A stretch of 60,539 nucleotides of DNA, taken from a virus. Numbering within the stretch: position 1 is the stretch's first letter; each line of letters starts with the position of its first letter. The notes beneath the pieces are model-generated. The model saw nothing but the letters and a program-made list of their open reading frames with translations, was not told the DNA's origin and did not search any database. The translations under genes were made by a program, and so were the position numbers. The stretch lies in IMG/VR virus record IMGVR_UViG_3300028048_000007, positions 1 through 60,539 of that record; one strand, written 5' to 3'. Positions 1 to 60,539 of this stretch are shown one piece after another.

Positions 1-127
1 CACAACCAAAATAATACGCTCCAATTTTCCACGCACCTGCTCTTGCTTGTGTATAGAAATTTTCAAACTGTGAATCTTTGTAATAACTTCCGTCTGCTCC
101 ACCTGCTTTAATTATACAGTGAGTAAA
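1..127. repeat. Terminal direct repeat: nt 1-127 identical to nt 60413-60539 (end overlap of a circularly closed contig; unique length 60412 bp)
   Basis: Both window ends compared base by base: 127/127 identical. Confidence 0.95.
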
Positions 128-754
128 ACCTTCATTCCAAGCATTTTTAAGATTAAAACCTTTTTGCCACCTTGAAATATCAATTCCAAAATTCGTTTCA
201 CAGCTTGTGGAAGTTTTTGAGTTGCTCTTAACAGGCTGTATTGTTTCGTTATATTCAACCCAAGGAAGTAAACCATAATCTGTCCAAGACCTTCCTTTTG
301 AACCACCTTTGTATAAAAATCTTTCACCCTTTTCATTTACATAGGTGTATTGAACTTTGCTCGCCCAATCAGAAGTACACTCAACTACATTAAAAGTATA
401 TCCATCTACGACAAAATCTCCAACATATACTCCTGCATGTTCATGTCCTCTGTCTGAAATATACAAATAAGTTCCTGCTTGTTTTAACTGTGAAAAATCT
501 TTGGAACGATTTGTGCATTGCATTAGTAGATGGTAACCATCACAATCACCTGTAGGAAAGTTTTTCGGAGAAACATAATAGCCTACAGTTCTGTTATCTG
601 TCCATCCAGCAAGAATTGCTTTTACCAAATTCCAACAATCAAAACTAAACCTGCTACCATCATAGTAACCACAATTTTTAGGAAACTTGTTACAATAATA
701 ATTTGGTACATCATGTGCAAGTTTAAGTTTAGATATAAAATCTGAAAGTTTCAT
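1..754 (-). CDS. Endolysin, 5' portion (aa 1-251 of a 493-aa ORF that crosses the circular junction and stops at 59685): NlpC/P60-type Cys/His peptidase followed by the start of a GH25 muramidase
   Basis: Absent from the ORF track because it has no in-window stop. Hand translation 754->2: ATG 752-754 behind GGAG, no stops, MKLSDFISKL..FDCWNLVKAI..GHEHAGVYVG..GIDISRWQKG. Frame is continuous with 59685..60314 across the overlap (754+728=1482 nt). Confidence 0.85.
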   Translation of the reverse strand, partial: MKLSDFISKLKLAHDVPNYYCNKFPKNCGYYDGSRFSFDCWNLVKAILAGWTDNRTVGYYVSPKNFPTGDCDGYHLLMQCTNRSKDFSQLKQAGTYLYISDRGHEHAGVYVGDFVVDGYTFNVVECTSDWASKVQYTYVNEKGERFLYKGGSKGRSWTDYGLLPWVEYNETIQPVKSNSKTSTSCETNFGIDISRWQKGFNLKNAWNEGFTHCIIKAGGADGSYYKDSQFENFYTQARAGAWKIGAYYFGC

Positions 755-763
755 ACTCACTCC

Positions 764-2794
764 TTACTCTAACCAAATCTTATCAACGGCAATGTAATTA
801 TTTCCACCAGAAACGGTGCTTGCCCAATAATCAGAAGTGGTTACAGAATACTGTGCATCCTTTAAATACAAAGTTGCAACGTTACCTCTATAACCAAATC
901 CAAGTTTTACAGAGTTAATTCCTTTGTTTAAAAAGTTTGTTTCCAAATCTGCCGCAATAACTTTTACATAACTATCATTGTTAGCCAACTTAAAACGAAC
1001 TTTTAAACTCTTGTAGCCTTCAACATCAATACCATTAACCGAACTAAAACCACAAGCATTTGTTGAATAATAAGAACACTGTATATAACTGCTTTGGAAA
1101 ACAGCAGAATTGGTTATACCAGACATTCTATTTGATAACTCAACGTATTGAGTTCCATTTTCATATAAAACCATTTCTGTACTTGGTTCTGGCTCTACCA
1201 CATCTTCTCTTCCATAAAATTGAAGTGTAAAAATCACCATACGTCTATTTGTTTCAAGTTGTGCAGTAGAGAATAATCTAAACGAACTCTTTATTGTGTT
1301 GAAAATTTTTGTAACACTTGCAGTGCCTTGATTAGCAAGTGTAATGTTAAATGCTTCACTCAAATCTGTAACATCAAATGAAAACCTATCAGTGCTACCT
1401 TGAACCTTGAACGTATAATGAGATTCTGCTGTCGTATTTGTTCCTATAAGTGCCTTACACATACAAATTCTTGTTTGTTCTGTAAATTCATACCCGACAT
1501 TGGCATCTAATACTTCGGCATTTGTTCTAAAAGAAGTTGAATCGTTACCGTCAAAAGCGTAATAATAAGGATTTTCACTTACAGCACCATAACCGAAACA
1601 CTCACCACTCGGAGTAGTATTACTTGTCATCTTCGGAGTTTTAACATTAAGCACTGACTCAAAGTATTCGCTATTGCAGATTGCTTCAAGCCATGTTGTA
1701 TCGGATAACAAAGTATTAGCACAGTAGTTATTTTGTCCGATATACTGCATTGCAGTTAAGTTGTCACAAAGGTTTTCAGAATAAAATTGTATAGTCCAAA
1801 ATCCGTTTCGGGTTACAGCACTCGCATTTGTTAAATAAATTCGCCAATATTCATGTGCATTTACTTCTGATACAGTTTGTGAAAACGGAAAAGCGTACTC
1901 GCTTTGTGTGACAGGAGTGCCATTACTTTCATTTATCGTAAATGTGTCAGAATCATTCCATGTAACTCCATCGTCAGAATATTGAATCTTCTCTGTCCTA
2001 ACTGCTCCTGTAGCCGCATTGAGCATTGCAGTTCCTTTGACTTTAGCTACCCTCTGTGCAGTCGCAAACTGATAGCCAAAACCCGAACCAGATGTTAATT
2101 GAGCACACCTTGAACAAGTAGTATCATCTCCGTCAAACACCAAATAAGCATCACCTTGGAAATATTGCCAAACAGTACAAACTCCGCTAGGTGTATTATT
2201 TGAAGTCATAACAGGCACAAGCGGAACTCCAACCCATGTCTTTGACCTAACCATGTAATCTACTGCGTTATTGGAATTAATAAGGGCAAGCAGTGTATCG
2301 GTATCTGCAAGAACCTCTGCAAGAGTGGTATAAGACTTATCATTTATTCCTGCACACTTTAACCATATCTGAATATCATCTGTAGGAAGGGCAGTTTTAC
2401 CATCCACTACTTCACTTAACTCTACCAAAAATTCATCCGTCACATCTACAGATTTTTGATAAACAGTTCCTTGATATGTAGTTGAAGCTACATAGACACC
2501 CTTTTGCTGTACATCAAAAGTAGCATTACCTGTATTATCAAATGTTGTTGTTCCCAACACAACATCATCTTTGCTTATTGTAATTGTGTTACCAAACAAA
2601 TTAGAATCTTCTGTAAAAATATGTATCGTATAACCAGAAGCAGAAGGAGTATAAGTACCTGTCAACAAAGCACCTGTCGCATCATGGAATGTTTTTCCTT
2701 GTAAAACATCTGATGCAACAACGGTATCTTCAGACAAATCCATTATCGTCTGATTACCATAAATAACCTTATTAGCATAAGGGTTGTTAGCCAT
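764..2794 (-). CDS. Tail fibre / receptor-binding protein with two tandem discoidin (F5/8 type C)-like carbohydrate-binding modules
   Basis: 676-aa ORF. N-terminus MANNPYANKV..HDATGALLTGT is paralogous to 2896..3498. Internal duplication: ..MTSNNTPSG..FDGDD..IQFYS (about 1778-2215) and ..MTSNTTPSG..FDGND..LQFYG (about 1211-1639). Confidence 0.8.
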   Translation of the reverse strand: MANNPYANKVIYGNQTIMDLSEDTVVASDVLQGKTFHDATGALLTGTYTPSASGYTIHIFTEDSNLFGNTITISKDDVVLGTTTFDNTGNATFDVQQKGVYVASTTYQGTVYQKSVDVTDEFLVELSEVVDGKTALPTDDIQIWLKCAGINDKSYTTLAEVLADTDTLLALINSNNAVDYMVRSKTWVGVPLVPVMTSNNTPSGVCTVWQYFQGDAYLVFDGDDTTCSRCAQLTSGSGFGYQFATAQRVAKVKGTAMLNAATGAVRTEKIQYSDDGVTWNDSDTFTINESNGTPVTQSEYAFPFSQTVSEVNAHEYWRIYLTNASAVTRNGFWTIQFYSENLCDNLTAMQYIGQNNYCANTLLSDTTWLEAICNSEYFESVLNVKTPKMTSNTTPSGECFGYGAVSENPYYYAFDGNDSTSFRTNAEVLDANVGYEFTEQTRICMCKALIGTNTTAESHYTFKVQGSTDRFSFDVTDLSEAFNITLANQGTASVTKIFNTIKSSFRLFSTAQLETNRRMVIFTLQFYGREDVVEPEPSTEMVLYENGTQYVELSNRMSGITNSAVFQSSYIQCSYYSTNACGFSSVNGIDVEGYKSLKVRFKLANNDSYVKVIAADLETNFLNKGINSVKLGFGYRGNVATLYLKDAQYSVTTSDYWASTVSGGNNYIAVDKIWLE

Positions 2795-2856
2795 AATAAA
2801 ATCTCCTTATCATTTGTGTATTCACATTTGGTGTCACAAATCTTATTAACTACAAT

Positions 2857-2876
2857 GGGGAGGTAAACACCTCCCC
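2857..2876. terminator. GC-rich hairpin GGGGAGGT-aaac-ACCTCCCC between the two fibre genes
   Basis: Perfect 8-bp stem. The T-run (ccatttttattttt) is on the plus side and an A-run on the other, so it is stronger as a plus-strand (antisense-blocking) terminator than for the coding strand. Confidence 0.5.
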
Positions 2877-2895
2877 ACCATTTTTATTTTTAAAT

Positions 2896-3498
2896 TTATG
2901 AAGAAGGTGCTACATCACCAATAGTAACAGTTTTTCCTCCTGCTGAATTATCTGTTTCAACATAAGAAATTGCATTAACTGTTACCTGTGACAAATAATC
3001 ATACCCTGCATCGGGAAGAATTGTTTGTGCTGTGGTATAAGGCGTTGCTGTTTTTGCCTGTGCCGTAACACCCTCACCTGTATAAGTTCCTGTTACTCCA
3101 AGAATGTTTACACCATCCTTAATGTTACTTGCAATAATCTTTGCCTGTTCAGTTGCATCAATCTGAACATGTCCAGAACCATCATGGTAACCTTGCGGTA
3201 CTGTTACCTGTTGTGCAACAGCAGAAATGTCTTCGTCAATAGCACCACGATTAGGCATTGTTCCTGTTAACAAAGTACCTCTTGCATGTGCCGTTTTACC
3301 ATTTAAAATTTCTCCAACAAGTGCTGTGTCCTGTGAAGTATCACTATCTTTTGTAGAAGTACCTGTGATAATAGCACCTGTCGCATCATGTGCTGTTACA
3401 CCGTTTGCAAGGTCTGATGGTGTAATAGTATCAGCCGTAAGGTCTATTTTTACTTCATTTCCGAACACAACCTTGTTTACATATTGATTGTTAGCCAT
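2896..3498 (-). CDS. Tail fibre protein, short paralogue (200 aa) with three G(K/V)T-AH-x-G-x-(I/L)TGT repeats
   Basis: ORF track 2896..3519. Start moved to MANNQYVNKV (ATG 3496-3498) behind GGAGGA. N-terminal ~47 aa align with the 764..2794 product. Confidence 0.75.
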   Translation of the reverse strand: MANNQYVNKVVFGNEVKIDLTADTITPSDLANGVTAHDATGAIITGTSTKDSDTSQDTALVGEILNGKTAHARGTLLTGTMPNRGAIDEDISAVAQQVTVPQGYHDGSGHVQIDATEQAKIIASNIKDGVNILGVTGTYTGEGVTAQAKTATPYTTAQTILPDAGYDYLSQVTVNAISYVETDNSAGGKTVTIGDVAPSS

Positions 3499-3502
3499 TC
3501 TA

Positions 3503-3754
3503 TCATCCTCCAATAACAAAAGTTACACCTTTCACATTACTCGTTTCATAATAAGGTATTTCCTCCACTGTTATGTTTTGCTTAACAACAGTGTTTTGAG
3601 TATCAAGTATTGTTGACTCTCTTACTTTTGGAGTAACATTTATTTGACCAGTGTAAACAGGGTATTCACTTCCACCACCACCCTCTCTTACTGTAAGTGA
3701 AATATGTGTTTCCTCTCTTACAACAAGTGGGATATGCACTTCAAGGGGTTGCAT
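3503..3754 (-). CDS. Hypothetical protein (83 aa)
   Basis: ORF track; tight same-strand packing between terminase and fibre genes. Confidence 0.6.
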   Translation of the reverse strand: MQPLEVHIPLVVREETHISLTVREGGGGSEYPVYTGQINVTPKVRESTILDTQNTVVKQNITVEEIPYYETSNVKGVTFVIGG

Positions 3755-3755
3755 A

Positions 3756-4061
3756 TTAAATCACCCCTTCCTTTAATATCTTTTCAACATCAATCTTTGC
3801 AATGGTAGAAGCAAAGGCAAGATTATTTGTTGTCCTAAACCTAACCTGTACATCACAAGTACCATTAAATAGCTTCAAGGTGTCTTCCTGTGTCAACGTT
3901 ACTATAACCGTTTTGGTTTCGGAATTAACCCTAACCTCACTTAATTCTTTTGTGATTTCAACCATAGGACTCTTAAATGTCACCCAAAGTTCAGCAAGGT
4001 CATCAAGAGGTAACTCCGTTTCCAAGTCCAAAAATATAGTTGGGGTTGTTCCTCTAAACAT
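3756..4061 (-). CDS. Hypothetical beta-rich protein (101 aa), probably virion-associated
   Basis: ORF track. MFRGTTPT..LTQEDTLKL.. pattern that I recall next to fibre genes in Firmicute phages (memory only). Confidence 0.6.
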   Translation of the reverse strand: MFRGTTPTIFLDLETELPLDDLAELWVTFKSPMVEITKELSEVRVNSETKTVIVTLTQEDTLKLFNGTCDVQVRFRTTNNLAFASTIAKIDVEKILKEGVI

Positions 4062-4075
4062 CTTCCTACCTCCGA

Positions 4076-4354
4076 TTATTCTTCCTTGGTTTCAACCAAC
4101 TTTTCAACCTTCTGCGGTTTCTTAATCATCTTGAATTTTTCCGCTTTGTCTTTGGGAACAAGTCCTACACCACTCTTTGTCTTAACGATTACATCACCTT
4201 CATGTGCAATCTTGATTTCTTGTGGTGAGTTTATTCTATAGAAAACTTCATCATCATTTTCAACCCTCTGAATGATGTTGTTTGACATATAGCCTTTTAC
4301 CCAATCGGGAATATTGCCACTTCCTAAAATAAACGTTTCAATCGTTTTAGGCAT
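4076..4354 (-). CDS. Hypothetical protein (92 aa)
   Basis: ORF track 4076..4369; start moved to MPKTIETF behind GGAGG. Confidence 0.6.
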   Translation of the reverse strand: MPKTIETFILGSGNIPDWVKGYMSNNIIQRVENDDEVFYRINSPQEIKIAHEGDVIVKTKSGVGLVPKDKAEKFKMIKKPQKVEKLVETKEE

Positions 4355-4375
4355 TTCATTTACCTCCATTTGTTA

Positions 4376-5722
4376 TTACCTACCTCTAATACTATTATTC
4401 TTTCTCTCCTTAACATCAGCTACATAATAATCATCAAGTGCATACCATATAGCGGAAAGGGTGTGAGGGTCGATGTTAAACTCACTGTACTTTAAACTTC
4501 CATCGGGATTCTTTTTGTAACTCAAATCCCTACACTCACGAATAGTATTATGGCAATTGCTACTACAAATAATTCGCTTAAAGCGTTTTATCTTTTTGGT
4601 ATTTGCAATTCTACTTCCTTCTGTTTTCTTATCGCACTTCTTTAAACAAGGTCGCATTTGGAAACCCTGTTTACGATAATACTTGATTGTTTTAGGCTCT
4701 GCACAATCTGCACGAATAACTTCATCCTTAATACCTTTATCCCACTTTTGAAGTGCAATAGCGGTTTCATCATCGGTCATATGATTTCGGTAATACTCAT
4801 CATAAATGTATAACCATTTGTTAACATCATCAACTGCAACTTTAAGCACAGCATTGTAACTTGTTTCAAAACCGAAATCCATACCGACTCTATGGAAATT
4901 AGCAGGTACATTAAGTACAGCCTTATCAACCAATTTAGCAGACATAACTTCAAATTGAGGAAGTACACGAAGTCCAGTAGCACCGAACTGTCCTAATCTT
5001 GCAACAACCCAAAGTTCTTTATCATATGTTTTCATTTCATCCAAACGTCTTATATAAGCAGGTGGTAAGAATTGGTTATCATCACAAGTGCTATGGTGAT
5101 AGTAAACTCCGTTCTTCACCAATACTTTCTTCTTATACAAAACTTCGGGTTTAACAATAATGGTAGTATTTCCATCACTGTCAGTGTTCTCAAAGAACTG
5201 TTGGTAAACCCAGTTATTTTTACTTATAGGGTTACAGGTAAGTATGAAGTGCATACTGATACCATTTGTACGAATACGCCCTAATATTTCCAAGTAAGCA
5301 TCGAGGGAAACTTCTGAACATTCCTCTATCCATACAATACTTACACCGTTTAACGACTTTAGTTTTTCGGTACTATCCATACCTTTGAAGATTATTCTAC
5401 TTCCATTAGGAAATTTGAATTCAAGTGGAGCATTTTTAAAACACACTTTGGTCTTATGTTGTCTTACACCAACATCTGCAAGCAACCCCATGTCATCCAA
5501 AACCTGTTTAATTAAGTCGAATGTACTCTCTTTGTGTGTGTCGTATACATCTCTGAATACACACGCCTTTCTTTTCTCTGCAAACAGTTTCAGAATTATC
5601 TTTTGAACCGTACTGTGTGATTTACTACTACCATATCCACCAATTACCAAATACTTTTCATAATCCCAATCGAAGATGTAATTATCAAAAGCAGGATTGA
5701 TACACATTGTTGCTTTCGGCAT
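4376..5722 (-). CDS. terL: Terminase large subunit (PBSX/Terminase_3-like)
   Basis: Walker A GGYGSSKSH, Walker B IVWIEECSE, C-terminal nuclease region (GMDFGFE). Start moved to MPKATM (ATG 5720-5722) behind AAGGAGAGAG. Confidence 0.9.
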   Translation of the reverse strand: MPKATMCINPAFDNYIFDWDYEKYLVIGGYGSSKSHSTVQKIILKLFAEKRKACVFRDVYDTHKESTFDLIKQVLDDMGLLADVGVRQHKTKVCFKNAPLEFKFPNGSRIIFKGMDSTEKLKSLNGVSIVWIEECSEVSLDAYLEILGRIRTNGISMHFILTCNPISKNNWVYQQFFENTDSDGNTTIIVKPEVLYKKKVLVKNGVYYHHSTCDDNQFLPPAYIRRLDEMKTYDKELWVVARLGQFGATGLRVLPQFEVMSAKLVDKAVLNVPANFHRVGMDFGFETSYNAVLKVAVDDVNKWLYIYDEYYRNHMTDDETAIALQKWDKGIKDEVIRADCAEPKTIKYYRKQGFQMRPCLKKCDKKTEGSRIANTKKIKRFKRIICSSNCHNTIRECRDLSYKKNPDGSLKYSEFNIDPHTLSAIWYALDDYYVADVKERKNNSIRGR

Positions 5723-5753
5723 TTTACTCTCTCCTTTTTTATATAATAGCAAA

Positions 5754-5783
5754 ACAAGCCATCGACTTCTGCCGATAACTTGT
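5754..5783 (-). promoter_or_regulatory. Hairpin in the terL leader (AACAAG..ATCG / CGAT..CTTGTT, then TTTTG on the coding strand); attenuator/terminator-like
   Basis: Read by eye; lies between the 5861-5888 promoter and the terL RBS. Confidence 0.35.
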
Positions 5784-5860
5784 TGCCTATAACTTTTAAC
5801 TTTTTACAAGGGAATCTTTACAATAGAATATATTTGAATAGAATACTTCCGACATATACA

Positions 5861-5888
5861 ATTATACCATATATATAATATAAGTCAA
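5861..5888 (-). promoter_or_regulatory. Sigma-A-type promoter for terL (-35 TTGACT, 16-nt spacer, -10 TATAAT)
   Basis: Reverse complement of 5861-5888 reads TTGACTtatattatatatatggTATAAT. Confidence 0.55.
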
Positions 5889-6129
5889 CAAACATTCTAT
5901 TCATATATAATACATTTCGATACATAAAATCATTTTTGAATTTTACTTTTTCTTTTATATATTTTCTTTTTATATATTATATATATTTATATATACATAT
6001 AACATACATATTACTGATATACAGCGAAAAGCGGATAAAAATTTTTAGTAAATGGAAGTGAGTAGCGTTCAAAGTGTTTTTAATGCACTTCAAAACATTC
6101 TACTCAATCTTCCATATTCTTACTAATTG

Positions 6130-6804
6130 TTACTCTTCACTTTCATCATCTTCCCAGTTATCCCAAAGTTCACTTTCTTCATCACTTAATTCATCTGAAT
6201 CATCACCACTTTGTTCTAACTGCTCTTTTGTGTATGTTACAGATTTGTTTATTACATCACCGTTTTCATCGTAAATTTCAACGTTCTCATCTTCATCGGT
6301 AACTTCTTCATCTTCATCGTAGATATCAATTTTCTGTTTATTTCCTCTTTGTATAGTAATAGTAACTTGACTATCATCGGGGTCAACTTCAACAATTTTA
6401 TCTCTATTAAGTTTCCAATCTTCAAATTTTCTGTTATTAAGCCAGAACATTGCGGCTTTGACATTCGGTGGAACTTCTTTTACGGTTGTTTCTTTCAACA
6501 TCTCAACCATTTCACCATTTACCATTTTCTTTCCTATGGTAACCTTAATCTCTTTCGTTTTATATCCTAATGCCGCTTTTAAAATAGCATTTTCAACTTG
6601 ATAATCTACAAGTTCTCTTGTTGTATTAATTGCTTCATCTATTTCAGCATATTTCTTTTGCCATTTTACGAGAGTGTTTACATTTATATTCATACGCTTT
6701 GCAATTTCTGCTTTACTAAATGTATCTCTCGACCAACTTCTTATTAATTCAAGTCCATCTTCTGTAAGCCAATAATCGACTTTACTTTCATTTATGTTTC
6801 CCAT
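6130..6804 (-). CDS. terS: Terminase small subunit (N-terminal HTH) with a strongly acidic C-terminal tail (..ELWDNWEDDESEE)
   Basis: 224-aa ORF. The segment ..TFSKAEIAKRMNINVNTLVKWQKKYAEIDEAI.. is typical of terS HTH domains; position upstream of terL. Confidence 0.7.
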   Translation of the reverse strand: MGNINESKVDYWLTEDGLELIRSWSRDTFSKAEIAKRMNINVNTLVKWQKKYAEIDEAINTTRELVDYQVENAILKAALGYKTKEIKVTIGKKMVNGEMVEMLKETTVKEVPPNVKAAMFWLNNRKFEDWKLNRDKIVEVDPDDSQVTITIQRGNKQKIDIYDEDEEVTDEDENVEIYDENGDVINKSVTYTKEQLEQSGDDSDELSDEESELWDNWEDDESEE

Positions 6805-6953
6805 GACAAATAAAACCTCCTATGTTCAAATTCAAATCAGAAAACAAAAAATTTTGATATGCTTTTTTCAATTTTTATATCAATATGCCATACCCTTTTA
6901 AATAGTGGTGGCTCACAATGAATCAGTTTAATTCAAATTGCTGTGGTTAACGT

Positions 6954-7035
6954 TCACTTTGCTATGCTTTCATTCACTTCATTTCACATCACTTCTCATC
7001 TCACTCACGCTCACAGCACTTTGAATGACGCTCAC
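6954..7035. repeat. Phased TCAC(T) repeats upstream of terS (candidate terS-binding / pac-type region)
   Basis: TCAC at 6954, 6974, 6984, 6989, 7001, 7005, 7011 and 7032, i.e. largely on a ~10-bp register. Confidence 0.4.
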
Positions 7036-7253
7036 TTCAAATGGCTTTATATATGAAATGGGTGGAGGATTTCTGGGAGAGTAGTAGCGCACAAAAATTA
7101 AATAGCACCCATTATGATTGCCTATCCCCCACACACCTGTTATTATTTCATGCGTTATATATCGGGTGTTATTGTGGGGATTTGATAACAGATTTTATTT
7201 TTTATCGAGAGGCTGGCAACGTACCTATTCAATCACACTTATTATTTATTTTA

Positions 7254-7406
7254 TCACTCACTGTATAATATAACAGCTTTTATTATTCCATATCTTTTTA
7301 CAGTATTAAAGAAACACTTGTAATAAAAACATATACTTTTTAAATATCCCTTTAAACTACCATTACTTTTTCTACTTATTCTTTCATAGTCTATTATATG
7401 AAACAT
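7254..7406 (-). CDS. Possible small protein (50 aa)
   Basis: Hand translation MFHIIDYERISRK..AVILYSE; ATG 7404-7406 sits 8 nt after GGAGG; below the ORF-track cutoff. Confidence 0.35.
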   Translation of the reverse strand: MFHIIDYERISRKSNGSLKGYLKSICFYYKCFFNTVKRYGIIKAVILYSE

Positions 7407-7426
7407 ACTTTTAAACCTCCTATTTT

Positions 7427-7497
7427 GCCCCATATTTACATTTTATACTTTTAATGTATTTCTATACACTTATTATATTTCGGTGCAAATATGGGGC
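7427..7497 (-). repeat. 14-bp inverted repeat (GCCCCATATTTgCA / TGtAAATATGGGGC, one G.U on the coding strand) with a 43-nt loop, just downstream of 7509..7988
   Basis: Read by eye; no T-run follows, so not a classical terminator. Confidence 0.5.
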
Positions 7498-7508
7498 GTT
7501 TATGGTCT

Positions 7509-7988
7509 TTATTCATACCATTTATTAATATAATGGTTAATACTTGTATTTGCGAAAATAGTCTTTTTTGATAACGTGTTATAAGGATATATAAGGGCGA
7601 AAATATCATATAGATTATTAATGATAGTTTCTATATCATGTCTACAATTTGACATTGTATAGAAACAATATTCGGTATCATGAAAAGTTTCACCCATTGC
7701 ATTTATATAATCCGCTTTTTTCCAAGTATCAATACAAGCATGATAACGAATATATTTTCCATTTGGTTTGCACTCATATACAATCTTTTCAAGTGCTGTT
7801 ATAAGCTGATTAAGAATACTTTCATCTGATACTTTTTTATCTTTAGTTTTTGCGATTAAGTGATTAATACTCATATCAAATAATATTTTGCTGTTTTTAC
7901 GGTCATTTTTATAAAACAGTATATATGCACCGTTTGACTGGTAGGGCGTGTTATAAGTGTCTTTGTACAGGTTTCTATTTTCCGTCAT
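7509..7988 (-). CDS. Hypothetical protein (159 aa)
   Basis: ORF track; last gene of the early direction before the terS control region. Confidence 0.65.
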   Translation of the reverse strand: MTENRNLYKDTYNTPYQSNGAYILFYKNDRKNSKILFDMSINHLIAKTKDKKVSDESILNQLITALEKIVYECKPNGKYIRYHACIDTWKKADYINAMGETFHDTEYCFYTMSNCRHDIETIINNLYDIFALIYPYNTLSKKTIFANTSINHYINKWYE

Positions 7989-8096
7989 GTCGTTTTCCCT
8001 CCTGTTAAAAATCGTTAGCTGTTTTTAGCTGATTTTTTTAAATACAGTTTCATTATTCATTTACAAAACTTGTTATATATTGCGTGTTTGCCATTT

Positions 8097-8420
8097 TTAC
8101 GCCCTCCAATTTACTAAAAATCCGTTTATATCGGTATCAACTAATATTTCATCACGGCGTGTTTTTGAGTGATAAACAAGTATCAAATCATTATTTTCGT
8201 TGCGGTATAAATAGCCACATGTAAACATGAAACCATTAGCGGATATTATCTTGTATGCATATCCATTATTTTTAAACATCTCCGCTTTTATATCATTTTC
8301 AGCCGATATTTTATAATCACTACATTTTGTCTTGTATGCATCCACAACGTTATAAGTTTCACTGTTAAAAAATCTTTCATAAATGTTTCTGGCTGTTTTG
8401 TTTGTACTTGTTTTCATCAT
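8097..8420 (-). CDS. Hypothetical protein (107 aa)
   Basis: ORF track. Confidence 0.65.
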   Translation of the reverse strand: MMKTSTNKTARNIYERFFNSETYNVVDAYKTKCSDYKISAENDIKAEMFKNNGYAYKIISANGFMFTCGYLYRNENNDLILVYHSKTRRDEILVDTDINGFLVNWRA

Positions 8421-8439
8421 ATTGTTTTACCTCCTGTTT

Positions 8440-8619
8440 TCAACTCCGCTTTTCTACTACTCCGTTATTGTATCTGTATTCGTGACCGTTAACTTCAAAT
8501 AATACGTAGTTTCCGTTTCCATCACCCTCTAACAAAACTATGTCTTTTAAAGGTGCGGTAAAACCGTATTCATTTTTTAATACTATTTGTGCTAACTGTT
8601 TGAACTCTGTTTTTGTCAT
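8440..8619 (-). CDS. Small hypothetical protein (59 aa)
   Basis: Hand translation MTKTEFKQLAQIVLKNEYGF..; ATG 8617-8619 sits 8 nt after GGAGG; first gene behind the 8661-8689 promoter. Confidence 0.55.
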   Translation of the reverse strand: MTKTEFKQLAQIVLKNEYGFTAPLKDIVLLEGDGNGNYVLFEVNGHEYRYNNGVVEKRS

Positions 8620-8660
8620 GTTTAAAACCTCCGTTTAGTGTGGTTTGTTTTGTTGTGCTA

Positions 8661-8689
8661 ACTATATCAAATATATTTGTTGATTGCAA
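8661..8689 (-). promoter_or_regulatory. Sigma-A-type promoter (-35 TTGCAA, 17 nt, -10 TATAGT) with an AAAATATTTT UP-like tract
   Basis: Reverse complement reads TTGCAAtcaacaaatatatttgaTATAGT; member of the conserved promoter family. Confidence 0.6.
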
Positions 8690-9167
8690 CAACTTTTTAA
8701 AATATTTTTCAAAAATCTTTTTCTATTTTCCATTATTAGGAAGAAACGCACACAAAACAGATAAACACGGCATTTTTACATATATTGTTTAATATTGCAC
8801 AACGAAAATAATAAAACGTTGGTTAAGATATACAAAAACAATGATTTACAATAGATTTTTTCAAAATTTACAAAATATTAAAAGTTTGTTCGGTTTTGTC
8901 ATACCCTACAAACCGCATGGTTAAGCGATTTTGCCCATTAAGGGTCGAACAAAGACTTTTTCGATAAAGTTATCATTAAAAGGGTAAAATTCAAATTTGG
9001 GGCGTTTTTGAGCGTTTTAAGGGCATATCTAAAATGTCAAGAAAAATCGTAAAATTGACATATAGAAAAAATATCATTGTTTTTGGTTATTTTTAACAAG
9101 TGGTATTTTCTGGCACTTAAAACAGCTTATTTACAGAAAATAGATTAAATTGTTTTCAATTTGTTTT

Positions 9168-9234
9168 AATTGTGTAAAAATTTAAGTTTTTCCGTTCTCT
9201 GGTATTTTCGGGATATTTAAATTTTTACACAATT
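9168..9234. repeat. Perfect 18-bp inverted repeat AATTGTGTAAAAATTTAA / TTAAATTTTTACACAATT with a 31-nt spacer
   Basis: Arms 9168-9185 and 9217-9234 are exact reverse complements. Confidence 0.9.
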
Positions 9235-9367
9235 AATCAAATTGACTATACAATTCTCAAATATTGCTATTTTCCGTTTCTGGCATCCGATAAAATAAAA
9301 TATTTGCTGTTATGTTATTTTCTATCCCTGTTTTTAATAACAAACGGTATTTTATCGGGCATCCTGT

Positions 9368-9384
9368 AAATTGTCAGACAATTT
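9368..9384. promoter_or_regulatory. 17-bp palindrome AAATTGTC-A-GACAATTT (operator-like); same core as 14909-14923 and 15010-15024
   Basis: Self-complementary by inspection. Related half-sites ATTGTCAGA at 9400-9408 and 9460-9468, and ATTGTC at 9471-9476. Confidence 0.6.
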
Positions 9385-9403
9385 GCTCATTTTCGTTAAA
9401 TTG

Positions 9404-9417
9404 TCAGAATATTCTGA
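9404..9417. promoter_or_regulatory. 14-bp perfect palindrome TCAGAATATTCTGA overlapping an ATTGTCAGA half-site
   Basis: Self-complementary by inspection. Region 2 has the near-identical TCTGAATATTCTGA at 15035-15048. Confidence 0.5.
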
Positions 9418-9476
9418 AAACTCGGTGAATTGTACTCATTTTCACACACAATTATGCGAATTGTCAGAAAATTGTC

Positions 9477-9510
9477 GGGGCGGTCGGCGTGGGCGGTCGG
9501 GCGGCATCCG
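9477..9510. other. Isolated GC-rich island (GGGGCGGTCGGCGTGGGCGGTCGGGCGGCATCCG) containing GCGGTCGG twice
   Basis: Stands out by eye in an otherwise AT-rich non-coding region. Confidence 0.8.
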
Positions 9511-9753
9511 TTCTTCCTACGTACTTTCTTTTTACGTTGTTTCTGTATTCGCATTATGTCATATTCGCATTATGTCGTATAACGCTCAAATTCGGCTCAT
9601 TTTCGCATTTTGTACCATTAATGGTATATTTATATACCTACACAATAAAAACGCCATTTTGAGGCAAATTTGAGCGTTTTACGTATGCTTTATTACATAG
9701 ATATATAAATACAGCATTATTTATATACTTTTCATCGTTCCTGTACTGTTTTT

Positions 9754-9894
9754 AGTGTAGTAGGAAGAATTTTTAGTAGTAGGATGAATTTTGAAAAGTA
9801 GTAGGAGAAATTTTTCGTAGTAGACGGAATTTTGCACAGTAGGAGGAATTTTGAGTAGTAGAAGGAAAATTAAAGAGTAGTAAAAGGAATTTTT
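9754..9894. repeat. Tandem array of 7 imperfect 16-22-bp repeats, consensus AGTAGTAGGAGGAATTTT (iteron-like; every unit keeps a GGA core)
   Basis: Units start at 9754, 9775, 9797, 9817, 9838, 9854 and 9876. Confidence 0.9.
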
Positions 9895-9912
9895 AACATA
9901 TCCCAGAAACAA

Positions 9913-9940
9913 GGAAAAACGGCATTTACTGCCGTTTTCC
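9913..9940 (-). terminator. Rho-independent terminator after 9962..10384 (GGAAAACGGCA-gtaaa-TGCCGTTTTTCC, then T-rich)
   Basis: 11-bp GC-containing stem with one bulged A, followed by TTGTTTC on the coding strand. Confidence 0.75.
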
Positions 9941-9961
9941 TATTGGTATCTGTATTTACTT

Positions 9962-10384
9962 TTACTTTCTCTTTTTGTTGTGATTTTCCTTATAATACTT
10001 CATAGATTCGGGATAAAACAGATTGATTATATCTCCCAAACCTGCATTGAGAAATACCGCATATTTAATCATCTTTTCAATGTTAGGATTCTGTTTTCCC
10101 TGTAATACCTTTGTGGTATTTGCTATATCATCTCCAATAGCCTGTGCAAACTCTGATACAGTGTTATAACCGTATGCTTTCAGAAAATCTTTTCTTACTT
10201 CATACACTTTATCGGGAATTGCCTTTTTAACCGTCTTATTTGCCGTTTTAACAGGCTTTACGTTCTTTTTGGTACTTTTTACCGCTGTTGTCTTCTTTGT
10301 AGGCTTCTTGACCGTTTTAGCGGCTTTTACAGACTTATTTGCAGTTACCTTCTTTGTATTCTTTGTATTTGCTGTTTTTCTCAT
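9962..10384 (-). CDS. DNA-binding protein: Lys-rich histone-H1-like N-terminal repeats plus a C-terminal XRE-like HTH
   Basis: 140 aa. KKVTANKSVKAAKTVKKPTKKTTAVKSTKKNVKPVKTANKTVKKA, then ..VSEFAQAIGDDIANTTKVLQGKQNPNIEKMIKYAVFL.. Confidence 0.65.
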   Translation of the reverse strand: MRKTANTKNTKKVTANKSVKAAKTVKKPTKKTTAVKSTKKNVKPVKTANKTVKKAIPDKVYEVRKDFLKAYGYNTVSEFAQAIGDDIANTTKVLQGKQNPNIEKMIKYAVFLNAGLGDIINLFYPESMKYYKENHNKKRK

Positions 10385-10431
10385 TTATTTTTCCTCCATT
10401 TTGTTGTTTTTAAGTGTTTTATGTGTTTTGT

Positions 10432-11037
10432 TTAGCTTATTTCTGTTCTAACGTAGTTTACAAGTGCATATTCCAAACTACAACGAAAAACTGGATTATC
10501 TCTCAATTCTTTACAGTTTCTTACTATTGCAAGTTTAACTAAATCTAACTTTTCCGCTACTTCATCAAAAACCTGTTTACTAGCACTTATCTGTTTTTCG
10601 TAGTTCTCAATGTATTTCTTTTGCTTTTCTTTTTCTGATTCTATCTTTTCGATAATTTCATCAGTATTGAGTAAATAAGTTGTTCTCCAGAAACCTTCAC
10701 TACTTTTTAAATCCTTTATTCTTTCATCTTCTGGATTTTTAGCTTTCATGTCATCTACATACATATAAGCATCGAATTCGTAAGTGTTAAAATTTCCGTC
10801 ACTTGTGTATCCAGAAACTTGAAAAGTAGGATGATTATAATCGTTATATGATTTAATTATAATCTTTCCATTTACAAAAGTCTGGTTTTTGTTCTGAAAA
10901 TGCGTTCCGTCTTTCTTACGCTTTATTTCTACTTTTTCAAGTAATTCCAGATTGTTTTTATGATATTTTAAATCATCATTTAACTTTCTTACTATTTCTT
11001 CATAACCTTTTGTTACTTCAAAACTACAACTTGACAT
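10432..11037 (-). CDS. Hypothetical protein (201 aa), coiled-coil C-terminal half
   Basis: ORF track. Confidence 0.65.
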   Translation of the reverse strand: MSSCSFEVTKGYEEIVRKLNDDLKYHKNNLELLEKVEIKRKKDGTHFQNKNQTFVNGKIIIKSYNDYNHPTFQVSGYTSDGNFNTYEFDAYMYVDDMKAKNPEDERIKDLKSSEGFWRTTYLLNTDEIIEKIESEKEKQKKYIENYEKQISASKQVFDEVAEKLDLVKLAIVRNCKELRDNPVFRCSLEYALVNYVRTEIS

Positions 11038-11106
11038 TTTTCACCTCATTTCTGTTTGTGGTTAGTCTGAAAGACTCACAAACAATCATTTTTTGTTTAC
11101 AGTTAC

Positions 11107-11135
11107 ATTATACCAAACTATTTTACTAATTGCAA
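11107..11135 (-). promoter_or_regulatory. Sigma-A-type promoter (-35 TTGCAA, 17 nt, TGgTATAAT extended -10) overlapping the 3' end of 11126..11449
   Basis: Reverse complement reads TTGCAAttagtaaaatagtttggTATAAT. Confidence 0.55.
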
Positions 11136-11449
11136 TACTTTATTTTAATTATTTTGTCATCTTTAACAGCACTTGTATGGTTGTTATCCATCAATACGCT
11201 GTATAACTCTCCTGTGTGTATATCTCCGTCTTCTGCTATGTATTCAAATACATTTCCATTACTTGTGATAAACTCTACAAGGTAATTTTCTCCGTATTCC
11301 TCTACATTTGCAACTTTACAGGTTTCTGGATACAAAGATGTATTTCTATCCCATATAAAAGCTACAAACAATGCTATAAAACCTGTTAGCATGTAAATAC
11401 AACATTCTTTCCAAAACTGCTCATTTGTCATCTCTTTTTCATTATCCAT
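11126..11449 (-). CDS. Hypothetical membrane protein (107 aa, one TM); stops at TAG followed directly by TAA
   Basis: ORF track; the ..CCIYMLTGFIALFVAFIW.. hydrophobic segment. Confidence 0.65.
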   Translation of the reverse strand: MDNEKEMTNEQFWKECCIYMLTGFIALFVAFIWDRNTSLYPETCKVANVEEYGENYLVEFITSNGNVFEYIAEDGDIHTGELYSVLMDNNHTSAVKDDKIIKIKYCN

Positions 11450-11464
11450 TTATTATCCCTCCGT

Positions 11465-11761
11465 TTAATCAATTATTTCATCGGTTACAATTGCGTATTG
11501 TTCATACCCCCACAAATAACCTCTTTTATAGCTTTCTTCCATATAGTTTTCGTGTGTTTGTATGTTATGCAAAACCGCATCCCATTTAATACCTGCGTGA
11601 AACATACACTTTGCGAAAATATCTCTATCATACTGATATTTCGGTCTGATTCTTATTAAACTTTCAAACCCACATCCGCACCCATTTACAATCTCCGCAC
11701 ATACTGTATTTTTGTTATTTTCTACTACATAAAGTCTTGTTATTGTTTTTGCTACCTTCAT
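11465..11761 (-). CDS. Hypothetical protein (98 aa)
   Basis: ORF track; GGAGG RBS. Confidence 0.65.
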   Translation of the reverse strand: MKVAKTITRLYVVENNKNTVCAEIVNGCGCGFESLIRIRPKYQYDRDIFAKCMFHAGIKWDAVLHNIQTHENYMEESYKRGYLWGYEQYAIVTDEIID

Positions 11762-11812
11762 TCAATTTACCTCCATTTTGTTATTGTCAACACTTTTTTT
11801 TGAAAAATATTT

Positions 11813-12436
11813 TTACTGGTATATAGGACTTCCGTTTTCACTCCAACCTAAATATTCGTTTACTTCCCAGATATCTTTTATTTCATCATCTTCTACTTCG
11901 TAAAAGAAACTATATCCGTCATCCTCCATTTCTTTACAATACTTTTTAAAACAATCATTAAACATGTTTGCTATACACTCAATGGTATTATACGGTATAT
12001 CCCTATAATAGTTTCCCTCCATTTCCATTTCAACATAATATCTTATATCATCGGCTTTACTGATATAATAACAATAATCTCTGTTTTCACGGTTTATTAT
12101 TTCTATATCCTGCTTTTCCAGATAATCAGCAAAACGCTTTTCCTGCTTGTTAAATAACTCATTATAGTCTTCGTGCTTTTCTTTGATAAAACGGATTATA
12201 TCGAATATAGCAAAAGTTCCGTATATATTTAATCCGTCACCTTGACAAGATGAAAGACTATATTGTACTTCTAATTTGCTATTCGGAAAATCAACTTTTA
12301 ATGTGTCTTCTATACTTTCACTTAGCATTTCCGATTCACGAAAATCCTCACAATATTTCATTCTTGCGTTTTCTTTTGCTGTATCAGATAATTCGTCAAA
12401 ATCATAAACCTTTTCAATTCTTGTAATTTCCCTCAT
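11813..12436 (-). CDS. Hypothetical protein (207 aa)
   Basis: ORF track 11813..12451; start moved to MREITRIEKVY behind GGAGG. Confidence 0.65.
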   Translation of the reverse strand: MREITRIEKVYDFDELSDTAKENARMKYCEDFRESEMLSESIEDTLKVDFPNSKLEVQYSLSSCQGDGLNIYGTFAIFDIIRFIKEKHEDYNELFNKQEKRFADYLEKQDIEIINRENRDYCYYISKADDIRYYVEMEMEGNYYRDIPYNTIECIANMFNDCFKKYCKEMEDDGYSFFYEVEDDEIKDIWEVNEYLGWSENGSPIYQ

Positions 12437-12454
12437 CGTGTTTACCTCCAATTT

Positions 12455-12703
12455 TCAATCTACTTCTTTTGATGCAAACAAAAAATCATAATCATCCAAT
12501 AAATCATTTAAAATATACTTTCTTGTTATCCTGCTAAACTGTCCTTTAGGTTTCCCGATATAATTTCTAATCACTTTATCCTGTCCGTTTTCATCCTTTA
12601 TCCATTCCATATACTGTCTGATATAATAATGACCACAGTTTGTTCTTTTTACCTGTATAAACTTATTTTCATTTCTACGATTTCTATAAGTGTACAATCT
12701 CAT
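12455..12703 (-). CDS. Hypothetical protein (82 aa)
   Basis: ORF track 12455..12718; start moved to MRLYTYRN behind GGAGGG. Confidence 0.6.
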   Translation of the reverse strand: MRLYTYRNRRNENKFIQVKRTNCGHYYIRQYMEWIKDENGQDKVIRNYIGKPKGQFSRITRKYILNDLLDDYDFLFASKEVD

Positions 12704-12743
12704 TTTATTTCCCTCCATAGGTTTTATTTGTTTTGTTGTATTT

Positions 12744-12772
12744 AATATATCATACTATTTTGTTACTGTCAA
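12744..12772 (-). promoter_or_regulatory. Sigma-A-type promoter, family consensus copy (-35 TTGACA, 17 nt, -10 TATATT)
   Basis: Reverse complement reads TTGACAgtaacaaaatagtatgaTATATT, preceded by an A/T UP-like tract. Confidence 0.7.
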
Positions 12773-12791
12773 CAACTTTTTTTTATTTTTT

Positions 12792-13178
12792 TTAATTCGA
12801 CATTGATAAAACCCATTTGGACTTTTTCATTTCCTGCTTTGCTTTTCTTATCAGTTCTTTGTATCTCTTTATTTCGTCTTTGTATGCTTTCTTTTCCTCT
12901 TCTGTTGCAATTCCCATATACCAACTATATGTATTGATTCTTTCAGTGTAAAACTCTATGTCGTTTCTGTATTCTTCAATCCTTTTCTTTATTTCGTTTT
13001 CAAACTCAATCTGTTCTTCTGATTTGCTGTTATCAACTAATTTCTTACCTGTGTTGTAAATATCCTGCTTTGTGAGTTTATCGTTCTCCATATAAAGTGC
13101 TTCTAATGATTTATACACTCTGTAGTTATACTCTGTTTCCTTGCATCCTGTATTTTCAACAAATTCGCTGTACAACAT
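12792..13178 (-). CDS. Hypothetical protein (128 aa), Lys/Glu-rich helical
   Basis: ORF track. Confidence 0.65.
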   Translation of the reverse strand: MLYSEFVENTGCKETEYNYRVYKSLEALYMENDKLTKQDIYNTGKKLVDNSKSEEQIEFENEIKKRIEEYRNDIEFYTERINTYSWYMGIATEEEKKAYKDEIKRYKELIRKAKQEMKKSKWVLSMSN

Positions 13179-13257
13179 GTTTTCATCCTCCGTTTATCAT
13201 CTCTGTTTTAATGACTACGTTAGTTTGTTTTAAACTGTAATCATCTTTGTTGTACTC

Positions 13258-13286
13258 AATATATCATAGCGTTTTGTTGTTGTCAA
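13258..13286 (-). promoter_or_regulatory. Sigma-A-type promoter, family consensus copy (-35 TTGACA, 17 nt, -10 TATATT)
   Basis: Reverse complement reads TTGACAacaacaaaacgctatgaTATATT, preceded by AAAAATATTTTTAAAAAAG. Confidence 0.7.
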
Positions 13287-13429
13287 CTACTTTTTTAAAA
13301 ATATTTTTTATTTTTATTTTCCCTCTTTTTATCGGTCTTTGTTGTTCTTCCGTCACACGGTTTTACTCTTGTATTTTCTCCGCACACTTTAAAATAAATG
13401 CATCCTTTACAGGGATTTTTTACACTCAT

Positions 13430-13903
13430 TTATTTTTCCTCCATACCTTCAAACTTTATTTTCAGTTCCATTAAATTCCTGCGTATCTCTCCACAATGTG
13501 CATTTTGCTGTTCATAATATTCAACGTCATGTAGAAACTGTCTACAGAAACCAACAGCACTATTACAACTACCACAATTTGAAATATGATTCTTTAAATC
13601 ATCTAACAGCTTATCTAAACGTTTGTCGTTGTCTTTCTCTCTATAATCGTTACATTCCAACAGTTTATCAACACTCTTTATGTATTCATTATCCATTTGT
13701 TCTTTCTCCAGATATTCTTCATGCTGTTTTATCATCTTATTTGCATCTGCTATAGTTTCGGGGCATCCGATATAGTTACCGTCACAATATAATTTCCAAA
13801 CTTTTCGTATTCCCTTTGGAGGATATATTCTGGCACTCTTCCGTAAAACATACTTTGTACCTTTTGTTGCGTATAACTCTTTGTTTACTTTTTCAAGTTT
13901 CAT
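13430..13903 (-). CDS. Hypothetical Cys-rich protein (157 aa)
   Basis: ORF track; GGAGGGG RBS. Confidence 0.65.
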   Translation of the reverse strand: MKLEKVNKELYATKGTKYVLRKSARIYPPKGIRKVWKLYCDGNYIGCPETIADANKMIKQHEEYLEKEQMDNEYIKSVDKLLECNDYREKDNDKRLDKLLDDLKNHISNCGSCNSAVGFCRQFLHDVEYYEQQNAHCGEIRRNLMELKIKFEGMEEK

Positions 13904-13918
13904 TTTTCACCCCTCCAT

Positions 13919-14104
13919 TTACAATGTATCATCATAAATGTTTGCTAAATGATACAACAATGTTAATTGTGCTTTCTGCTGTGGTGTTTTATCTTTCATG
14001 TTGTACAATCTTACTATTTCACTTTCAATTTCTTCAATCAATCTTTCCGCACAATCAATCATTTTCTTTGTTGTATCTATTTGTTCTTTGATTTTCTTTT
14101 CCAT
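13919..14104 (-). CDS. Hypothetical protein (61 aa)
   Basis: ORF track; AGGAGG RBS. Confidence 0.55.
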   Translation of the reverse strand: MEKKIKEQIDTTKKMIDCAERLIEEIESEIVRLYNMKDKTPQQKAQLTLLYHLANIYDDTL

Positions 14105-14126
14105 TCCGTTTACCTCCTGTTTATTT

Positions 14127-14168
14127 ACAGGGATTATGGATAAACTGTATTAGTTTCATAATCCCTGT
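14127..14168 (-). repeat. Perfect 12-bp stem hairpin ACAGGGATTATG / CATAATCCCTGT (18-nt loop) between two genes
   Basis: Read by eye; no T-run, so an intercistronic structure rather than a clear terminator. Confidence 0.6.
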
Positions 14169-14179
14169 ACACCGTTTAT

Positions 14180-14596
14180 TTACTCTTTTACGTAGTAGTT
14201 TCCAACACAACCACCATGTTTTACACAATCCCATATATCAACGTTTTTACCGTTCTCAACAACTGACAAATGGTGTGCCATATTAATAATATAAGTGCCT
14301 GTTTTGTATTTGTCAACAAATTCTTTTACAGTATACTTTGTACCGTCAATATGTCGGGGTTGTGGCATTTTCTTCCACCCATACTTTTCCAGAATTGCTT
14401 CAAACGTTCTTTTATCATCCTTGCAATAGCCTGTTTCAATCTGTCTATATGCAATTTCCAAAACAATGTCATTGTATGGAACTCCTGTTGCATAACTGAT
14501 TGCACGATACACGCAATCACCTGTAATACGGTTATGCGGATTCTGGTTGTGATAATGGAATGTTTCTGTTTCGGGGTACTTTTCAGTTCTTTTCAT
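14180..14596 (-). CDS. Putative papain-fold (C39-like) cysteine peptidase
   Basis: 138 aa. Ordered GDCVYRAIS (Cys) .. MAHHLSVVENG (His) .. VDIWD (Asp), reminiscent of C39/NlpC-type triads (motif-level only). Confidence 0.4.
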   Translation of the reverse strand: MKRTEKYPETETFHYHNQNPHNRITGDCVYRAISYATGVPYNDIVLEIAYRQIETGYCKDDKRTFEAILEKYGWKKMPQPRHIDGTKYTVKEFVDKYKTGTYIINMAHHLSVVENGKNVDIWDCVKHGGCVGNYYVKE

Positions 14597-14684
14597 TTTG
14601 TCAACCTCTTTTCAATATTTTGTTTTCAATGTGCGGTTTGCAATTCTACCACCAACAACCTGTTAATGATACCTTGCAAGTATC

Positions 14685-14713
14685 ATATTACACCCACCTG
14701 TTGTTATTGTCAA
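14685..14713 (-). promoter_or_regulatory. Sigma-A-type promoter (-35 TTGACA, 17 nt, -10 TAATAT)
   Basis: Reverse complement reads TTGACAataacaacaggtgggtgTAATAT, with an A/T-rich UP-like tract at 14714-14750. Confidence 0.7.
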
Positions 14714-14908
14714 CAACTATTTTAAAAAATTTTCAAAAAGTTTTTTTCACGGAAATAAAATCTTGACATTGTATATCACAACAAAAGAAAATGCAACTTA
14801 AAATTTTCACCAAATTTTTCATTGGTTATTGTCAACTTTCCCATGTCTGACAATTTACAAATTTTTCGGTTTCTGTATTGACAATGGATTGAATTTTCTG
14901 ATAATCAG

Positions 14909-14923
14909 AATTGTCTGACAATT
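14909..14923. promoter_or_regulatory. 15-bp palindrome AATTGTC-T-GACAATT (operator-like), directly downstream of a plus-strand TTGACA/GATAAT promoter-like pair (14878-14905)
   Basis: Self-complementary by inspection. Confidence 0.6.
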
Positions 14924-15009
14924 AAATGTTATTTTACCGATTTTGGGATGGTTTTTAGACAATTTAAAAGAAACATGTGTGATTCATACACAACTCCGAA
15001 AGCTGTCTG

Positions 15010-15024
15010 AATTGTCTGACAATT
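15010..15024. promoter_or_regulatory. 15-bp palindrome AATTGTC-T-GACAATT (second exact copy in region 2)
   Basis: Self-complementary. Flanked by half-sites GTCTGA (15005-15010), GTCTGAATATTCTGACAATT (15034-15053), plus 14845-14855 and 14957-14964. Confidence 0.6.
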
Positions 15025-15190
15025 TGGTGAGTTGTCTGAATATTCTGACAATTCTGAAAATTCGGATTCGGTTTTGTACCCCATATACGTATACGCATAC
15101 ACACGTACATACGTACTTACTTATTTACTATATTATTTCGCATTATGTATACGCCACCACACGGTACACGTTACATGTGTTACACTCAAC

Positions 15191-15310
15191 AAATAAATAG
15201 AAAGTACATTCTGCGGATAAATTGATGTGATAAATACCAAAGGGGATTCTTTGTCATGGCAAAAACAAAGTGATTATTATGTTCTCACAGAATGTACTCT
15301 CTATTTATTT
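15191..15310. repeat. Long inverted repeat: 23-bp arms (22/23 complementary) around a 74-nt spacer; candidate structured RNA or cruciform
   Basis: 15191-15213 AAATAAATAGAaAGTACATTCTG versus 15288-15310 CAGAATGTACTcTCTATTTATTT. The spacer holds a small CTTTG..CAAAG hairpin. Confidence 0.85.
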
Positions 15311-15347
15311 ATTGTAATGCTTTTGTATTGTTCCACCAAGCTAATAC

Positions 15348-15400
15348 AGTAGTAGGAGGAATTTTGAGTAGTGGGAGTTTTTAGTAGTAAGAGGATTTTA
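15348..15400. repeat. Tandem array of 3 repeats of the same AGTAGTAGGAGGAATTTT family as 9754-9894
   Basis: AGTAGTAGGAGGAATTTTG / AGTAGTGGGAGTTTTT / AGTAGTAAGAGGATTTTA. Confidence 0.85.
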
Positions 15401-15420
15401 AACCATATAAATAAAACAAT

Positions 15421-15505
15421 GGGGAGATAGCCTTATTATTACCGATAAACGGTTACAAGGACTTACGCTCTCCCCAGATGAGGAAGGTGGGGTAAGTCAC
15501 CTTCC
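15421..15505 (-). terminator. Two consecutive hairpins after 15505..15846: GGAAGGTG-n8-CACCTTCC (15482-15505, includes the TAG stop) and GGGGAGA..TCTCCCC (15421-15475), then a T-rich run
   Basis: Read by eye; ATTGTTTTATTT follows the second stem on the coding strand. Confidence 0.65.
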
Positions 15506-15846
15506 TAAATCCCTATTTTATTTTCCAAATCATACAGGTAAATAATTGCTTGCTGAAAATCTTCTTTTCTTATCTCAATTGCTCCTGTATCATCGTTCTT
15601 ATGTGTAAATCTTCTCTTTGGTGTTACAATCTTACTCTTCTCTTTGATTATCTCATCTATAAAGTTATCTGCCACCTTATAAATAATAAATGCAACCAAA
15701 AATGCTAAACACTTAAGAACATCATCTATATCGGTAAAAAGTAATGTTGCTATAACTCCCAGAACAAACAATAAGTTGATTGCAACAATTACTGTTTTAA
15801 TTGAAAGAAGCTTTGCAAACTTTCTTTTTAATATTTTTGCTATCAT
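15505..15846 (-). CDS. Hypothetical membrane protein (113 aa, two TM); stop codon TAG
   Basis: ORF track; hydrophobic segments VIVAINLLFVLGVIATLLF and LAFLVAFIIY. Confidence 0.65.
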   Translation of the reverse strand: MIAKILKRKFAKLLSIKTVIVAINLLFVLGVIATLLFTDIDDVLKCLAFLVAFIIYKVADNFIDEIIKEKSKIVTPKRRFTHKNDDTGAIEIRKEDFQQAIIYLYDLENKIGI

Positions 15847-16040
15847 TTAAAATCACCAATCGCTTTCTTATAAGCATCAATTAATGTTTTGTATATCTCA
15901 ATCTCTTTCTTTAACAAACTAACCTGTTCCTTTAAAGCATCAATTATCTCTTTCTGGTGTGAAATTATCTGCTCATCAATCTCATTAATGTTTGTAACAA
16001 TCTTCAACTGGTTTTCAACTTCTTTAAGTTTACCCATCAT
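15843..16040 (-). CDS. Hypothetical coiled-coil protein (65 aa)
   Basis: ORF track 15843..16112 starts at a TTG. The ATG ATG at 16035-16040 behind AAGGGAGAA is the better start. Confidence 0.55.
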   Translation of the reverse strand: MMGKLKEVENQLKIVTNINEIDEQIISHQKEIIDALKEQVSLLKKEIEIYKTLIDAYKKAIGDFK

Positions 16041-16055
16041 TTCTCCCTTATATAA

Positions 16056-16155
16056 AGCCGCTTCTTTCAAGGTTGCACGACCTTTGAGGTCTGTAAGTAT
16101 AAACACGTTCAAATCTATAAAATTATAAGTTAATAGTTACACGAAAGAAGCGGCT
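16056..16155. repeat. Perfect 13-bp inverted repeat AGCCGCTTCTTTC / GAAAGAAGCGGCT spanning the whole intergenic spacer (74-nt loop)
   Basis: Arms 16056-16068 and 16143-16155 are exact reverse complements. Confidence 0.85.
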
Positions 16156-16160
16156 TGTTA

Positions 16161-16604
16161 TTACTCATCTTCTTTTTCAAACTCTTTTCTTAATCCGTCT
16201 GCAAGACCTTTTAAATCGTGTTCCATTTTATTCTTAAACACATTCATCTTGCACTCATTACAATTGCAATCTCCTGCCATGTAGAATATTGTATGTAACT
16301 GTTTGCAATTCTTACAATGTTCATCAATTGCATCTTTTAAACTTCTTACGCAATACAAGGAAACTGTAAATACCGTTCTTGTCTGCTTCGCTTTTATTAC
16401 CTTGCCTGTTTTCTTCTGTCTGACAAGTTTTTCTATCTCTTTTGTACTTTTGTTGACCTGTACCGATATGTTTTTAGAATAAGAAGGACTATTATAAACA
16501 TGGGTTGCTAACCACTTAACGGCTTCCATAAAAACTTCTTTGGAAACATCTCCCTCAAACTCTTTATCGAGTATCTTTATGCTATAATTTTCTAAATCTG
16601 TCAT
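16161..16604 (-). CDS. Hypothetical protein with a C-terminal Cys cluster (147 aa)
   Basis: ORF track; ..HCKNCKQLHTIFYMAGDCNCNECK.. Confidence 0.65.
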   Translation of the reverse strand: MTDLENYSIKILDKEFEGDVSKEVFMEAVKWLATHVYNSPSYSKNISVQVNKSTKEIEKLVRQKKTGKVIKAKQTRTVFTVSLYCVRSLKDAIDEHCKNCKQLHTIFYMAGDCNCNECKMNVFKNKMEHDLKGLADGLRKEFEKEDE

Positions 16605-16606
16605 AT

Positions 16607-17098
16607 CTACTCCTTACCCACGATTCTGTTAACGGCTGATTTAGCCAAGCCATCAACCAATTCATTAAGTGCTACACCGTCATGTCCTTTTACTTTTATT
16701 AACTCTACTTTTACACCCTCACTTTTAAACTTGTTTAATTTACTGATTAACTTCAACCACAAATCTTTATTCTTAACGGCTTCTCCCTTTGAACTAATAA
16801 AACCGTTCCTTTTCCAGAAATACAACCAATTTTGATTTACAGAATTTATAACATAACTGCTATCACTATACACTTCAACTTTGTCAATCTTGTATTCCTG
16901 TTCTGATTTATTTTTGGTGTACCACGACAACGCTTTCAATACTGCTGTGAGTTCCATACGGTTATTAGTTGTTGCCTTTTCTCCACCAGATATTTTTATC
17001 TGCTTTTTCGGTAAACAAACAACTACTCCCCATCCTCCAACTGCATCTTCTTTACCATTACCGCTACACGCTCCATCGGTATAAAATCTTAATACCAT
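16607..17098 (-). CDS. rnhA: Ribonuclease HI
   Basis: YTDGACSGNG.., ..NNRMELTAVLKAL.., ..VYSDSSYV.., ..KVKGHDGVALNELVDGLAK: the D-E-D-D(H) RNase H pattern. Confidence 0.85.
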   Translation of the reverse strand: MVLRFYTDGACSGNGKEDAVGGWGVVVCLPKKQIKISGGEKATTNNRMELTAVLKALSWYTKNKSEQEYKIDKVEVYSDSSYVINSVNQNWLYFWKRNGFISSKGEAVKNKDLWLKLISKLNKFKSEGVKVELIKVKGHDGVALNELVDGLAKSAVNRIVGKE

Positions 17099-17517
17099 TA
17101 ATTATAACCCTCTCTTTCCTTTAACTTCTCTGCTCTACGCCTTTTCTGACCTTCCCAATCTGCTAAAGGAAATTCTTTACCGCTTTTTGTTAAAGCGTAA
17201 TATAAGATTGATATTTTAACAAACACTTCGTAAATGGTTTTACCGTAAATAAAGGTAAGGTATTCATTTGAAGCGGTATTTCTTACTGTCACTGAATATA
17301 CATTGGGTTCTTTCGGTACAGCAACCAAAACAATGTTGTCTGTCTGTAATGCGTACTTTCGTTGTACTAAACCAACGTACTTTTCAAGACTCTCTAATTG
17401 AATTTCTTCGTTGACAGGAATTTCTCTAAAAGGTTTAATACCTCTTAATTTCTTCTGCATAATATCTTTGTGCTGTGGATTAGAATAATCCATATTAAGT
17501 ATCTCTTTGACTTTCAT
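17098..17517 (-). CDS. Hypothetical protein (139 aa)
   Basis: ORF track; ATGA-type coupling to the neighbouring gene. Confidence 0.65.
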   Translation of the reverse strand: MKVKEILNMDYSNPQHKDIMQKKLRGIKPFREIPVNEEIQLESLEKYVGLVQRKYALQTDNIVLVAVPKEPNVYSVTVRNTASNEYLTFIYGKTIYEVFVKISILYYALTKSGKEFPLADWEGQKRRRAEKLKEREGYN

Positions 17518-17758
17518 TACCCTTTTCCTTTTTTGAGATTTGTATAAGTAAATCGGTTATTAGGTTATCAATAACAATCGGTAAAAACTCATCTCCTACT
17601 TTTAACTGTGACATGGTTAGTTCTTTCCTGTTATGAAACCCAATTCCTATTTTATTGTATTTCGAAGCCGTTATATACATTTGTCCACCAAACGGCTTAT
17701 TAATTGTTAATTCAATATCTTCTTCATACATGCGTTCAAGCAGTGTTTTATTTGCCAT
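17495..17758 (-). CDS. Hypothetical protein (87 aa)
   Basis: ORF track. Confidence 0.6.
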   Translation of the reverse strand: MANKTLLERMYEEDIELTINKPFGGQMYITASKYNKIGIGFHNRKELTMSQLKVGDEFLPIVIDNLITDLLIQISKKEKGNESQRDT

Positions 17759-17761
17759 ATA

Positions 17762-18022
17762 TCACTCCTTTATAAGAAATACTCTATCCCCTCTAATCGT
17801 TACAGCAATGGCTGTGATATCGTGGGTGTTTAAATATCTCTGAAAACCTCTTCTAAAGTTATTTGAATTATCCCAGAGGTTCTCATCATCAATTACTTCA
17901 ACGCTGTTTGCTGTGGACTTCATAAAGTTGTCAACAACCTTTTCAATCCCTTTTCCTTTTTTACGGTCATAACCTTTTTGTTTAAGAGGAATATCCTCCG
18001 TTTTTATTCTTTTTGTTATCAT
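17762..18022 (-). CDS. Hypothetical protein (86 aa)
   Basis: ORF track. Confidence 0.6.
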   Translation of the reverse strand: MITKRIKTEDIPLKQKGYDRKKGKGIEKVVDNFMKSTANSVEVIDDENLWDNSNNFRRGFQRYLNTHDITAIAVTIRGDRVFLIKE

Positions 18023-18043
18023 GTTTTCTTACCCTTTTTAACA

Positions 18044-18080
18044 AACAAGGCTACCCATCGTTACAACAGATAGCCTTGTT
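18044..18080 (-). terminator. Hairpin AACAAGGCTA-n17-TAGCCTTGTT after 18124..18807
   Basis: Perfect 10-bp stem; only a weak T-run follows on the coding strand. Confidence 0.4.
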
Positions 18081-18123
18081 AACTTTAACTAATTGGTAGG
18101 TTCATATATTGACTAAACTCTAA

Positions 18124-18807
18124 TCAAATATCCCACTCATCATCGTCATCATCAGCCTTTGACTTCTTTGCTGACTTTGCAGACTTGGTTGCCTTTGCGG
18201 TCTTTGCTGACTTCTTGGTAGGCTTCTCTTCTACCTCTTCCTCTTCGTCATCCCAATCCTCATCTGCATCCTCATCAGAAGCATTTGCTTCATCATCAGC
18301 CTTAAGTGCCTTAATGTAAACAGAAGCTTTCTGCTTGGGTTCTACCTTAAGCTTTCTCTTCTTGCACTCCTTGAAGAGTTCAACAGCGTTCATGGAAGAA
18401 TAATCAATCTCTTCGACTTCCTCTTCCTCAACAACCTCATCATCCTCTTCTACTTCCTCGTCATCCTCATCCTCTTCGGGTTCGGGGTCTGCTTTCTTTC
18501 CCTTCTTGGAAGGCTTCTCTGCCTTTGCTGACTTCTTATCAGACTTCTTGTTGTCCTTAACAGGTGCTTCTTCCTCAACCTCATCCTCATCGACAGGCTG
18601 TACACCCTCCTTAAGTACCATCTCAACGGTTCTGGTGGTTACTCTGTCGGGAAGTGCGTTCATAAACGCATCAAGACCCTCATTGTGTCCTGCCTGTGCA
18701 AGTGCTGTGGTTACAAGGGGAAATCTCTTTCCAAAGTCTGCGATTGCATCCTTATCACCTGCCTTAATTGCTTCATACGCTTCTCTGATAGTCCAAGTCT
18801 TTGCCAT
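18124..18807 (-). CDS. Hypothetical protein: globular N-terminal domain, Lys/Glu/Asp low-complexity regions, one HeH/SAP-like motif, acidic tail ..DDDDDEWDI
   Basis: 227 aa. IDYSSMNAVELFKECKKRKLKVEPKQKASVYIKALK matches the motif repeated in 35914..36909. First gene behind the 18930-18957 promoter. Confidence 0.7.
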   Translation of the reverse strand: MAKTWTIREAYEAIKAGDKDAIADFGKRFPLVTTALAQAGHNEGLDAFMNALPDRVTTRTVEMVLKEGVQPVDEDEVEEEAPVKDNKKSDKKSAKAEKPSKKGKKADPEPEEDEDDEEVEEDDEVVEEEEVEEIDYSSMNAVELFKECKKRKLKVEPKQKASVYIKALKADDEANASDEDADEDWDDEEEEVEEKPTKKSAKTAKATKSAKSAKKSKADDDDDEWDI

Positions 18808-18929
18808 TTGTTTTTTCCTCCATTATTTTATTGTTTTTAAACTGTGGCTTTTTTAACTATGATAAACACATTCATTGTGTTATATCCTTTTTCAATTCGT
18901 TTACAATCATGTTTGTTTGTTATGAGTTC

Positions 18930-18957
18930 ATTATACTACTTTTAAAACTCTTGTCAA
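18930..18957 (-). promoter_or_regulatory. Sigma-A-type promoter (-35 TTGACA, 16 nt, -10 TATAAT)
   Basis: Reverse complement reads TTGACAagagttttaaaagtagTATAAT, preceded by AAAAATATTTTTACC. Confidence 0.7.
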
Positions 18958-18978
18958 TACTTTTGGTAAAAATATTTT

Positions 18979-19221
18979 TTATTTATTTTCTATCCTACTT
19001 ATTGCCAGATTAAGTGCATCTCTTACATTAATCAGTTCGTCTACACCTTTAACGTATATTGCTCCTTTAAGGAATACACCAAGGGTTTTCTTACCGTCCT
19101 GCACTAAAATTCTCTGACCGATAGTATAACCACCTTTTGTTCTTTCAGAAATAACAAGTTCTTTTGAGGTGTTAACCTCTGCACTTGCTAATTCATTAAA
19201 TGAATTATCACTCATCGTCAT
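18979..19221 (-). CDS. Hypothetical protein (80 aa)
   Basis: ORF track 18979..19236; start moved to MTMSDNSF behind GGAGATTGGGG. Confidence 0.6.
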   Translation of the reverse strand: MTMSDNSFNELASAEVNTSKELVISERTKGGYTIGQRILVQDGKKTLGVFLKGAIYVKGVDELINVRDALNLAISRIENK

Positions 19222-19669
19222 CACCCCAATCTCCATTAGTTACTTCATCCCAATCTTCATCAGAAATTTCTTCATCATCATCTTCATTGTTATCATCAAC
19301 ATCTTCATCTTCGTCTGCTTCGTCATCTTCCAAATCAACTTCTGCAAACATATTTATAACAAACTCACCCTCTTTTCCAACAAGTGAATTTATCACATCC
19401 ATTTCAGCGGCTTCTGCAAGTGTTTCAAACTTAAGTATGCTTTCACCATCATCGGAAATGTTTACGTTCTTTACTCTAAACATTCCAAGTGACTCTTCAC
19501 TCTTACCCTTTACAACTGAAATTTTCACATCGTTGTTAAGCAACTGTAAAACCTGTATCGTTTTAACAAGTTCAGAATACATTGCTTTTAGGTTGAGTAA
19601 AACAATACCATTTGCTTTAACATTGTGTCCGTTGTAACCTACAACTTCTCTGATTTTAATTTTCTTCAT
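19208..19669 (-). CDS. Hypothetical protein with an extremely acidic C-terminal third (..DEDWDEVTNGDWGDDDE)
   Basis: ORF track; 153 aa. Confidence 0.65.
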   Translation of the reverse strand: MKKIKIREVVGYNGHNVKANGIVLLNLKAMYSELVKTIQVLQLLNNDVKISVVKGKSEESLGMFRVKNVNISDDGESILKFETLAEAAEMDVINSLVGKEGEFVINMFAEVDLEDDEADEDEDVDDNNEDDDEEISDEDWDEVTNGDWGDDDE

Positions 19670-19683
19670 TTTGTCTTTCTCCT

Positions 19684-20148
19684 TTATAGTGCCGATTTTG
19701 TTTTATCGTACTTTTTATTTTGTTCTGCTCTGAATTGCTCTCTTGCATTTGCACTTGAAGCAATTACTTTCTTTGGTTTCGGAACAGGTATATCTTCAAG
19801 TTCGATACATTGAGGTTTTTCACACTCACCTGTTTCAATGTATTTGGCAACCTCTGTAAAATCTTCGGGTTTTGCCATAAGCCATACTTCACCTGTATTT
19901 AAAAACTGAATTGCAAATATCGGTATTTTATGACTTACATTTGCATTGCTTTCCAAAATCCTTATATCTTTTTGTTTAACACTAATACTTTGGTTGTCGG
20001 TTGATTTAAGTTGACAGATAATGTAATCATTTTGTCCATCTTCTTTTTCTATCCAACCTGCTCCAGAGTTCTTTGTTGGTTTCAACCCTAAAGCTTTCAT
20101 AACCTCTTCTTCGTTTTTACGATAAAATTTCGTGCTTCTCTTTGGCAT
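19684..20148 (-). CDS. Putative PD-(D/E)XK endonuclease
   Basis: ..SGAGWIEKEDGQNDYIICQLKST.. gives an E/D .. (Q)xK arrangement typical of the fold (motif-level only). Confidence 0.4.
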   Translation of the reverse strand: MPKRSTKFYRKNEEEVMKALGLKPTKNSGAGWIEKEDGQNDYIICQLKSTDNQSISVKQKDIRILESNANVSHKIPIFAIQFLNTGEVWLMAKPEDFTEVAKYIETGECEKPQCIELEDIPVPKPKKVIASSANAREQFRAEQNKKYDKTKSAL

Positions 20149-20197
20149 AATCTTTTATCCTTTTTACATGATTGAATAGCATTTGCTCAAATCGTTT

Positions 20198-20452
20198 TTA
20201 CTGTTTTTGTTCTTTTAACATTTTATTGCGTGTAATTCTTGCCATATCTTCTTTGCTTTTTACTTTATTCTGAAAAGCAATTTCTGCTGATAATGTTTTA
20301 TGAAACAACTTATCAACACAATCATAACAAATGTGTTTTACTTCACCAAAAATCATTATGTCATACATTGTTGGGGTATTTTTATATTTCATACCACAAT
20401 TAGAACATACTGTTTCTGGTTTGTAATTCACTCTCATTTTAATTTCGCTCAT
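20198..20452 (-). CDS. Zinc-ribbon protein (84 aa)
   Basis: CSNC .. CYDC pairs. Confidence 0.6.
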   Translation of the reverse strand: MSEIKMRVNYKPETVCSNCGMKYKNTPTMYDIMIFGEVKHICYDCVDKLFHKTLSAEIAFQNKVKSKEDMARITRNKMLKEQKQ

Positions 20453-20460
20453 TTGTTTTC

Positions 20461-20802
20461 TTACCCTTTCTTTTGTTTGTAAAGTCTTAAAACATATTGT
20501 GCAATGTGTGTTAAATAAACTTTATCATGTTCTTTCAAACGACCATACAAATCAAATCCTGTTGTTCCGTCAAAATCTTTCATACAGTAATAATATTCTG
20601 ACCTGTGCAAATCCTTTTTGTTTTCCTTTTGAAGTTTAACAAGTTGTTTTGCTTCTTCATCAAATTGTTTATCGGGAATTATTGATTCATCCATGTTGTA
20701 ATAAATTATACTACACAGAATTATTTTTCGTTGTAGGTAATTTATTTTCTCAATGTCTGAAAAATAAATCCAAGGACAACCTTCAAACTTTACCATTGTC
20801 AC
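20461..20802 (-). CDS. Hypothetical protein (113 aa) with a segment resembling the NAD-ligase Ia-domain signature
   Basis: ..IIYYNMDESIIPDKQFDEEAKQLVKLQKE.. versus the LigA pattern YY..D.P.IsD.EYD.L...L..lE (weak, from memory). Confidence 0.6.
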   Translation of the reverse strand: MTMVKFEGCPWIYFSDIEKINYLQRKIILCSIIYYNMDESIIPDKQFDEEAKQLVKLQKENKKDLHRSEYYYCMKDFDGTTGFDLYGRLKEHDKVYLTHIAQYVLRLYKQKKG

Positions 20803-20886
20803 CTCCTACAATTTATTTCATTCAAGAAATTTACATATTGTTTTGTACAACATATTTGATTGTATGTGTTTGTTTAACACTCTTAT

Positions 20887-20915
20887 ATTATATAATATAT
20901 TATACATATAGTCAA
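20887..20915 (-). promoter_or_regulatory. Sigma-A-type promoter (-35 TTGACT, 17 nt, -10 TATAAT)
   Basis: Reverse complement reads TTGACTatatgtataatatattaTATAAT. Confidence 0.6.
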
Positions 20916-20975
20916 TATAAATTTCTTTTCTTTGGTACTTTCTTTTCTTTTGTGAACATGCTTCACTTTATGTGA

Positions 20976-21038
20976 GTGCAATTCAAATATATTTTACGTA
21001 AAATTATTTAACACACATAGAATTGTTTTGAATTGCAC
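20976..21038. repeat. 12-bp inverted repeat GTGCAATTCAAA / TTTGAATTGCAC (39-nt spacer) upstream of the 20887-20915 promoter
   Basis: Arms 20976-20987 and 21027-21038 are exact reverse complements. Confidence 0.8.
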
Positions 21039-21044
21039 CCATTT

Positions 21045-21224
21045 TTATTTACAATCATCCAGAATATCTTTAGTAATTAAAGGTTCTCTATTTCTATCTA
21101 CAGGTTCTTCTTTTGTGTACAGTGTATCAAGTGCTTCTGTTAACATCCATTCTTTATCCTTATCTCCATTACACTGTTCTGAAATAAAACCCAATAACGT
21201 TAAATATGATTGATACTTATTCAT
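21045..21224 (-). CDS. Small hypothetical protein (59 aa)
   Basis: Hand translation MNKYQSYLTLLGFISEQCNG..; ATG 21222-21224 behind AAGGAGG. Confidence 0.5.
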   Translation of the reverse strand: MNKYQSYLTLLGFISEQCNGDKDKEWMLTEALDTLYTKEEPVDRNREPLITKDILDDCK

Positions 21225-21254
21225 GCTTACCTCCTTTTGTACACTTCAACAAAT

Positions 21255-21680
21255 TTACATTTCGACACTATCCCCTTGGTCGTTTGCTTTATCATCTCTC
21301 ATATCTGCACCACAATGAGAACAAAAATTATCATACTCTTTAAGCGTATGTCCACAAGTTAAGCATTGGTATATTTTGCAATTCATACCTGCATCATGAT
21401 ACAAATACTCTCGTTTTCCTTTATTGTATAACTTACTCAAAGCAGTTGTTGCCCTCTCATATCTACGCAGATATTTAACGTATTCATGTTCAAATTCCAT
21501 CAACCAATGCTTAATTAACTTTATAGGGTGTCTATCGCTACAAGCAAGATTAGGACTTTCAATTAAAAACGTAAAAATGTATTCTTTACTTAAGACTAAA
21601 TAGAATTTGAAATACGGTTCAGCTTCGCTACCCTCTATCATCATCTTCTTTTTTACCGAAAAAAGTTTAATTTTCTTCAT
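21255..21680 (-). CDS. Hypothetical protein with a C-terminal zinc ribbon (141 aa)
   Basis: ..CLTCGHTLKEYDNFCSHCG.. Confidence 0.65.
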   Translation of the reverse strand: MKKIKLFSVKKKMMIEGSEAEPYFKFYLVLSKEYIFTFLIESPNLACSDRHPIKLIKHWLMEFEHEYVKYLRRYERATTALSKLYNKGKREYLYHDAGMNCKIYQCLTCGHTLKEYDNFCSHCGADMRDDKANDQGDSVEM

Positions 21681-21856
21681 ATATTTTTACCCTTATATTC
21701 TCTCTGCCACCATTCTTCGGTGAAATAAAGTTGATATTCAAAACTTCCTCTACATTTCTTATTATCGGGTTTTTCAATTACAACAATATTTTCCTCATAA
21801 TTAACTTCAAACTCGCTTATTCCAAGTGCTTTCATAATTGCATCACCGTTTCTCAT
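21677..21856 (-). CDS. Small hypothetical protein (59 aa)
   Basis: Hand translation MRNGDAIMKALGISEFEV..; ATGA overlap with 21255..21680. Confidence 0.45.
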   Translation of the reverse strand: MRNGDAIMKALGISEFEVNYEENIVVIEKPDNKKCRGSFEYQLYFTEEWWQREYKGKNI

Positions 21857-21860
21857 TTAC

Positions 21861-21956
21861 TCACCCCTTTGGTGTTCTATCAATATACACAGTAAATACA
21901 ACTCCTGCAACAAACCCTATTAATGTTCCAGAAAGCAACCCCATGTAAAACATCAT
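21861..21956 (-). CDS. Possible single-TM micropeptide (31 aa)
   Basis: MMFYMGLLSGTLIGFVAGVVFTVYIDRTPKG behind GGAGGG. Confidence 0.35.
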   Translation of the reverse strand: MMFYMGLLSGTLIGFVAGVVFTVYIDRTPKG

Positions 21957-21957
21957 A

Positions 21958-22131
21958 TCACCCTCCATTTTCTTTAACAGGTTCTTTATACGGATGTGCT
22001 TCGTTTAAATCACTTTCTCTTACTAATACCCTTATACCACTCTTAAACTCAATGACAGGATTACCACTTGCAGATATAGTTATAACTTTTGCATTAAGTG
22101 AAACCTCTTCACCTATATGTACATTAGACAT
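21958..22131 (-). CDS. Small hypothetical protein (57 aa)
   Basis: Hand translation MSNVHIGEEVSLNAKVITISASG..; abuts its neighbours. Confidence 0.45.
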   Translation of the reverse strand: MSNVHIGEEVSLNAKVITISASGNPVIEFKSGIRVLVRESDLNEAHPYKEPVKENGG

Positions 22132-22236
22132 TTATTTACCCTTTCCATACTTTCTTACAGTTCTTATCAAATTACATATGCTTACAACAAAAGAAGCAAT
22201 AGCTAACGATAACGCAATTCCATTTAATACATTCAT
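22132..22236 (-). CDS. Possible single-TM micropeptide (34 aa)
   Basis: MNVLNGIALSLAIASFVVSICNLIRTVRKYGKGK; ATGA overlap with the upstream gene. Confidence 0.35.
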   Translation of the reverse strand: MNVLNGIALSLAIASFVVSICNLIRTVRKYGKGK

Positions 22237-22574
22237 TTAGCGTTCCTCTTTTCCATATATGATGCGTTCCAAAATTCGGGGTCAAGAATAATTTCTTCTT
22301 CCCCATCAATTTTCATATAATATTCCACCACTTGTCCTTCTTCTGTTTCTGAACTTCCTACAAATGAATTAGGAAAAGCAATTTGTAACATATCACCAAC
22401 AGTTTTTGCACCAGAAATATCTATTACATCACAAGTATCATTTTGTTCTGTATCTGCATCAGAAGATATTGTTATTTTGTTATAAAGCACTCCTGCCATA
22501 TTTACATTAAGTACACCAATATAGTCAAGTTTTTGCAACTGTTCATCCGTAACTTCAAGCGTAACTTTTGTCAT
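22233..22574 (-). CDS. Hypothetical protein (113 aa)
   Basis: ORF track. Confidence 0.65.
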   Translation of the reverse strand: MTKVTLEVTDEQLQKLDYIGVLNVNMAGVLYNKITISSDADTEQNDTCDVIDISGAKTVGDMLQIAFPNSFVGSSETEEGQVVEYYMKIDGEEEIILDPEFWNASYMEKRNAK

Positions 22575-22828
22575 TTATTTATCCCCATAACTTCATCCAA
22601 AGCTTTCTTAATTGCTCCATCATTTATTTCTATTGTAGTATTGCCCTGTAAATAAGAAACAACATTTGATAATGTCTTTCCTACTCCATCAACAATACAT
22701 ACAGGAACACCATTTACACATACAACTGTCTTTGAGGTTGAATTGTACTGCTTAACTCTATGAGTAGTTACAGTAAACGCATCTCTTACGTTAACCGACT
22801 CTTCTTTCTTTTTGCTGAAAAATCCCAT
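22571..22828 (-). CDS. Hypothetical protein (85 aa)
   Basis: ORF track; 4-nt overlap coupling. Confidence 0.6.
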   Translation of the reverse strand: MGFFSKKKEESVNVRDAFTVTTHRVKQYNSTSKTVVCVNGVPVCIVDGVGKTLSNVVSYLQGNTTIEINDGAIKKALDEVMGINK

Positions 22829-22831
22829 TTC

Positions 22832-23443
22832 TTAATTCTCCTTTTCAAGTTTTTGTCTTTTAGCAGGTAAGAAACCATAAAAAGAAATTGCTATACTATC
22901 TGACTTATCATCATCGTACATATAGCGTTCTCCTTTTTTATTTGTTATCACACCTTTTTTCTTTTTACCAACATCATAGTTGATAATATCTTTCTTTCTA
23001 CCGTTTTTAACATTCCAAAGTATTGTAGGATATTTCTCTGGTGGTAAACCATATTTATTTTCCATTGGTTTGCTTGTACCAACAATAGCAGACTTCCATG
23101 CTCTTGTATCAACAGAATAAGTTTCTATCCCATTGTTATACATTACATCAACTATTAAAGCATTTAATGCTCCAATTCCTTTAATGTAATTTATATTCAA
23201 GAAACCTTGGCTCTTTAATCTTATACGTTCTATGATACAAACAACCTCTGCTTTTGGATATGCAATCTTAATAACACTTATAAGATTAAAAAGCGTCTTT
23301 CTTACAACACTTCTTTTAATAGAATTATTTTCGTAACAATCGGTGTATATGTTTCTTACTTTTAATTTCTCACCGTTGTTTATGTTTACAGTTACGCCAG
23401 TATTTTTATACGATTGGTCTATACCGATTACAATTTTATTCAT
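22832..23443 (-). CDS. RuvC-fold Holliday junction resolvase-like protein
   Basis: N-terminal IVIGIDQSYKNTG, then ..VVCIIERIR.., spaced as the RuvC catalytic acidic residues are (motif-level). Confidence 0.55.
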   Translation of the reverse strand: MNKIVIGIDQSYKNTGVTVNINNGEKLKVRNIYTDCYENNSIKRSVVRKTLFNLISVIKIAYPKAEVVCIIERIRLKSQGFLNINYIKGIGALNALIVDVMYNNGIETYSVDTRAWKSAIVGTSKPMENKYGLPPEKYPTILWNVKNGRKKDIINYDVGKKKKGVITNKKGERYMYDDDKSDSIAISFYGFLPAKRQKLEKEN

Positions 23444-23718
23444 TTTATTTCTCCACCATCGTATTTGATAAGATAGTTAAAACTATTGATTGCTCTTTCT
23501 ATTGCTTGACTTCTTTCATAATCAATTAAACAATCAATGTGTCCTTGTGTTAAATATGCTTTCTCTCCATCCCCATTTATTACTAAAGGTTTTGCAAGTG
23601 GTATTAAATTAAATGCTCTTTCAGCACCTACTTTATCTTTTACCACAAGAGTTTTTCCACAATCATCAATTCTAAAGTTAGAAAGCATTTCATCGTCAAC
23701 TACTATAACGTGTTTCAT
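23440..23718 (-). CDS. Hypothetical protein (92 aa)
   Basis: ORF track. Confidence 0.6.
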   Translation of the reverse strand: MKHVIVVDDEMLSNFRIDDCGKTLVVKDKVGAERAFNLIPLAKPLVINGDGEKAYLTQGHIDCLIDYERSQAIERAINSFNYLIKYDGGEIK

Positions 23719-23886
23719 TTAGTCCTCACTTTCCATCCACATAAAACGAACATGGAATACCAACCAATTAATCTCTATTGTTATGTTGGACTTAATATAT
23801 CTCATCTCATCAATAAGTATTTCTACAGTAGGAATTATTGTTATCCAATTTTTAGTTATATAAAAATCTTTTCGATAGAATTTCAT
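23719..23886 (-). CDS. Small hypothetical protein (55 aa)
   Basis: Hand translation MKFYRKDFYITKNWITIIPT..; its stop abuts the next ATG. Confidence 0.4.
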   Translation of the reverse strand: MKFYRKDFYITKNWITIIPTVEILIDEMRYIKSNITIEINWLVFHVRFMWMESED

Positions 23887-23900
23887 ATTCTCTCACTTTC

Positions 23901-23993
23901 TCAATTTGTAAGCCACTCAATAAATTTGAGCAATAGATATGTAGCTATTCCAACCAACATTCCGAAAAGAACAAACAATTTGAGGATTATCAT
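23901..23993 (-). CDS. Possible single-TM micropeptide (30 aa)
   Basis: MIILKLFVLFGMLVGIATYLLLKFIEWLTN behind GGGAG. Confidence 0.3.
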   Translation of the reverse strand: MIILKLFVLFGMLVGIATYLLLKFIEWLTN

Positions 23994-23999
23994 GCTCCC

Positions 24000-24122
24000 T
24001 CACTTTCCATCAATGATATCTCTTGCTTCTTTATAAGTAGCTTGATTAAACCATTCAAATTTTTGGAAGAATCGACATAATGTCATATGTCTGCAAATAA
24101 ATACAAGAATCTTTCGTTTCAT
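24000..24122 (-). CDS. Possible small protein (40 aa)
   Basis: MKRKILVFICRHMTLCRFFQKFEWFNQATY..; abuts its neighbours. Confidence 0.3.
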   Translation of the reverse strand: MKRKILVFICRHMTLCRFFQKFEWFNQATYKEARDIIDGK

Positions 24123-24284
24123 TTATTTCTCACTTTCCTGTGACTTAATCCACTTTTCATAACACTCTTGAAAAATGTCTTTAGTCATCACAACTTCGGT
24201 TTTGTAACAGTTTCCTCCTATTTCGGGTACAGGTGTATATTTAACAACAACATCACCTTTAACTTCAAAATGTATTTCACTCAT
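24123..24284 (-). CDS. Small hypothetical protein (53 aa)
   Basis: MSEIHFEVKGDVVVKYTPVPEIGG..; ATGA overlap with 24281..24535. Confidence 0.4.
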   Translation of the reverse strand: MSEIHFEVKGDVVVKYTPVPEIGGNCYKTEVVMTKDIFQECYEKWIKSQESEK

Positions 24285-24535
24285 TCTGCTTCCTCACTCT
24301 TCTTGCCTATGTTATCAATAACCTTTAATACAGCATCATCTTTAAAGTGGAAGTAACCCTCATACAGCCTACGAGGTAAATTGTTTATCTCTGTCCTAAC
24401 TTCTTCAAGCGGAACACCTTCTAATACAGCAGTAGCAACATCTTCATCGTATAAATGATGCAAATAACCAGAGTTCACAGCTTCTTGGTAAATCTCTTCA
24501 TCTATCTCTATCACAAGTTTTATTGTTTTACTCAT
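24281..24535 (-). CDS. Hypothetical protein (84 aa)
   Basis: ORF track. Confidence 0.6.
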   Translation of the reverse strand: MSKTIKLVIEIDEEIYQEAVNSGYLHHLYDEDVATAVLEGVPLEEVRTEINNLPRRLYEGYFHFKDDAVLKVIDNIGKKSEEAE

Positions 24536-24708
24536 TCAGTTTTACCACCTTTCAATTTAAGCACTTCTCTTGCGGTCTGAATATCTTTTGGTAGTACAAA
24601 ACAATCACACTTTTCACAATCGGTTCTTTCACAATATGAACTATCAACAATTCTTCTGTGACAACGATTGACTTTTTCTAAAATTTCATTAGCTTTATTT
24701 TCTGTCAT
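24532..24708 (-). CDS. Small Cys-rich protein (58 aa)
   Basis: MTENKANEILEKVNRCHRRIVDSSYCERTDCEKCDCF..; ATGA overlap downstream. Confidence 0.45.
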   Translation of the reverse strand: MTENKANEILEKVNRCHRRIVDSSYCERTDCEKCDCFVLPKDIQTAREVLKLKGGKTE

Positions 24709-24837
24709 TTACCATTTCCTCTTATCTATCCCGAAAACAAAGCAAAGGATATGAATTGCAAACACCTTTGAATCTTTATATATTCCTATTCCGAAAGTCC
24801 AATAATTCAGATTAATTTCAAATGCAAAGTTGCTCAT
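24709..24837 (-). CDS. Possible small membrane protein (42 aa)
   Basis: MSNFAFEINLNYWTFGIGIYKDSKVFAIHILCFVFGIDKRKW. Confidence 0.3.
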   Translation of the reverse strand: MSNFAFEINLNYWTFGIGIYKDSKVFAIHILCFVFGIDKRKW

Positions 24838-24849
24838 TTGTCTTTACCC

Positions 24850-24951
24850 CTACTTTCTCTTACCGACTAAATAAGGCTTACCGTCCTTAACTTCAATTAC
24901 ATAAAACTTATACGGTCTTTCCCAACAAGGCTTATTTTTCTTTAACTTCAT
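24850..24951 (-). CDS. Possible small basic protein (33 aa), TAG stop
   Basis: MKLKKNKPCWERPYKFYVIEVKDGKPYLVGKRK. Confidence 0.3.
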   Translation of the reverse strand: MKLKKNKPCWERPYKFYVIEVKDGKPYLVGKRK

Positions 24952-24966
24952 TTACTTACCCCCACT

Positions 24967-25167
24967 TTATTTCATTCCAATTGCATTAGGAATATTCACC
25001 CAAACTGAACCATGTTCATCAACACTCATAACTTTAGGATGCTTATGTGCATACATAATATCTAAATCGTGTTTAAATGATTCAAAATCATCAAAACTCA
25101 TATTAGCAAGCTTCTTTGCAAGTTCCTGTTTAATTTCATTAATACTCATATTCTTATGCTCTCCCAC
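24967..25167 (-). CDS. Hypothetical protein (66 aa)
   Basis: ORF track. Confidence 0.55.
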   Translation of the reverse strand: MGEHKNMSINEIKQELAKKLANMSFDDFESFKHDLDIMYAHKHPKVMSVDEHGSVWVNIPNAIGMK

Positions 25168-25334
25168 ATTTGTAAATACTCTTCGTATTTCTTTTTAAGT
25201 TTTTGTCTTTGTTTATATTTCTCACTTTTATCATAAACAAACGCTTTTATATTTTCGGATTCTGCTGTATACCACAACAAAAGAATCATTTTAAATAATT
25301 CAAATCTTGTTTTAGGATTCTTCTTATATCTCAT
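25146..25334 (-). CDS. Hypothetical protein (62 aa)
   Basis: ORF track. Confidence 0.5.
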   Translation of the reverse strand: MRYKKNPKTRFELFKMILLLWYTAESENIKAFVYDKSEKYKQRQKLKKKYEEYLQMWESIRI

Positions 25335-25888
25335 TTACTGAAATAATGTCCTCCATATTTAAACAGTGGTTCTTTACCATTATAACCATCAGCACAGAAA
25401 TATAATGCTCCTTCACTTTCATCCCAACCATCAACAATCATTCCTATGGCTTCATTATTTGCTTCATTTGGTACATAACTACCTATACCATAAGTAGAAA
25501 ATTGACCTGTTGCATATATTATTTCCTCAATGGATTTGTTCCACTTAATTGCTCTGTTGATAACAACTCTCATTACAAGTGCTTGACCTTTTGCATCTTC
25601 ACCCCTTGCTTCTTCCATTGCAAGTTGTTGTAACAAATCCATTTCTTTAAACGTTAAGGAATAATAAAAGGATAAACGAATTACTGGAACTTTATATCCT
25701 TCTTCTGCAAAGTAATATATTATTTCTTCATCTGTATCTTCCTCCCCAACAAATGAAATACTTTGGCAATTCCCCTTTTGGCATGGCAAAGGTAAACTTA
25801 TCTTTGTTTCGGTTACGAAATAGCTTTTGGATAATGTTACGGATAAAAGCACACACATCACTAAAGCAAGTGCTATTGTCTTTTTCAT
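25331..25888 (-). CDS. Secreted SleB-type (Hydrolase_2) cell-wall hydrolase
   Basis: Signal peptide MKKTIALALVMCVLLSVTLS, then ..AMEEARGEDAKGQALVMRVVINRA..YATGQFS.., the spore-cortex-lytic-enzyme signature. Start moved from 25903 to the ATG behind GGAGAG. Confidence 0.75.
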   Translation of the reverse strand: MKKTIALALVMCVLLSVTLSKSYFVTETKISLPLPCQKGNCQSISFVGEEDTDEEIIYYFAEEGYKVPVIRLSFYYSLTFKEMDLLQQLAMEEARGEDAKGQALVMRVVINRAIKWNKSIEEIIYATGQFSTYGIGSYVPNEANNEAIGMIVDGWDESEGALYFCADGYNGKEPLFKYGGHYFSK

Positions 25889-26078
25889 TATTCTTCTCTC
25901 CATTTGTTACTATTAACTCGTTTTCAGTTTGCCCCACTCCAATCATTTTATATATATGGTTACAATCATCATTACAGACAAAGAATAAATCCTTGCCTTG
26001 ATAACGTTTCCACATTAATGCAGAACAAACAGGACATGTTGGAACTTTCTGTTCTATTACTATTTCCTTGTTGTTCAT
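25728..26078 (-). CDS. Zinc-ribbon protein; only the first ~60 aa look genuine, and the 3' part overlaps the SleB-like gene out of frame
   Basis: CPVC .. CNDDC in the first half. The last ~55 codons overlap 25331..25888 by 161 nt. Confidence 0.4.
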   Translation of the reverse strand: MNNKEIVIEQKVPTCPVCSALMWKRYQGKDLFFVCNDDCNHIYKMIGVGQTENELIVTNGEKNNEKDNSTCFSDVCAFIRNIIQKLFRNRNKDKFTFAMPKGELPKYFICWGGRYR

Positions 26079-26095
26079 CTTTTACCTCTCAATCT

Positions 26096-26908
26096 TTATT
26101 GAGCATTTTTAGTTACGTTTTTAATTCTTTCGATACTCCATTTACATTGTTCTTTAGATAATTCAAAACCGATATAACTTATACCTAACTTCTTACAAGC
26201 AACTCCTGTCGTTCCTGTACCATTAAATGGGTCAAGTATAACACAATCTTCTCCCCAACTTATAGGTGCATATATCTGTAAAATCTTTTCTACCAACTCA
26301 CTACTGTAAGTTGCTTTGTTTAGTGGACAACTACCATCATTATTTCTTGCTTCAATAAAATTATAAATACTGTTGTAGTTATTCTGTCCTGTCTTTCTAT
26401 GTGATACTACATACTTATTTGAATTAAATGTATAAAACTCATCTTTTCTACAAAGTACATATACATACTCACATATTCTTGTAAGCTTATTAGGACTATT
26501 AATGTTAGGAAGTACCTGTTTCTTCTTCTAACAAATTATATCTGCAACAGTAAAGTTTGTTTCTGTGATAATAGAGTGTATTGCTTTTATCATTGTATCA
26601 GCACCATCTTGACCGTAACTTATATTATAAGCAATACATCCATTTTCATTTAAAACTCTATCAAAAGATTTAAACAGTTTAATAGAAAAGTCGCAATACT
26701 GTTCTGTGTTCATATTATCTACAAACACATCATATCGTGCATAATTGTATTGACCTTCTTTTACTTTTATGTTTTTAAGAGTTCCCTTCTTACCTGTCTT
26801 TTTGTTTGTTGCATAGAACGGTGAAGTAACAATCATGTCTATACAATGTGAAGGTAACTCTTTCATAAGTTCCATACAATCACCACATTTAATGTAATTC
26901 TTTTTCAT
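26096..26908 (-). pseudogene. Beta-class (N6-A/N4-C) DNA methyltransferase interrupted by a single in-frame TAG at 26528-26530
   Basis: ORFs 26528..26908 (..MIVTSPFY..) and 26096..26296 (..ILDPFNGTGTTGVA..) share one frame (432 nt apart). Hand translation across gives ADIIC*KKKQVLPN..EYVYVLCRKDEFYTFN.., with the stop where the family has IIW.K. Confidence 0.8.
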
Positions 26909-26909
26909 G

Positions 26910-27797
26910 TTACCACCACTTTTGTTCTTTATCTATTGGTGTTCTACCGTTATCTACATTCCAACAAGCATTTCTCATAGGACATTTACTACACAGCTTA
27001 CAAGAAATACTATCACATCCTTTTAACCTCTTCGGAGGTTTACCTTCATTCACAAACTTATCATATGCTATTGCAATGTCTTCAAGTCTATCAACATAAG
27101 GTGCTACTGTTTCGGGTTCAAAGTCATACACAACAGTTCTAAACTTTTGGTCGTTCTTACTGTCAAGAAGTGTAAAACCTTTTTTATAATCTAAATCTTT
27201 CGGGTCATCCAAGTTGCCTTTTGCTTTCTGCAACAAATACATGTAAATCTGTAACTGCTTATAACCACTTACATGTTCATATTGTTTCTGAAAACTAAAA
27301 GAGTTCATTGACTTAATCTCACCGACCATTGCACCACCATAAAACTCTGGAATACGTACAACCAAATCGGGAGTGTATGACAACATATAATCTTTATCAA
27401 ATCTTGTTCTATCACAAGTCTTTGCTTTTGCATATCCTGCTCTTATAAACAACCTCTGCCACTTTTCATGAACAGCATTACCTTCTTCAAATATTCTTCT
27501 CAAATCGGCTGATAACTGTTCACCCTGTAACATTTTATATACAAGGCTTAACACCTGTTGTCTTACACAAAAACTATTATCACCTTTATCAATAATAGCA
27601 GAAGCATGTAAACCAACTCTTTCTTGACTCTCCAAACCTCTTGTCATTACATCATGAACAAATTTAGTTTCCTCATCAATATTCTTTTCAAGATAAAACA
27701 TCTTATTCAGAATTGTATCTAACTGACTTCCTTCTGCCGATTGTATTACACTACCATTTTGTGAAGCACTCTTTTTTATACTGTCAATTATTCCCAT
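26910..27797 (-). CDS. Cas4/RecB-like PD-(D/E)XK exonuclease with a 4-Cys (Fe-S) signature
   Basis: ..YTPDLVV..MVGEIKS.. (D..ExK), N-terminal Cys (NSFCVRQ), and C-terminal CSKCPMRNAC (C-x2-C-x5-C). Confidence 0.65.
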   Translation of the reverse strand: MGIIDSIKKSASQNGSVIQSAEGSQLDTILNKMFYLEKNIDEETKFVHDVMTRGLESQERVGLHASAIIDKGDNSFCVRQQVLSLVYKMLQGEQLSADLRRIFEEGNAVHEKWQRLFIRAGYAKAKTCDRTRFDKDYMLSYTPDLVVRIPEFYGGAMVGEIKSMNSFSFQKQYEHVSGYKQLQIYMYLLQKAKGNLDDPKDLDYKKGFTLLDSKNDQKFRTVVYDFEPETVAPYVDRLEDIAIAYDKFVNEGKPPKRLKGCDSISCKLCSKCPMRNACWNVDNGRTPIDKEQKWW

Positions 27798-27832
27798 TTT
27801 AAACTCCTTTTAGGCTTGTTTATTATTACGAA

Positions 27833-27904
27833 CAACCCCTGTAGGACTCGAACCTACAATAATCAGAACCAAAATCTGATGCCTTACCATTTGGCGAAGG
27901 GGCT
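27833..27904 (-). tRNA. tRNA-Gln (anticodon UUG)
   Basis: Hand fold: acceptor AGCCCCT/AGGGGTT (one G.U), D arm GCC-AAATGGTAA-GGC, anticodon arm TCAGA-TTTTGGT-TCTGA, T arm GTAGG-TTCGAGT-CCTAC, discriminator G, no encoded CCA. Confidence 0.85.
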
Positions 27905-27929
27905 ATAAGGGAGATTGCTCCCCCTATTG

Positions 27930-28337
27930 TTAAAAAATAAGTTCTTTCTCTTCCTCTTCAAACTCTTCTTCCGTTGCTTTACTTGCATCAAGTTCAATAA
28001 ACCTATCTACAATCAAATCACGAAGAAGTGCAACCTTTTCAATCTTTGAATTGTCGAAGTGTACAAGTTTATTAACCGAAAAAGCATTGAAAATCTTTTC
28101 TGCTTTATTTGTGTACCAATTTGCTTTTTCAATATCTTCTTCACCATTTTTATTCTTATATCTCCACAGATATTTAAAAGCATTACATACACAAAAATCA
28201 AATGTAGCTTCTGCACCAAAAGCAACTAACATTGCTTCAATACATTCAATAGAACAACTACCTTCATAATGTTTGGGATGATTTACGTTATCAACAACTT
28301 CTTCTTTTGCATCTTTCTTAACCACTTTCTTACTCAT
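27930..28337 (-). CDS. DUF3310-family protein
   Basis: ..NHPKHYEGS..ECIEAM..CNAFKYLWRYKNKNGEEDIEKANWY.. matches the remembered DUF3310 pattern. Start moved to MSKKVVKK behind GGGAGG. Confidence 0.6.
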   Translation of the reverse strand: MSKKVVKKDAKEEVVDNVNHPKHYEGSCSIECIEAMLVAFGAEATFDFCVCNAFKYLWRYKNKNGEEDIEKANWYTNKAEKIFNAFSVNKLVHFDNSKIEKVALLRDLIVDRFIELDASKATEEEFEEEEKELIF

Positions 28338-29283
28338 CCTCATCCTCCCAATCATCTTCAACATTTTTCCTTCTCTTATCAAACTGTTTTGCTCTCTGTT
28401 CCATAAGTTCTTTTCTGATTATAGGTACATCATCAAAAGAAACAAAACCTCTATCAAAGAAACAAGGTATTTCACATTCCTGCATTGGATTGTTTACTTT
28501 AGATTTAACAACCTTACATTTCATAATCAATCCAACTTTTTCTGTTGTTGCAGAGTTTTTAGGATTCTTGTTGGGAATTTCAATCCAACCTTTTCTTGCA
28601 ACCTGTATTCTCAAACTTGCACTGTGTTTTAATTTATGACCGCCAGGAGTATCTGTCTTTTCTCCAAACATCATAGCGTTCATTTTATCTCTTACTTGGT
28701 TAATAAATACAACCGTTGTACCTGTCACTTCAATTACCTCTTCGATACTCGGTAAATACTTATTAAGCAATCTTGCTGTACCACCAATTCTTTGTTCTTC
28801 AATACTATCCTTTTCAGCAGACTTTAAAACCTTCTCTGCATCCTCCTTGGGAACAAGTGAAGGTACACTATCAATTCCAATAATAGGAATACCTGCTTTA
28901 CAAAACTGTAAAGTTTTATTAAACGCATCCTCACCATATTTAGCACGATACACAAGTAACTGTTTCGGTTTGTTACCAAACACTTTTGCTCTCTCTGCAT
29001 CAAAAGTTCCCTCAACAGGAACATCAAGTGCAACAGGATGTAAACCCATAAGGTGATACAGTAGAGTTGTCTTTCCCGAACTTTCTGGACCGTATATCTC
29101 AACAACCCTTCCTTCGGGCATACCACCACCGATTATTTCATCCAAATCTTCAATGCCTGTACTCCAACGATTTATTTTCAAGTTTACATGTTTACTATCA
29201 AGAGTATAGACAGTTCCTTCGCCCTCTTTTTTATTTATAGTGTTACAAAGTTTTATTATGGCTTGTTTGTCTGTCTTTGGCAT
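28330..29283 (-). CDS. recA: RecA-family recombinase with an acidic tail ..VEDDWEDEDE
   Basis: Walker A GPESSGKTT. ..VVFINQVRDKMNAMMFGEKTDTPGGHKLKHSASLRI.. and ..KCKVVKSKVNNP.. parallel E. coli RecA [33 protein letters not shown] / VKVVKNKIAAP. Confidence 0.8.
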   Translation of the reverse strand: MPKTDKQAIIKLCNTINKKEGEGTVYTLDSKHVNLKINRWSTGIEDLDEIIGGGMPEGRVVEIYGPESSGKTTLLYHLMGLHPVALDVPVEGTFDAERAKVFGNKPKQLLVYRAKYGEDAFNKTLQFCKAGIPIIGIDSVPSLVPKEDAEKVLKSAEKDSIEEQRIGGTARLLNKYLPSIEEVIEVTGTTVVFINQVRDKMNAMMFGEKTDTPGGHKLKHSASLRIQVARKGWIEIPNKNPKNSATTEKVGLIMKCKVVKSKVNNPMQECEIPCFFDRGFVSFDDVPIIRKELMEQRAKQFDKRRKNVEDDWEDEDE

Positions 29284-29618
29284 TACTTACTCCTTCTCTT
29301 TTTCTTTTTCCTTAACTGACCTGTTTCGTGCATTTCTTTAAATCTCTGACTTGCCTGTTCTCTAAACTCATCAGATACTTGTTTAGGAGGACTAATTTTA
29401 ATCCACTTTGTAGGAACATGTGCTACTATTGAACCATCATAGTTTTCATCAACAATAACGCACTCATCGGGATATTTCTCTGCAAGCCTTTTTATTTTTG
29501 TAACATACTTTCCTTGACTAAATGCTACAGTTGCTACAGGTGCGTTTCTTAAAAACTCAATACAGTTTTCTCCGTTACCTGCTACTCTGCTCATATCTTC
29601 AAGTTCTGTTCTGTTCAT
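29283..29618 (-). CDS. Hypothetical protein (111 aa)
   Basis: ORF track. Confidence 0.65.
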   Translation of the reverse strand: MNRTELEDMSRVAGNGENCIEFLRNAPVATVAFSQGKYVTKIKRLAEKYPDECVIVDENYDGSIVAHVPTKWIKISPPKQVSDEFREQASQRFKEMHETGQLRKKKKRRSK

Positions 29619-29953
29619 ATATCTCCTTCTGCCCTATGTAGGCTTTTATCCGTTTCAAACCCATCGGGGAAACGCTTTTTAAGTTTTTCTATATTTAACT
29701 CCATTACTTCTGATAAATCCCAACCATTAGCTGTACAGTATTCTGCAACAAACCAAAGTAAATCGCCAACTTCTTTCTTTCTATGTTCTTCTTCATTATC
29801 TTCAATATGTCCTTGATAACGTTTCTGATAAATAGAATGAAGTTCACCAATCTCACCAACCATACCATGAAGTGCATGATGTTCCATTTGGTCTGACGAA
29901 TTAGATTTGTTTATTGTTCTTGACGCTAAATCTTGATACACATTTGCTTCCAT
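29615..29953 (-). CDS. mazG: MazG-like nucleoside triphosphate pyrophosphohydrolase
   Basis: ..GMVGEIGEL.. and ..EVGDLLWFVAEY..NIEKLKKRFP.. (EExxE/D-type MazG helices). Confidence 0.7.
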   Translation of the reverse strand: MEANVYQDLASRTINKSNSSDQMEHHALHGMVGEIGELHSIYQKRYQGHIEDNEEEHRKKEVGDLLWFVAEYCTANGWDLSEVMELNIEKLKKRFPDGFETDKSLHRAEGDI

Positions 29954-29957
29954 TTAT

Positions 29958-30602
29958 TTACCTCTTAACCACAACATCGTTTACTGTTATATCGTCAAAG
30001 ATTACTGGAATTGTTCTCTTAAACTCATCCAATATAACACAAGCAACCTCTCTCATTTGTGGATGTGCCTTTTCAGAAGTTCTCAATTTAAAGAAAAGCC
30101 TCCACTCACGAAGATTCATCGTCATTACAATTTCTGTTTTCAAACTGTTGGGAAGAACACTTCTTGCTTCTTGTGGTTTAGCACCAATGGCTATTAAACT
30201 GTTATAGGTGTCCTCAACAGTAGCCATGTTGTTTTTCCAAATTTCATACTCATCACTATCCTCATCCCAGAAACAAGGTTTAATGAATGTAAGTTCCCCT
30301 CCGAACTTATCCTTTGAATAGTTGCAGTATCTTGTACTCTCTTGGCTATAACTTGCAAGTCTATGTCTTACAATTTCATGAGAAACACCTCTGTCACAAA
30401 TAACTCTTACCGATACTTTCTCATGTTCGATTACTGACTCATGACCACTCTTAAGAATATTTGTTACAAAAGCAATTGAAGATTCCTCTGTTATTTTATC
30501 CTCACTCTTGTAACAAACCCTTCCAATCTTTTCAATCCTTTTTAACATTTCTCTTCCATTTACATCATCCAAAATTTCAACCCTTGGATTAATTATTTTC
30601 AT
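29958..30602 (-). CDS. thyX: Flavin-dependent thymidylate synthase ThyX
   Basis: ThyX signature ..VRHRLASYSQESTRY.. (RHRxxSxxxxSxR). Confidence 0.85.
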   Translation of the reverse strand: MKIINPRVEILDDVNGREMLKRIEKIGRVCYKSEDKITEESSIAFVTNILKSGHESVIEHEKVSVRVICDRGVSHEIVRHRLASYSQESTRYCNYSKDKFGGELTFIKPCFWDEDSDEYEIWKNNMATVEDTYNSLIAIGAKPQEARSVLPNSLKTEIVMTMNLREWRLFFKLRTSEKAHPQMREVACVILDEFKRTIPVIFDDITVNDVVVKR

Positions 30603-30615
30603 CTTTTATCTCCTT

Positions 30616-31101
30616 TTAAATGTCATGCTTTCCATCTACATCAAATTTCTCTGCTTCTACTTCTGAATCAATCTTCTGTAAACTTTCTTCAAGCCAACCT
30701 GTAAGATAATCTCTTTCCATAGAACAAAGCATATCCACATCAAATCTTTTTTCTATGCTCTTTCCTTTATATTCAAAACCAATTCCAATTTCACCGTTCC
30801 GAATATCGTTTTCTTCAACAAATGTTTCTACTTTTAAATAAATACCGTATCTTCCAGATAACGCAAATAACTTTGTCGCTAACTCTGTTAAATCAAGTTT
30901 TTCTTTTTTCACCATTACAATCGGTTGATTAAAAGCAATCTTGTCTTTACTTTCATAACCTTTTTTTGTCATCTCCTGTAGCAACTGTTGAAGTATAGCA
31001 GGATTAATTACCCTCTTGGGATGTATAATCAATATCCCTTTACCTTCTCCAAGTTCTACAAAACCACTGTCAATACCAACCTGTATTAATGACATTATCA
31101 A
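30616..31101 (-). CDS. Hypothetical protein (161 aa)
   Basis: ORF track. Confidence 0.65.
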   Translation of the reverse strand: MIMSLIQVGIDSGFVELGEGKGILIIHPKRVINPAILQQLLQEMTKKGYESKDKIAFNQPIVMVKKEKLDLTELATKLFALSGRYGIYLKVETFVEENDIRNGEIGIGFEYKGKSIEKRFDVDMLCSMERDYLTGWLEESLQKIDSEVEAEKFDVDGKHDI

Positions 31102-31373
31102 CCCTTCTTTCTACCAAGTAAATAATCAGCAGATACCTTTAACACATCACACATCTTATTGAGATAAAATGCACTTGGAATTCTCCCATCGTTTAACCAA
31201 TGAGTAACACTTACACAAGTTACACCAACTTTTTCTGCAAACTCTGTTCTTGTCATCTTCTTCTTTTCAATCGTTTCAATAAGTCTTGCAGAAAATTGCT
31301 CCCAATAAATTTGCTTTTCCGTTTTAACAGGTTGTTTACTACCTTTAACCGTAGTCTGTTTTTTCATCCTCAT
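31098..31373 (-). CDS. XRE-family helix-turn-helix transcriptional regulator
   Basis: ..MTRTEFAEKVGVTCVSVTHWLNDGRIPSAFYLNKMCDVLKVSADYLLG.. Confidence 0.75.
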   Translation of the reverse strand: MRMKKQTTVKGSKQPVKTEKQIYWEQFSARLIETIEKKKMTRTEFAEKVGVTCVSVTHWLNDGRIPSAFYLNKMCDVLKVSADYLLGRKKG

Positions 31374-31488
31374 CCTCCAGAATTTCTCTTTCTGTTTCCT
31401 CTAACTCATTTGCATCACAGTTACAATAAAACTTTCCATCTACATAAATCTTATAATGTCCATTAACATATTCATGTGTAACTTCCAT
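31345..31488 (-). CDS. Possible small acidic protein (47 aa)
   Basis: Hand translation MEVTHEYVNGHYKIYVDGKFYCNCDANELEE..; ATG abuts the dnaE stop, behind GAGGT. Confidence 0.4.
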   Translation of the reverse strand: MEVTHEYVNGHYKIYVDGKFYCNCDANELEETEREILEDEDEKTDYG

Positions 31489-33045
31489 TTAATTTACCTC
31501 TCTACATAATAAAGTGCTGTTATATTTCGTTACTCTACTTATGTATTCCTTTTTATCGAATGTAGCCGCACCACATTCTTTTAACTTTGATAACACACCA
31601 ATGTTTACTGCACTTCCTTTAAAGTGTGTTCTATCGTAGAAATTATCATATGAAGTAAATATACCGTTCTTCTTTCTTTCTTCTACAATTTGAAGTGCCG
31701 CTTTTTCACCGATACCTTTTATATCAGAAAGACCTTGTTGTAAACAATATTCTCCTTCAACCTTTCTTATTCTTGTTTTAACATCAGAATAATTTATATG
31801 AGGAAGAAATACAACGTTTCCTGCTTTTGCCGCTAACACGCAACACTTATAATAAGTATCGTCATTTGGTGCATACTTTAATTTACCAAACCAGAAATGC
31901 AACGGATAATGTACCTTGTAAAACATTTCCTCTACAGCAAGTAGTGCATAACCAACTGCATGACCTTTGTTAAAACCATACATGTCGGTTGCTGAACTAA
32001 ATATCTGCTCCGCTTCATCTCGTTTAAAACCATTTGACATAGCACCCTTTACAAATATGTCATGAAGTTCTTTCTTTGTCTGATTAAACTTCTCACGCTT
32101 CTCTGGTGACATTGCTTTTGAACCATCCATTTTCATAACCTTATCTGCATCTGTCCATTCCATACCACCAAGATAAACACATATCTGTTGTACTTGCTCT
32201 TGATAAATAATTGTTCCGTATGTTTCTTTTGTATAATCATAATACAATAATTCTTTTGCAGTTTCGATATTGCTCTTATTATCTGCGTACTGTTCGGGCA
32301 TGTGTGTTGATAATGCGGCAGGTCTATTCATTGCATTTGCGGCTACAACATCATTGAAGTCTGTACAGTTAATATCAACCAACATGTTTCTAACAGTTTT
32401 CTTATCAAACTGAAATACGCCTTGCGTATCTCCTTTATGAAATGCTTCAAGCACATCTTTATCTTCAATTGCTTTGTCATAGTCAACAGTTACACCTGTA
32501 AGTTCTCTTAACTCACCAATCTCTTCCATTGTTTGAAGTCCAAGAATGTCAAACTTGATAACTCCAATTGCTTCAATGTCATTCAAATCATAATTGGTGT
32601 AAACGTTTCCTTCTTTATCCATTTTCAAAGCTGTATAATCAAGTATATCTCCACCTGTTACAGCAACACCTGCGGCATGTGTACCAATATATCTTACTTT
32701 CTGATACAACTTACTAAAATGAATAAATATGTTATCATACTCTTTGTTATACATCTGAATCTCTTTGTCTTCCAACATTGCATCCAAATCCAAATTGGAA
32801 TCAGAATCAAGATATTTATTACAAAGTGATTTAATCTGTTTTATTGTTCTTTCATTACTTGCTTTCTGTTCACCATCAACAGTTTTATCAGTAGGCAATC
32901 CACAAACCTTTGCTAAATCATTTATAAGGTTGTCTACTTTATACAGACCATAAGAAACTATTCTTGCTGTATGTCCTTCATATTTATTTATGATATACTC
33001 GATTACTTCATGTCTTCTTGCTGTTTCAAAATCAAGGTCAATATC
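31489..33045 (-). CDS. dnaE: DNA polymerase III alpha subunit (DnaE-type), exon 2
   Basis: Begins DIDLDFETARRHEVIEYI.. (the catalytic Asp motif) and continues with ..GTHAAGVAV.., ..KFDILGLQT.. The ATG listed at 33046-33048 is interpreted as the last intron codon (ends in G). Confidence 0.8.
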   Translation of the reverse strand, partial: DIDLDFETARRHEVIEYIINKYEGHTARIVSYGLYKVDNLINDLAKVCGLPTDKTVDGEQKASNERTIKQIKSLCNKYLDSDSNLDLDAMLEDKEIQMYNKEYDNIFIHFSKLYQKVRYIGTHAAGVAVTGGDILDYTALKMDKEGNVYTNYDLNDIEAIGVIKFDILGLQTMEEIGELRELTGVTVDYDKAIEDKDVLEAFHKGDTQGVFQFDKKTVRNMLVDINCTDFNDVVAANAMNRPAALSTHMPEQYADNKSNIETAKELLYYDYTKETYGTIIYQEQVQQICVYLGGMEWTDADKVMKMDGSKAMSPEKREKFNQTKKELHDIFVKGAMSNGFKRDEAEQIFSSATDMYGFNKGHAVGYALLAVEEMFYKVHYPLHFWFGKLKYAPNDDTYYKCCVLAAKAGNVVFLPHINYSDVKTRIRKVEGEYCLQQGLSDIKGIGEKAALQIVEERKKNGIFTSYDNFYDRTHFKGSAVNIGVLSKLKECGAATFDKKEYISRVTKYNSTLLCREVN

Positions 33046-33820
33046 CATTCATACCCTCGGTTTCCCGATATTTATTAGGGGATTAGACTATCTCTTACAG
33101 AATCAAATTCTGTTGTGGCACTTCCGCTGTGTGCTTATCTCACAGCGTACTTCCTTACGGAATAGTCGTTACATTTTTCGCAATTCAACTTCTTTGTTTT
33201 TGTAATGTTTAACAAGCATAGAATAACTACAACCATATTTCTTTGAAGCATACTTACTTGCATCTGTTACGCTCCAAAAAGAATTAATAAATTCACCTTT
33301 GTAATACAAATCAATAACATTATAATTTCTAAAAGGTGTATCTTTTCTTCGTTCATAACCTTTATTAATGTTATCTTTTTGTGTTACCCAACGGAGATTT
33401 TTATAATAGTTATTCTCTTTATTTCCGTCAATGTGGTCAACAACAAGTTCTTCTTCATAGCCTTCACAAAACAACATAGCAACCGCCCTGTGAATTGCAA
33501 TTCTTTTCACTACACCTTCATCAGAACACTTAATATACAAATATCCTTGGTTACTTTTGTAAGGTGTCAAATTTCTTCCTGTTTTCTTGTTGTAAACATC
33601 ACCACATTCATTAACGCAAATGTTTTTAAAATTTGGAATTACCTTAAACATACAAAAACTCCTTGCGACTTAACTCGGTATTACCAACTATCCATTTCTG
33701 GACTTTAGGTTTTCTTACGAAGCGTATTCGTGCATATAGCCTTATTTAACTTCTACCGATAGCATAGCATTACGCTACACACCTGTTAGCACAGTTCACC
33801 ACATACGCCCAATATTGTTT
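33046..33820 (-). mobile_element. Group I intron (775 nt) in dnaE carrying an HNH homing-endonuclease ORF
   Basis: Exon 1 ends ..FRRFLRKDKKKLP (last nt U) and exon 2 starts DIDLDF; joined they parallel E. coli FERFLNPERVSMPDFDVDF. Intron ends in G. GGGCG at intron nt 12-16 can pair with exon UGCCU (U.G at the splice site). GUAA-tetraloop hairpins in both non-coding flanks. Confidence 0.75.
33169..33651 (-). CDS. HNH homing endonuclease (HNH_3 type), intron-encoded
   Basis: ..HRAVAMLF..VVDHIDGNKENNYYKNLRWVTQKDNINKG.. Confidence 0.85.
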   Translation of the reverse strand: MFKVIPNFKNICVNECGDVYNKKTGRNLTPYKSNQGYLYIKCSDEGVVKRIAIHRAVAMLFCEGYEEELVVDHIDGNKENNYYKNLRWVTQKDNINKGYERRKDTPFRNYNVIDLYYKGEFINSFWSVTDASKYASKKYGCSYSMLVKHYKNKEVELRKM

Positions 33821-35002
33821 AGGCAACTTCTTCTTATCTTTTCTTAAGAATCTACGGAAGTCCATACCGAACATTAAACTGTCTATTTCGGTTATTCCCA
33901 ACGCATAAGCAACAAGACAGTTACAACAACTACCTCTGCCAGGACCAACTGTAATTCCCTGTTCCTTTGCCCAGTTTACGTAGTCTGCAACAATAAGGAA
34001 GTAATCATGAAAACCAAGGGTTTCAATTACATCATATTCCTGTTTAATACGGTCTATATATTCTTTCTTCCACTTACCTCTTCTTTCAAGACCTTCTTTT
34101 ATCTGTTTCTTTAATAGTGACTTACTATCCTTTGAATACTTGGGTAAGATTTCTTCAAAGTCAGCAAACATATCATCAACACATTTATCTTCAATCTCTT
34201 TTAAGTTTCTGATACATTGTTTACCGAATTTCTTGCACATCTCTTCTGTCTTAAAATCAACAGAGTGCATGTTAACAAATCGTGTGTAAAGTTCTTTGTC
34301 TGTAGGCATATATCTTTCTTTATATGTCCTTGCAATTTCATCTACATCATGATTTGCTATTTCGTGCATCTTTAAATAAGATTCAAAATCATCTTTCCTA
34401 CCTCTATGAGAATCAGAAGTAAGAATACATTTAATACCAAGTTCTCTTGACAATTCAATCAGAGTTTTATTTACAAGTTGCTGTAAACCTTTTTCAGAAA
34501 CTTTATAAGGCTGTAATTCTATATAAAAGTCATCAGCAAAAATGCTTTTCATTTTCTTTAAATATTTTCTTGCTTTATCTATGTCACCCTTAACAATACA
34601 TTGTGAACTGTAAGAAGCAACACAAGCAGAAGTAACAATCAAACCCTCATGGAACTTTTCTAACAACTCAAATGTCCAAATAGGATTGTAATACTTCTGT
34701 TTTTCTCCCTCTGTCTGTAAAGCATTTAAGTTGTGATAGCCTTTTGGATTCTTTGCAAACACACACAAATGATAACCTCTGTGCTGTTCAATATATTTTG
34801 GTAAGAAATAACCTTCAACTCCCAATATTGGTTTTATTCCAACTTCCATACATGCTTTGTAATGCTGTACCAAGTTGTTTGTATTTCCGTGGTCGGATAT
34901 ACCTAAAGCGGTATGACCTAACTCTTTTGCTAATTTTGCCAACTCTTTAGGTTTACCAAAACCATCATACGTACTACATTCTGTATGTCGGTGTAAATCC
35001 AT
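33821..35002 (-). CDS. dnaE: DNA polymerase III alpha subunit (DnaE-type), exon 1 (PHP domain and start of the palm)
   Basis: MDLHRHTECSTYDGFG..LGISDHGN..GVEGYF.. PHP motifs. The 16 codons after ..KKKLP in the ORF track are read as intron. Confidence 0.8.
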
Positions 35003-35176
35003 TTATCTAACCCTCTTTGTAAGCATATTTGATAACTGTTTTCTGCAAGCAGGACAAAGTATAACACGTAACGTATTATCTTCATTCCTACCAAAATCTA
35101 CATTGTACAAATCATTTTTAGCTTTACAACATCTGCAACTCGTTACATCATCTTCGTTCTTTGTTATCTTAATCAT
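35003..35176 (-). CDS. Small zinc-ribbon protein (57 aa)
   Basis: Hand translation MIKITKNEDDVTSCRCCKAKND..LCPACRKQL..; fills the gap exactly between the two neighbouring genes. Confidence 0.5.
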   Translation of the reverse strand: MIKITKNEDDVTSCRCCKAKNDLYNVDFGRNEDNTLRVILCPACRKQLSNMLTKRVR

Positions 35177-35177
35177 A

Positions 35178-35900
35178 CTATACTCCTAAATCTAAATCCA
35201 ACGCTCTTATTTCGGATATTTTGATTAAACCAAACTTAAGTTGTTGCATTGTTCTTACTGTTTGATATTTAGATAACTGACTTTTATCTTTAAACAAAGT
35301 GTTTCTGATTGAACAACAATCTTTTATAAATGGATGTGAGTTATCTAACTCTTCCAAACCTGTATCATAAAAATCTAACAAGCCATTTACAAAATAAGAA
35401 CAAACCGTTCCTTCTCCGATATGAATTGTTATTTCTTTTACTTTACAACAATCTGGAAGTTTTCTTAAGAACACGGCAATGAAAACCATATACACTGCTA
35501 ACATTCTTTGTAGTTCAACCTGCTTCATAAACACTACGCATTTACTCCACTTCTGTCTTTTATCATGTCTTGTAAGCATTACCGATAAAAGTGGTACAGA
35601 CTCATCATCTGTAAATGTATATAAACAAGTATCATACTTGGTTTCTTTCAACTTATTATAGAACTGCTTCAATTTCTTTTTATCAACACAGGATTTGGTT
35701 ACAAGAGTCCATTTATATCTCCTGTAACCAAACTCACCTATGTCTATACTACAATCCGTACTTTGAATGGTTAAAATCAAATCCTCAATAAAAGCTGTAT
35801 GTGAAGCAGTATAATCAATCATATCATATGGTTTATACAAAACTTCTCTACCTATGTTGTAGAGTGCTTCATCAAAGTTTTTATATTTTCTGCTTTTCAT
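35178..35900 (-). CDS. Hypothetical protein (240 aa)
   Basis: ORF track; no motif I can name with confidence. Confidence 0.65.
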   Translation of the reverse strand: MKSRKYKNFDEALYNIGREVLYKPYDMIDYTASHTAFIEDLILTIQSTDCSIDIGEFGYRRYKWTLVTKSCVDKKKLKQFYNKLKETKYDTCLYTFTDDESVPLLSVMLTRHDKRQKWSKCVVFMKQVELQRMLAVYMVFIAVFLRKLPDCCKVKEITIHIGEGTVCSYFVNGLLDFYDTGLEELDNSHPFIKDCCSIRNTLFKDKSQLSKYQTVRTMQQLKFGLIKISEIRALDLDLGV

Positions 35901-35913
35901 TGAGTTATATTAA

Positions 35914-36909
35914 TTACTCCCAATCATCATCCTCTTCGTCATCATCTTCATCTTCCCAATCATCATGAGCCTTGTCATTTTCTTTAAGAAGATTGATATA
36001 ATACTTTTCTGACTTCTTGGGTTGTGCTTCTATATCTCTTTCCTTGCAAAGTTTATACAATTCCTTTGCAGACATTGAAGAATAATCTACCTCATCATCT
36101 TCTTCTCCATCTTCCCAATCATCATTGTCATCATCACTGCTGTTCTCTTCGTCATACTCTTTCAACAGTTCAATGTAATAATCCTTGGGATTCTTGGGTT
36201 CTGCTTCAATCTCTCTCTCTTCACAAAGTTTGTAAAGTTCCTTTGCAGACATTTCGTTGTAGTCAACATCTGTATCAACTTCTCCCCAAGGAAGTTCCTT
36301 TTCAGCAGACTTCTTTTTGGTTGAAGATGACTTCTTCTTCATCTTGGGGGAATCATCTTCATCCTCATCATCATCTCCACCAAGAAGATGTGAATGTTCA
36401 TCGGGATATGCCTTATCAAGAAGTTCAAGAAATGCTTTCTTTGAAAAAGGCTTTGCTTTTGCGTTCTTAAAACTATTCTTATCCATAGGCATAGCAGACA
36501 TTGTTTTATCCTTCTGCTTTCCTTGGCAACTGATAACATAATCTCTATCGGTAATTGTTCCGTAAGTTTCATATGCGGCAGTAATTGCTCCAAGAGGTGA
36601 ACAGTTATTCATGGCATACATGAAAATCTTAACTTCTTTTGCTTCATAATCCCAAACAGACCAAGCATAAAGAGTTCTTGTTCTCAAACCTTCCTCATCA
36701 CAATAAGGGCAACTCTTACCGAACATCTCTCTACAAGGAACATTGATGTTTGCTTCAAAGTTGTCGTGGAAAACAACTTCAATTCCATCATCCAAATCCT
36801 GTAAAAATCTTACTCTTCTTTTCTCTCCGTCCTTACAGAAGAAGAACTTTGTTTTACTGCCACCTGTTTTCTGTGCATCCTGTTTAATTTTGTCTAACAA
36901 ACCTGCCAT
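35914..36909 (-). CDS. Putative single-stranded DNA-binding protein (Zn-finger OB-type) with two C-terminal HeH/SAP-like repeats and an acidic tail ..EEDDDWE
   Basis: ..VPCREMFGKSCPYCDEEG.., position among replication genes, acidic C-terminus. Tandem DY(N/S)xMSAKELYKLC(E/K)ER(E/D)IEA(E/Q)PK..YYI(E/N)LLKE repeats. Confidence 0.5.
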   Translation of the reverse strand: MAGLLDKIKQDAQKTGGSKTKFFFCKDGEKRRVRFLQDLDDGIEVVFHDNFEANINVPCREMFGKSCPYCDEEGLRTRTLYAWSVWDYEAKEVKIFMYAMNNCSPLGAITAAYETYGTITDRDYVISCQGKQKDKTMSAMPMDKNSFKNAKAKPFSKKAFLELLDKAYPDEHSHLLGGDDDEDEDDSPKMKKKSSSTKKKSAEKELPWGEVDTDVDYNEMSAKELYKLCEEREIEAEPKNPKDYYIELLKEYDEENSSDDDNDDWEDGEEDDEVDYSSMSAKELYKLCKERDIEAQPKKSEKYYINLLKENDKAHDDWEDEDDDEEDDDWE

Positions 36910-36930
36910 TTTAAATACTTCCTTTCTATT

Positions 36931-37143
36931 TTAGTTCTCGGAAAATTCTTTCCAATGATTTGCAAAATAGCTACGATGATGTTTAATGGGTTTATTCAAC
37001 TTGGTTTCTCTCGGTGAACGAGGTTTCCAATCCTCTTTACATGCACCACAGATACCAGTTTTCTTCATCTTTACTCTTGCTACATGTCTGTCAATACTTC
37101 TTACGTGGATTCTTTCGCTCTGACACTTTACTTTCTTTTTCAT
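36931..37143 (-). CDS. Small basic protein (70 aa)
   Basis: ORF track; overlaps the primase 3' end by 53 nt. Confidence 0.5.
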   Translation of the reverse strand: MKKKVKCQSERIHVRSIDRHVARVKMKKTGICGACKEDWKPRSPRETKLNKPIKHHRSYFANHWKEFSEN

Positions 37144-38140
37144 ACATTTTCTCCTTTAGTAGTTTTATTGTTTTGTCGTACATTTTGAAGAACATACCTT
37201 TATTTGTTTCTCCGCAATCTTTAATACCTTTTAAGTATTGCCAACGAACAACTCTATCTTCACCGAATACGGTCTTAAGATATTCTGTTCCTTTTCTACC
37301 ACAGGTATCATTATCCAAAGCAGAGATAACATACTTAACATTTGCATCACGCAGTTTCTTTTGTTGTTCTTGTGACATTTTCCAACCAAGGATTGCACAC
37401 ACACCTTTTTCTACACCAAACTGAACAAACTTAAGTCTATCCATGTAGCCTTCAACAATTATTACATACTTACAACCTGCATAATCCCCAACCAAAGTTG
37501 TTCTACGCATAAACCCACCATTGTAAAGATACTTTCTTTTCTTTTCAATATCGGGATTATTTGTTCTGCATACCCAACCTTTAAATTTACCGTTATCCAA
37601 CATGGGGAATATAATGGGATATGATTTGTTGAATGTAACTCTTGCACCACATTTATTTAATGTGTTTGGTGTAAAACCTCGTTTAAGCATATACGCTTTT
37701 GAATCATTGACTTCCTCTAAATCAGAAGTTTTCCAATCAATCTTGCTCAAACCGTAAAAATAATCATAAGCCATGTTATACAGTTCTTCGCTTTCTTTCT
37801 TGGTTTTCATTTTCGTATTTACTTTTAATCTTTCAACTTTATCTGATTTGAGAATTTCAAAGAATTTTTTAAGAACTTTTAGACCTGTATTTCCTTTTTT
37901 CTGTTCTACGCTTTCTACAAAATCATATGCGTTCCCAGATTTATTACATCCGAAACAGAAGAATTTACCATCGTGAAGATTGACTATCATGGATGGGTTA
38001 TAATCTTCATGAAACGGACACACAATCTTTTGTTCAACTTCGTTTACATCTGATATTAACCCATAATAAAAAAGAACTTTACCAAGTTCTTCTCCACCAA
38101 CTTCAAACTTATATGGTTTTCCTACCTCTGGTTTATTCAT
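37091..38140 (-). CDS. DnaG-type DNA primase (CHC2 zinc finger + Toprim)
   Basis: CPFHEDYNPSMIVNLHDGKFFCFGCNKSG; Toprim ..VIIVEGYMD.. and ..SALDNDTCGRKG.. Confidence 0.85.
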   Translation of the reverse strand: MNKPEVGKPYKFEVGGEELGKVLFYYGLISDVNEVEQKIVCPFHEDYNPSMIVNLHDGKFFCFGCNKSGNAYDFVESVEQKKGNTGLKVLKKFFEILKSDKVERLKVNTKMKTKKESEELYNMAYDYFYGLSKIDWKTSDLEEVNDSKAYMLKRGFTPNTLNKCGARVTFNKSYPIIFPMLDNGKFKGWVCRTNNPDIEKKRKYLYNGGFMRRTTLVGDYAGCKYVIIVEGYMDRLKFVQFGVEKGVCAILGWKMSQEQQKKLRDANVKYVISALDNDTCGRKGTEYLKTVFGEDRVVRWQYLKGIKDCGETNKGMFFKMYDKTIKLLKEKMYEKESKVSERKNPRKKY

Positions 38141-38693
38141 CTTCCTCTATTTCGCTTTCACTTGGTAACAGATAACCTTGGCTGTCCTTCATTGTATAAC
38201 AACCTTCAATATCGTCCATTGTTATTTCACCGATTTCAGACAACTCATTTATCTTTTTACCAATAACTTTTTTCTCTACCGAAAGAAACGGTTGTATGTC
38301 TTTAAACTTTATACCATTATCTTTCAATAACTTTTTAAATTCAGAAACATTAGATACAACTACTTTTGTTTCTATTATTTGTGACAGCAAATCATCAGAA
38401 TTATCCTTTGTTGCTTTTATTTTGTTGATTAACCTATCAACATCCCACACCATCGTTTTAGGCTTCACGCCAACTATTTTATACACTTTCCCCTTATAGG
38501 GGAATTGCAAGCCTTTATCCCCAGACTTGTTGAAATAAGTCTGTAGTTTGGCTTGCAATTCTGCATATCTTTGTTTTGCTTCTTGCTCCGCTAACCTTGC
38601 TTTAAATATGTCTAAACACAAAGTACGGAGTTTTGAATCTCTTTGACTACTCTGTTTCAGAGTCCTCACTTCCGATTGTTCCGCATTTTCCAT
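38133..38693 (-). CDS. Hypothetical protein (186 aa), coiled-coil N-terminus
   Basis: ORF track; overlaps the upstream gene by 47 nt, so the start is uncertain. Confidence 0.6.
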   Translation of the reverse strand: MENAEQSEVRTLKQSSQRDSKLRTLCLDIFKARLAEQEAKQRYAELQAKLQTYFNKSGDKGLQFPYKGKVYKIVGVKPKTMVWDVDRLINKIKATKDNSDDLLSQIIETKVVVSNVSEFKKLLKDNGIKFKDIQPFLSVEKKVIGKKINELSEIGEITMDDIEGCYTMKDSQGYLLPSESEIEEDE

Positions 38694-39369
38694 TAGGGTC
38701 GTAACCTTTCAGTATTCTATACACTCCATACGCCCACTTCTTTCCCTTCTTAACCCACAGGATTCTGCTGTAGGGAACAACAAACTCCCAATCATATTCT
38801 GTCATCAGCTTTACTACCTGTCTTGAAGAACTACGGTTAACTAAAGCGGCTGTTCTGGGTTTACCGTTCTCATCGAGGAAAGCAAAAAGAGTTCCTTCTT
38901 CTGCTTCTTCGATGTATCTACTCTTATCCTTGGTATGAATGAAAGAGTTAGGGTCAACTCCACCATACATAGACCAATTTTCATCATACTGTTCATTTCT
39001 TTCGTCTACATGAACTTTATTACCACTCAATCTATTAACAGCAGAGTTAAGATTTCTTGCCTTATTTTTAATAAGGGAGTCAATCTCACCTCTTACCTTA
39101 AGCAAATCTTCAATGGATGTATTCTCACTGATTTCAAGTGACACTTCGTTGCCCTGTTCAACAACTTCCTCAACCTCTTCGGTTTCATTGTTACTCTCAA
39201 CCTCTTCGGTTTCAGTTTCGTTCTTGTCATCAAAGTCATACAGTGCGTTAACCATTTCCTCTTTAGTAAAGGTATGCTTTACGCCATCCTTGGTTACGTT
39301 GTAAGAAATTCCTCTTTCCTTACAAATGTTACGAAGTTCCTTTGAAGTCATCTCATTGTAGTTAGCCAT
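38647..39369 (-). CDS. Hypothetical protein with an N-terminal HeH/SAP-like motif (240 aa); first gene of the early operon
   Basis: MANYNEMTSKELRNICKERGISY..; acidic linker; unassigned C-terminal domain. Confidence 0.7.
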   Translation of the reverse strand: MANYNEMTSKELRNICKERGISYNVTKDGVKHTFTKEEMVNALYDFDDKNETETEEVESNNETEEVEEVVEQGNEVSLEISENTSIEDLLKVRGEIDSLIKNKARNLNSAVNRLSGNKVHVDERNEQYDENWSMYGGVDPNSFIHTKDKSRYIEEAEEGTLFAFLDENGKPRTAALVNRSSSRQVVKLMTEYDWEFVVPYSRILWVKKGKKWAYGVYRILKGYDPNGKCGTIGSEDSETE

Positions 39370-39579
39370 TTTTTTTACTCCTTTTAAATAAATTGTTTAC
39401 ATTGTTTTTAGATTAATCCCCACAGCACCGTCATGGCACTGTGGAGCAATCTCTATATGAAGTTGTGAACACAATACCGAAACTCACATATATCTTACAC
39501 TGATTTTAACTCATTTCGTTTACACCTAAAAAGGTGCTTATTTACGATATTCTTGGTCGGTTATTTGTGCTATGAGAAT

Positions 39580-39608
39580 ATTCTATCCCTTTAACTTTTG
39601 TTTGTCAA
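39580..39608 (-). promoter_or_regulatory. Sigma-A-type promoter (-35 TTGACA, 17 nt, -10 TAGAAT) starting the replication-module operon; ~200-nt leader
   Basis: Reverse complement reads TTGACAaacaaaagttaaagggaTAGAAT, preceded by AAAAATATTTTGAAAATA. Confidence 0.7.
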
Positions 39609-39637
39609 CATATTTTCAAAATATTTTTAACAAATTT

Positions 39638-39964
39638 CTAAACCCCTGTATTCATGCGGTTTTCTGTAGATTTGCTTTCCAAAAGTTTATTTAAAGCATC
39701 CGATAAATCAAATAAAAATGTATCTACAAAACCACACAGCATTTCTTCTATTTCTACAGATAAATCATATCCATAAGAAAATAACCACACATGTGTAAGT
39801 TCATGCAATAAAACCTTCTTAAGTAAATCTCCTTGCAAACTGTTGTGAATATAAACAGTATGTGTATTCCTGTCAGTTATTCCCAAACGCACTGTACCGT
39901 TTAATTCTAAATCATGTGGATTATCGGTAAAAACTATTCTCCATTTTATACCATTTACTGTCAT
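39638..39964 (-). CDS. Small HExxH zinc-metallopeptidase-like protein (SprT/ImmA-like)
   Basis: ..LLKKVLLHELTHVWLFSYGY..EIEEMLCGF.. Confidence 0.55.
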   Translation of the reverse strand: MTVNGIKWRIVFTDNPHDLELNGTVRLGITDRNTHTVYIHNSLQGDLLKKVLLHELTHVWLFSYGYDLSVEIEEMLCGFVDTFLFDLSDALNKLLESKSTENRMNTGV

Positions 39965-40000
39965 AATAAAATAGGGAGCATAAACTGCTCCCTACCTCCG

Positions 40001-40552
40001 TTACATATTAGTTATCTGTGTTAATTTTGCTTTCCACATCTGTTTTTCTTCTGGTGACATATCCTGTATCATTTCTTTTGCCATATCATACAAATCATCC
40101 ATATAGTCATTCAGAAGTTGTTTTCTATGCTTTGCACTTTCGGGGTCTGTCATAGGATATTCAGAACGTTTCTGTACATATTCATCGTGAGAAAAGCCGT
40201 AACGTGATTCATTTCTGTTACTATACATATCTCTTGTCATGTCTTCGGGTCTATGTGCATATGTATTGTAACTCATACGACCATTTCTGCTACCAGACAT
40301 ATACCTTCCTCTGCTATCTCTACGAACAGGGTAACCCATATCTTCATAATAAGTTTCATCTGCGTTATGTTCGTGCATTGCATTTACAACACTATCATAG
40401 TATTTCTTTTCTGCTTTCAGTTTTTCAATTTCATAAGAGTCTTTAATCATATCAACAACTTCACCCATTTCTTTTGCGTTGACTTTATCAAGACCTTCTT
40501 CCATCTTTTCCGAAACACAGAGTTCAAGTTTTTCTGCAAATAAGTTAGCCAT
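40001..40552 (-). CDS. Hypothetical protein (183 aa), Arg/Tyr/Met-rich middle region
   Basis: ORF track; start set to MANLFAEK (9 nt after GGAGG). Confidence 0.65.
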   Translation of the reverse strand: MANLFAEKLELCVSEKMEEGLDKVNAKEMGEVVDMIKDSYEIEKLKAEKKYYDSVVNAMHEHNADETYYEDMGYPVRRDSRGRYMSGSRNGRMSYNTYAHRPEDMTRDMYSNRNESRYGFSHDEYVQKRSEYPMTDPESAKHRKQLLNDYMDDLYDMAKEMIQDMSPEEKQMWKAKLTQITNM

Positions 40553-40949
40553 TTCCATTTACCTCCGTTGTTGGTGCTGTTCCATCTATTGCAAGTAAAT
40601 CATTATTAGGAGAACAACAAATTCTACCAAGCAATCTGAAACTTCCACTTGTAGGAGAAGTTACAACTCTAGTAGCATACCTTGTTCTTGTTCTAATGCT
40701 ACAAGCTGTAGCCTGTGAACAATCACACTTCTGTAAGGGGTACAATTCTGTTCCTGTTCCTATCTGAATAAATACGGGAGCATTTATTGTAGTTGCATCG
40801 GGTATGTTCTGTGCAACAACTATACAATACTTCTCTCCATCTTCATATGAACCTTGTGGAAGTGTAATAATAAGATTAGGTGCTGTAAATGTAACCGCTG
40901 TACTTATTCTGATTCTGTCACACAATTTACACACATTTGTACAAGCCAT
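40545..40949 (-). CDS. Cys-rich beta-type protein of unknown function (134 aa)
   Basis: MACTNVCKLCD.. N-terminus, central ..CDCSQATAC.., C-terminal ..RICCSPNN..; start behind GGAGG. Confidence 0.7.
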   Translation of the reverse strand: MACTNVCKLCDRIRISTAVTFTAPNLIITLPQGSYEDGEKYCIVVAQNIPDATTINAPVFIQIGTGTELYPLQKCDCSQATACSIRTRTRYATRVVTSPTSGSFRLLGRICCSPNNDLLAIDGTAPTTEVNGNG

Positions 40950-40991
40950 AATTACCTCCAATCAAGGGGTGGTTGTTCACCACCCCGAACA

Positions 40992-41177
40992 TCAACCAAG
41001 TTTGGTGAGTATTTGTTCTAACATTGTGATTATCTTTTCCAAGTATTCTGTATCTTGCTTTGCCAAATGACTTGCAATCTCATCATTACTTGTAGACTTT
41101 AGTTCTTCCTCATAATTCTGTAACTGTAACATCACAGAAAACCAAGTAAGAACATTCATCATATAATCATTATTCAT
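40992..41177 (-). CDS. Hypothetical protein (61 aa)
   Basis: ORF track 40992..41198; start moved to MNNDYMMNV, 2 nt after the upstream stop. Confidence 0.55.
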   Translation of the reverse strand: MNNDYMMNVLTWFSVMLQLQNYEEELKSTSNDEIASHLAKQDTEYLEKIITMLEQILTKLG

Positions 41178-41179
41178 AA

Positions 41180-41956
41180 TTACATACCGCAACCACAATT
41201 ACCTATACCATAAGAAGCAGTATAAGGATTGCAAGTAATGTATGCAGGTCTTGCACAAGGGCGAAGTTCATTAATCAGATAGTTATTCTGCTTCTCCTGT
41301 GAAGCCGCAAGACGAAGTGCTTGATTTTCCTGTTGAAGATTTGCAATCTTATCATTAACAAGGAAGTCATACAGAGTTCTCGTATTTGCATTTGCATTGT
41401 CAGTAATATCCCTAACAGCCGTAGCAATACTATTCTGAACAGCACAAGTATCTGTTGCCTGTTGATATGCAACCTGTGCAAATCCATTTTGTGTCTTGCA
41501 ACAACAATCCTTAATGCTATCATTAAGCATATAAGTATTCTGCATGTTTGCAATCATATTCTGCTGTGCGGCATTTCTGGTTTCATAACCATCTCTTACG
41601 ATAGAAAGATTTACAGCATCAAATCCTGTTGCAATCTGATTAGCAAGATTATCTACTCTATCGGTAAAATACTGATTCTGATTTGCGAAACCATCAGAAA
41701 GACTCTGCTGTAATCCTCTTACTCCACTCTGTAAATCATTGAAGTTCATGTCTTGGCAAAGTTCTCCTCTGGTAAGTGCGGCATTACCTGCACCGTTTCC
41801 CCAACCAAAACCATTACCAAATCCACCTCCAAAGATAGCGGCAATTACAACAAGCCAAATAATAACTTCAAAGCCATTACCAAAACTGTTGCCCCAACCA
41901 CCACCATAATTCATAGGAACTACAGGCATAGTCATACCACTTTCACTATTAAACAT
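41180..41956 (-). CDS. Gly-rich single-TM protein with an Asn/Gln-rich body and Cys clusters (258 aa); unknown function
   Basis: ..NYGGGWGNSFGNGFEVIIWLVVIAAIFGGGFGNGFGWGNGAGN.., ..DCCCK.., C-terminus ..ITCNPYTASYGIGNCGCGM; AGGAGG RBS. Confidence 0.75.
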   Translation of the reverse strand: MFNSESGMTMPVVPMNYGGGWGNSFGNGFEVIIWLVVIAAIFGGGFGNGFGWGNGAGNAALTRGELCQDMNFNDLQSGVRGLQQSLSDGFANQNQYFTDRVDNLANQIATGFDAVNLSIVRDGYETRNAAQQNMIANMQNTYMLNDSIKDCCCKTQNGFAQVAYQQATDTCAVQNSIATAVRDITDNANANTRTLYDFLVNDKIANLQQENQALRLAASQEKQNNYLINELRPCARPAYITCNPYTASYGIGNCGCGM

Positions 41957-42011
41957 AATGATTCCTCCTTAAAGTTATTTGTTTATTGTTAAGTATGCAT
42001 ACTTTAACTAA

Positions 42012-42224
42012 CTATTTTGTTATACCAAACATATTCATTGCTTTATTGTAATACTCTTCTATATCTATACCTTTTTCTTTTGCTAAATTTCTGGCAAACT
42101 CTTCAAGTCCTTTTACATCATTCTTTTGTGCCATACCTATTACATTGTTCATCATAGGATTTTGATTTCCAAACTGCTGTGAAAGTCTGTTAACAATCAT
42201 CTGCATAGGATTAAAAGTAGGCAT
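42012..42224 (-). CDS. Hypothetical protein (70 aa)
   Basis: ORF track. Confidence 0.6.
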   Translation of the reverse strand: MPTFNPMQMIVNRLSQQFGNQNPMMNNVIGMAQKNDVKGLEEFARNLAKEKGIDIEEYYNKAMNMFGITK

Positions 42225-42226
42225 AA

Positions 42227-42631
42227 TTAATTCTCCTTTTTACTTACAGACTTTTTAGAAAGTATTTCTTGCAATGCTGTCAATTGTTCCTCTATACCAT
42301 TAAGTTTTACCATCATGGGATTTTCTTTTTCTTCTGTTTCTTCTTTAATTGCTTTATAAGTAATTTGTTCCGTTGTACCATTTTGCAACCAACGTTTTGA
42401 ATATATTTCAGTGCCATCCGCTTTAGGGAAATAATAAGTATTTCCATCCATAGGAATATCTGCACTCTTAAACACTTCAAAACTTTCAACCATCTTTCCA
42501 TTCAAACCTGTTTGTGGTGTTTGTTGTTGTGGTACAAATTGTGGTTGTGGTTGATACTGTGGAATGGGTTGATTAAAACCATATCCATTCATTGCATTTG
42601 GTGTGTAAGGATTAAACACTGGATAGTTCAT
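42227..42631 (-). CDS. Hypothetical protein with a Gln/Pro-rich N-terminus (134 aa)
   Basis: ORF track 42227..42655; start moved to MNYPVFNPY behind GAGGAGG; ..QPIPQYQPQPQFVPQQQTPQ.. Confidence 0.65.
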   Translation of the reverse strand: MNYPVFNPYTPNAMNGYGFNQPIPQYQPQPQFVPQQQTPQTGLNGKMVESFEVFKSADIPMDGNTYYFPKADGTEIYSKRWLQNGTTEQITYKAIKEETEEKENPMMVKLNGIEEQLTALQEILSKKSVSKKEN

Positions 42632-42632
42632 T

Positions 42633-42740
42633 TTAAACCTCCTCAATTGAAACAATTTGACTTATAAGAATTACAAGAAATTTACTTGGAACTTTCTTTA
42701 GCATTTGAATAAACTTTTCTGTCACTACAATTTCATACAT
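42633..42740 (-). CDS. Possible small protein (35 aa), first ORF of the accessory operon
   Basis: Hand translation MYEIVVTEKFIQMLKKVPSKFLVILISQIVSIEEV behind AAGGAGG. Confidence 0.35.
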   Translation of the reverse strand: MYEIVVTEKFIQMLKKVPSKFLVILISQIVSIEEV

Positions 42741-42847
42741 GGCTTCAACCTCCTTTGTGACAATTAAAACATATCTCAAATGTAAATAAGTGTAGAATAA
42801 AGATAAAAAGAAAATAAAAGAAATATACCAAAAATAGACAACAAAAA

Positions 42848-42883
42848 AGCACCCACATAACCGTTTCCAGTTATATGAGTGCT
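42848..42883 (-). terminator. Rho-independent terminator overlapping the stop of 42871..43101
   Basis: On the coding strand: AGCACTCATATAAC-tggaaacg-GTTATGTGGGTGCT (14 bp including 2 G.U), followed by TTTTTTG. Confidence 0.75.
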
Positions 42884-43101
42884 TCGATACGTTTTAGAAT
42901 CCGTTGATGCATTTTAACTACTCCTGCTTTTGAATATCCTAATTCATCCGCTATGTAATCAAAACTTTTTCTCTCAACATAATACATTTGCATTAAACGT
43001 TTTTCCTTATCGCTTAACATGGAATTTTCCAACAAAGAATTGAACTCCAATTTACTTGGTATTTGTTGTACCTTGTGTTTTATATCTATATGATGTGTCA
43101 T
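42871..43101 (-). CDS. Small sigma-70 region-4-like HTH protein (76 aa)
   Basis: ..LSDKEKRLMQMYYVERKSFDYIADELGYSKAGVVKMHQRILKRIEAL.. resembles region 4.2 only. Start moved to MTHHIDIK (ATGA overlap with the upstream ORF). Confidence 0.65.
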   Translation of the reverse strand: MTHHIDIKHKVQQIPSKLEFNSLLENSMLSDKEKRLMQMYYVERKSFDYIADELGYSKAGVVKMHQRILKRIEALI

Positions 43102-43232
43102 ATATATCTCCCACAAGCAGGACAACGTTTTGATGTTCTCTTTGGTTTTCTACCACCTTTAGTGTTAGAAGAACTTCTCACTCTGCTTCTTGTTACAACA
43201 ACTGTTCTCGTTGTCGTTTGTCTTGCTCCCAT
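43098..43232 (-). CDS. Possible Arg/Thr-rich micro-protein (44 aa) ending in CPAC
   Basis: Hand translation MGARQTTTRTVVVTRSRVRSSSNTKGGRKPKRTSKRCPACGRYI; fills the gap exactly. Confidence 0.4.
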   Translation of the reverse strand: MGARQTTTRTVVVTRSRVRSSSNTKGGRKPKRTSKRCPACGRYI

Positions 43233-43234
43233 AA

Positions 43235-43564
43235 TTACTCACCTTCACCTTCACTTTCATTATGAACAGCATTGTCATTATATTGATTTCCTTCAATGTT
43301 ATTTATTGTTGCATTGTCACCATCAACTTCTTGTGTTGTTTCCTCTGAATAAGTGTAAGTGTCAACATATTCGAATTGGCTTTCATACCAAAAGAAACCG
43401 ACAATCATTGAAGCAATAATTACCGTAAAACAAATTGAAAGAATCACAATAAGTTTTATAAGTGTTTTTGCATTATTCCTTTGGTTCTGAACAACTTGAA
43501 CAAGAAGTTCTGTCAACTCCCTGTCTTTAGTCACCAACTCTTCATGCAACATGTCTTTCATCAC
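43235..43564 (-). CDS. Hypothetical single-TM protein (109 aa)
   Basis: ORF track; ..LIKLIVILSICFTVIIASMIVGFFW.. Confidence 0.65.
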   Translation of the reverse strand: MMKDMLHEELVTKDRELTELLVQVVQNQRNNAKTLIKLIVILSICFTVIIASMIVGFFWYESQFEYVDTYTYSEETTQEVDGDNATINNIEGNQYNDNAVHNESEGEGE

Positions 43565-43833
43565 TACAACCCTACCTTTGTCATAAGAATATGTACTTGT
43601 TCTTTCAAAGATGCAATATCTCTTGAATGTTCATCAATAATTTTATCGAACTTATCATTTCTTTCTTTTACATCTGACTTTAATTCTTCAATACCTTTTA
43701 CACATTGGTCTATTTTTGCAATCAGCACTCCATCCTGTTTTGCTCTTGTAAGTTGTGCAGAAACAAATGTGGCAACTCCTACTACACAGCCTATAATACC
43801 TACAACGCAACCGATTAAAGAAATTGGTGTCAT
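43564..43833 (-). CDS. TM + coiled-coil protein (XhlA-like organisation)
   Basis: N-terminal ..ISLIGCVVGIIGCVVGVATFV.., then a heptad-like region. Confidence 0.55.
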   Translation of the reverse strand: MTPISLIGCVVGIIGCVVGVATFVSAQLTRAKQDGVLIAKIDQCVKGIEELKSDVKERNDKFDKIIDEHSRDIASLKEQVHILMTKVGL

Positions 43834-43851
43834 ATCTTCTTCCTCCTTTCC

Positions 43852-45249
43852 TTAAGAGTTGTTATGTGGAACATAAACTTGAATAGTATCACCTGCATTT
43901 CCACTTGTTTTTGCAAATCCAATTGCACTTTTGTTGTCATACTCCCTTACATAGTTTGTAGGCTCTCCAAGGAGAATTTGATTTTCTGCAACAATAAATG
44001 AATACTCAATTACCCCAACTGATAAAATAGAACCAGAAGAACTTGCATAATTATATGTAAAGGAAACGTTCTTTATTACATCATCAAACATAAAACCAAA
44101 CATACCTGCTTGATTTATATTAATGTCTTGAAAAGTTCCAATAGTAAGATTAAATTCTCCTAATTCATTTTCGCTTAAAACAATTACACTTGACATTGCC
44201 TGTCCGTAAGTAGCTGTTCCATATCTTGAAATGCTATGAATTATAACTTCACTTTCGTTTCCGTAATCAATAAACCAATTGCACCAAGAGGGAGTAATTG
44301 TTGTAATTTCTTCATAATATTTAGTCAACATTGAAGATATATCAAGTATAAGAATTTTAGGCTTACACCAGTAAACACTTCCGCTAGAAGCATTATACTT
44401 CACACTGTTAACTAAATAAAAAGTATTTCCAACAATTTGTATATCGTAACCTGTGTTATAAAAATTTATACCACTTACATTTATTTCCTCTTTGCTAACT
44501 GTGCCATCCGTAGAAGAAAAATTATAAAACTTAACAATATGATAACCACTGTTACCACTTTGGTTGCTCGAACCAATAACGATTACTAAATTATTTCCAC
44601 TGCCTACAAAATATATTCCGTTGGAAGATAAACCTGTAACCGCAATTGTATCAGACAATGTTTGAACGTACTCATTGTTACTATTTTTAGAATACACTCT
44701 AAAATAACCACTTGTACCGTGAACAATTCCAATATGTTCATCAGCACCAAAAACCGAAATTCCATAAACCCCATCAGTAGGGAAACTTATAGTAATTACG
44801 TTTTGTTCAACCAACTCATCGTTGATAATTGTATATTTGTAAACATTGTTATATTTTGCATGAGATGAACCCACATAATGTATATAAAACAACGAATTAG
44901 TTTGAATATTAAAATCAAACTTCATTGCTATACTGGTGCTTATCTCTGCATCCAATACTACTTGGTGTAATACTTCTACCCCATTAGAAGTACCTTGAAC
45001 AAGTGTAGCATACAAAACTCCTTGTTCGTTCTTGTGTACAACTACCATTTTCTTATTAGCAACATCATATAATTTTTTGTACACAAGAGTACAGTTTTTG
45101 CTATCACTTAACAATCTATAGTCACTACTTCTTACAACTGAAACAAAATCTCCCTTTTCAATTGTATTGTTTTCTGCTACAACGAAATTTTCAACATCAC
45201 CATTTATTACAGGGTCTTTTCTGTTTGGAATATTTGTTTTTCCTCTCAT
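43852..45249 (-). CDS. Tail/baseplate-associated protein (465 aa), beta-rich
   Basis: ORF track; position after the Tal and baseplate genes. Confidence 0.65.
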   Translation of the reverse strand: MRGKTNIPNRKDPVINGDVENFVVAENNTIEKGDFVSVVRSSDYRLLSDSKNCTLVYKKLYDVANKKMVVVHKNEQGVLYATLVQGTSNGVEVLHQVVLDAEISTSIAMKFDFNIQTNSLFYIHYVGSSHAKYNNVYKYTIINDELVEQNVITISFPTDGVYGISVFGADEHIGIVHGTSGYFRVYSKNSNNEYVQTLSDTIAVTGLSSNGIYFVGSGNNLVIVIGSSNQSGNSGYHIVKFYNFSSTDGTVSKEEINVSGINFYNTGYDIQIVGNTFYLVNSVKYNASSGSVYWCKPKILILDISSMLTKYYEEITTITPSWCNWFIDYGNESEVIIHSISRYGTATYGQAMSSVIVLSENELGEFNLTIGTFQDININQAGMFGFMFDDVIKNVSFTYNYASSSGSILSVGVIEYSFIVAENQILLGEPTNYVREYDNKSAIGFAKTSGNAGDTIQVYVPHNNS

Positions 45250-46199
45250 TGATTTCTAACTCCTATCATTGCCTGTATTGTACCAGTAGGATTAAAAGTG
45301 CAAGTTAAAACTATCTTACCTGCGGCACTGTCAACATAGATGTTTGCCGCTTCTGCGTTATCCATTGTTTCTGCCGTAAAGTAAACATCAACAAGGCTAT
45401 TTGCTGTAACTCTACTATCAGCAATTTCACACCTTCTATTGGTGAATGTAAGAGTTTGAAGCGGAAGAACAAAAAACTTTCCAACAAAAGTTGTTATCGT
45501 ATCTAAAGCACTATTTGCTGTTTCCTCAACAGACTCTTGGTATTGCTCAACAGTTTGGTTTAACTCTGCAAATTCCATTTGCAACCTAATAGCAAGGTCA
45601 CCTGTTACTTGGTCTTTTACTGAATCAAACCACTCATTAAATATTGCATCATACTGTGCAAACAATGTTTCAGTATCAATACTATCTGCTTGCAAACCTC
45701 TTACAATTCCACATGCGGTTTGGTCTGTCCTTTTGTCGGTTATCTTATCACCAAGAATAGTTGCCACACTAGGTTCAACCTCAATCTGTGCAAGAACCAA
45801 ATCATAAACACTGTCACTTCTTGTGGGTTCAAAAATATCAGTAGCGTACACAAGTGAAATAGTTCTGTTCGACAAACTCCAACGAAGGATAACACTATCT
45901 GTTCTTGTATATGCTGTAGTATTTGCAGGAACGGCAAGTGACATATCTTCATCAAGATGATACCAAAAACCATTTATAAACGCCCAACCTGCTTTAACAA
46001 CAACTGACATAGCACCTGTTGCAAGAACCTTTAAATTATTATCGGGATTGTAATACACACCATTTCCAAAAAACTTTGCAAAATAATCCGCAAACTGATT
46101 GTAAAAATACTTTAAATCCCAATCTCCCAAAGTACCTGTCTGCGGATTTACTATTGTTTCATCCCATACTGCTTCAAAAAATCCACTTTGCTGTGCCAT
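45246..46199 (-). CDS. Baseplate / fibre-shoulder protein (317 aa)
   Basis: ORF track 45246..46211; start moved to MAQQSGFFEAVWDE behind GGAGG. N-terminal GFF..NGVY..G.A.I.G pattern common in siphovirus baseplate proteins (from memory). Confidence 0.65.
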   Translation of the reverse strand: MAQQSGFFEAVWDETIVNPQTGTLGDWDLKYFYNQFADYFAKFFGNGVYYNPDNNLKVLATGAMSVVVKAGWAFINGFWYHLDEDMSLAVPANTTAYTRTDSVILRWSLSNRTISLVYATDIFEPTRSDSVYDLVLAQIEVEPSVATILGDKITDKRTDQTACGIVRGLQADSIDTETLFAQYDAIFNEWFDSVKDQVTGDLAIRLQMEFAELNQTVEQYQESVEETANSALDTITTFVGKFFVLPLQTLTFTNRRCEIADSRVTANSLVDVYFTAETMDNAEAANIYVDSAAGKIVLTCTFNPTGTIQAMIGVRNQ

Positions 46200-46211
46200 T
46201 GTAACCTCCAT

Positions 46212-47720
46212 TTACAAAACACGGTTACCGAAAATCAAATCAAGTATTTCACCCTTTTCGGTTATTGATTTTGTTACACCAACTATCTGTACCTTTACAG
46301 CCATTCCAAGATTTCTGTTTACAACAGTAACATAATCTCCATTATTGTAGTCAACTCCGTATTTAAAAGAGTTATTTGAATTAGTCAAAACAGTTGCTTC
46401 AAAATCATATTCAACTGAATTATCCTTTAACTTCTCCATGCCCCTTTGAGTAAGCATTTCTTCATACTCTTCATCGGTAGTTGCATGTCTTTGAGCAGGT
46501 ACAGACTCTACATACAATGTACCTCCACTCATATACTGAATGTTGCTGTCGGTAACACAGACAATTACAAAAGAATCATAATGGTCTAATTCATTATCCT
46601 CTGCTTTGCAAGAAATGTCAAAGTCGAAGTTAACAATTGAACCTGCTTCTATAGTTTCGTTTACAACAACAATGTCGGGATAAGCAACTCCACCAAGATA
46701 AGGAACTATATAAAATCCAAAACTTGAAGATTGTTCTCCTGTACTTTTAACAGACACATTGCCTTTTACTGTAAAGTTTGTAATTTGAACATTTTGCAAA
46801 CTTGAAGCAGAAGCAGAATTCCAAACAACCTGTCTTGTTCCATCACCTGTCATTTGAGAACTTTTATACTCCAATTCATTTGCTTCTTGCTTTTGTAAAT
46901 CTCTCGCATCTACATAAAGTTCAACTCTATCCATATCCGTTAGTTCTTTATCACCAACTTCAATGACTTTTCTATCTTCTCCCTTATCTTCACCTGCAAC
47001 TATTGCAACCGTCTTTGCTTTAGTTGAATTAAGTTCGTACATAAGGTTTTCAACATTGTTTAAATTTGTATCAAACATTACAGGGTCGTTTCCACTTTGA
47101 TTTCCAACCGTTCTGTCAGTAGGAACATATTGTTCAAAAACAATATGCATTATGTTTTGATTTCTTCCTGTACTTGGATTGTACTTGGCAATCCCAGGAA
47201 CTAAACCAAAACCATAATGGTAAGGGTCATTCATTTCCTTTATTACCTCTGCACAATCACTTCCTGTTTGACAAAAGTTTACTTCCTCTGTGTTATGGTC
47301 GTAAGTGTCACCAACCATCATCAGACTCATTCTTCTTCTAAAATCCTCTGAACTGATAAAAAACTCCTGTACAAAATGTCTTTGCACCTCAAACACTTTA
47401 TCTTTAAGTCTAAAAGTTTTTTGAAATGTTCTGTACGACAAAAGATGTGAAAGCATATAGCCTTTTATCTGAACAGTGGGAGTAGAAATATTTTCACTAT
47501 GGAAATACTTTATAATTCCCATTATGAATTTATTACCAAGTTTTTCGAACAAAATAAAGTTACCTGCTACCAATAAATACGGCAGACTACTTTCTGTTAT
47601 TGGTACAGTTATTTGGAAAGTACCAACATCATTAAAGTAGTCTGTGTATTGTACAAAGGTATATGTTCGAATTATATCAACTCTATCGAAAGTATTCTTA
47701 TCATATATTTCAAGTAACAT
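46212..47720 (-). CDS. Tail-associated lysin/Tal-like tail tip protein
   Basis: 502 aa; N-terminus MLLEIYDKN..FQITVP..; position directly after Dit. Confidence 0.7.
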   Translation of the reverse strand: MLLEIYDKNTFDRVDIIRTYTFVQYTDYFNDVGTFQITVPITESSLPYLLVAGNFILFEKLGNKFIMGIIKYFHSENISTPTVQIKGYMLSHLLSYRTFQKTFRLKDKVFEVQRHFVQEFFISSEDFRRRMSLMMVGDTYDHNTEEVNFCQTGSDCAEVIKEMNDPYHYGFGLVPGIAKYNPSTGRNQNIMHIVFEQYVPTDRTVGNQSGNDPVMFDTNLNNVENLMYELNSTKAKTVAIVAGEDKGEDRKVIEVGDKELTDMDRVELYVDARDLQKQEANELEYKSSQMTGDGTRQVVWNSASASSLQNVQITNFTVKGNVSVKSTGEQSSSFGFYIVPYLGGVAYPDIVVVNETIEAGSIVNFDFDISCKAEDNELDHYDSFVIVCVTDSNIQYMSGGTLYVESVPAQRHATTDEEYEEMLTQRGMEKLKDNSVEYDFEATVLTNSNNSFKYGVDYNNGDYVTVVNRNLGMAVKVQIVGVTKSITEKGEILDLIFGNRVL

Positions 47721-48670
47721 TACTGTTCCTCCACCGCATACTTTTCGGGTTTAATTTCAACGGTAACGGTAAGGAGAAGTTCACTTTCATTATCGGTTGA
47801 ATAACCGATGAGGTTTGAACCTATACCAAATTCCAACCATGTATTATCAAAATCCCAATACTTAAAATAGTTTTGTGTAGGTTCACCACTACCACCTTTT
47901 ATACCTCTATAACTTCCTGCTCTTGTATCAACTACAATTACTTCACCTCTTTGCATTGTTTTATAGATGGTAAAACTCTCTCCTGTTTCAATGTTTTCTA
48001 CAGTAGGATTTACAACCTCACCACTTGCTTCAAGTTTAATTATTCCTCCAACTTTACTATCTCCTTCGTTATCTACAGAGATAACCAAATAATCAGTTCT
48101 TGTGCTAAACTGAAAACCTATATTTGGTATCTCTAAAGGAAAATGCCAAGCAGGTGATGCACCACTAACAACCGTGTTGGGTGCAACAACTTTGTGAAAC
48201 ATAGGATTAAAACAACGAATGTTTATAACAAACATACAAAAATATTCGTTATTCTCTTGATAGGTATTTCCATACTGTATAGAACGTGTAGGCTTTCCTT
48301 CAATATAGAAATTGCCAATTGTTACTCTCAAATAATCTTTCGGGTTTATCAACCCATTTAACACTTTCTTTTTCTCTAACATCTTCTGCTCTATTAAAGC
48401 AGGTATACCATCAAACTTTCCATAGTTACTTAAGTCCACCTCTGTAGGAACATAAAAAGCATAACCTGTTATTGTTATCTCCCTACCTGTGATGTTTGTA
48501 ATTGAGTCGTACTCACCAACCTGCCCTGGGTAGGTGTAAGTAGAATGAGTTGCAGGAGCATAACCCCAATCAAGACCATCACTTTTAAAAATGTAATCAT
48601 ACTTTGGTGTCTGACCGAAAGTAACTCTTTCCTTCGTAGTTTGATTTTCAATTATGAAACCTTTAACCAT
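47720..48670 (-). CDS. Distal tail protein (Dit)
   Basis: 316 aa immediately after the tape measure gene; 1-nt TAATG coupling to Tal. Confidence 0.7.
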   Translation of the reverse strand: MVKGFIIENQTTKERVTFGQTPKYDYIFKSDGLDWGYAPATHSTYTYPGQVGEYDSITNITGREITITGYAFYVPTEVDLSNYGKFDGIPALIEQKMLEKKKVLNGLINPKDYLRVTIGNFYIEGKPTRSIQYGNTYQENNEYFCMFVINIRCFNPMFHKVVAPNTVVSGASPAWHFPLEIPNIGFQFSTRTDYLVISVDNEGDSKVGGIIKLEASGEVVNPTVENIETGESFTIYKTMQRGEVIVVDTRAGSYRGIKGGSGEPTQNYFKYWDFDNTWLEFGIGSNLIGYSTDNESELLLTVTVEIKPEKYAVEEQ

Positions 48671-48682
48671 CCTACTCTCCTT

Positions 48683-51073
48683 TTACACCAGACCAAGTTC
48701 AATATCCTTCATTGTTCTTCTCAACTCTTGTGCGGCTGTATACTCATCAATTCTTTCATTTGAATAGAAATTAATCGTAGTACCATTTCCACTTGTTGAA
48801 GAATACCTTTGATTCTCTTGTGCAGTAAGAACTCTTTCACCTTTATGAAGTTCTGCTACATAACCATCATAAGGAACATAAGCAAGACCGTTTGCATGTG
48901 AACCATCAAACAAATTAAAATCGCCATTCTTAAACATATCGGCAATTCCATTCATTGAGTTCTTTATCAAATCTCCCCATCTTGTGAGAATTTTTCCAAG
49001 CCAAGTATTCTTAAACCAATTTGTAAGTTTCTCCCAAATACTCTTGGCAATGTCAAACAAACCATCCCACATCTTTTTCCACAAGTCAGCAACAACGCCA
49101 AATGCCGCACCAAGAACATTAACAAGAATATTTGCAAGACCTGCTACTGCTTCAAGAATTGCCGCAATAACTTCAAGGATAGGTCTTAAAACAGTAACCA
49201 CACCTTTAAGTATTGTACCAAGTATTTTGATTGCCGCAACAAGTGTAGTACCTATAATTTCAATTAACGGACTTAACGCTTGAAAAACTGTTTTAATCAA
49301 ACCTGCAATAACTTCAATTATCGGTGCAAGTATTTCTGCAAGCAATTCAATAATCGGTTCTATTGCTTTTACAATCTCATGAAATATTTCAATCAACATA
49401 TCAAATATCGGTTTGACAAAATCCCAAGCCGCTTTAAGCACTTCAACAATAGCGTTCCAAATTCTTGTAACATTCTCTCTGAACTCTTCATTGTTTTGCC
49501 ACAAATCAATTATTGCGGCAATTACAACAGCAATGATTGCAACCCATCCTGCCATTGTTGAGGTCAACGCACTAATGCCACCTTTTAATATTCCAATAAT
49601 TCCATGTGCAGAACCTATATTGGTTGTTAGTGTAGTAAACAAAGCTGAAACACCTTTAATTAAAGGTTGGAAAAGTTTGAAGCTTTCCATTATTAAACCA
49701 ATAGACTTTAATAAGTTGCCTAACACTAACAAAACTGGACCGATTGCGGCGGCAAACAAGCCCCATTTAATTATTTGTTCCTTTTGTGACTCATCCAATT
49801 CATTAAACTGTTTTACAAGTTCAGTAAGTTTTTGAATAAATTCTCTCAACTCACCCTTAACAATGTCTGCTAACATTATCTTGGTTGTTCCCAACGCACT
49901 TGTAAATCTAACCCAATCACCTTGCAAATTATCCATTTGAGTGTGAGCCATTTCAGCCGCATATTCACCTGTCTGTGCGGCTTCATCAATGTAACCTGCA
50001 AGTTTATCAAATTCTGGACCTGCTTGATTTATTATAGCCAACATTGTAGGCATTGCTCTTGTACCAAACAAATCTACAATGGCTTTCAATTTTTCCTGTT
50101 GAGTTATCGGTAACGAGTCACCATACTCTTGCATGATTTGCTCGCCCTCTTTTAACTCACCATTTGCATCAAATACATCAACAGACAAATCTCCAAAGGT
50201 TGCCTGTAATTGTATCATAAGTTCCCTAAACGGTATTGCTTGACCTGTTGCATCATACAAACTTAATCCATATTTCTCCATAGCCGCTTGTGTAGTGGAT
50301 GTAGGAGAAATAAGATTCTTTAAAGCCTGTCTTAATGAAGTACCTGCTTGTGAAGATTTAATACCTGCATTAGCCGCAAGACCAAGTGCAAGTCCTAAAT
50401 CTTGTATATCATAACCAAGACTTCCTGCAATGGGTGCAACATACTTAAATGATTCACCAAGTTTATCAATATCAGTATTACTGTTAGCCATAACAGCGGC
50501 AAGAACAGAAGTGTAATACGCTGTGTTTTCAATACCGTTTGTTGTTTGACCTGCAACAAGATTCATTGCTGTCATACTGTCGGTAACAACATCTGATGCT
50601 CTACCTAAATCCATGTTACCTGCGGCGGCAAGATTAAGAACACTTCCTAAACCATTTATAGCTTGGTCTACATCCCAACCTGCAAGACCCATATAATAAA
50701 GTGCTTCTGCGGCTTCTGTAGCAGAGTAAACAGTTTGTTCACCCCAATACATAGCAGACTCTCTTAATCTATCCATATCTCCTTCATGGAGAACACTTTG
50801 CATAACTGCTTCAACAGCAGACATTTGTTTATCAAAAGTTGCACCAAACTCTACAACTTCTTGTCCAGCACTAACAAGTGGAACTGTAATACTTCTTGTC
50901 AGCATAGAACCAGTATTTGCTACCAACCCTCCTGCCGACATTAAGTTTTGACCCATTGTAGATGAGTCTTTACCGAAAGTTTGCAAAGCAGATTGTGCCT
51001 GTTGCAAACCAGAGTTAAACGCGGTCATGTTCAAGTCAAGATACGCAACCGCTGTACCGACATTTATAGCCAC
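48683..51073 (-). CDS. Tail tape measure protein
   Basis: 796 aa; GTG start behind GGAGG; TP901-type core (..FGATFDKQMSAVEAVM..) followed by long Ala/Ile/Leu helical repeats. Confidence 0.9.
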   Translation of the reverse strand: MAINVGTAVAYLDLNMTAFNSGLQQAQSALQTFGKDSSTMGQNLMSAGGLVANTGSMLTRSITVPLVSAGQEVVEFGATFDKQMSAVEAVMQSVLHEGDMDRLRESAMYWGEQTVYSATEAAEALYYMGLAGWDVDQAINGLGSVLNLAAAGNMDLGRASDVVTDSMTAMNLVAGQTTNGIENTAYYTSVLAAVMANSNTDIDKLGESFKYVAPIAGSLGYDIQDLGLALGLAANAGIKSSQAGTSLRQALKNLISPTSTTQAAMEKYGLSLYDATGQAIPFRELMIQLQATFGDLSVDVFDANGELKEGEQIMQEYGDSLPITQQEKLKAIVDLFGTRAMPTMLAIINQAGPEFDKLAGYIDEAAQTGEYAAEMAHTQMDNLQGDWVRFTSALGTTKIMLADIVKGELREFIQKLTELVKQFNELDESQKEQIIKWGLFAAAIGPVLLVLGNLLKSIGLIMESFKLFQPLIKGVSALFTTLTTNIGSAHGIIGILKGGISALTSTMAGWVAIIAVVIAAIIDLWQNNEEFRENVTRIWNAIVEVLKAAWDFVKPIFDMLIEIFHEIVKAIEPIIELLAEILAPIIEVIAGLIKTVFQALSPLIEIIGTTLVAAIKILGTILKGVVTVLRPILEVIAAILEAVAGLANILVNVLGAAFGVVADLWKKMWDGLFDIAKSIWEKLTNWFKNTWLGKILTRWGDLIKNSMNGIADMFKNGDFNLFDGSHANGLAYVPYDGYVAELHKGERVLTAQENQRYSSTSGNGTTINFYSNERIDEYTAAQELRRTMKDIELGLV

Positions 51074-51093
51074 TTTGCAAACCTCCTTCCCAA

Positions 51094-51294
51094 TTAAATA
51101 CTGTATTTTCTATACAGGTCTGATGGCTTATTATATACTATCTTGTCATTCTCAACCTTCATAATAGGTTCTTTTCCATCTCTTAACTGTTTAACGATAA
51201 AAGCACACGCTTCATCAAAACAAAACGCTGTGTACTCATCTTTTATTCCCATTATTTCAGATGGTCTACAAGGATAATTAAGTAAACCCATCAT
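51094..51294 (-). CDS. Tail assembly chaperone, downstream (T-like) reading frame
   Basis: 66-aa ORF between the chaperone and the TMP; +1 frame relative to 51323..51733 and open back to the G stop. Confidence 0.55.
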   Translation of the reverse strand: MMGLLNYPCRPSEIMGIKDEYTAFCFDEACAFIVKQLRDGKEPIMKVENDKIVYNKPSDLYRKYSI

Positions 51295-51322
51295 TCCTAT
51301 TACTCTTAAAACTTCTCCTGTT

Positions 51323-51733
51323 CTAACGAAAGGATTTCAGATTAGCCACGCCATTCTGCGTATACTCAAATACGGCTAACAACTGGCTATCAGTAAGCTT
51401 AATTCCTGCTTCACAAATCTGTTTGTAAGTAGGTTCAACAAATGCTTCTTCACAAATACATTCAAGAAGTTCTGTTGTTTTAACAAGGGTTGTAGGGTCA
51501 TTAAGGTCTTTCTGATTTGTAGCAAGACCTCCTGTACCCTGTGTAAACAATTTGTTTGCTTCAACAAGAAGGTCATTAGGAATTTTTCCACTCTTTATCA
51601 TAAAAAGCATTGAAGGTCTACGAAGCCTTACATTAATTCTTTCATCTCCCTTAAAAGAAGGAAGTTCAACAATTTCTCCCTCCGCAAGCTTTTTTAACTC
51701 TTCTATTGAAATAACCTGTGTTCCTTCGTACAT
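51323..51733 (-). CDS. Tail assembly chaperone (G-like)
   Basis: Position between the major tail protein and the TMP; start moved to MYEGTQV behind AAGGAG (the longer ORF-track start lies inside the terminator). Confidence 0.65.
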   Translation of the reverse strand: MYEGTQVISIEELKKLAEGEIVELPSFKGDERINVRLRRPSMLFMIKSGKIPNDLLVEANKLFTQGTGGLATNQKDLNDPTTLVKTTELLECICEEAFVEPTYKQICEAGIKLTDSQLLAVFEYTQNGVANLKSFR

Positions 51734-51757
51734 AATTTTTCTCCTTTTAAAATAGTG

Positions 51758-51782
51758 GAAAACCCCCATTAAAGGGGGTTTC
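51758..51782 (-). terminator. Rho-independent terminator after the major tail protein gene
   Basis: GAAACCCCC-tttaat-GGGGGTTTTC, then CACTATTTT on the coding strand. Confidence 0.75.
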
Positions 51783-51822
51783 AAAATATTTTTACATTAT
51801 TCAATTTGTTTTAACTTACCAA

Positions 51823-52425
51823 TCAAGGTGAAGGGGGAGTAGGGGGAGTGACAACAGGAAGGTCATCGACACCAATTATATCAAGTTCATAAGGTGACTC
51901 TCCCTCGGCAGGAGCAGAGTTAATAACATAATCCGAACTACGGAAAGTTCCATCCTCGCTCTCAAATGCAATGGGTTGTCCCTGACAATTGGGATAAGTA
52001 ATTCTCTCATAACCTGTAAGAACACCTGCGGCATTGTAAATAGCCGAATATGCCTTAAGTTTAAAAATCTTTCCCTTTGCATTGACGGAAGTATCTCCGA
52101 TAACAGGAGGTCTATAACCAATAAAATCACCTGTGGTCTGGTCACGAAGAATTGTTCCACCCTGTAACAGTGTAACGAGTTCATCGTTAAACACGTTATC
52201 AGTAAGAGTAATCTTGTTACCAGTAATAGTAACCTGCTCTCCCTTCTGTGCAATAAGTCTGCCTTTAACTACAAGCTTAATTGCATCCTCGGTTTCGGTC
52301 TGTACTTCTACCTGTATATGATTTGCAGTATCAAGAATAATCTCATCTGCACCATCATCATAGGATTGTACACTTACAAGTGCAACATCAATTGTTGCAA
52401 TTTCAGTTCCCTTCTTTGTACTCAT
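51823..52425 (-). CDS. Major tail protein
   Basis: 200 aa, beta-rich; followed by a terminator, chaperone pair and TMP. Confidence 0.75.
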   Translation of the reverse strand: MSTKKGTEIATIDVALVSVQSYDDGADEIILDTANHIQVEVQTETEDAIKLVVKGRLIAQKGEQVTITGNKITLTDNVFNDELVTLLQGGTILRDQTTGDFIGYRPPVIGDTSVNAKGKIFKLKAYSAIYNAAGVLTGYERITYPNCQGQPIAFESEDGTFRSSDYVINSAPAEGESPYELDIIGVDDLPVVTPPTPPSP

Positions 52426-52437
52426 CTTGCACCTCCA

Positions 52438-52839
52438 TTAAAGAAGTTTGTTTCTTCGCACATTACGATAAAGCATTGCTCTCATGTGTGCATTGTAGTT
52501 GTCATCATAGTAATCACTTTCGATTTGCCCTGTTGGAAGCAACAAAGGAAAAATCTTTTCTTTTATTACACTTTCAATCTGTTTTTGGTATTCATCCAAT
52601 TTTGAATATTGATTTCTTGGAACATACAACATCACTCTCATGTATTGATACTGCGAAGATTTCTGCGGTACTTTTGCACCACCATCTCTTTTAAGAACAA
52701 TGTAAGGTGATGTACATTCTCCATTATGTGTAGCAGGGGGATATACAGGAAAATTACTGTACTTTTCTAACAGTGTTGCTACAATATCCCACACGCTATC
52801 ATTTTCAGTTATATTTAAATCTTCCTGTGATATACTCAT
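52438..52839 (-). CDS. Tail terminator / neck protein (by position)
   Basis: ORF track; head-tail connector block. Confidence 0.55.
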   Translation of the reverse strand: MSISQEDLNITENDSVWDIVATLLEKYSNFPVYPPATHNGECTSPYIVLKRDGGAKVPQKSSQYQYMRVMLYVPRNQYSKLDEYQKQIESVIKEKIFPLLLPTGQIESDYYDDNYNAHMRAMLYRNVRRNKLL

Positions 52840-52841
52840 TA

Positions 52842-53348
52842 TCAGCTTCTTTCTCCTGCATCATTGTTTACATCAACAACTAAATTGTCAACACCAAAAA
52901 CTCCGCCATCGTATCTTTCAATAATGTTGTTCATGCCATCAACAACAATACCACCTGCGTTCCTCGCTGTTTCTTCAAGAATCGCATATCTTCCTTCATA
53001 TCCTGTTTCAATATAAATACCATACTGTTGTCCTCTACCATTTTCTGCTGTATGGTAAATTTCTATTCCACAAGTATAATCTTGTTGTAGTCTGTTATTA
53101 TTGGCTCTACCTTTTTCATATACAGAAGCAGTAATGCCATCTTCAAGTGAACCTGTTCGGTTTATCCATCTGTGGTTGTTCTTCGCATAATCTTCAAGTA
53201 TCGGAACACCAATATCTCTTAAATACGCTTTAACGGCTCGTCTTGCTGTAACAGAAAATTTCAAAAGACCTTCTTCAACCTCTGCTGTTTCAACTCTATA
53301 ATACGGTTCATTACCATAACTATATCCATTTGAAGTATAAGTAGGCAT
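52842..53348 (-). CDS. Tail completion / HK97 gp10-like protein (by position)
   Basis: ORF track. Confidence 0.55.
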   Translation of the reverse strand: MPTYTSNGYSYGNEPYYRVETAEVEEGLLKFSVTARRAVKAYLRDIGVPILEDYAKNNHRWINRTGSLEDGITASVYEKGRANNNRLQQDYTCGIEIYHTAENGRGQQYGIYIETGYEGRYAILEETARNAGGIVVDGMNNIIERYDGGVFGVDNLVVDVNNDAGERS

Positions 53349-53349
53349 A

Positions 53350-53742
53350 TCAATTCACCATATTCAAAACTTGTTCTAATGAAATTTCATAGGCAATACC
53401 AAGGTTTTTAACATCCACCTTGTCAACCACTGTATAGGGCGTGTTGCCTATTGTTATTGCATCATCAATAATTATTTGGGATGAGTTGTCATCAACAAGA
53501 CATAAAATCATTGGTTTTGATTTGTCATATTCTCTTGAACCTTCTCTCGAATACAATTCAAGATTTAACATTCCACCATAACCACCACCATCATGAAACA
53601 CCCCTTTAATGTGGATTTCAAGGTCTATGTCATCAACAATTTCGTGGTGATTGTTTTTCTTTTTCCTCGTAAAAACCAACTCTTGCCCATTCCACTTTAT
53701 CAAGCGGCTTATTCTACTCTTTAAAAAGGTTTCTACTTGCAT
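53350..53742 (-). CDS. Head closure protein (by position)
   Basis: ORF track 53350..53763; start moved to MQVETFLK behind AGGAGG. Confidence 0.55.
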   Translation of the reverse strand: MQVETFLKSRISRLIKWNGQELVFTRKKKNNHHEIVDDIDLEIHIKGVFHDGGGYGGMLNLELYSREGSREYDKSKPMILCLVDDNSSQIIIDDAITIGNTPYTVVDKVDVKNLGIAYEISLEQVLNMVN

Positions 53743-53743
53743 A

Positions 53744-54010
53744 TCAACCTCCTTTAAGAACACCAGAGTTTGACTTTCTATATCCTTGTGCTAAACGCCT
53801 AAAGTATTTTGAAGTATCTCCTGCTTCAAAGCCACTCAATACAACGTTGGTGTTTTCAGACTTAAGAATTAAACATTGGTAAGCGGTATCATCAAAGTCA
53901 CCGTTATTTTCATCCAAATAAAACTGTAACTCTTCATCTTCAAACATGGGGTAATCTCTTTCACGAAGTACCATCTTGAGTCTTTCAATATCACTCATTG
54001 TTGTACTCAT
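53744..54010 (-). CDS. Head-tail adaptor (by position)
   Basis: ORF track 53744..54025; start moved to MSTTMSDI behind GGAGG. Confidence 0.55.
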   Translation of the reverse strand: MSTTMSDIERLKMVLRERDYPMFEDEELQFYLDENNGDFDDTAYQCLILKSENTNVVLSGFEAGDTSKYFRRLAQGYRKSNSGVLKGG

Positions 54011-54025
54011 AGACACCTCCAACAA

Positions 54026-54412
54026 TTACATCTTCTTTTTGATTGCTTCACGAAGCTGTTTGTTAATCATATCCTCTGCCTTTGCAATGCCAAGACTCTT
54101 TGCTTTCTTAACAAGTTCATCATGACTCATATCGGAAAGAGGTTTCTCAACTTCTTCCTCTGCAACAGCTTCATCCCATGCTTCATCGGGTATCTCATCT
54201 TCAACATTTTCATCTTCAACATTTTCATCTTCGTTGTTTTCAACAACTTCGTTTACAATCTCTTCCTCTGTGTTTTCCTCAACCTGTTCCTTCTGAATGA
54301 CAGAAGTGGGGGAATCCTCCCCCACTACCGTCCATCCACTATCCTTAAAAACAGTTTTGTAAACACTTTCTGAAACAGTTTTTGTTTTTCCGTTTTTTGT
54401 GATAGTCAACAT
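54026..54412 (-). CDS. Hypothetical protein with an acidic middle and a C-terminal HeH/SAP-like motif
   Basis: ..LSDMSHDELVKKAKSLGIAKAEDMINKQLREAIKKKM. Confidence 0.65.
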   Translation of the reverse strand: MLTITKNGKTKTVSESVYKTVFKDSGWTVVGEDSPTSVIQKEQVEENTEEEIVNEVVENNEDENVEDENVEDEIPDEAWDEAVAEEEVEKPLSDMSHDELVKKAKSLGIAKAEDMINKQLREAIKKKM

Positions 54413-54424
54413 CTGTTCTTCTCC

Positions 54425-55474
54425 TTATGATGCAACAGTAGCAATAAGAATTTCGGGAATTCTCTCGAAAGAAGGAAGATAAATCATTGATACCTTGGTA
54501 TCAACATTTACAGGGTCAACCTTCTTGCTAGTAGTAACAGCAACACCAGTATCGGTAATGGTTACGTTTGCATCAGAACCACTCATGAGGTCACTCTGTT
54601 CGGGGGTTGTACCAAACCAACCTGTTCCAAGGTTTCCGCTAGGGAAGAGAACAAAGAGGTCATCGGGAATATAAGAAACAGTGTTACCTGCTTCGTTTAC
54701 ATACTTCTTGGTATAAACCGCAATGGTAAGACCAAGTTCAGAAAGAATGTATGCTCTAACCTTTTCTCTGGAAACAGGTGCGGTACTGTTGTTTCCCCAA
54801 ATTGCATTACGGATTACATTGTTGTTATACAGGTAACCCATAGTTTTCTGTGAACATACCGCTCTAGTAGGTCTTGAACCTGTCTGTGTATCAACAGCAT
54901 CCTGCCAATCACGAATCTGTGAAATAACATCAGTGTTGGGGTTATCCCAAGTAGAAGTACCAGAAGTGAGGTCTATCTGCTGATAAGATTCAAGACCGTA
55001 ATCATAATCGTAATCCTGTCCATTTGCAGAAATGGTAATCTGTCCTGTGGTGAGAAGTGACATTCTCATTCTTTCTCTTTGTGCTCTAGCACCACGAAGA
55101 AGATTCATGTCATCATCAAAGATACGATTAATTACTGCATCAATGTAGGCATCATTGCCAGTTTCAAGAACCATATTAAGCTGTTGGCGAAGTTCCTCAT
55201 CAATCAGCATAGACTCTTTGAAGAACGGCATCTTGGTACTTACCTGCTCAAATCCAATTCTGTCACGCTTAAGTGCGGCAACATCATAAGCACTAGGCTT
55301 AAGAACTACAGGAAGTCCACTTGCACCCTTAATCCAATCAAGATTAAGTCCAAGCTTCTGCTGTGAAGGGAAAAGTTCGTCACCAAGAAGTGCATCGGTT
55401 TCTGAAAGGTTCATGGTGTTCCAATAAGAAACGATGTTCTTGGAAGTTACTAATTCAAAAATCGTTTTAGGCAT
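54425..55474 (-). CDS. Major capsid protein (lambda gpE-like family)
   Basis: 349 aa; N-terminus ..IFELVT..LFP..; preceded by decoration-like and scaffold genes. Confidence 0.85.
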   Translation of the reverse strand: MPKTIFELVTSKNIVSYWNTMNLSETDALLGDELFPSQQKLGLNLDWIKGASGLPVVLKPSAYDVAALKRDRIGFEQVSTKMPFFKESMLIDEELRQQLNMVLETGNDAYIDAVINRIFDDDMNLLRGARAQRERMRMSLLTTGQITISANGQDYDYDYGLESYQQIDLTSGTSTWDNPNTDVISQIRDWQDAVDTQTGSRPTRAVCSQKTMGYLYNNNVIRNAIWGNNSTAPVSREKVRAYILSELGLTIAVYTKKYVNEAGNTVSYIPDDLFVLFPSGNLGTGWFGTTPEQSDLMSGSDANVTITDTGVAVTTSKKVDPVNVDTKVSMIYLPSFERIPEILIATVAS

Positions 55475-55518
55475 TTTATTATTCCTCCTTATTTGTTGTA
55501 GGCTTCAACCAATTTGTT

Positions 55519-55902
55519 TTACTGTACAAGCACAATGAGTTTGAGGTTTGCTTCTGCGGAAATAAGAGTAGAACGAACAGAAGTATCTACCTTACTAACA
55601 TCAATGAAACCTGCAACAAGAATCTGCGAATTTGCATTTCCTGCGGTAACATCTACATCATGAAGTGCTACACCAACAGGCTTTGCTCCCTCTCCACCAG
55701 AAATGGTGAAAGCGGTATTTCTTGCGGTAAGACTACCGTAAAGGGGTGTACCTGCTTTGATAATTTTCTTACCTTCTGCATCTGCGGTAACACCTGTGTT
55801 TGCGACTACAATTGAGAAAGCAGTTGAATTGAGTTCGTCAACAATAATACGCTTCTCGCCATAGCCAAAAGATTGCTTGGTTACACCAGTTTGATTTAAC
55901 AT
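55519..55902 (-). CDS. Head decoration-like protein
   Basis: 127 aa, Gly/Ala/Val-rich beta protein directly upstream of the capsid gene, as gpD is to gpE. Confidence 0.55.
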   Translation of the reverse strand: MLNQTGVTKQSFGYGEKRIIVDELNSTAFSIVVANTGVTADAEGKKIIKAGTPLYGSLTARNTAFTISGGEGAKPVGVALHDVDVTAGNANSQILVAGFIDVSKVDTSVRSTLISAEANLKLIVLVQ

Positions 55903-55914
55903 CTCGTTTCCTCC

Positions 55915-56610
55915 TTAAAAGAATTTACTTTTAGTATCACCGCTTTTTTTATTAGCGTTATACCTTTCAGCAAGCTTTTTACCATAGTCATCTTCATTTT
56001 GCTTTTTAGAAGAACTATGGGAAGGTGTAGTTCCTGTTCCATTAGAACTACCTCCACCTTCGTTTCCATCAACAAAGAAAGAATTGTATCTCTTTTCCTT
56101 CTTCATATCTGCAATAACATCTTCAAGTGTTTTGTCATCCGACACCTTTGCCATTGCAATAGTTAAAACATCCTCAATAGAATCTTTATTCACTCCATTT
56201 TCAATACAGGTAAGTTTAGACTCTGCAACAATTGCTCTCTGCTCTGCCTTTGCTTTATCTTCTAAAGCGGCTTTCTTTGCTTCTTCCTGTTTTTGTTCCT
56301 CTGACTTCTGTGACTCCTGTAATGCTTTCAAAAGGCTTATAGAATCCTTTGCTTCTTGCTCACTCTTAAAACCAAGTGCATTAAGCATTGCCTGTTTACC
56401 CTGTTTCTTTTCTTTAGCCATCATGTCGTTGACTTGCTGTTGGGTAAATTTCTTCTCTGTGTCCTTATTTTGTTCCCCAGAACCATTCTCACTTCCTTTT
56501 GAATCTTCATCACCGTTTGCCTGTCCGTCACCGTTTTGTCCTTCGCCACCATTTTCATCTGCAAAAAATTGCAAATTAAAAGGCAACCCTTTTACTTCTT
56601 TGTTTTTCAT
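55915..56610 (-). CDS. Capsid scaffolding protein (DUF4355-like)
   Basis: N-terminal ..NLQFFA.. motif, Glu/Lys-rich helical body. Confidence 0.75.
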   Translation of the reverse strand: MKNKEVKGLPFNLQFFADENGGEGQNGDGQANGDEDSKGSENGSGEQNKDTEKKFTQQQVNDMMAKEKKQGKQAMLNALGFKSEQEAKDSISLLKALQESQKSEEQKQEEAKKAALEDKAKAEQRAIVAESKLTCIENGVNKDSIEDVLTIAMAKVSDDKTLEDVIADMKKEKRYNSFFVDGNEGGGSSNGTGTTPSHSSSKKQNEDDYGKKLAERYNANKKSGDTKSKFF

Positions 56611-56704
56611 TATTTAATTCTCCTTTAACTTGTAAACATCCACTAAAATCTGTGGTAGATTTCCCTAATAGGGTAGAAGAATGGAGAAGTTCCATTCCTT
56701 ATAT

Positions 56705-56733
56705 ATTATAAAACTTTACACCAAAATTGTCAA
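56705..56733 (-). promoter_or_regulatory. Sigma-A-type promoter (-35 TTGACA, 17 nt, -10 TATAAT) in front of the scaffold/capsid genes
   Basis: Reverse complement reads TTGACAattttggtgtaaagtttTATAAT. Confidence 0.65.
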
Positions 56734-56766
56734 GTTTTTCTCAACAAAAAAATGATGTAAGTTTAC

Positions 56767-57690
56767 TTAAAATAAATCATCAATAAAATACTGTATATCT
56801 CCATCCATTTCAGAATCACCTGTATTATTTTCCCAATCATCTACCATATCATGAATTTCATCCTCTGAATATACAGATACAATAGAAAACGTACAGTTAC
56901 CGTTAGGATGGTCTAAAGGTAAGTCATCTTTCGGGAAAACACCTTCTCCCAAACCATATTCATCTGTTGTTTCTCTATCCATACACAATTGACATACATT
57001 TGCCGCACCAGATGTTTCCCATTTATATCCTATAATAAATGGATTGCTCTGTGTTGCTCTTACAAATGCTTCTTGATAAGCATGTTGTATTGTTGTCCTC
57101 GTCAATCTTTGTGCATTGTAATCAACTCTTCCTCTTGTTCCAGAAGCAACCACTCTTGAATAGTTTGGATTTACATATTTTTCAATTTTCTTTGCAATTT
57201 GGTATGTACTTTGTCCTTGTAAAATACCTCTTGAAATAATTCTACTTATTTCACCTTGAATTGCAGTGCTATTATTCCAAATCGCATTACTTAAAGTCCA
57301 ATTACCACCATACAACTGTCCTGTTAAAATTCTGTTTGACATATCAGCAATAATAGCAGGATTAGTTGTATAGTAATTAAAACCCAACTGATTTAAATAT
57401 GCACTGTTTACGGACATTGTATAACCTATCATGTCATTTACATTCCCTGTGATAAGGGTATTTAAATTTCCATCAATATAGTTAAGCTGTTGTTGTATCT
57501 CACCTTTTAATTCTTCAAAATACAATCTTCTTGCTACACTACTTTCATCAGTTCTATCTGACAACCTATCAATTCTGTTTGAAATAATCACATAGGAATG
57601 TTCGTAAAACTTTCTTATTTCTGCTTCGCTTTGTAACATCAAATTGTTACGGTATTGTTCTGCTTCAATAAAAGGGTCTGATACATACAT
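56767..57690 (-). CDS. Minor head protein (Mu gpF / SPP1 gp7-like)
   Basis: ..NAQRLTRTTIQHAYQEAF..GYKWETSGAANVCQLC..; directly after the portal. Confidence 0.75.
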   Translation of the reverse strand: MYVSDPFIEAEQYRNNLMLQSEAEIRKFYEHSYVIISNRIDRLSDRTDESSVARRLYFEELKGEIQQQLNYIDGNLNTLITGNVNDMIGYTMSVNSAYLNQLGFNYYTTNPAIIADMSNRILTGQLYGGNWTLSNAIWNNSTAIQGEISRIISRGILQGQSTYQIAKKIEKYVNPNYSRVVASGTRGRVDYNAQRLTRTTIQHAYQEAFVRATQSNPFIIGYKWETSGAANVCQLCMDRETTDEYGLGEGVFPKDDLPLDHPNGNCTFSIVSVYSEDEIHDMVDDWENNTGDSEMDGDIQYFIDDLF

Positions 57691-57699
57691 ATTTCACTC

Positions 57700-59340
57700 C
57701 TATTCGAGTGCGTTTCTTGCATTTGCACTTTGACCTACACTCACTTGATTATACTGGTCTTTGTTTAAGCTTTCACCATTTTGTTCCCCTTCACCACCAT
57801 CTTCACCTTCGTTTGAATCAGAAGTTTTAACTTTATCCGATGTAGTATAATTGAGGTAAGTATTGTCAAGCATCTCGCTTTCAAGCTTAATTTGTTCAAG
57901 TTCGGAAGTAGCTTGCAAGTCACTCAAATTTCTCCACTTCTTCAAGTAAGCCTTTCTTGACATAATCTTTGCATCAACTTCCTGTATGTCAAGTTCCTTT
58001 TCCTCTTTTACATCTTCGGGGATAGGATAGTTATTCTCAACCTTAACATCATAAGGTATTTCGGGTATCTCTTCTTCGGTATATTGCTCAATACAATTGG
58101 AATAAAGTTTTCCCCCTTCAATAATTGCATAAGCAATAGTTCTTAACGCCCCTTCCCAAGCAAGCATTTTTTCATCACATCTTACTGTAAGACCCCAATA
58201 CAATGCCTGTATTGTCTTTCCACTTGTAATTACACCCGCTAATTGTTCACTTGTAATGTTGGGAACATCAAGTGCTGAAAACATTTCGTTTTCAAGTCTG
58301 TCGAGCGTAACCTTAAGTGGTGCAGAATAATTCATACTTGCTTCAAGCACACCGACTTTTGCAGAGAATGAAGTGTCTGTACCTTTATCATCATCTGTTT
58401 GCAAATCCCAATAAGAACCAGGACTTGTTGAAAGATTTTTTGTACTCTCTTTACTTGCATCAATTGAAAATCTAATGGGGTGCATATTTTTTCTTTCAGA
58501 GTCCATATCTGAATTAGCAAGTTTAGAATAGTAGCTTTCACTAAACATCAAGTCAAGTAACTCACTCTCGCCCCTTATATCTCCTGTAAGTCCATCGTTG
58601 AATATAACAACAGCAGGAATAAAGTCGAGTAAGATTTTAGTCTTTTTGGTAACAACTTCTACCTTACTACCTGCACCATCATAAATTTCTTCGGAAAGAA
58701 AAACTCCATCCTTATTTTTCTCATAATGTTTTCTAAACCATTTTTGTTCTGACAAACTATCACTGCCTGTCATTTCATAATAAGCTGTAAAATTATCAAG
58801 CTTCTCATCTTTACCGAAGGAATAAACAAACTCTATTGATTTAAAAAATGTAATTGAAATTCCTTCCTGTTCATTAAAGTTTACAGTGATTGCTATTCTC
58901 TTACCGATAAAACAATCCTTAACTCCCTTCATGAGTTTTCCATGAAAGTTTGTTAACTCCAACACCTTGTCAAGATAATCCTGTATGATAGCATTTTCTT
59001 TTGCATACTTTCCTGTAACATCATCTACATTAACATTAAATGAAGGTGAGTTAGCAACAAAAAATCTTGCTTCTTTATTAAGAATAAGTCTTGACTTTTT
59101 ATATCTCAATTTTGAAGGTGTATAATCTCCGTTTGAACCCTCCGTAGCAAAGTCTGCTCCAAGTTGATAAATCTGATAATACCTCATTATCTGTTCAAAC
59201 TCATTTTTAAAGTTGTCACTCACAACTTTATCAAAATCTTCTTCTAACAAGAAATATGGAATCTTGGGATAAGCGTAAAAAACTTTTTCCTGTTCATCCT
59301 CTATCTCTTGTAGAAGTAATTGATTCTTTTCCTCATCCAT
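57700..59340 (-). CDS. Portal protein (SPP1 gp6-like)
   Basis: 546 aa; size, acidic C-terminus and position before the gp7-like gene. Confidence 0.8.
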   Translation of the reverse strand: MDEEKNQLLLQEIEDEQEKVFYAYPKIPYFLLEEDFDKVVSDNFKNEFEQIMRYYQIYQLGADFATEGSNGDYTPSKLRYKKSRLILNKEARFFVANSPSFNVNVDDVTGKYAKENAIIQDYLDKVLELTNFHGKLMKGVKDCFIGKRIAITVNFNEQEGISITFFKSIEFVYSFGKDEKLDNFTAYYEMTGSDSLSEQKWFRKHYEKNKDGVFLSEEIYDGAGSKVEVVTKKTKILLDFIPAVVIFNDGLTGDIRGESELLDLMFSESYYSKLANSDMDSERKNMHPIRFSIDASKESTKNLSTSPGSYWDLQTDDDKGTDTSFSAKVGVLEASMNYSAPLKVTLDRLENEMFSALDVPNITSEQLAGVITSGKTIQALYWGLTVRCDEKMLAWEGALRTIAYAIIEGGKLYSNCIEQYTEEEIPEIPYDVKVENNYPIPEDVKEEKELDIQEVDAKIMSRKAYLKKWRNLSDLQATSELEQIKLESEMLDNTYLNYTTSDKVKTSDSNEGEDGGEGEQNGESLNKDQYNQVSVGQSANARNALE

Positions 59341-59358
59341 ATCTCTTTACCTCATCAA

Positions 59359-59673
59359 TCATTCGTCTTTCTTTTTAAATACCTTCTCAAAAATTTCCTT
59401 TACAACTTTGTCATACCCAACAGTTGCACAAAGGAATGAGAAAAATACAAAGGCAATCATTACAACAATTACCTGTGCATTAACCTGTACTGCATTATAA
59501 ATAATATAAGCAACAGAACATGCTACAGATTCAATAAATGAAACAATCACTGCAAGAATTGTAGCATTAGGTTTCTTACCGATAGAATCTGAAACCTTCT
59601 TAATTGCTTCTACAGTAAGTGCAATTGTTGCAGAAACAAAAAGTAGTGCTGTAAGAAAAAATGTAATATCCAT
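59359..59673 (-). CDS. Holin (three TM segments)
   Basis: 104 aa; FFLTALLFVSATIALTV, ILAVIVSFIESVACSVAYIIY, VIVVMIAFVFFSFLCATV; charged C-terminus; adjacent to the endolysin. Confidence 0.75.
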   Translation of the reverse strand: MDITFFLTALLFVSATIALTVEAIKKVSDSIGKKPNATILAVIVSFIESVACSVAYIIYNAVQVNAQVIVVMIAFVFFSFLCATVGYDKVVKEIFEKVFKKKDE

Positions 59674-59684
59674 ATTAATCTCCT

Positions 59685-60539
59685 TTAAACAATTACGATT
59701 TCCTGTCCGACATAAATTTTATTCTTATTTGGAATATTGTTTGCCTTAACAAGTGCATCAACCGTTGTATTATATCTCTTTGCTATTGAAGAAAGAGTTT
59801 CATTATGAATAACAACGTGAGTCTTTTTGGTTTGTTTTCTTTGATTTACAATCTCATTAACTCTTGCCTGTACTTGTTTTGCATCATATCCACTTGCATT
59901 TAATCTAATGGCTCTTATTGGATTGTTGCCCCACACTCCTGCAAGAACCTCAATGGCTAACTGGTCTACAGACTTCTTTATTACAGTAGGAACTACTACA
60001 GGTTCTTGTGCAATTTGAACCTCATCACCCCAAAGGATATAGAAAAAGTCTTGGTCTATTGTAGTTCCATTTATTTTAGAACTTCTCACATAATTTACAG
60101 AACCTCCATATTGCCAACATTCGCAACTAAAACTTGGAGGATTCTTTGAGTATTTCGCAACCCAAAATGGAAATTTACTTACCTGTGATTTATCAAAACG
60201 TGATTTGAAATGACTCTCACTTGTATAAACACCACAGATATAACCTGCATTTACCATTGTTTGACAAAATGTTTTTATAATGTCAGTAAGATGCGTATAA
60301 CCTTGGTTAAGCATTTTTCCTTCAACATCATAATAAACATGCTTTATTGCTTTTCCTTTAAGGTACTCAATAAAATAATTTGCTTCTTTAACTGCATCAG
60401 CAGTAGAAAAGGCACAACCAAAATAATACGCTCCAATTTTCCACGCACCTGCTCTTGCTTGTGTATAGAAATTTTCAAACTGTGAATCTTTGTAATAACT
60501 TCCGTCTGCTCCACCTGCTTTAATTATACAGTGAGTAAA
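59685..60539 (-). CDS. Endolysin, 3' portion: rest of the GH25 muramidase, one Cpl-7 (CW_7) repeat and a C-terminal LysM (continues upstream at 754..1 through the circular junction)
   Basis: ORF stays open from 60314 to the window end (..GAYYFGCAFSTADAVKEANYFIEYL..). ..TIDQDFF.. ends GH25. ..SVDQLAIEVLAGVWGNNPIRAIRLNASGYDAKQVQARVNEIV.. is CW_7-like. ..HVVIHNETLSSIAKRYNTTVDALVKANNI..VGQEIVI is LysM. Confidence 0.85.
   Translation of the reverse strand, partial: FTHCIIKAGGADGSYYKDSQFENFYTQARAGAWKIGAYYFGCAFSTADAVKEANYFIEYLKGKAIKHVYYDVEGKMLNQGYTHLTDIIKTFCQTMVNAGYICGVYTSESHFKSRFDKSQVSKFPFWVAKYSKNPPSFSCECWQYGGSVNYVRSSKINGTTIDQDFFYILWGDEVQIAQEPVVVPTVIKKSVDQLAIEVLAGVWGNNPIRAIRLNASGYDAKQVQARVNEIVNQRKQTKKTHVVIHNETLSSIAKRYNTTVDALVKANNIPNKNKIYVGQEIVIV
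60413..60539. repeat. Second copy of the 127-bp terminal overlap (identical to 1-127)
   Basis: 127/127 identical. Confidence 0.95.

Follow-up and report, generated by a model that had tools for sequence, protein, structure and literature searches.

Comparison of the two non-coding control regions of the phage suggests that R2 (14597-15504), like its paralogue R1 (8620-9961), may be a DNA-level transcription boundary and regulatory module, and we put this forward tentatively as the best explanation. The window, i.e. the whole stretch of 60,539 nucleotides that was analysed (IMG/VR record IMGVR_UViG_3300028048_000007, positions 1-60,539), derives from an uncultured rumen phage, probably with a host of the family Lachnospiraceae. 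The transcription units around R1 and R2 are all on the minus strand, and the two regions bracket the early genes, a cassette of small genes. Read from 15505 to 14597, R2 would start with a pair of hairpins at which the upstream operon, for replication and nucleotide metabolism, terminates. These would be followed by a putative protein-binding set consisting of three AGTAGT iterons, an inverted repeat, one TTCGCATTATGT box, an alternating purine/pyrimidine (RY) tract and AT-rich DNA, and then by a cluster of 15-bp palindromic operators, partly in 9-bp register. The tandem sigma-A-type promoters P2 (14798-14770) and P1 (14713-14685) would then restart transcription into the small early genes. 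R1 would serve in the same way at the cassette's opposite end, ahead of the small genes leading into the terminase and structural block. The product of gene 9962-10384 may bind in both regions, setting the timing of the flanking promoters or switching them off, and may possibly bridge the two clusters, which are 5.6 kb apart, as lambda CI does with OL and OR; we infer both the pairing of this protein with the elements and the regulatory outcome. Coordinates are listed in Table 1.

Table 1. Position of the elements of R2 and R1 in the window
Feature	Position	Strand	Description
R2 module	14597-15504		intergenic, non-coding
Hairpin 1	15482-15505		stem GGAAGGTG/CACCTTCC, loop GGGTAAGT; seen in the sequence
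Hairpin 2	15421-15475	-	long imperfect stem GGGGAGA...TCTCCCC
Tandem repeats	15348-15400		three units AGTAGT-RNGAGGA-TTTT, starting at 15348, 15367 and 15383
Inverted repeat	15187-15314		arms 15187-15213 and 15288-15314, 27 nt, 93% complementary
TTCGCATTATGT box, R2	15137-15148		100% conserved in all R2 orthologues
Alternating purine/pyrimidine tract	15082-15116		perfect over 35 nt, AT-rich DNA after it
Putative operator cluster	14842-15065		palindromes AATTGTCTGACAATT (14909-14923 and 15010-15024) and AATATTCTGACAATT (15039-15053); more half-sites
Promoter-like site	14878-14905	+	TTGACA-16-GATAAT; -35 at 14878-14883, -10 at 14900-14905
P2, second upstream promoter-like site	14770-14798	-	TTGCAT-17-TACAAT
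P1, family promoter	14685-14713	-	TTGACA-17-TAATAT; ahead of gene 14180-14596 and the early cassette
R1, paralogous module	8620-9961		non-coding
Candidate regulator gene	9962-10384	-	lysine-rich tail and XRE/Cro-type HTH domain; directly upstream of R1
R1 bidirectional terminator	9912-9940
R1 repeats	9757-9895		seven units
R1 promoter-like site	9602-9630	+	TTCGCA-17-TGgTATATT
TTCGCATTATGT box copies, R1	9548-9559, 9564-9575, 9602-9613		the last with one mismatch
R1 putative operators	9369-9473
R1 promoter	8689-8661	-

Searching the GenBank phages with the region by megablast and blastn gave zero matches, and the phage appears to belong to a family of uncultured rumen members without a close GenBank relative. 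Orthologues of R1 and R2 were found in at least eight related metagenomic phage lineages, each region being orthologous in at least five to eight of them, where the flanking proteins are merely 50-77% identical. R1 orthologues were available from L010, L226, L229, L230 and L252. The comparisons of R2 took in a 95%-identical fragment (L118), the closest relative (L225) and L195/L226, L228, L229, L230, L252, L253 and L254; 14 kb of a distant relative, L106, was also examined. Searches of IMG/VR found no close loci with protein 14180-14596 and RNase H as anchors, and with the exact repeat patterns GTAGTAGGAGGAATTTT and AGTAGNNGGAATTTTNNGTAGT only chance matches in coding DNA, the L010 contig excepted. 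The operator core, the box and the repeats are conserved at the level of coding DNA. Open reading frames called within the two regions (e.g. 9371-9673 and 14943-15200 on the plus strand, 9721-9912 on the minus strand) were dismissed as artefacts of the repeats.

The first-pass annotation had described R2 as a diverged paralogue of R1 with its elements in the same order, and this was borne out. Four +/+ blastn blocks occur in the same order in both regions (minus-strand promoter; palindromic operators; box; AGTAGT repeats with hairpins), and each region is kept as a separate orthologous module. Alignment of 9350-9950 with 14840-15420 gave z = 7.3 against dinucleotide shuffles, and only 3% of the block-order permutations scored as high. 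The similarity is indeed limited to the motif blocks, the intervening DNA being unaligned, but the collinearity is real. The motif anatomy of R2 agreed with the annotation to within 1 nt, and all three motif families (palindrome, box and AGTAGT repeat) are confined to R1 and R2 in the 60-kb genome, above chance. L106 has the operator block in inverted orientation and its sub-modules in a different order, an arrangement easier to reconcile with orientation-independent DNA sites than with one transcript.

Both hairpins at the upstream end of R2 are present, but they are not bidirectional as had been proposed: hairpin 2 has its T-rich tail solely on the minus strand, and hairpin 1 has no adjacent T-run on either. 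Hairpin 2 is directly followed on the minus strand by ATTGTTTTATTTAT and is thus likely to be the terminator of the upstream minus-strand operon; its outer stem, GGGAGA/TCTCCC, was found in all orthologues. Hairpin 1 directly adjoins the upstream gene, 15505-15846 on the minus strand, at its stop codon. Its stem shows compensatory pairs in the relatives (AAGAGGT/ACCTCTT in L195, GGGAATG/CATTCCC in L228 and AAGAGGTA/TACCTCTT in L229), and the loop, GGGGTAAGT or GGGGTAA(A)T, is kept despite these changes. A terminator scan of R2 reported none, nor was a plus-strand intrinsic terminator found there, in contrast to R1, where hairpin 9912-9940 is flanked by A- and T-runs on both sides.

The three AGTAGT units lie where they had been placed, and every R2 orthologue has exactly three. 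The seven units of R1 are their paralogues. In both regions each repeat has its orthologue at the corresponding position, and the number is fixed at three in R2 and seven in R1, which suggests a defined nucleoprotein complex. The units are spaced at 16, 19 or 22 nt and hence are not helix-phased. The GGA/SD-like character ascribed to the repeats did not hold up, GGAGG not being their conserved part and some units in relatives being without GGA; a reading of the repeats as an SD sponge was rejected because GGAGG is not conserved (AAGGAA in L010, GCGAGGA in L228). The box was confirmed in both regions, 9548-9559 exactly and two copies shifted by 1 nt from the annotated positions (to 15137-15148 and 9564-9575), and R1 carries two to four copies per lineage. 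What had been called CGTAC-rich DNA proved to be the purine/pyrimidine tract, the only alternating tract of at least 16 nt in the genome; equivalent RY-rich tracts were found in the R2 orthologues and in L106. The inverted repeat occurs at the same place with a different sequence in L228, L229, L230, L252, L253 and L254, and a weaker one was found in L195. Retention of structure with change of sequence, together with the conserved loop of hairpin 1, could indicate a role at the RNA level, on the minus strand if any.

The minus-strand family promoter P1 was found at the annotated position, which is conserved in 6/6 aligned R2 orthologues. P2 recurs in L195, L228, L229 and L230 as TTGyAT-16/17-TATAAT, and its presence on the minus strand accounts for the conserved plus-strand sequence TCTTGACATT. 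Scanning of all R2 orthologues found these two minus-strand sites conserved and no position-conserved plus-strand promoter-like site.

The operator cluster and the palindrome at 14909-14923 were also present as claimed. At up to two mismatches the palindrome AATTGTCWGACAATT has six matches in the genome, all in R1 or R2, with 0.47 expected. Distant orthologues share 64-69% identity over the operator core (14906-15065), a level similar to that of the flanking genes. The protein encoded at 9962-10384 gave only a weak match to Pfam HTH_26. Its AlphaFold2 model has a pLDDT above 90 over residues 60-135, and the top Foldseek matches in the PDB were nearly all XRE-family proteins (C.BclI, GraA/HigA, 434 Cro, SinR and ImmR), with weak E-values of 0.07-0.5. 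Sequence profile searches of the PDB with this protein found nothing, and the XRE domain was thus identified by fold comparison only. A homologue is encoded immediately upstream of R1 in L010, L226, L229 and L230. As in XRE/Cro systems, several palindromic operators of 14-20 bp go together with a linked XRE-HTH gene, and the binder of the operators is most likely a dimeric HTH regulator, for which the modelled protein is the best candidate. Some findings count against the DNA-module reading. The operators are not over the conserved promoters but upstream of them, by 130-350 bp in R2 and about 700 bp in R1, which gives no evidence of simple repression by occlusion; P1 and P2 are at least 130 bp from the nearest full palindrome, so that the overlap of operator and regulated promoter typical of XRE/Cro systems was not seen, and the only promoter-like site abutting a full palindrome is the non-conserved plus-strand one at 14878-14905. 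In L106, moreover, the operators are present and the XRE homologue was not found in the 14 kb examined. Of the elements, only the operators have a candidate binder, which leaves the AGTAGT repeats, the inverted repeat, the box and the RY tract to be accounted for.

This plus-strand site is central to an alternative put forward in the first-pass annotation, in which a repressible promoter at 14878-14905 drives a non-coding RNA of about 0.5 kb that crosses the operators, inverted repeat and repeat units and runs to the hairpins at 15421-15505, a proposal that now looks very doubtful. The site does exist, with 11/12 positions matching and a perfect palindrome beginning 4 nt past the -10 hexamer; it is the sole plus-strand site at 11/12 or better, and it lies in a region without open reading frames in which both strands fold better than shuffles. 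However, chance would give 1.7 sites of this quality on each strand, and by itself the match therefore has no significance. Apart from the window, only L118 and L225 retain the hexamers; they are lost, with the adjacent palindrome retained, in seven lineages (L195/L226, L228, L229, L230, L252, L253 and L254); the site is missing from 7/8 of the more diverged relatives. Segment 14841-14905 is among the least conserved of R2, with 29-52% identity versus 64-69% for the operator core. The missing plus-strand terminator, the A.C mismatches of the inverted repeat on the plus strand, the better folding on the minus strand (z -7.1 versus -3.9) of 15150-15520, which covers the inverted repeat and the end hairpins, and the variable GGAGG of the repeats likewise tell against such an RNA. 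We take the site to be a match that arose by chance or is specific to its lineage. Nor is it the only plausible plus-strand promoter, since R1 holds a better conserved candidate at 9602-9630, with invariant hexamers and 17-nt spacing and a variable spacer in the window, L010, L229, L230 and L252, at a constant 300-312 nt from the terminator. RNAalifold found no conserved fold (consensus energy -2.9 kcal/mol) in the part of R1 with the highest conservation, which is the 5′ domain of the putative plus-strand RNA. A tRNA-like reading of 8883-8954 was rejected because its stem C is not kept in L229 and L230. With Rfam 15 at the gathering score the whole window gave only tRNA-Gln, and the hairpin matches that a permissive scan of 8400-15700 picked up were all at chance level. 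The plus-strand repeats do resemble CsrB/RsmZ in having GGA-containing units about 19 nt apart, in R1 also in lying between a conserved promoter-like site and a terminator. Unlike in CsrB/RsmZ, the units are outside hairpin loops, the C-free tract of R2 is predicted to be unstructured, GGA is missing from some relatives' units, and R2 has neither a conserved promoter nor a plus-strand terminator, nor an Rfam match. The idea is thereby weakened, a lineage-specific transcript could still show, and we regard a lone antisense-oriented non-coding RNA gene in R2 as a negative outcome, to be carried forward only with transcript data. An RNA element on the minus strand is a different proposal, and an unlikely one: read-through past weak hairpins would yield G-free, C-rich repeats (rut-like or a phage RNA-binding site) and then a long hairpin, together making up a zone of reinforced termination, processing or antitermination before the next promoters. 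The repeats do follow directly after the hairpins in R1, R2 and all orthologues, with minus-strand C:G counts of 38:4 in R1 and 18:0 in R2 (zero C on the plus strand of the R2 tract), and relatives have only weak T-tails at hairpin 2. Both arm mismatches of the inverted repeat in the window, and most of its non-Watson-Crick positions across relatives, are A.C on the plus strand and hence G.U on the minus strand, and hairpin 1 combines a covarying stem with a conserved loop. On the other hand, plain C-richness needs neither positional conservation nor a fixed repeat number, strand-biased mutation could yield the G.U asymmetry, and the operators, the box and the RY tract are left unexplained.

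Two further readings also treat the elements as DNA sites. We regard as unlikely that R1 and R2 are cis sites for DNA replication, packaging or entry, such as an iteron origin, a terminal-repeat boundary with early genes or an injection stop. Direct repeats of 16-22 bp do lie beside a long inverted repeat, AT-rich DNA and an RY tract, two direct-oriented copies flank the small-gene cassette with strong sigma-A promoters, and several related contigs break in or beside such regions. Assembly forks at the repeats would account for the breaks just as well, however, and contig ends gave no support to a terminal-repeat model, the L010 contig ending outside R1 and R2 and the other breaks being explicable as repeat-induced forks; the window itself, to which a contig in the read set SRR8442993 is identical, is a circular assembly with a 127-nt overlap, which carries no information on termini. 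Iterons of 19 bp are known from the P1- and F-type replicons and the lambda origin, and in P1 and F two arrays flank a gene. The present repeats are like them in being direct, of about 19 bp, in two arrays (seven and three copies) and near AT-rich DNA, and differ in their uneven spacing, which lacks helical phasing, and in the lack of an initiator gene, either between the arrays or next to them. The number of DnaA boxes is at chance level, the replication module is at about 31-41 kb, at least 16 kb away, and the detrended cumulative GC skew, which is confounded by module boundaries, is lowest, as is usual at an origin, at about 39.2 kb and highest at about 11 kb. Decidedly unlikely, in our view, is that the operator arrays are docking sites for a CodY-like host global regulator instead of a phage protein, which would couple early and late promoters to host nutrition. 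The reason for considering this alternative is that close matches to the CodY box are confined, genome-wide, to R1 and R2. Overlapping CodY sites are offset by 9 nt, and the operator units are in a 9-nt register (TCTGAAAAT) across 15001-15065. The CodY box is a 15-bp palindrome, AATTTTCWGAAAATT, often in overlapping sites, a binding mode that has been proposed and modelled and was reported in B. subtilis operators by Wray & Fisher 2011 (PMC5314169). At up to two mismatches to this consensus, 10/10 matches were in R1 or R2, and at up to three the total was 29 versus 15.5 expected. Dense arrays of the same units also occupy intergenic DNA in unrelated phage contigs, with no common proteins in the stretches examined, which points towards a host factor, and a 20-bp palindrome was found mainly in Lachnospiraceae genomes (13/21 matches). 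Yet the palindromes depart from the consensus symmetrically, with G at position 5 and C at position 11, which suggests a specificity other than that of CodY. The chromosomal copies lie inside GC-rich palindromic repeats or, at a single locus, within a few hundred bases of a match to a group II intron, and not upstream of typical CodY-regulon genes, and the conserved phage XRE protein is available as a candidate binder. In the virulent phage phi29, Spo0A boxes, which are sites of a host global regulator, are clustered in the control regions. The present sites are similar in that they resemble a host global-regulator consensus and are clustered only in non-coding control regions; unlike those of phi29, they are putative sites and depart symmetrically from the CodY consensus. 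If they did bind such a factor, the nutritional state of the host would gate the early and late promoters of virulent phages that are unrelated to one another.

For the DNA-level boundary module, the closest known arrangement is that of phage lambda, in which OL and OR are paralogous operator clusters bound by the HTH repressor CI and bridged by looping. Similarly, the window has two diverged multi-operator regions a few kb apart that flank a small gene cassette, with palindromic operators of about 15-17 bp and an XRE/Cro-type HTH gene beside one region. Unlike in lambda, the two regions are direct-oriented with all transcription running one way, the operators are off the conserved promoters, and each region has in addition iterons, an RY tract, a box and a long inverted repeat that lambda lacks; the products scanned, which cover the annotated part of the genome, included no integrase or lysogeny function.

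The combination of three- and seven-unit iterons, inverted repeat, 12-bp box, RY tract and CodY-box-like operators has not been described together before, and the module yields testable cis-elements and a candidate regulator, gp9962-10384. If it works as proposed, two paralogous boundary elements would insulate and time the early-gene cassette, and this would be the control logic of the phage family.

The first and last 127 nucleotides of the window are exactly identical (1-127 and 60413-60539); the window is thus a complete, circularly assembled phage genome with 60,412 unique bases. Its G + C content is about 33%, essentially all genes are carried on the minus strand, and besides the terminases a split DNA polymerase III alpha, primase, RecA, ThyX and RNase H are encoded. 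The polymerase is divided into two minus-strand ORFs (31489-35002), and the 160-aa ORF between them might be an insertion, for example a homing endonuclease. No nucleotide match was found among GenBank phages. The relatives are metagenomic contigs in IMG/VR, JGI, ENA and Logan (individual sequence records are given L numbers here), and Logan contig SRR8442993_44781 holds a stretch identical to the window. Since 13 of the 21 genome matches of the 20-bp operator palindrome of region 2 are from Lachnospiraceae, this family is, on sequence grounds, the likely host. In chromosomes of Lachnospiraceae MAGs the palindrome, TTGTCWGAATATTCWGACAA, is found in single copy: some copies, in GC-rich palindromes (L232, L238, L239, L241 and L247), are central in ~30-bp GC-rich inverted repeats adjoining thiS/thiF-like genes; others (L234, L235, L236, L240 and L243) have a conserved non-coding context, and in L243 a group II intron domain match lies a few hundred bases away.

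In region 2 (14597-15504), all elements listed by the first-pass annotation, including the operator cluster, were found, with coordinates right to within 1 nt. The DNA described as CGTAC-rich is present, and its exact nature is a perfect alternating purine/pyrimidine (RY) tract. Palindrome, box and repeat unit are all confined to region 2 and region 1 (8620-9961), and are commoner than in shuffles. Comparison of the two regions by blastn revealed four blocks on the same strand and in the same order. The proposed paralogy was supported by the alignment that the first-pass annotation had suggested (9350-9950 against 14840-15420), with z = 7.3 against dinucleotide shuffles and a score reached in no more than 3% of permutations of the block order; the intervening DNA gave no alignment. 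Ordered blocks and a significant score, with unalignable DNA in between, indicate that the paralogy is real but modular. The left part of region 1 (8850-9110) has no counterpart in region 2. It contains stretches of 30-45 nt, for example ATATAGAAAAAATATCATTGTTTTTGGTTATTTTTAACAA, that are identical or nearly so between lineages with proteins ~50-60% identical, and in which no ORF, conserved promoter or convincing conserved fold was found.

Positions of features in the window
Feature	Position	Strand	Remark
Large terminase	4376-5752		
Small terminase	6130-6804		
Pol III alpha ORF	31489-33048	-	Remaining alpha domain, finger and HhH
ORF between the pol III alpha parts	33169-33651		160 aa
Pol III alpha ORF	33770-35002	-	PHP and start of alpha domain
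Family promoter P1	14713-14685	-	
RY tract	15082-15116		Perfect, 35 nt; unique in genome
TTCGCATTATGT box in region 2	15137-15148		
Inverted repeat	15187-15213 / 15288-15314		27 nt
AGTAGT repeats	15348-15400		n = 3
Hairpin 2 of region 2	15421-15475		
Hairpin 1 of region 2	15482-15505		
Block 1	8677-8723 = 14701-14748		Region 1 = region 2, blastn
Block 2	9369-9425 = 15010-15065		Region 1 = region 2, blastn
Block 3	9518-9559 = 15110-15148		Region 1 = region 2, blastn
Block 4	9742-9912 = 15313-15419		Region 1 = region 2, blastn

Using the 113-aa gene upstream of region 2 and the repeat patterns as anchors, orthologues of region 2 were recovered from L225, L195/L226, L228, L229, L230, L252, L253 and L254, plus the 95%-identical fragment L118; those of region 1 were found in L010, L226, L229, L230 and L252. 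The paralogous regions are conserved: their architecture is constant in all lineages despite identities of just 50-77% between flanking proteins, and the number of repeat units is fixed at three in each region 2 and seven in each region 1, single units of both being orthologous by position across lineages. Identity to distant relatives is 100% for the box, 68-73% for the repeats and 64-69% for the operator core, compared with 72-74% for the RNase H coding sequence and 64-68% for that of the gene upstream of region 2. The sequence of the long inverted repeat has been replaced in relatives, where a long inverted repeat is still formed. The stem of hairpin 1 shows compensatory pair changes in relatives and its loop is retained (15490-15497 and orthologues; it reads GGGGTAAGT in plus-strand and ACUUACCCC in sense orientation). 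Base pairing between the C-run of this loop and the GGGGAGA arm of the next hairpin is conceivable, and the two hairpins possibly form an alternative-structure switch. In L106, which is distantly related (51% identity in TerL), there is one region of this kind only (7000-7830). It comprises five repeats of ~20-24 nt that bear TAGTAAGAGG when read in the gene-sense direction, a small ORF, the operator block in inverted copy and an RY tract, after which come four strong promoters set close together (7808-8260).

A repressible plus-strand promoter in region 2 (14878-14905), giving a ~0.5-kb non-coding RNA that ends at 15421-15505, had been proposed earlier. TTGACA-16-GATAAT is indeed the sole plus-strand site with at least 11 of 12 matches, but 1.7 are expected per strand. 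The segment containing it (14841-14905) is among the least conserved parts of region 2, with 29-52% identity to distant relatives. Its hexamers are kept in L118 and L225 only; L195 has CATACA and GATTGT, the remaining lineages have no equivalent, and the adjoining palindrome is retained in lineages that lost the hexamers. A positional scan of all region 2 orthologues found no conserved plus-strand promoter; two minus-strand sites are conserved, P1 and an upstream TTGyAT-16/17-TAyAAT (14798-14770). The end hairpins are not the bidirectional terminators they were taken for, as the T-rich tail of hairpin 2 is confined to the minus strand and hairpin 1 adjoins no T-run on either strand; therefore a plus-strand transcript would continue antisense to the gene at 15505-15846. 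Most non-Watson-Crick positions in the inverted-repeat stem are A.C on the plus strand and thus G.U on the minus strand, and a hand count over the arms gave plus versus minus wobbles of 0 versus 2 in the window, ~2 versus 4 in the L228 clade and 1 versus 7 in L254. The interval 15150-15520 folds better on the minus strand (z -7.1 versus -3.9 on plus); such an asymmetry could also arise from strand-biased mutation. No Rfam family was matched. The plus-strand promoter and non-coding RNA in region 2 were weakened by every test applied and are not supported.

Nor does region 2 hold the only plausible plus-strand promoter: judged by sequence, a better candidate for a plus-strand RNA unit lies in region 1 (9602-9945). 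In the five sequences compared (the window, L010, L229, L230 and L252), its promoter-like site TTCGCA-17-TGgTATATT has invariant hexamers and 17-nt spacing with a variable spacer, the classic pattern of conservation. It is constantly located 300-312 nt upstream of a hairpin (9912-9940) that is flanked on either side by A- and T-runs; the interval up to this terminator encloses exactly the seven position-orthologous repeats. The 5′ part of the putative RNA has no conserved fold, and the -35 element coincides with the recurring box.

The reading that best fits the evidence, and that we put forward tentatively, is a DNA-level boundary and control module. Region 2 precedes a small-gene cassette (14596 down to 9962) in which the majority of the strong family promoters are located; region 1 follows this cassette and precedes the genes leading to the terminases. 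An RNA element on the minus (sense) strand seems unlikely: the repeats come directly after the hairpins, their sense strand is nearly free of G (C:G 38:4 and 18:0), and such C-rich, G-poor repeats resemble rut sites, as might be expected where termination is reinforced, but the position-specific conservation of the units would be left unexplained. Iterons, an inverted repeat and AT-rich DNA are compatible with a replication or packaging site, a role that we regard as rather improbable, since DnaA boxes are at chance level only, the replication genes are distant, and the detrended GC-skew minimum, confounded by module boundaries, is at ~39 kb, away from both regions. Contig breaks near such regions are equally well explained as assembly forks. 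L195 and L009, contigs from one sample, have ends no more than 6 nt apart in region 1 (9702-9708), and L016 and L017 start at an operator cluster; these are probably forks arising from the repeats or, less probably, physical ends. The maximum (~10,970, ~11.0 kb) and minimum (~39,200) of the detrended cumulative skew are about half a genome apart; the skew range was reached in 0 of 1000 block permutations, and the extremes coincide with module boundaries. A candidate replication origin is the non-coding gap at 39370-39637, which coincides with the minimum and belongs to the replication module; it contains 11-nt repeats and, at 39608-39580, a strong promoter on the minus strand.

Another reading that seems improbable is that the operator arrays are sites for a CodY-like host factor. 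With at most two mismatches, the CodY consensus is matched 10 times in the genome, always inside region 1 or 2, and the operator units are set in a 9-nt register, the offset of overlapping CodY sites. Dense arrays of operator units are also carried by the unrelated phage contigs L058, L090, L028 and L074, in which no proteins common to the window phage were found in the stretches fetched. Overlapping CodY sites have been described (PMC5314169, citing Wray & Fisher 2011). The palindromes, however, depart symmetrically from the CodY consensus, and their chromosomal copies are not at typical CodY-regulon promoters. In L058 (1-2143), L090, L028 and L074, all from IMG/VR, intergenic DNA is filled with long 9-bp-phased arrays of AATATTCNG/AATTGTCNG units, at up to 6.5 half-sites per kb, upstream of promoter-like sites.

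The best candidate for an operator-binding protein is the product of gene 9962-10384, the last of the cassette, which is directly upstream of region 1 in the window, L010, L226, L229 and L230. Its highly conserved C-terminal domain, modelled with pLDDT >90, resembles XRE/Cro-type HTH proteins, with weak Foldseek E-values (0.07-0.5). Such proteins typically bind palindromes of operator size as dimers, which would suit the operators here.

In a DNA-level boundary and control module, read in the sense direction, the hairpins would end the upstream operon, fixed arrays of putative binding sites would come next, and tandem sigma-A promoters would restart transcription. One weak point of this reading is that the operators lie at least 130 bp from the conserved promoters. 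Two operator clusters 5.6 kb apart recall the paired clusters of lambda OL/OR and invite a model in which they would be bridged in the same way. A module of the region 1/region 2 type unites elements of known kinds in a combination not described before.

Follow-up and report, generated by a model that had tools for sequence, protein, structure and literature searches.

A probable mobile group I intron carrying an I-HmuI-type HNH gene interrupts the catalytic motif of a viral DnaE-type polymerase gene

We have analysed the coding content and RNA-folding potential of one region in a 60,539-nt stretch of viral DNA (the window), in which a gene for a DnaE-type DNA polymerase III alpha subunit is broken by a sequence containing an endonuclease gene. 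The following features are located there.

33821..35002, minus strand: exon 1 of the DnaE-type Pol III alpha gene, 394 codons; PHP and the first part of the palm, ending ..KKLP (CCU)
33046..33820, minus strand: probable group I intron, 775 nt, from AAACAAUAUUGGGCG... to ...GGGUAUGAAUG, with the terminal G at 33046
33169..33651, minus strand: HNH homing-endonuclease gene, I-HmuI-like, 160 aa, in the P6 loop; its stop codon UAA lies inside J6/7
31489..33045, minus strand: exon 2, 518 codons plus stop, starting DIDLDF; the rest of the palm, the fingers and HhH

The upstream open reading frame (35002..33770) encodes 410 aa, of which the exon-1 portion, ending with the proline codon CCT at 33821, matches the Pfam PHP domain (E 4e-38) and positions 2-102 of the DNA_pol3_alpha profile (aa 296-394). 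The downstream frame (33048..31489) matches positions 103-260 of the same profile from its second residue, the aspartate whose GAT codon starts at 33045, together with finger and HHH_6 domains. The profile breaks between positions 102 and 103 and is complementary across the two halves, which join without a gap into a single 912-aa DnaE-type Pol III alpha (35002..31489, minus strand) containing all of the expected features, PHP, a palm with the PDxDxDF aspartates, fingers and HhH. The interruption lies between the codons of Pro394 and Asp395, the latter aligning with the first catalytic aspartate of solved polymerases, such that exon 2 opens with DIDLDF and carries the first two catalytic aspartates. 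Among solved Pol III alpha structures, 2HPI, 2HNH and others match the joined segment (E 1e-28 to 1e-33). T. aquaticus 2HPI reads ..ERVSMP|DIDTDF.. without a gap against the joined peptide, exon 2 being aligned from residue 463. A preliminary description of this DNA had placed the end of exon 1 at 33821, the start of exon 2 at 33045 and the insertion in the P|DxDxDF catalytic motif, and had proposed a comparison with intron-less dnaE alleles. The reading frames and Pfam profile bear out these positions, as does the comparison: the intron-less genes of AB434P2 (one 910-aa CDS, 57.7% identity) and MT837767 align gaplessly over the junction, reading ..KKFP|DIDLDF.. uninterrupted, and intron presence or absence is polymorphic among related polymerases. 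The intron ends were set by this gapless protein alignment.

The endonuclease reading frame is preceded by its own Shine-Dalgarno sequence, AAGGAG, at 33664..33659. As described previously, it is a free-standing HNH_3 gene inside the intron (Pfam E 3e-10). Among solved structures its product most closely resembles I-HmuI (1U3E), to which aa 12-100 align at E 1e-20 with the DH..N..N residues conserved. The HNH motif is intact and the gene stands free within an intron loop, the arrangement of the I-HmuI type.

The remaining intron sequence can be assigned, helix by helix, to a group I ribozyme as follows.

33806..33826, minus strand: P1, exon UUGCCU (33826..33821) with guide GGGCG (33810..33806), U.G at the splice site, loop AAACAAUAUU
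33811..33816, minus strand: P10 guide AAUAUU, complementing the first six bases of exon 2, GAUAUU (33045..33040)
33797..33803, minus strand: P3 5' strand UGUGGUG, directly after P1, pairing with 33119..33114
33783..33794, minus strand: hairpin X, CUGU GCUA ACAG, between the P3 5' strand and P4
33762..33780, minus strand: hairpin Y, GUGUAGC GUAAU GCUAUGC, followed by J3/4 (UA)
33675..33759, minus strand: P4 and P5 region, in which P4, UCGGU (33759..33755) with ACCGA (33679..33675), encloses P5 and the P5 extension
33753..33749 with 33723..33719, minus strand: P5, GAAGU with GCUUC; extension hairpin UCCA GAAA UGGA at 33702..33691
33173..33674, minus strand: P6, GUU (33674..33672) with AAU (33175..33173), endonuclease gene in the loop
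33086..33172, minus strand: catalytic 3' domain, comprising J6/7 GUAAC, P7, P7.1, P7.2, GAAGUG, the P3 3' strand and P8
33167..33162 with 33091..33086, minus strand: P7, GACUAU with AUAGUC, invariant and complementary
33161..33152, minus strand: P7.1
33147..33125, minus strand: P7.2, loop AGAUAAGCA
33119..33114, minus strand: P3 3' strand GCCACA, after GAAGUG
33113..33097, minus strand: P8
33046..33081, minus strand: P9 and tail, CCC../..GGG, inner hairpin UCGG GAAA CCGA, tail UAUGAAUG and the terminal G

The fold is of the SPO1 type, with P7.1 and P7.2, two hairpins between P3 and J3/4 and no P2. In the scheme of Michel and Westhof, the IA2 subgroup has the extra helices P7.1/P7.2 between the P7 5' strand and the P3 3' strand, and both are located there in the window intron. 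The canonical IA2 5' order P1-(P2)-P3-J3/4-P4 is, however, not observed, as X and Y intervene and P2 is absent, and the SPO1, Romulus and Jayan introns deviate from the canonical 5' order in the same way. The ORF-trimmed intron has a minimum free energy of -84.3 kcal/mol, compared with -69.0 +/- 4.7 kcal/mol for shuffled sequences (z -3.2; 0 of 100 as low).

The same intron occupies the same DnaE codon boundary in 41 viral or metagenomic loci (32 distinct sequences). The shortest copy is 233 nt and the longest 1182 nt, some contain an open reading frame and others none, and all end in G before GAY (Asp); the extraction rule demanded a G directly before the exon-2 Asp codon, thus all 32 distinct resolved copies end in this manner, and the terminal G was also present in seven copies inspected by eye before the rule was applied. 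Covariation was computed on 20 distinct copies, for 75 pairs in 17 helices. Pairing was observed in 90.3% of cells, compared with 71.6 +/- 0.8% in shuffled alignments and 36-44% when partners were slid, and changes on both sides occurred in 47 of the 75 pairs, including pairs of P1 and of the P3 pseudoknot strand. The covariation score was 0.469 versus 0.146, and none of 500 shuffles scored as high. RNAalifold, run blind, recovered P1, P3 (as an 8-bp helix), Y, P4, P6, P7.1, P7.2, P8 and P9, and the single-sequence MFE fold recovers them too.

Individual helices, in the same 20 copies, differ in how they vary. In P1, position -4 is G-C in 17 copies, C-G in two and A-U in one, and position -5 has U-A, U.G and C-G variants, while the U.G and two C-G pairs are unchanged in all 20. 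P3 is 98.8% paired with up to four pair types per column. Hairpin X covaries (CAUU/AAUG, CCUU/AAGG, CCCU/AGGG) and is also found in the SPO1 and Romulus introns; hairpin Y is 97.8% paired, five of its seven pairs having changed on both sides. P4, P5 and P6 each have compensatory changes: P4 is 100% paired, its sole compensatory change (A-U to U-A) being in the window copy itself, P5 and its extension hairpin are 98.8% and 97% paired, respectively, and P6 is 95% paired with UU/AA, CC/GG, CU/AG, UC/GA and CG/CG variants. Many compensatory changes are also observed in P7.1 (85% paired) and P7.2 (93%), P8 covaries in RNAalifold's register, and P9 is 96.5% paired, with P9a at 100% and four covarying pairs. 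P10 is paired in 96.7% of cells, but its strands are nearly invariant and hence do not covary; the same near-invariance applies to P7, such that covariation speaks neither for nor against either helix. Thus the group I reading of the preliminary description, which had noted the U ending exon 1, the G ending the intron, the pairing of GGGCG (33810..33806) with UGCCU as P1 and two GUAA-capped hairpins, is supported across 20 copies by the P1 U.G, the terminal G, the P3/P7 pseudoknot, P4-P6, P8 and P9. The P1 pairing covaries, and both hairpins exist and covary, as part of Y (UAGC-GUAAU-GCUA, 33780..33762) and P7.1 (UCC-GUAA-GGA, 33161..33152).

The same description had proposed a match to the Rfam model RF00028 as a check, and had named the lack of any group I covariance-model match as a refutation, and here the expectation failed: on 1 kb around the window intron nothing was detected at the gathering score or at E<=10, and the model was silent on every copy tested, namely the window, three ORF-less copies, CS266P1 and Jayan. 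This result is not a valid refutation because the SPO1 polymerase intron itself scores only 25.6 bits, a partial match below the gathering score of 50, whereas Twort introns score 64-101 bits (orf142 intron 2 at 97 bits). The SPO1 control weakens the missing match as counter-evidence but does not remove it, and indicates that the sensitivity of RF00028 is inadequate for the SPO1-type lineage. A covariance model built only from the 3' domain of DnaE-site introns (R1) scores 84.7 bits on the window, at 33083-33175, and matches the Jayan intron (62.3 bits), the Romulus polymerase intron (E 0.007) and, along the whole of the model and with standard pairs throughout, Twort orf142 intron 2 (38.3 bits, E 7e-5). 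R1 fails to span the SPO1 3' domain, owing to the ORF located there. Judged by the R1 match, the 3' catalytic domain is homologous to that of Twort orf142 intron 2.

The nearest described system is the SPO1 gene 31 intron, which reportedly self-splices and is annotated 'contains intron'. Invariant blocks in common are GCUAAC-P4, GCCAAG..GGU (P6), GAGUA, P7.2, GCAACGACUAU, G(C/U)AACGACUAU (J6/7-P7), AGAUAUAGUC and GGAAGYG (GGAAGCG) followed by the P3 3' strand, and both introns have the same unusual order P3(5')-UGAAC-hairpin X-GUGU-hairpin Y-GCUAAC-P4. These common core blocks and 5' topology indicate, at the sequence level, a shared ribozyme lineage. The SPO1 endonuclease, I-HmuI, is also the closest solved relative of the window gene product, and both host genes are replicative DNA polymerases. 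However, the SPO1 host gene is annotated only as 'DNA polymerase' and encodes a family A enzyme, whereas the window gene is DnaE-type (family C); P1 and P3 are separated by a P2 hairpin in SPO1 but not in the window intron, and the SPO1 ORF lies in the P8 loop rather than in the P6 loop.

The Twort orf142 intron, from a Staphylococcus phage, is a crystallised IA2-type ribozyme. Its 3' half resembles that of the window intron, with a nearly identical J6/7-P7-P7.1 (GCAACGACUAUUCCGAUAGGAAGUA in Twort, GUAACGACUAUUCCGUAAGGAAGUA in the window), P7.1/P7.2 between P7 and P3', a similar P4'-P6 segment (AAUCCUGAGCUAAG and AAUACCGAGUUAAG, respectively) and GAUAUAGUCU as P7' in both. In contrast, the Twort introns have a canonical 5' half, P1-P2-P3-J3/4-P4, without X, Y or an ORF, and are detected by RF00028. 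The T4 td intron, which encodes I-TevI, is another IA2-type group I intron of phage origin: it too has P7.1/P7.2, and its free-standing endonuclease ORF is likewise accommodated in the P6 loop. It differs in having a GIY-YIG endonuclease and another host gene, and the likeness is one of architecture. Both the insertion site and the ribozyme of the window are found in Clostridium phages CS266P1-P4, in which the intron holds an orthologous HNH gene (59% aa identity), and in Bacillus phage Jayan, in which the intron is without an endonuclease gene. Other copies house GIY-YIG genes in the same loop, as expected of a ribozyme scaffold invaded more than once.

Combined, these results make it very probable that the DnaE gene is interrupted by a mobile group I intron with an I-HmuI-type HNH gene, for which both splicing and homing are predicted. 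The whole region would be transcribed as one pre-mRNA in which the intron folds as a group I ribozyme, with a core of the P3/P7 pseudoknot, P4-P6, P8 and P9 plus P7.1/P7.2, X and Y. The guide GGGCG would bind the exon-1 end UGCCU (P1), with U.G at the cleavage site, and the adjacent AAUAUU would bind the exon-2 start GAUAUU (P10). An external guanosine would attack after the U at 33821, and the freed 3'-OH of exon 1 would then attack after the terminal G at 33046, joining CCU to GAU to give ..KKLP-DIDLDF... The polymerase would presumably be functional only after splicing. By analogy with I-HmuI, I-BasI and I-TwoI, the HNH product may nick or cut the intron-less dnaE of co-infecting relatives near this codon boundary, repair of which would copy the intron in (homing).

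Strict self-splicing should not be assumed because splicing of some Bastillevirinae introns occurred in infected cells but failed in vitro (2025 study, PMC11878797). Several introns of that group therefore offer a precedent for a group I intron that no longer self-splices, being in decay or needing phage or host factors, with the polymerase made inefficiently or only in vivo. The absence of P2, which is present in SPO1, would fit such a state. We nevertheless consider it very unlikely here. None of the core helices is disrupted in the window, the exons and the HNH gene all have open frames, and compact copies without P2 are widespread, which argues for selection on function.

Alternatively, dnaE could be naturally split, the halves being translated as separate, assembling subunits with an HNH cassette between them and no splicing. 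Gene callers do give two ORFs, GenBank relatives are so annotated (CS266P1, Jayan), and the window intron ends in an AUG, formed by its last three bases in frame with exon 2 and with GAGGG upstream, from which independent translation of the second half is formally possible. However, this start is not conserved, the last intron bases elsewhere being AAUAG, AAAAG, GUAG, AUAAG or AUCGG. Moreover, the gene is interrupted at the same base by copies of 233-358 nt that contain no ORF, and the interruption is therefore not an endonuclease cassette. The ORF flanks form a conserved, covarying ribozyme whose guide follows exon-1 sequence changes, and the break falls within the palm, right before the first catalytic Asp. 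A split gene is thus very unlikely. An intein, or a 'fractured gene' with split inteins around a homing endonuclease, is scarcely credible, although inteins in DnaE genes are well known and there are published examples of genes fractured in two around an endonuclease (PMC2677866). Neither an intein nor a Hint domain is detected by Pfam. The exon-1 frame meets a stop after 16 codons of the 775-nt sequence, and exon 2 begins at the junction residue, leaving no space for intein halves; the reading frames already refute this possibility, in agreement with the preliminary description.

A mobile group I intron with an HNH gene is a classic kind of element; what appears to be newly found is the host gene and site, as we found no earlier description in the literature of such an intron in DnaE at the catalytic-aspartate site. 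DnaE (family C) would join the DNA polymerases known as group I intron targets, with an insertion at the most constrained site, right before the catalytic aspartates. Recognition of the intron matters for annotation, since a phage replicative polymerase is otherwise called as two truncated genes, and the same interruption is present in CS266P1-P4, Jayan and at least 41 metagenomic loci. RF00028 is blind to the tested copies and sub-threshold on SPO1, so phage introns are undercounted in covariance-model screens; an improved model could be seeded with the alignment and structure of the DnaE-site introns. Tentatively, and with more doubt than confidence, these copies can be viewed as a large, essentially unannotated SPO1-type family targeting the codon of the first catalytic Asp of DnaE in gut, environmental and large-genome phage contigs, which may swap HNH and GIY-YIG genes in one loop and be invisible to the standard Rfam model. 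Its endonuclease might also serve as a weapon, inactivating the replicative polymerase gene of related phages that lack the intron and infect the same cell; such a role has been reported for the endonuclease of the PhiPA3 intron (PMC11620839). The same ribozyme with different endonuclease families would provide a clean system for endonuclease turnover and, possibly, intron-mediated phage competition.

In the records inspected the intron is unannotated, CS266P1 having two hypothetical proteins and Jayan two 'DNA polymerase' CDSs at this position. The ∼60-nt P9 region matches 199 Herelleviridae-type phage records at 88-95% identity.

The DNA polymerase III alpha gene is present on the minus strand as two adjacent open reading frames, between which the Pfam DNA_pol3_alpha profile is cut cleanly at 102|103, with a third, endonuclease-like reading frame inside the insert.

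35002..33770, minus strand: ORF A, 410 aa, PHP followed by DNA_pol3_alpha positions 2-102, ending at aa 394
33651..33169, minus strand: HNH ORF, 160 aa, Pfam HNH_3, E 3e-10
33048..31489, minus strand: ORF B, 519 aa, DNA_pol3_alpha positions 103-260 from aa 2, then finger and HhH

Joining 35002..33821 to 33045..31489 produces a 912-aa protein with the junction ..RKDKKKLP|DIDLDFETARR.. (..AAGTTGCCT|GATATTGAC.. in the nucleotide sequence of the predicted spliced form). The junction aligns without a gap with the uninterrupted polymerase of Agathobaculum phage AB434P2 (one 910-aa CDS, 57.7% identity), in which the insertion site reads AAGTTTCCT|GATATTGATCTGGAT, with a second uninterrupted relative, MT837767, and with solved Pol III alpha structures, as in T. 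aquaticus 2HPI (..ERVSMP|DIDTDF..). In the structure-sequence alignment, the break falls directly before 2HPI residue 463, the first catalytic aspartate. The ORFs, the Pfam cut and the gapless relatives thus bear out the split of Pol III alpha reported in the preliminary description, each of whose statements about the sequence was confirmed, including that of an HNH_3 ORF inside the insert.

Related copies were recovered with markedly different success depending on the search. Megablast of the region matched only ~60 nt at the intron 3' end, at 88-95% identity, in 199 records of phages of Staphylococcus, Listeria, Enterococcus, Bacillus, Lactobacillus and Brochothrix. A more sensitive search matched the HNH gene and 3' ribozyme in Clostridium phages CS266P1-P4, which carry the same polymerase as the window, split alike. 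A 303-aa polymerase segment, whose peptide words were too specific, retrieved no related loci. Scanning for a DNA pattern taken from the intron 5' end gave 41 viral or metagenomic loci (32 distinct sequences), and in Bacillus phage Jayan a compact copy occupies the same site. All recovered copies break the DnaE gene between ..P and D.D.D and terminate in G, at lengths of 233 to 1182 nt. The host polymerases are highly diverse, with 26-69% amino acid identity to that of the window, and the ribozymes are 60-88% identical in nucleotide sequence. Applied to cellular genomes, the intron pattern gave 36 matches, all due to chance and without core motif or DnaE context; no cellular copy was found, a negative of little weight given the narrow pattern.

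The segment shared with the 199 records is the P9 module (UAAUCCCCUAAUAAAUAUCGGGAAACCGAGGGUAU, window ~33037-33107), whose conservation is far above that of the rest of the ribozyme. Its partners lie in unrelated genes of Herelleviridae of Staphylococcus, Listeria, Enterococcus and Bacillus, and the window intron is a gut-phage intron; this similarity hints at either modular exchange or a strongly constrained tertiary contact. P9 is absent from the intron of locus L135, unlike every other copy, with P7' (GAUAUAGUCC) reaching the 3' splice site in 9 nt (AAAUAAAG).

Twenty distinct copies were aligned in full except for the interior of the P6 loop, and one structure was written on the window row. 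The copies show invariant single-stranded blocks (AAACAAUAUUGGG, GUGAAC, GGUGUG, UGCUAAC, AAUACCG, GUAACGACUA, AGAUAAGCA, GAAGYG and GAKAUAGUCU) between hairpins and long-range strands whose changes are compensatory. The structure contains 75 pairs in 17 helices, and 90.3% of cells are paired, compared with 71.6 +/- 0.8 in shuffles (0/500 as high) and 36-44% when partners were slid by 1-3 columns. Both sides change at 47 pairs versus 36.1 in shuffles (0/500), and the covariation score is 0.469 versus 0.146 (0/500). P1 is formed by the exon end and guide, with an invariant U.G at the splice site and G-C, C-G or A-U at position -4 as the exon codon changes. P3, formed by the strand right after P1 and that right after GAAGYG, has 98.8% of its cells paired and as many as four pair types in a column, the variants including GUGG/CCAC in the window, CUCUG/CAGAG and UUGUUG/CAACAA at loci L209 and L019, respectively, and CACUCG/CGAGUG in CS266P1. 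P4 has a U-A pair in the window alone and A-U in the other copies, and covariation is also seen in P5, P6, P7.1, P7.2, P9 and P9a. P7 (GACUA/UAGUC) and P10 (AAUAUU/GAUAUU) have complementary strands that do not vary, and hence are uninformative for covariation. In the model, P3 and P7 cross each other, forming the predicted pseudoknot that is characteristic of group I introns.

RNAalifold, run without a supplied structure, recovered P1, an 8-bp P3, hairpin Y, P4, P6, P7.1, P7.2, P8, P9 and P9a; of the 61 pairs recovered, 38 show compensatory changes. P8 was 46% paired in the hand-drawn register on the MAFFT alignment, and the RNAalifold register one column over restored pairing. The same helices are present in the minimum free energy fold of the window sequence alone (-84.3 kcal/mol, z -3.2). 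An earlier layout, in which the two 5' hairpins were P2 and P2.1 and the P3 5' strand lay beside J3/4, was overturned by covariation, which places this strand directly after P1 and both hairpins, X (33783..33794) and Y (33762..33780), 3' of it.

The 3' domain links the window intron to established ribozymes. R1, a covariance model covering this domain from J6/7 to P7' and trained only on DnaE-site copies, has one match in the window (33083-33175, 84.7 bits), and no second intron of this kind was found within it. The Jayan intron, which had not been used for training, was matched by R1 at 62.3 bits and the polymerase intron of Romulus at E 0.007. The R1 match to Twort orf142 intron 2 spans the whole model (38.3 bits, E 7e-5), and all P7, P7.1 and P7.2 pairs in it are standard. 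Twort intron 2 differs from the window intron at 2 of 25 positions through J6/7-P7-P7.1, and the Twort record annotates orf142 with group I introns, which the Rfam model RF00028 scores strongly. The window intron is without P2 between P1 and P3, having instead X and Y between the P3 5' strand and J3/4-P4. The order P3-UGAAC-X-GUGU-Y-GCUAAC-P4 is common to the introns of the window, the Romulus family-A polymerase, Jayan and SPO1, the last with a true P2, unlike the window intron, so that the arrangement is that of an established, spliced lineage. Judged from its sequence, the window intron is of the SPO1 type, without P2, and shares P7.1/P7.2 with IA2-like phage introns. The group I assignment made in the preliminary description is thus upheld by covariation among 20 copies, the R1 match to Twort intron 2 and the SPO1-like order.

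The RF00028 search proposed there as a check failed: the window has no match at the gathering score, nor does the 1-kb region at E<=10. CS266P1, Romulus, Jayan and three ORF-less copies of the DnaE-site intron likewise gave 0 matches. General blindness of RF00028 to phage introns was ruled out, as the model assigns 101, 97 and 64 bits to the three in Twort orf142 and therefore does see some of them. In contrast, the SPO1 DNA-polymerase intron, whose record is annotated 'contains intron' and which is the self-splicing positive control in PMC11878797, was matched only partially, at 25.6 bits against a gathering score of 50. This control confined the blindness to the SPO1-type lineage. The preliminary description held that lack of a group I covariance-model hit would count against an intron; RF00028 indeed finds nothing, a genuine negative result with a single curated model that does not validly refute an intron of this lineage. 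Absence of P2 together with the position of X and Y probably explains the miss.

The group I intron may conceivably be decaying or factor-dependent, a reading of low probability. A dnaE gene naturally split into two halves is unlikely, as the in-frame AUG closing the intron is unconserved, copies without an ORF break the gene at the identical base and the guide changes along with the exon. An intein, already rejected in the preliminary description, or a split intein is excluded by the reading frames, the exon-1 frame meeting a stop 16 codons into the 775-nt insert (33820..33046).

The HNH ORF of the group I intron lies in the P6 loop, preceded by a Shine-Dalgarno sequence, AAGGAG, and with its stop codon within J6/7; the closest solved structure is I-HmuI (1U3E, E 1e-20). 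By analogy with I-HmuI-type enzymes, its product would cleave site-specifically and promote homing. The P6 loop is vacant in copies of 233-358 nt, holds an orthologous HNH in CS266P1 (59% amino acid identity) and contains more distant HNH_3 or GIY-YIG genes in others. The intron is missing from a 58%-identical polymerase while present in 49%- and 69%-identical ones. These varied contents and this patchy distribution fit a mobile ribozyme scaffold that may have been repeatedly invaded by endonuclease genes, with gain and loss by homing. Pfam detected HNH_3 in the P6 loops of the window, CS266P1, L019 and L222, and GIY-YIG in those of L193 and L084, the latter also with NUMOD3; the L023 loop resembles that of L084 by eye only.

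Group I introns with HNH endonucleases are well known in phage DNA polymerase genes, including those of SPO1, Bastille, Twort-like and T7-like phages. A literature search for dnaE insertions found inteins and no intron, and what is new is therefore the host gene family and insertion site, not the kind of intron. The lineage escapes the standard Rfam model, and the intron is not annotated in deposited genomes. The polymerase halves of CS266P1 (OP172775, 1553-5121) are deposited as separate CDSs, and Jayan (PQ299153, 1044-4451) has two 'DNA polymerase' CDSs and a 'hypothetical protein' CDS overlapping the ribozyme, neither record annotating an intron or joined CDS.

Other insertions were observed in these loci. 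In Dulem virus 36 (PP511521), a related DnaE is broken at a second, C-terminal site, after ~aa 762, by an insert of ~1.1 kb (2766-3914) encoding a 266-aa ORF with a LAGLIDADG_3 match; R1 did not match this insert, probably a further intron that occupies a different position in this gene family. In L014, L017 and L026, the GAUAUAGUCC core motif recurs ~700 nt downstream of the DnaE-site intron, suggesting a possible second intron in their polymerase gene. Contig L092 has two strong R1 matches (9580-9667 and 6546-6636, 44.5 and 41.6 bits) and L089 weaker ones, including 7718-7806. In L089 and at one L092 site, the intron 5' end AAACARUAUUGGG is preceded by non-DnaE exons, and the lineage thus occupies other genes in those viral contigs. 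Elsewhere in the window, the following were observed.

27832-27905, minus strand: single tRNA-Gln, anticodon UUG (Rfam tRNA model, 61.7 bits)
29958-30602, minus strand: ORF a few genes downstream of the polymerase, by eye resembling a flavin-dependent thymidylate synthase, with a ThyX-like RHR..S motif region
35914-36909, minus strand: 331-aa ORF immediately upstream of the polymerase operon, containing very acidic runs of D/E and a nearly identical pair of repeats of the 'MSAKELYKLCEEREIEA..P..YYI.LL' type

Follow-up and report, generated by a model that had tools for sequence, protein, structure and literature searches.

The window, a 60,539-nucleotide stretch of viral DNA, contains a block of ten minus-strand ORFs (A to J), all of which were found at the positions assigned to them in the original prediction. 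Together with the transcription signals around them, they are arranged as follows.

43098-43232, minus strand: gene A, 44 aa, 20% Arg, with a C-terminal CPACGR.
42871-43101, minus strand: gene B, a 76-aa helix-turn-helix (HTH) protein resembling sigma-70 region 4 (DUF1492/phrog_36), putative cassette regulator.
42846-42885, minus strand: intrinsic terminator, an 18-bp stem followed by a T-run, overlapping the stop codon of B.
42822-42830, minus strand: candidate extended −10, TGgTATATT, a pattern match directly 3' of the terminator.
42633-42740, minus strand: gene C, a 35-aa ORF with a strong ribosome-binding site (AAGGAGG).
42227-42631, minus strand: gene D (phrog_21718), with a Y/Q/P-rich N terminus, a small beta domain, and a short C-terminal coiled coil.
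42012-42224, minus strand: gene E, 70 aa, helical.
41180-41956, minus strand: gene F (phrog_16490), the hallmark protein, 258 aa, predicted single-pass membrane protein.
40992-41177, minus strand: gene G, 61 aa, helical.
40545-40949, minus strand: gene H, 134 aa, beta-rich, with 9 Cys (7%).
40001-40558, minus strand: gene I (phrog_28802), helical at its ends, with a disordered R/G/Y/S/M-rich centre in which an RRDSxGRY motif lies.
39638-39964, minus strand: gene J (phrog_1233), a 108-aa minimal zincin with HELTH.
39580-39608, minus strand: downstream boundary, formed by a near-consensus sigma-A promoter (TTGACA-17-TAGAAT) of the replication module.

The 44-aa gene A had been described as following the last tail genes, but two membrane-protein genes (43235-43833) intervene, and the length of I, previously given as 183 aa, is 185 aa when counted from the first ATG. 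The Cys-rich, Gly-rich, and Gln/Pro-rich compositions ascribed to the products were borne out by the composition that we computed. Because every ORF, including those of 35, 44, and 61 aa, keeps its order and sequence in related contigs, A to J are, on the strength of this conservation, genuine genes rather than chance ORFs. More than 3,600 database homologs were found for F, and likewise for H, and the median identity falls from 60% in H to 48% in F and about 37% in the remaining components. As had been predicted, the Pfam and PHROG comparisons placed none of the core products in a recognised virion or lysis family, and the core of F, D, H, and I matched neither a family of known function nor a defence model or a solved structure. 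Two AlphaFold models were both unusable, with pLDDT values of 45.7 and 39.4, and inspection of the sequences revealed no signal peptide or lipobox in any cassette product.

Co-occurrence of the block in related phages, which had been proposed as a check, could be followed in 54 related genome loci, where a colinear, modular cassette is conserved in the order HTH gene B, terminator, −10-type promoter, D, E, F, (G), H, I, J. F is accompanied by D in 53 of these loci, always immediately upstream, and is followed in all 54 by either H (28 loci) or its replacement, alt-H (26 loci), which are mutually exclusive. A protein rich in R, G, and Y is present in nearly all 54 loci, as a member of the I and I-like families (37 loci) or as a DUF7841-containing protein at the I position (15 loci), I-like and DUF7841 proteins being found together in three. 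J occurs in 12 loci, always together with I, and a papain-like protein in 25 others, never with J. Although an HMM detected E in only 31 of the 54 loci, an ORF of ~70 aa occupies its position in all of them. The F protein of the crAss-like phage cr116_1 has a longer N terminus that appears E-like by eye, which suggests a possible E-F fusion, but the E profile did not match this N-terminal extension. G is kept in close relatives and is sporadic among the distant loci (six loci). The N-terminal 30 residues of C are also kept in close relatives, among which the KRCPxCGR[YF] of A is invariant; C was not detected in the distant loci, nor was A in the distant part of the 54-locus comparison.

Two relatives (L067 and L104) retain the flanking holin-like and replication genes, and their slot holds unrelated small genes; A and B are missing from both together with the cassette. 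Since these relatives have the same neighbour genes and lack the whole set, B included, the cassette is, from genome comparison, dispensable, with the presence/absence pattern of a moron. The same slot holds different cassette flavours in related phages, and in about a dozen of the ~40 loci in which the stretch is complete the cassette lies no more than 10 kb upstream of the adjacent primase that these phages share. It occupies a prophage end beside host genes or an integrase in Vescimonas fastidiosa, Acutalibacter, and an archaeal virus, and lies elsewhere in the genomes of a Bacteroides phage and of crAss-like phages; the cassette therefore travels independently of the structural and lysis modules. 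The block is a self-contained gene set that many gut phages carry and exchange. The ORFs of the window phage that were examined include no integrase, and most crAss-like phages are not temperate; a role confined to lysogeny therefore cannot be general.

The block had been described as separately initiated behind a strong terminator near 42848-42883, with no sigma-A promoter upstream. The terminator was confirmed at 42885-42846, and a hairpin with a T-run follows B in most related loci and in close relatives. With regard to the promoter, the description holds in so far as our scan found no −35/−10 pair, but it overlooked the extended −10 at 42830-42822. In most related loci, TGnTATAAT occupies the same site, and two close relatives keep only the −10-like TATAnT after the terminator, the TG being missing. 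The view of the block as a separate transcription unit is upheld, and as consensus-level matches its own candidate promoter and flanking terminator are the signals expected of a moron.

B resembles sigma-70 region 4 alone, as had been predicted. In the Pfam profiles only its residues 29-72 match sigma region 4, just under the cutoff for Sigma70_r4 (E = 1.2e-4, 21.9 bits versus 24.1) and at 20.7 bits versus 25.7 for Sigma70_r4_2. It passes the gathering threshold of DUF1492 (PF07374; 22.5 bits versus 21.5, residues 10-68) and matches phrog_36, "transcriptional regulator" (6.9e-11). Sigma region 2, which is responsible for core binding and −10 recognition, had no match in the Pfam scan of B; because this region is absent, we rejected the assignment of B as a sigma-70 family sigma factor. 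The suggestion that the sigma-like gene is genetically tied to the block agrees with its position (directly upstream of D in 29 of the 54 loci), its co-absence with the cassette, and the phased direct repeats that follow B in 7 of 30 loci, where 0.2 would be expected. It is plausible that B regulates the cassette.

F contains 9 Cys, 12% Asn, and 10% Gly. Its hydrophobic core (residues 31-42), with a 19-residue Kyte-Doolittle maximum of 2.13, lies between the Gly/aromatic flanks GGGWGNSFGNGF and GGGFGNGFGWGNG; the core of merely 12-13 residues is short for a membrane span, and in our reading of the sequence neither flank shows clear positive-inside charges. Two predicted helices of ~70 residues, rich in Asn/Gln and with a CCC motif between them, lead to a Cys-rich tail that carries a conserved RPxxxPAY motif. 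The family comprises 2,127 clusters at 50% identity, and its carriers are viruses of Clostridia, crAss-like phages, a Bacteroides phage, and archaeal viruses. According to the alignments, H is the most conserved cassette component, with C3, C7, C10, and C42 invariant, and it had no Pfam, PHROG, or PDB match. When the window protein and 29 diverse members were compared with spore-coat and exosporium families including BclA_C, none matched H at E ≤ 1. Alt-H, which occurs in other loci and not in the window, gave 16 bits with BclA_C (PF18573) versus a cutoff of 38 (E about 0.01) and no match in a PDB sequence search; its end, ...NANLIVERVA, resembles that of BclA. In J, the HELTH is kept as HEL[TV]H in relatives and conforms to the HExxH of M78/ImmA-IrrE, with scores below the Pfam thresholds (Peptidase_M78, 18.7 versus 22; DUF6782, 21.9 versus 27), and the protein at the J position of Bacteroides phage C3_41T2LP is annotated as a PolyVal-type metallopeptidase.

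The block is conserved, modular, and dispensable, carries autonomous signals, and spans a breadth of hosts. The explanation that we prefer, and hold only tentatively, is that it is a mobile, moron-like accessory cassette that builds an F-anchored membrane complex of benefit at the envelope. The gene order of the cassette is fixed, and its invariant core consists of F, of D as the constant companion of F, of H or alt-H as a small Cys protein rich in beta structure, and of a disordered R/G/Y-rich protein (I here). F would insert into the host cytoplasmic membrane via its short Gly/aromatic-flanked hydrophobic segment and act as a platform for the assembly of D, H, and I, which their synteny suggests and which cysteine cross-links or bound metal would hold together. 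An optional peptidase (J here, a papain-like protein elsewhere) would process one component, B would control the cassette promoter, and the terminator would insulate the cassette from the late operon. The likely benefit would lie in keeping out competing phages or in controlling release, and not in virion building or sporulation. Should the promoter be B-dependent and B appear only late, the cassette would act as a very-late unit and not as a moron expressed in lysogeny.

It could also be proposed that the cassette encodes optional parts of the virion, which would be either decoration fibres or ejected proteins, with F as a fibre or membrane-inserting ejection protein, H or alt-H as a jelly-roll head, I as a scaffold-like helper, and J as a maturation peptidase. 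This proposal agrees with the location of the block after the tail genes, the weak match of alt-H to BclA_C, a TNF-like jelly-roll, and the absence of signal peptides. Homologs of F have been deposited as "spike protein/glycoprotein" or "outer capsid protein/viral fiber," labels that we take as derived from remote similarity, and its low-charge Asn/Gln-rich helices and Gly-rich hydrophobic segment may resemble those of tape-measure or ejection proteins. However, the terminator parts the cassette from the late operon, no component has a PHROG structural annotation, and the cassette is missing from relatives with the same neighbour genes. Moreover, it lies among recombination genes in C3_41T2LP and past the lysis genes at prophage ends, and its carriers differ greatly, ranging from a siphovirus-type genome with a tape measure to crAss-like phages. 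We found no proteomics paper on any carrier phage in the literature, and we consider a virion role unlikely.

A role in lysis or egress, with F acting late as an i-spanin-like protein or holin regulator and B switching on the cassette after the late operon, is in our estimation quite unlikely. The late transcription unit ends with B, the cassette promoter has no −35, the cassette adjoins holin and endolysin genes in most loci, and the N-terminal anchor, long helices, and conserved cysteines of F would parallel those of i-spanins. Nevertheless, most hosts are presumably single-membraned Clostridia with no outer membrane to fuse, a lipoprotein partner is absent among the cassette sequences, and cassette-less relatives retain holin-like genes. 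The crAss-like phage cr52_1 has a separate LysB-like gene beside the cassette, and the cassette of C3_41T2LP was not shown beside any lysis gene.

Hyper-variable slots with interchangeable parts are typical of arms-race loci, and the alternative flavours and interchangeable peptidases of this slot, together with the PolyVal annotation in C3_41T2LP, fit a counter-defence or inter-phage conflict locus in which the peptidase and disordered proteins target host immunity instead of the envelope. We regard this as improbable, however: the PADLOC 2.0 defence models did not match the cassette, the only signals being a coiled-coil-level similarity of F to the ZorA tail (E of 0.002, 15 bits) and 16 bits for I; the conservation of H is unusually high for an arms-race protein; and the constant membrane protein is left unexplained.

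The original prediction, in which a module under the sigma-like regulator acts on spore-coat or exosporium structures or mimics them, appears highly improbable: F is also present in a cultured Bacteroides uniformis phage, in crAss-like phages, and in viruses assigned to the archaeal Methanomassiliicoccales, whose hosts are not known to sporulate, and because F occurs in phages of non-sporulating hosts, a sporulation-specific role is argued against. The Cys-rich, Gly-rich, and Gln/Pro-rich compositions, the weak BclA C-terminal likeness of alt-H (E about 0.01), the predominance of phages of Clostridia among the carriers, and the lack of signal peptides, which spore-coat proteins also lack, are all in its favour. 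However, the BclA_C signal is far under the threshold, without a PDB match and in a protein that is not in the window, the scans relate H to no spore protein family, and B has no sigma region 2. The SleB-like gene cited in support encodes a SleB-type hydrolase of the Hydrolase_2 family ~14 kb away (25331-25903), a family common among phage wall hydrolases. The block is probably not a sporulation mimic.

We compared the cassette with several known systems. The exosporium and spore-coat proteins (the C-terminal domain of BclA, Cys-rich ExsY/CotY, and YjcZ-type tiny membrane proteins) share with it Cys clusters and a hydrophobic helix flanked by Gly-rich stretches, but the matches are sub-threshold or absent, and the window has H rather than alt-H. 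YjcZ-type proteins are ~40-50 aa long and consist of nothing but Gly-rich flanks and one helix, whereas F has 258 aa and a large extra domain, so that any likeness would be confined to its N terminus. J resembles the ImmA/IrrE (M78) and PolyVal zincins in having HExxH in a short zincin-like context and weak M78/DUF6782 matches. However, it has no adjacent repressor substrate, is only 108 aa long, and is replaced by a papain-like protein in other loci.

B is similar to the DUF1492, ArpU, and RinA-type regulators, small region-4-like HTH proteins of Firmicutes phages that usually precede the terminase genes and switch on late genes; in contrast, B comes last in the late operon and moves together with the cassette. 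The i-spanin Rz of phage lambda has an N-terminal anchor, long helices, and conserved cysteines, an architecture that F may share, the confidence of its model being low, and F is often encoded beside holin and endolysin genes. F is, however, about twice as long and has no sequence similarity to Rz, and in contrast to a two-component spanin, the cassette has no lipobox partner, is dispensable, and occurs in phages whose hosts are mostly single-membraned.

Phage morons and lysogenic-conversion cassettes are exemplified by bor and lom of phage lambda and by the toxin cassettes that Firmicutes prophages carry between their lysis genes and attachment site. They comprise one or two genes, whereas the cassette has five to eight co-ordered genes, carries its own HTH gene, encodes products without known function, and also occurs in apparently non-temperate phages. 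What it shares with them is an autonomous unit with an upstream terminator and its own promoter, a location beyond the lysis genes, at the end of the prophage, and presence or absence among phages that are otherwise similar.

The window holds a phage genome of about 60 kb with one direction of transcription, in which essentially all protein genes lie on the minus strand. The block studied here, called the cassette below, consists of ten genes (A to J, 39638-43232, minus strand) and is set among the following features:

4376-5752: terminase large subunit
28330-38140: primase, split DnaE-type polymerase, ThyX and RecA
31489-33048, minus strand: DnaE half covering DNA_pol3_alpha positions 103-260
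33169-33651, minus strand: 160-aa ORF between the DnaE halves
33770-35002, minus strand: DnaE half covering DNA_pol3_alpha positions 2-102
39608-39580, minus strand: near-consensus sigma-A promoter at the start of the replication module, the downstream edge of the block
46212-51073: tape measure, Dit-like and minor-tail genes

All ten ORFs of the original prediction were found where it had put them and with the compositions it had described; protein I, rich in Arg, Gly and Tyr, is 185 aa long and not 183 aa. The ORFs are genes rather than chance frames, since a twelve-gene order is kept in two relatives of differing divergence, where even the products of 35 aa (C), 44 aa (A) and 61 aa (G) are conserved in sequence. 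The GC content of the block is that of the rest of the genome. Its predicted position behind the tail genes is right as to placement, but two membrane-protein genes (43235-43833) intervene before the Arg-rich gene A. The terminator following B, which encodes a 76-aa helix-turn-helix (HTH) protein (42871-43101), maps to 42885-42846; it is formed by an 18-bp stem followed by a T-run and extends over the stop codon of B. The genes behind it had been thought to have no sigma-A promoter; a −35 box is indeed missing, but an extended −10 element (TGgTATATT, 42830-42822) stands directly after the terminator, so the block is not promoter-less.

The two intervening genes (minus strand) encode proteins of 89 and 109 aa, both of which combine a single hydrophobic helix with a coiled coil, and are kept upstream of the slot in relatives without the cassette. 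Both are probably the holin-type lysis proteins, although the 89-aa protein matches only function-unassigned PHROGs. The sole recognizable wall hydrolase is a SleB-type Hydrolase_2 gene (25331-25903, minus strand) about 17 kb from these holin-like genes, an unusual gap for a lysis cassette. At the other edge of the block, the promoter and an untranslated leader of about 200 nt with two hairpins together take up 39370-39608 (minus strand), ahead of the first gene of the replication module, and no match to an Rfam family was obtained. The DnaE-type polymerase (31489-35002, minus strand) is split into two ORFs exactly inside the DNA_pol3_alpha domain, which together with the ORF between the halves points to insertion of a mobile element or to a polymerase that is split by nature. 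The genome also carries one tRNA-Gln(UUG) gene (27832-27905, minus strand); Gln makes up 5.5% of the cassette products compared with 3.6% in other large genes, with about equal use of CAA and CAG in the cassette. At 764-2794 (minus strand), two genes after the terminase genes and away from the tail module, lies the gene for a 676-aa protein containing an F5/8 type C (discoidin, sugar-binding) domain.

The products of the block belong to poorly described families. As predicted, no virion or lysis family was recognized among them: Pfam has no family for D (Gln/Pro-rich N-terminus), E (70 aa), F (a membrane protein, 41180-41956), G, H (a 134-aa Cys-rich beta protein) or I, and the PHROGs matched by F (phrog_16490), D (phrog_21718), I (phrog_28802) and J (phrog_1233, a zincin with an HELTH motif, 39638-39964) have no assigned function, while H matches no PHROG. 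Pfam scans of diverse members of the H and D families likewise gave no family. B scores just under the Pfam cutoff for sigma-70 region 4 and over that for DUF1492, and matches phrog_36, a 'transcriptional regulator'. More than 3,600 unnamed homologs were found for each of F and H, mostly on contigs of up to about 60 kb, and an exhaustive search resolved F into 2,127 clusters at 50% identity with a single architecture throughout. Median identity is highest for H (60%), followed by F (48%) and by D, E, I and J (about 37%). Sequence and profile searches of the PDB with H, F and alt-H (the protein that stands in for H at other loci) returned nothing meaningful, and megablast of the block against phage records returned no match. 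The AlphaFold2 models of H (pLDDT 45.7, 22 sequences) and F (pLDDT 39.4, 26 sequences) were too poor for use because the alignments are shallow, their members being at least 50-60% identical. The Cx3Cx2C motif of H had raised the idea of a radical-SAM or Fe-S enzyme, which was rejected because H is not large enough for one and because the spacing varies in distant members. Literature searches turned up no work that deals with the cassette or its PHROGs, with DUF7841 or with the carrier phages; one match to 'CPD1' was an unrelated strain name.

The co-occurrence check proposed with the original prediction was carried out by scanning one genome per prokaryotic species with an F profile, followed by iterated profile searches of the resulting loci, and recovered a colinear gene set over 54 loci. 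Nearly all are metagenome-assembled genomes or prophages that carry a Clostridia or Bacilli label; one bin is labelled Muribaculaceae. The order is fixed: B, an optional papain-like gene, D, E, F, H or alt-H, then I, an I-like protein or a DUF7841 protein, and optionally J. D accompanies F in 53 of the 54 loci, and B stands directly upstream of D in 29. H (28 loci) and alt-H (26 loci), a beta-rich protein of about 145 aa (phrog_20016), are mutually exclusive and between them cover all 54 loci; they are unrelated, and a profile comparison found no homology between them. I and the I-like proteins share one PHROG. J was found in 12 loci, each time with I, and the papain-like protein (phrog_3754) in 25, never together with J. 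The latter family (about 130 aa; L008:6595-6984, L061:7753-8172 and 23 other loci) has a conserved GDC[TA]VRA...H signature and, judged from sequence, looks like a minimal papain-like cysteine peptidase; its gene is placed between B and D, only in cassettes without the zincin.

The cassette is an accessory element. Among 58 related viral contigs collected with the adjacent primase as anchor, it is present within the 10 kb upstream of the primase in about a dozen of the roughly 40 loci where this stretch is complete, and the cassettes filling the same slot differ in flavour (either H or alt-H; either I plus J or the papain-like protein plus an I-like one). Two contigs (L067 and L104) keep the holin-like and replication genes with only two or three unrelated small genes between them, which indicates that the cassette is not required for the basic lytic cycle; the joint absence of A, B and all genes through J there makes B a part of the cassette. 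Where relatives are temperate, the cassette is found past the lysis genes, at the extreme end of the prophage. It adjoins a serine recombinase on a metagenomic contig (L063) whose H protein is the same as that of Acutalibacter sp. 1XD8-33, in Vescimonas fastidiosa MM35 borders on host lactate and DNA-repair genes, and lies near the integrase in an archaeal virus. Plasmids as a reservoir were ruled out, since 72,556 plasmid records gave one match, itself within a prophage.

The original prediction had tied a sigma-like gene to the block. The tie is supported by the linkage of B and by sequence signals next to it, but B is not a sigma factor. In most loci a hairpin terminator 3′ of B is followed by TGnTATAAT. 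Of 30 loci, 7 (L007, L009, L010, L015, L028, L030 and L048) have helically phased triple direct repeats just downstream of B, where shuffled sequences predict 0.2 such loci and a coding control had 1 of 29; the significance is confined to this helical-phasing test, as a plain direct-repeat count gave 1 of 30 loci and was not significant. The window has no such repeats downstream of B. They consist of three 8-mers spaced by 11 bp or multiples within the first 150 nt after B, and differ in sequence between loci. The repeats probably serve as binding sites for the neighbouring HTH protein.

F has clear homologs (profile E = 6e-38) in crAss-like phages, annotated there as 'spike protein/glycoprotein' or 'outer capsid protein/viral fiber'. 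Further homologs are one protein of C3_41T2LP, a cultured phage of Bacteroides uniformis, and proteins from viruses that were assigned to Methanomassiliicoccales. These distant homologs keep a short hydrophobic core flanked by Gly/aromatic repeats, a CCC motif, an RPxPxPAY motif and a terminal Cys cluster. The genes around them recall the block of the window, with R/G/Y-rich proteins, small proteins bearing HExxH, a beta domain with a coiled coil and a beta-rich protein of about 140 aa, but DUF7841 is the sole neighbour demonstrably shared with the Clostridia loci (E down to 1e-43). H showed no homology in profile comparisons to the proteins following F in crAss-like and Bacteroides phages, so that these resemblances, like that of H to alt-H, are positional or compositional only. 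DUF7841 (PF25223) occurs alongside F in crAss-like, Bacteroides and Clostridia phages (L058:4123-4722, L059:8357-8758, L015:9120-9881, L025:9157-9972); the cr52_1 member is annotated 'RNA polymerase sigma factor/ubiquitin-like protein', and a Pfam scan gave DUF7841 alone. In Caudoviricetes sp. vir215 (L060) and vir335, both assigned to Methanomassiliicoccales, the F homolog (phrog_16490) is near an integrase. Either the family has spread across domains or the hosts of these viruses were wrongly assigned.

This host breadth, together with the lack of a spore-protein match for H, argues against the proposal of a sporulation or exosporium module. The SleB-like gene, taken as a link to sporulation, is about 14 kb from the block, and its hydrolase domain is of an ordinary phage wall-hydrolase type. 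What is left of the idea is a BclA_C match in alt-H that is weak, below threshold and not borne out by the search of solved structures, and alt-H is a protein absent from the window.

What the comparisons show is how the cassette is built, that it is modular and dispensable, and which regulatory signals accompany it; a mechanism can be proposed from synteny, composition and predicted secondary structure. At the host membrane, the constant membrane protein F would nucleate a complex that includes D, H and I, proteolytic processing being optional, and the payoff may be competition between phages or control of release. Less probable alternatives are that the products are optional virion fibres or ejection proteins, fibres being what the labels of the crAss-like homologs imply, that the cassette is a lysis accessory, or that it is a counter-defence locus. 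The known defence models of PADLOC did not match the cassette. A bolder version of the membrane-complex proposal, to which we give a modest chance, is that the cassette is a portable kit for a Cys-cross-linked or metal-bound, membrane-anchored protein assembly common to viruses of Firmicutes, Bacteroidota and methanogens. F would then be anchor and stalk, H or alt-H a jelly-roll-like head, I or the DUF7841 protein a disordered scaffold and D an adaptor, with the peptidase serving maturation. If true, this would be a phage-made cell structure of an undescribed kind in viruses of anoxic-gut hosts.

A module so common, exchangeable and dispensable probably encodes something ecologically important for phages of anoxic guts, where competition between phages, release and survival outside the host are candidate benefits. 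F by itself falls into over 2,000 clusters at 50% identity and reaches across the bacteria-archaea divide, and no function, structure or publication was found for any component. Cultured carriers exist, namely C. perfringens phages, the Bacteroides phage C3_41T2LP and lysogens of Vescimonas, Acutalibacter and Agathobaculum, and the function of the cassette is therefore directly testable. The results also speak for withdrawing the labels 'spike glycoprotein' and 'viral fiber' from F. Overall, the original view of an accessory operon with a linked HTH gene stands, but not as a mimic of sporulation structures: the cassette is a genuine phage module, very widely distributed and so far uncharacterised, and among known kinds of phage gene it is best read as a moron-like accessory.
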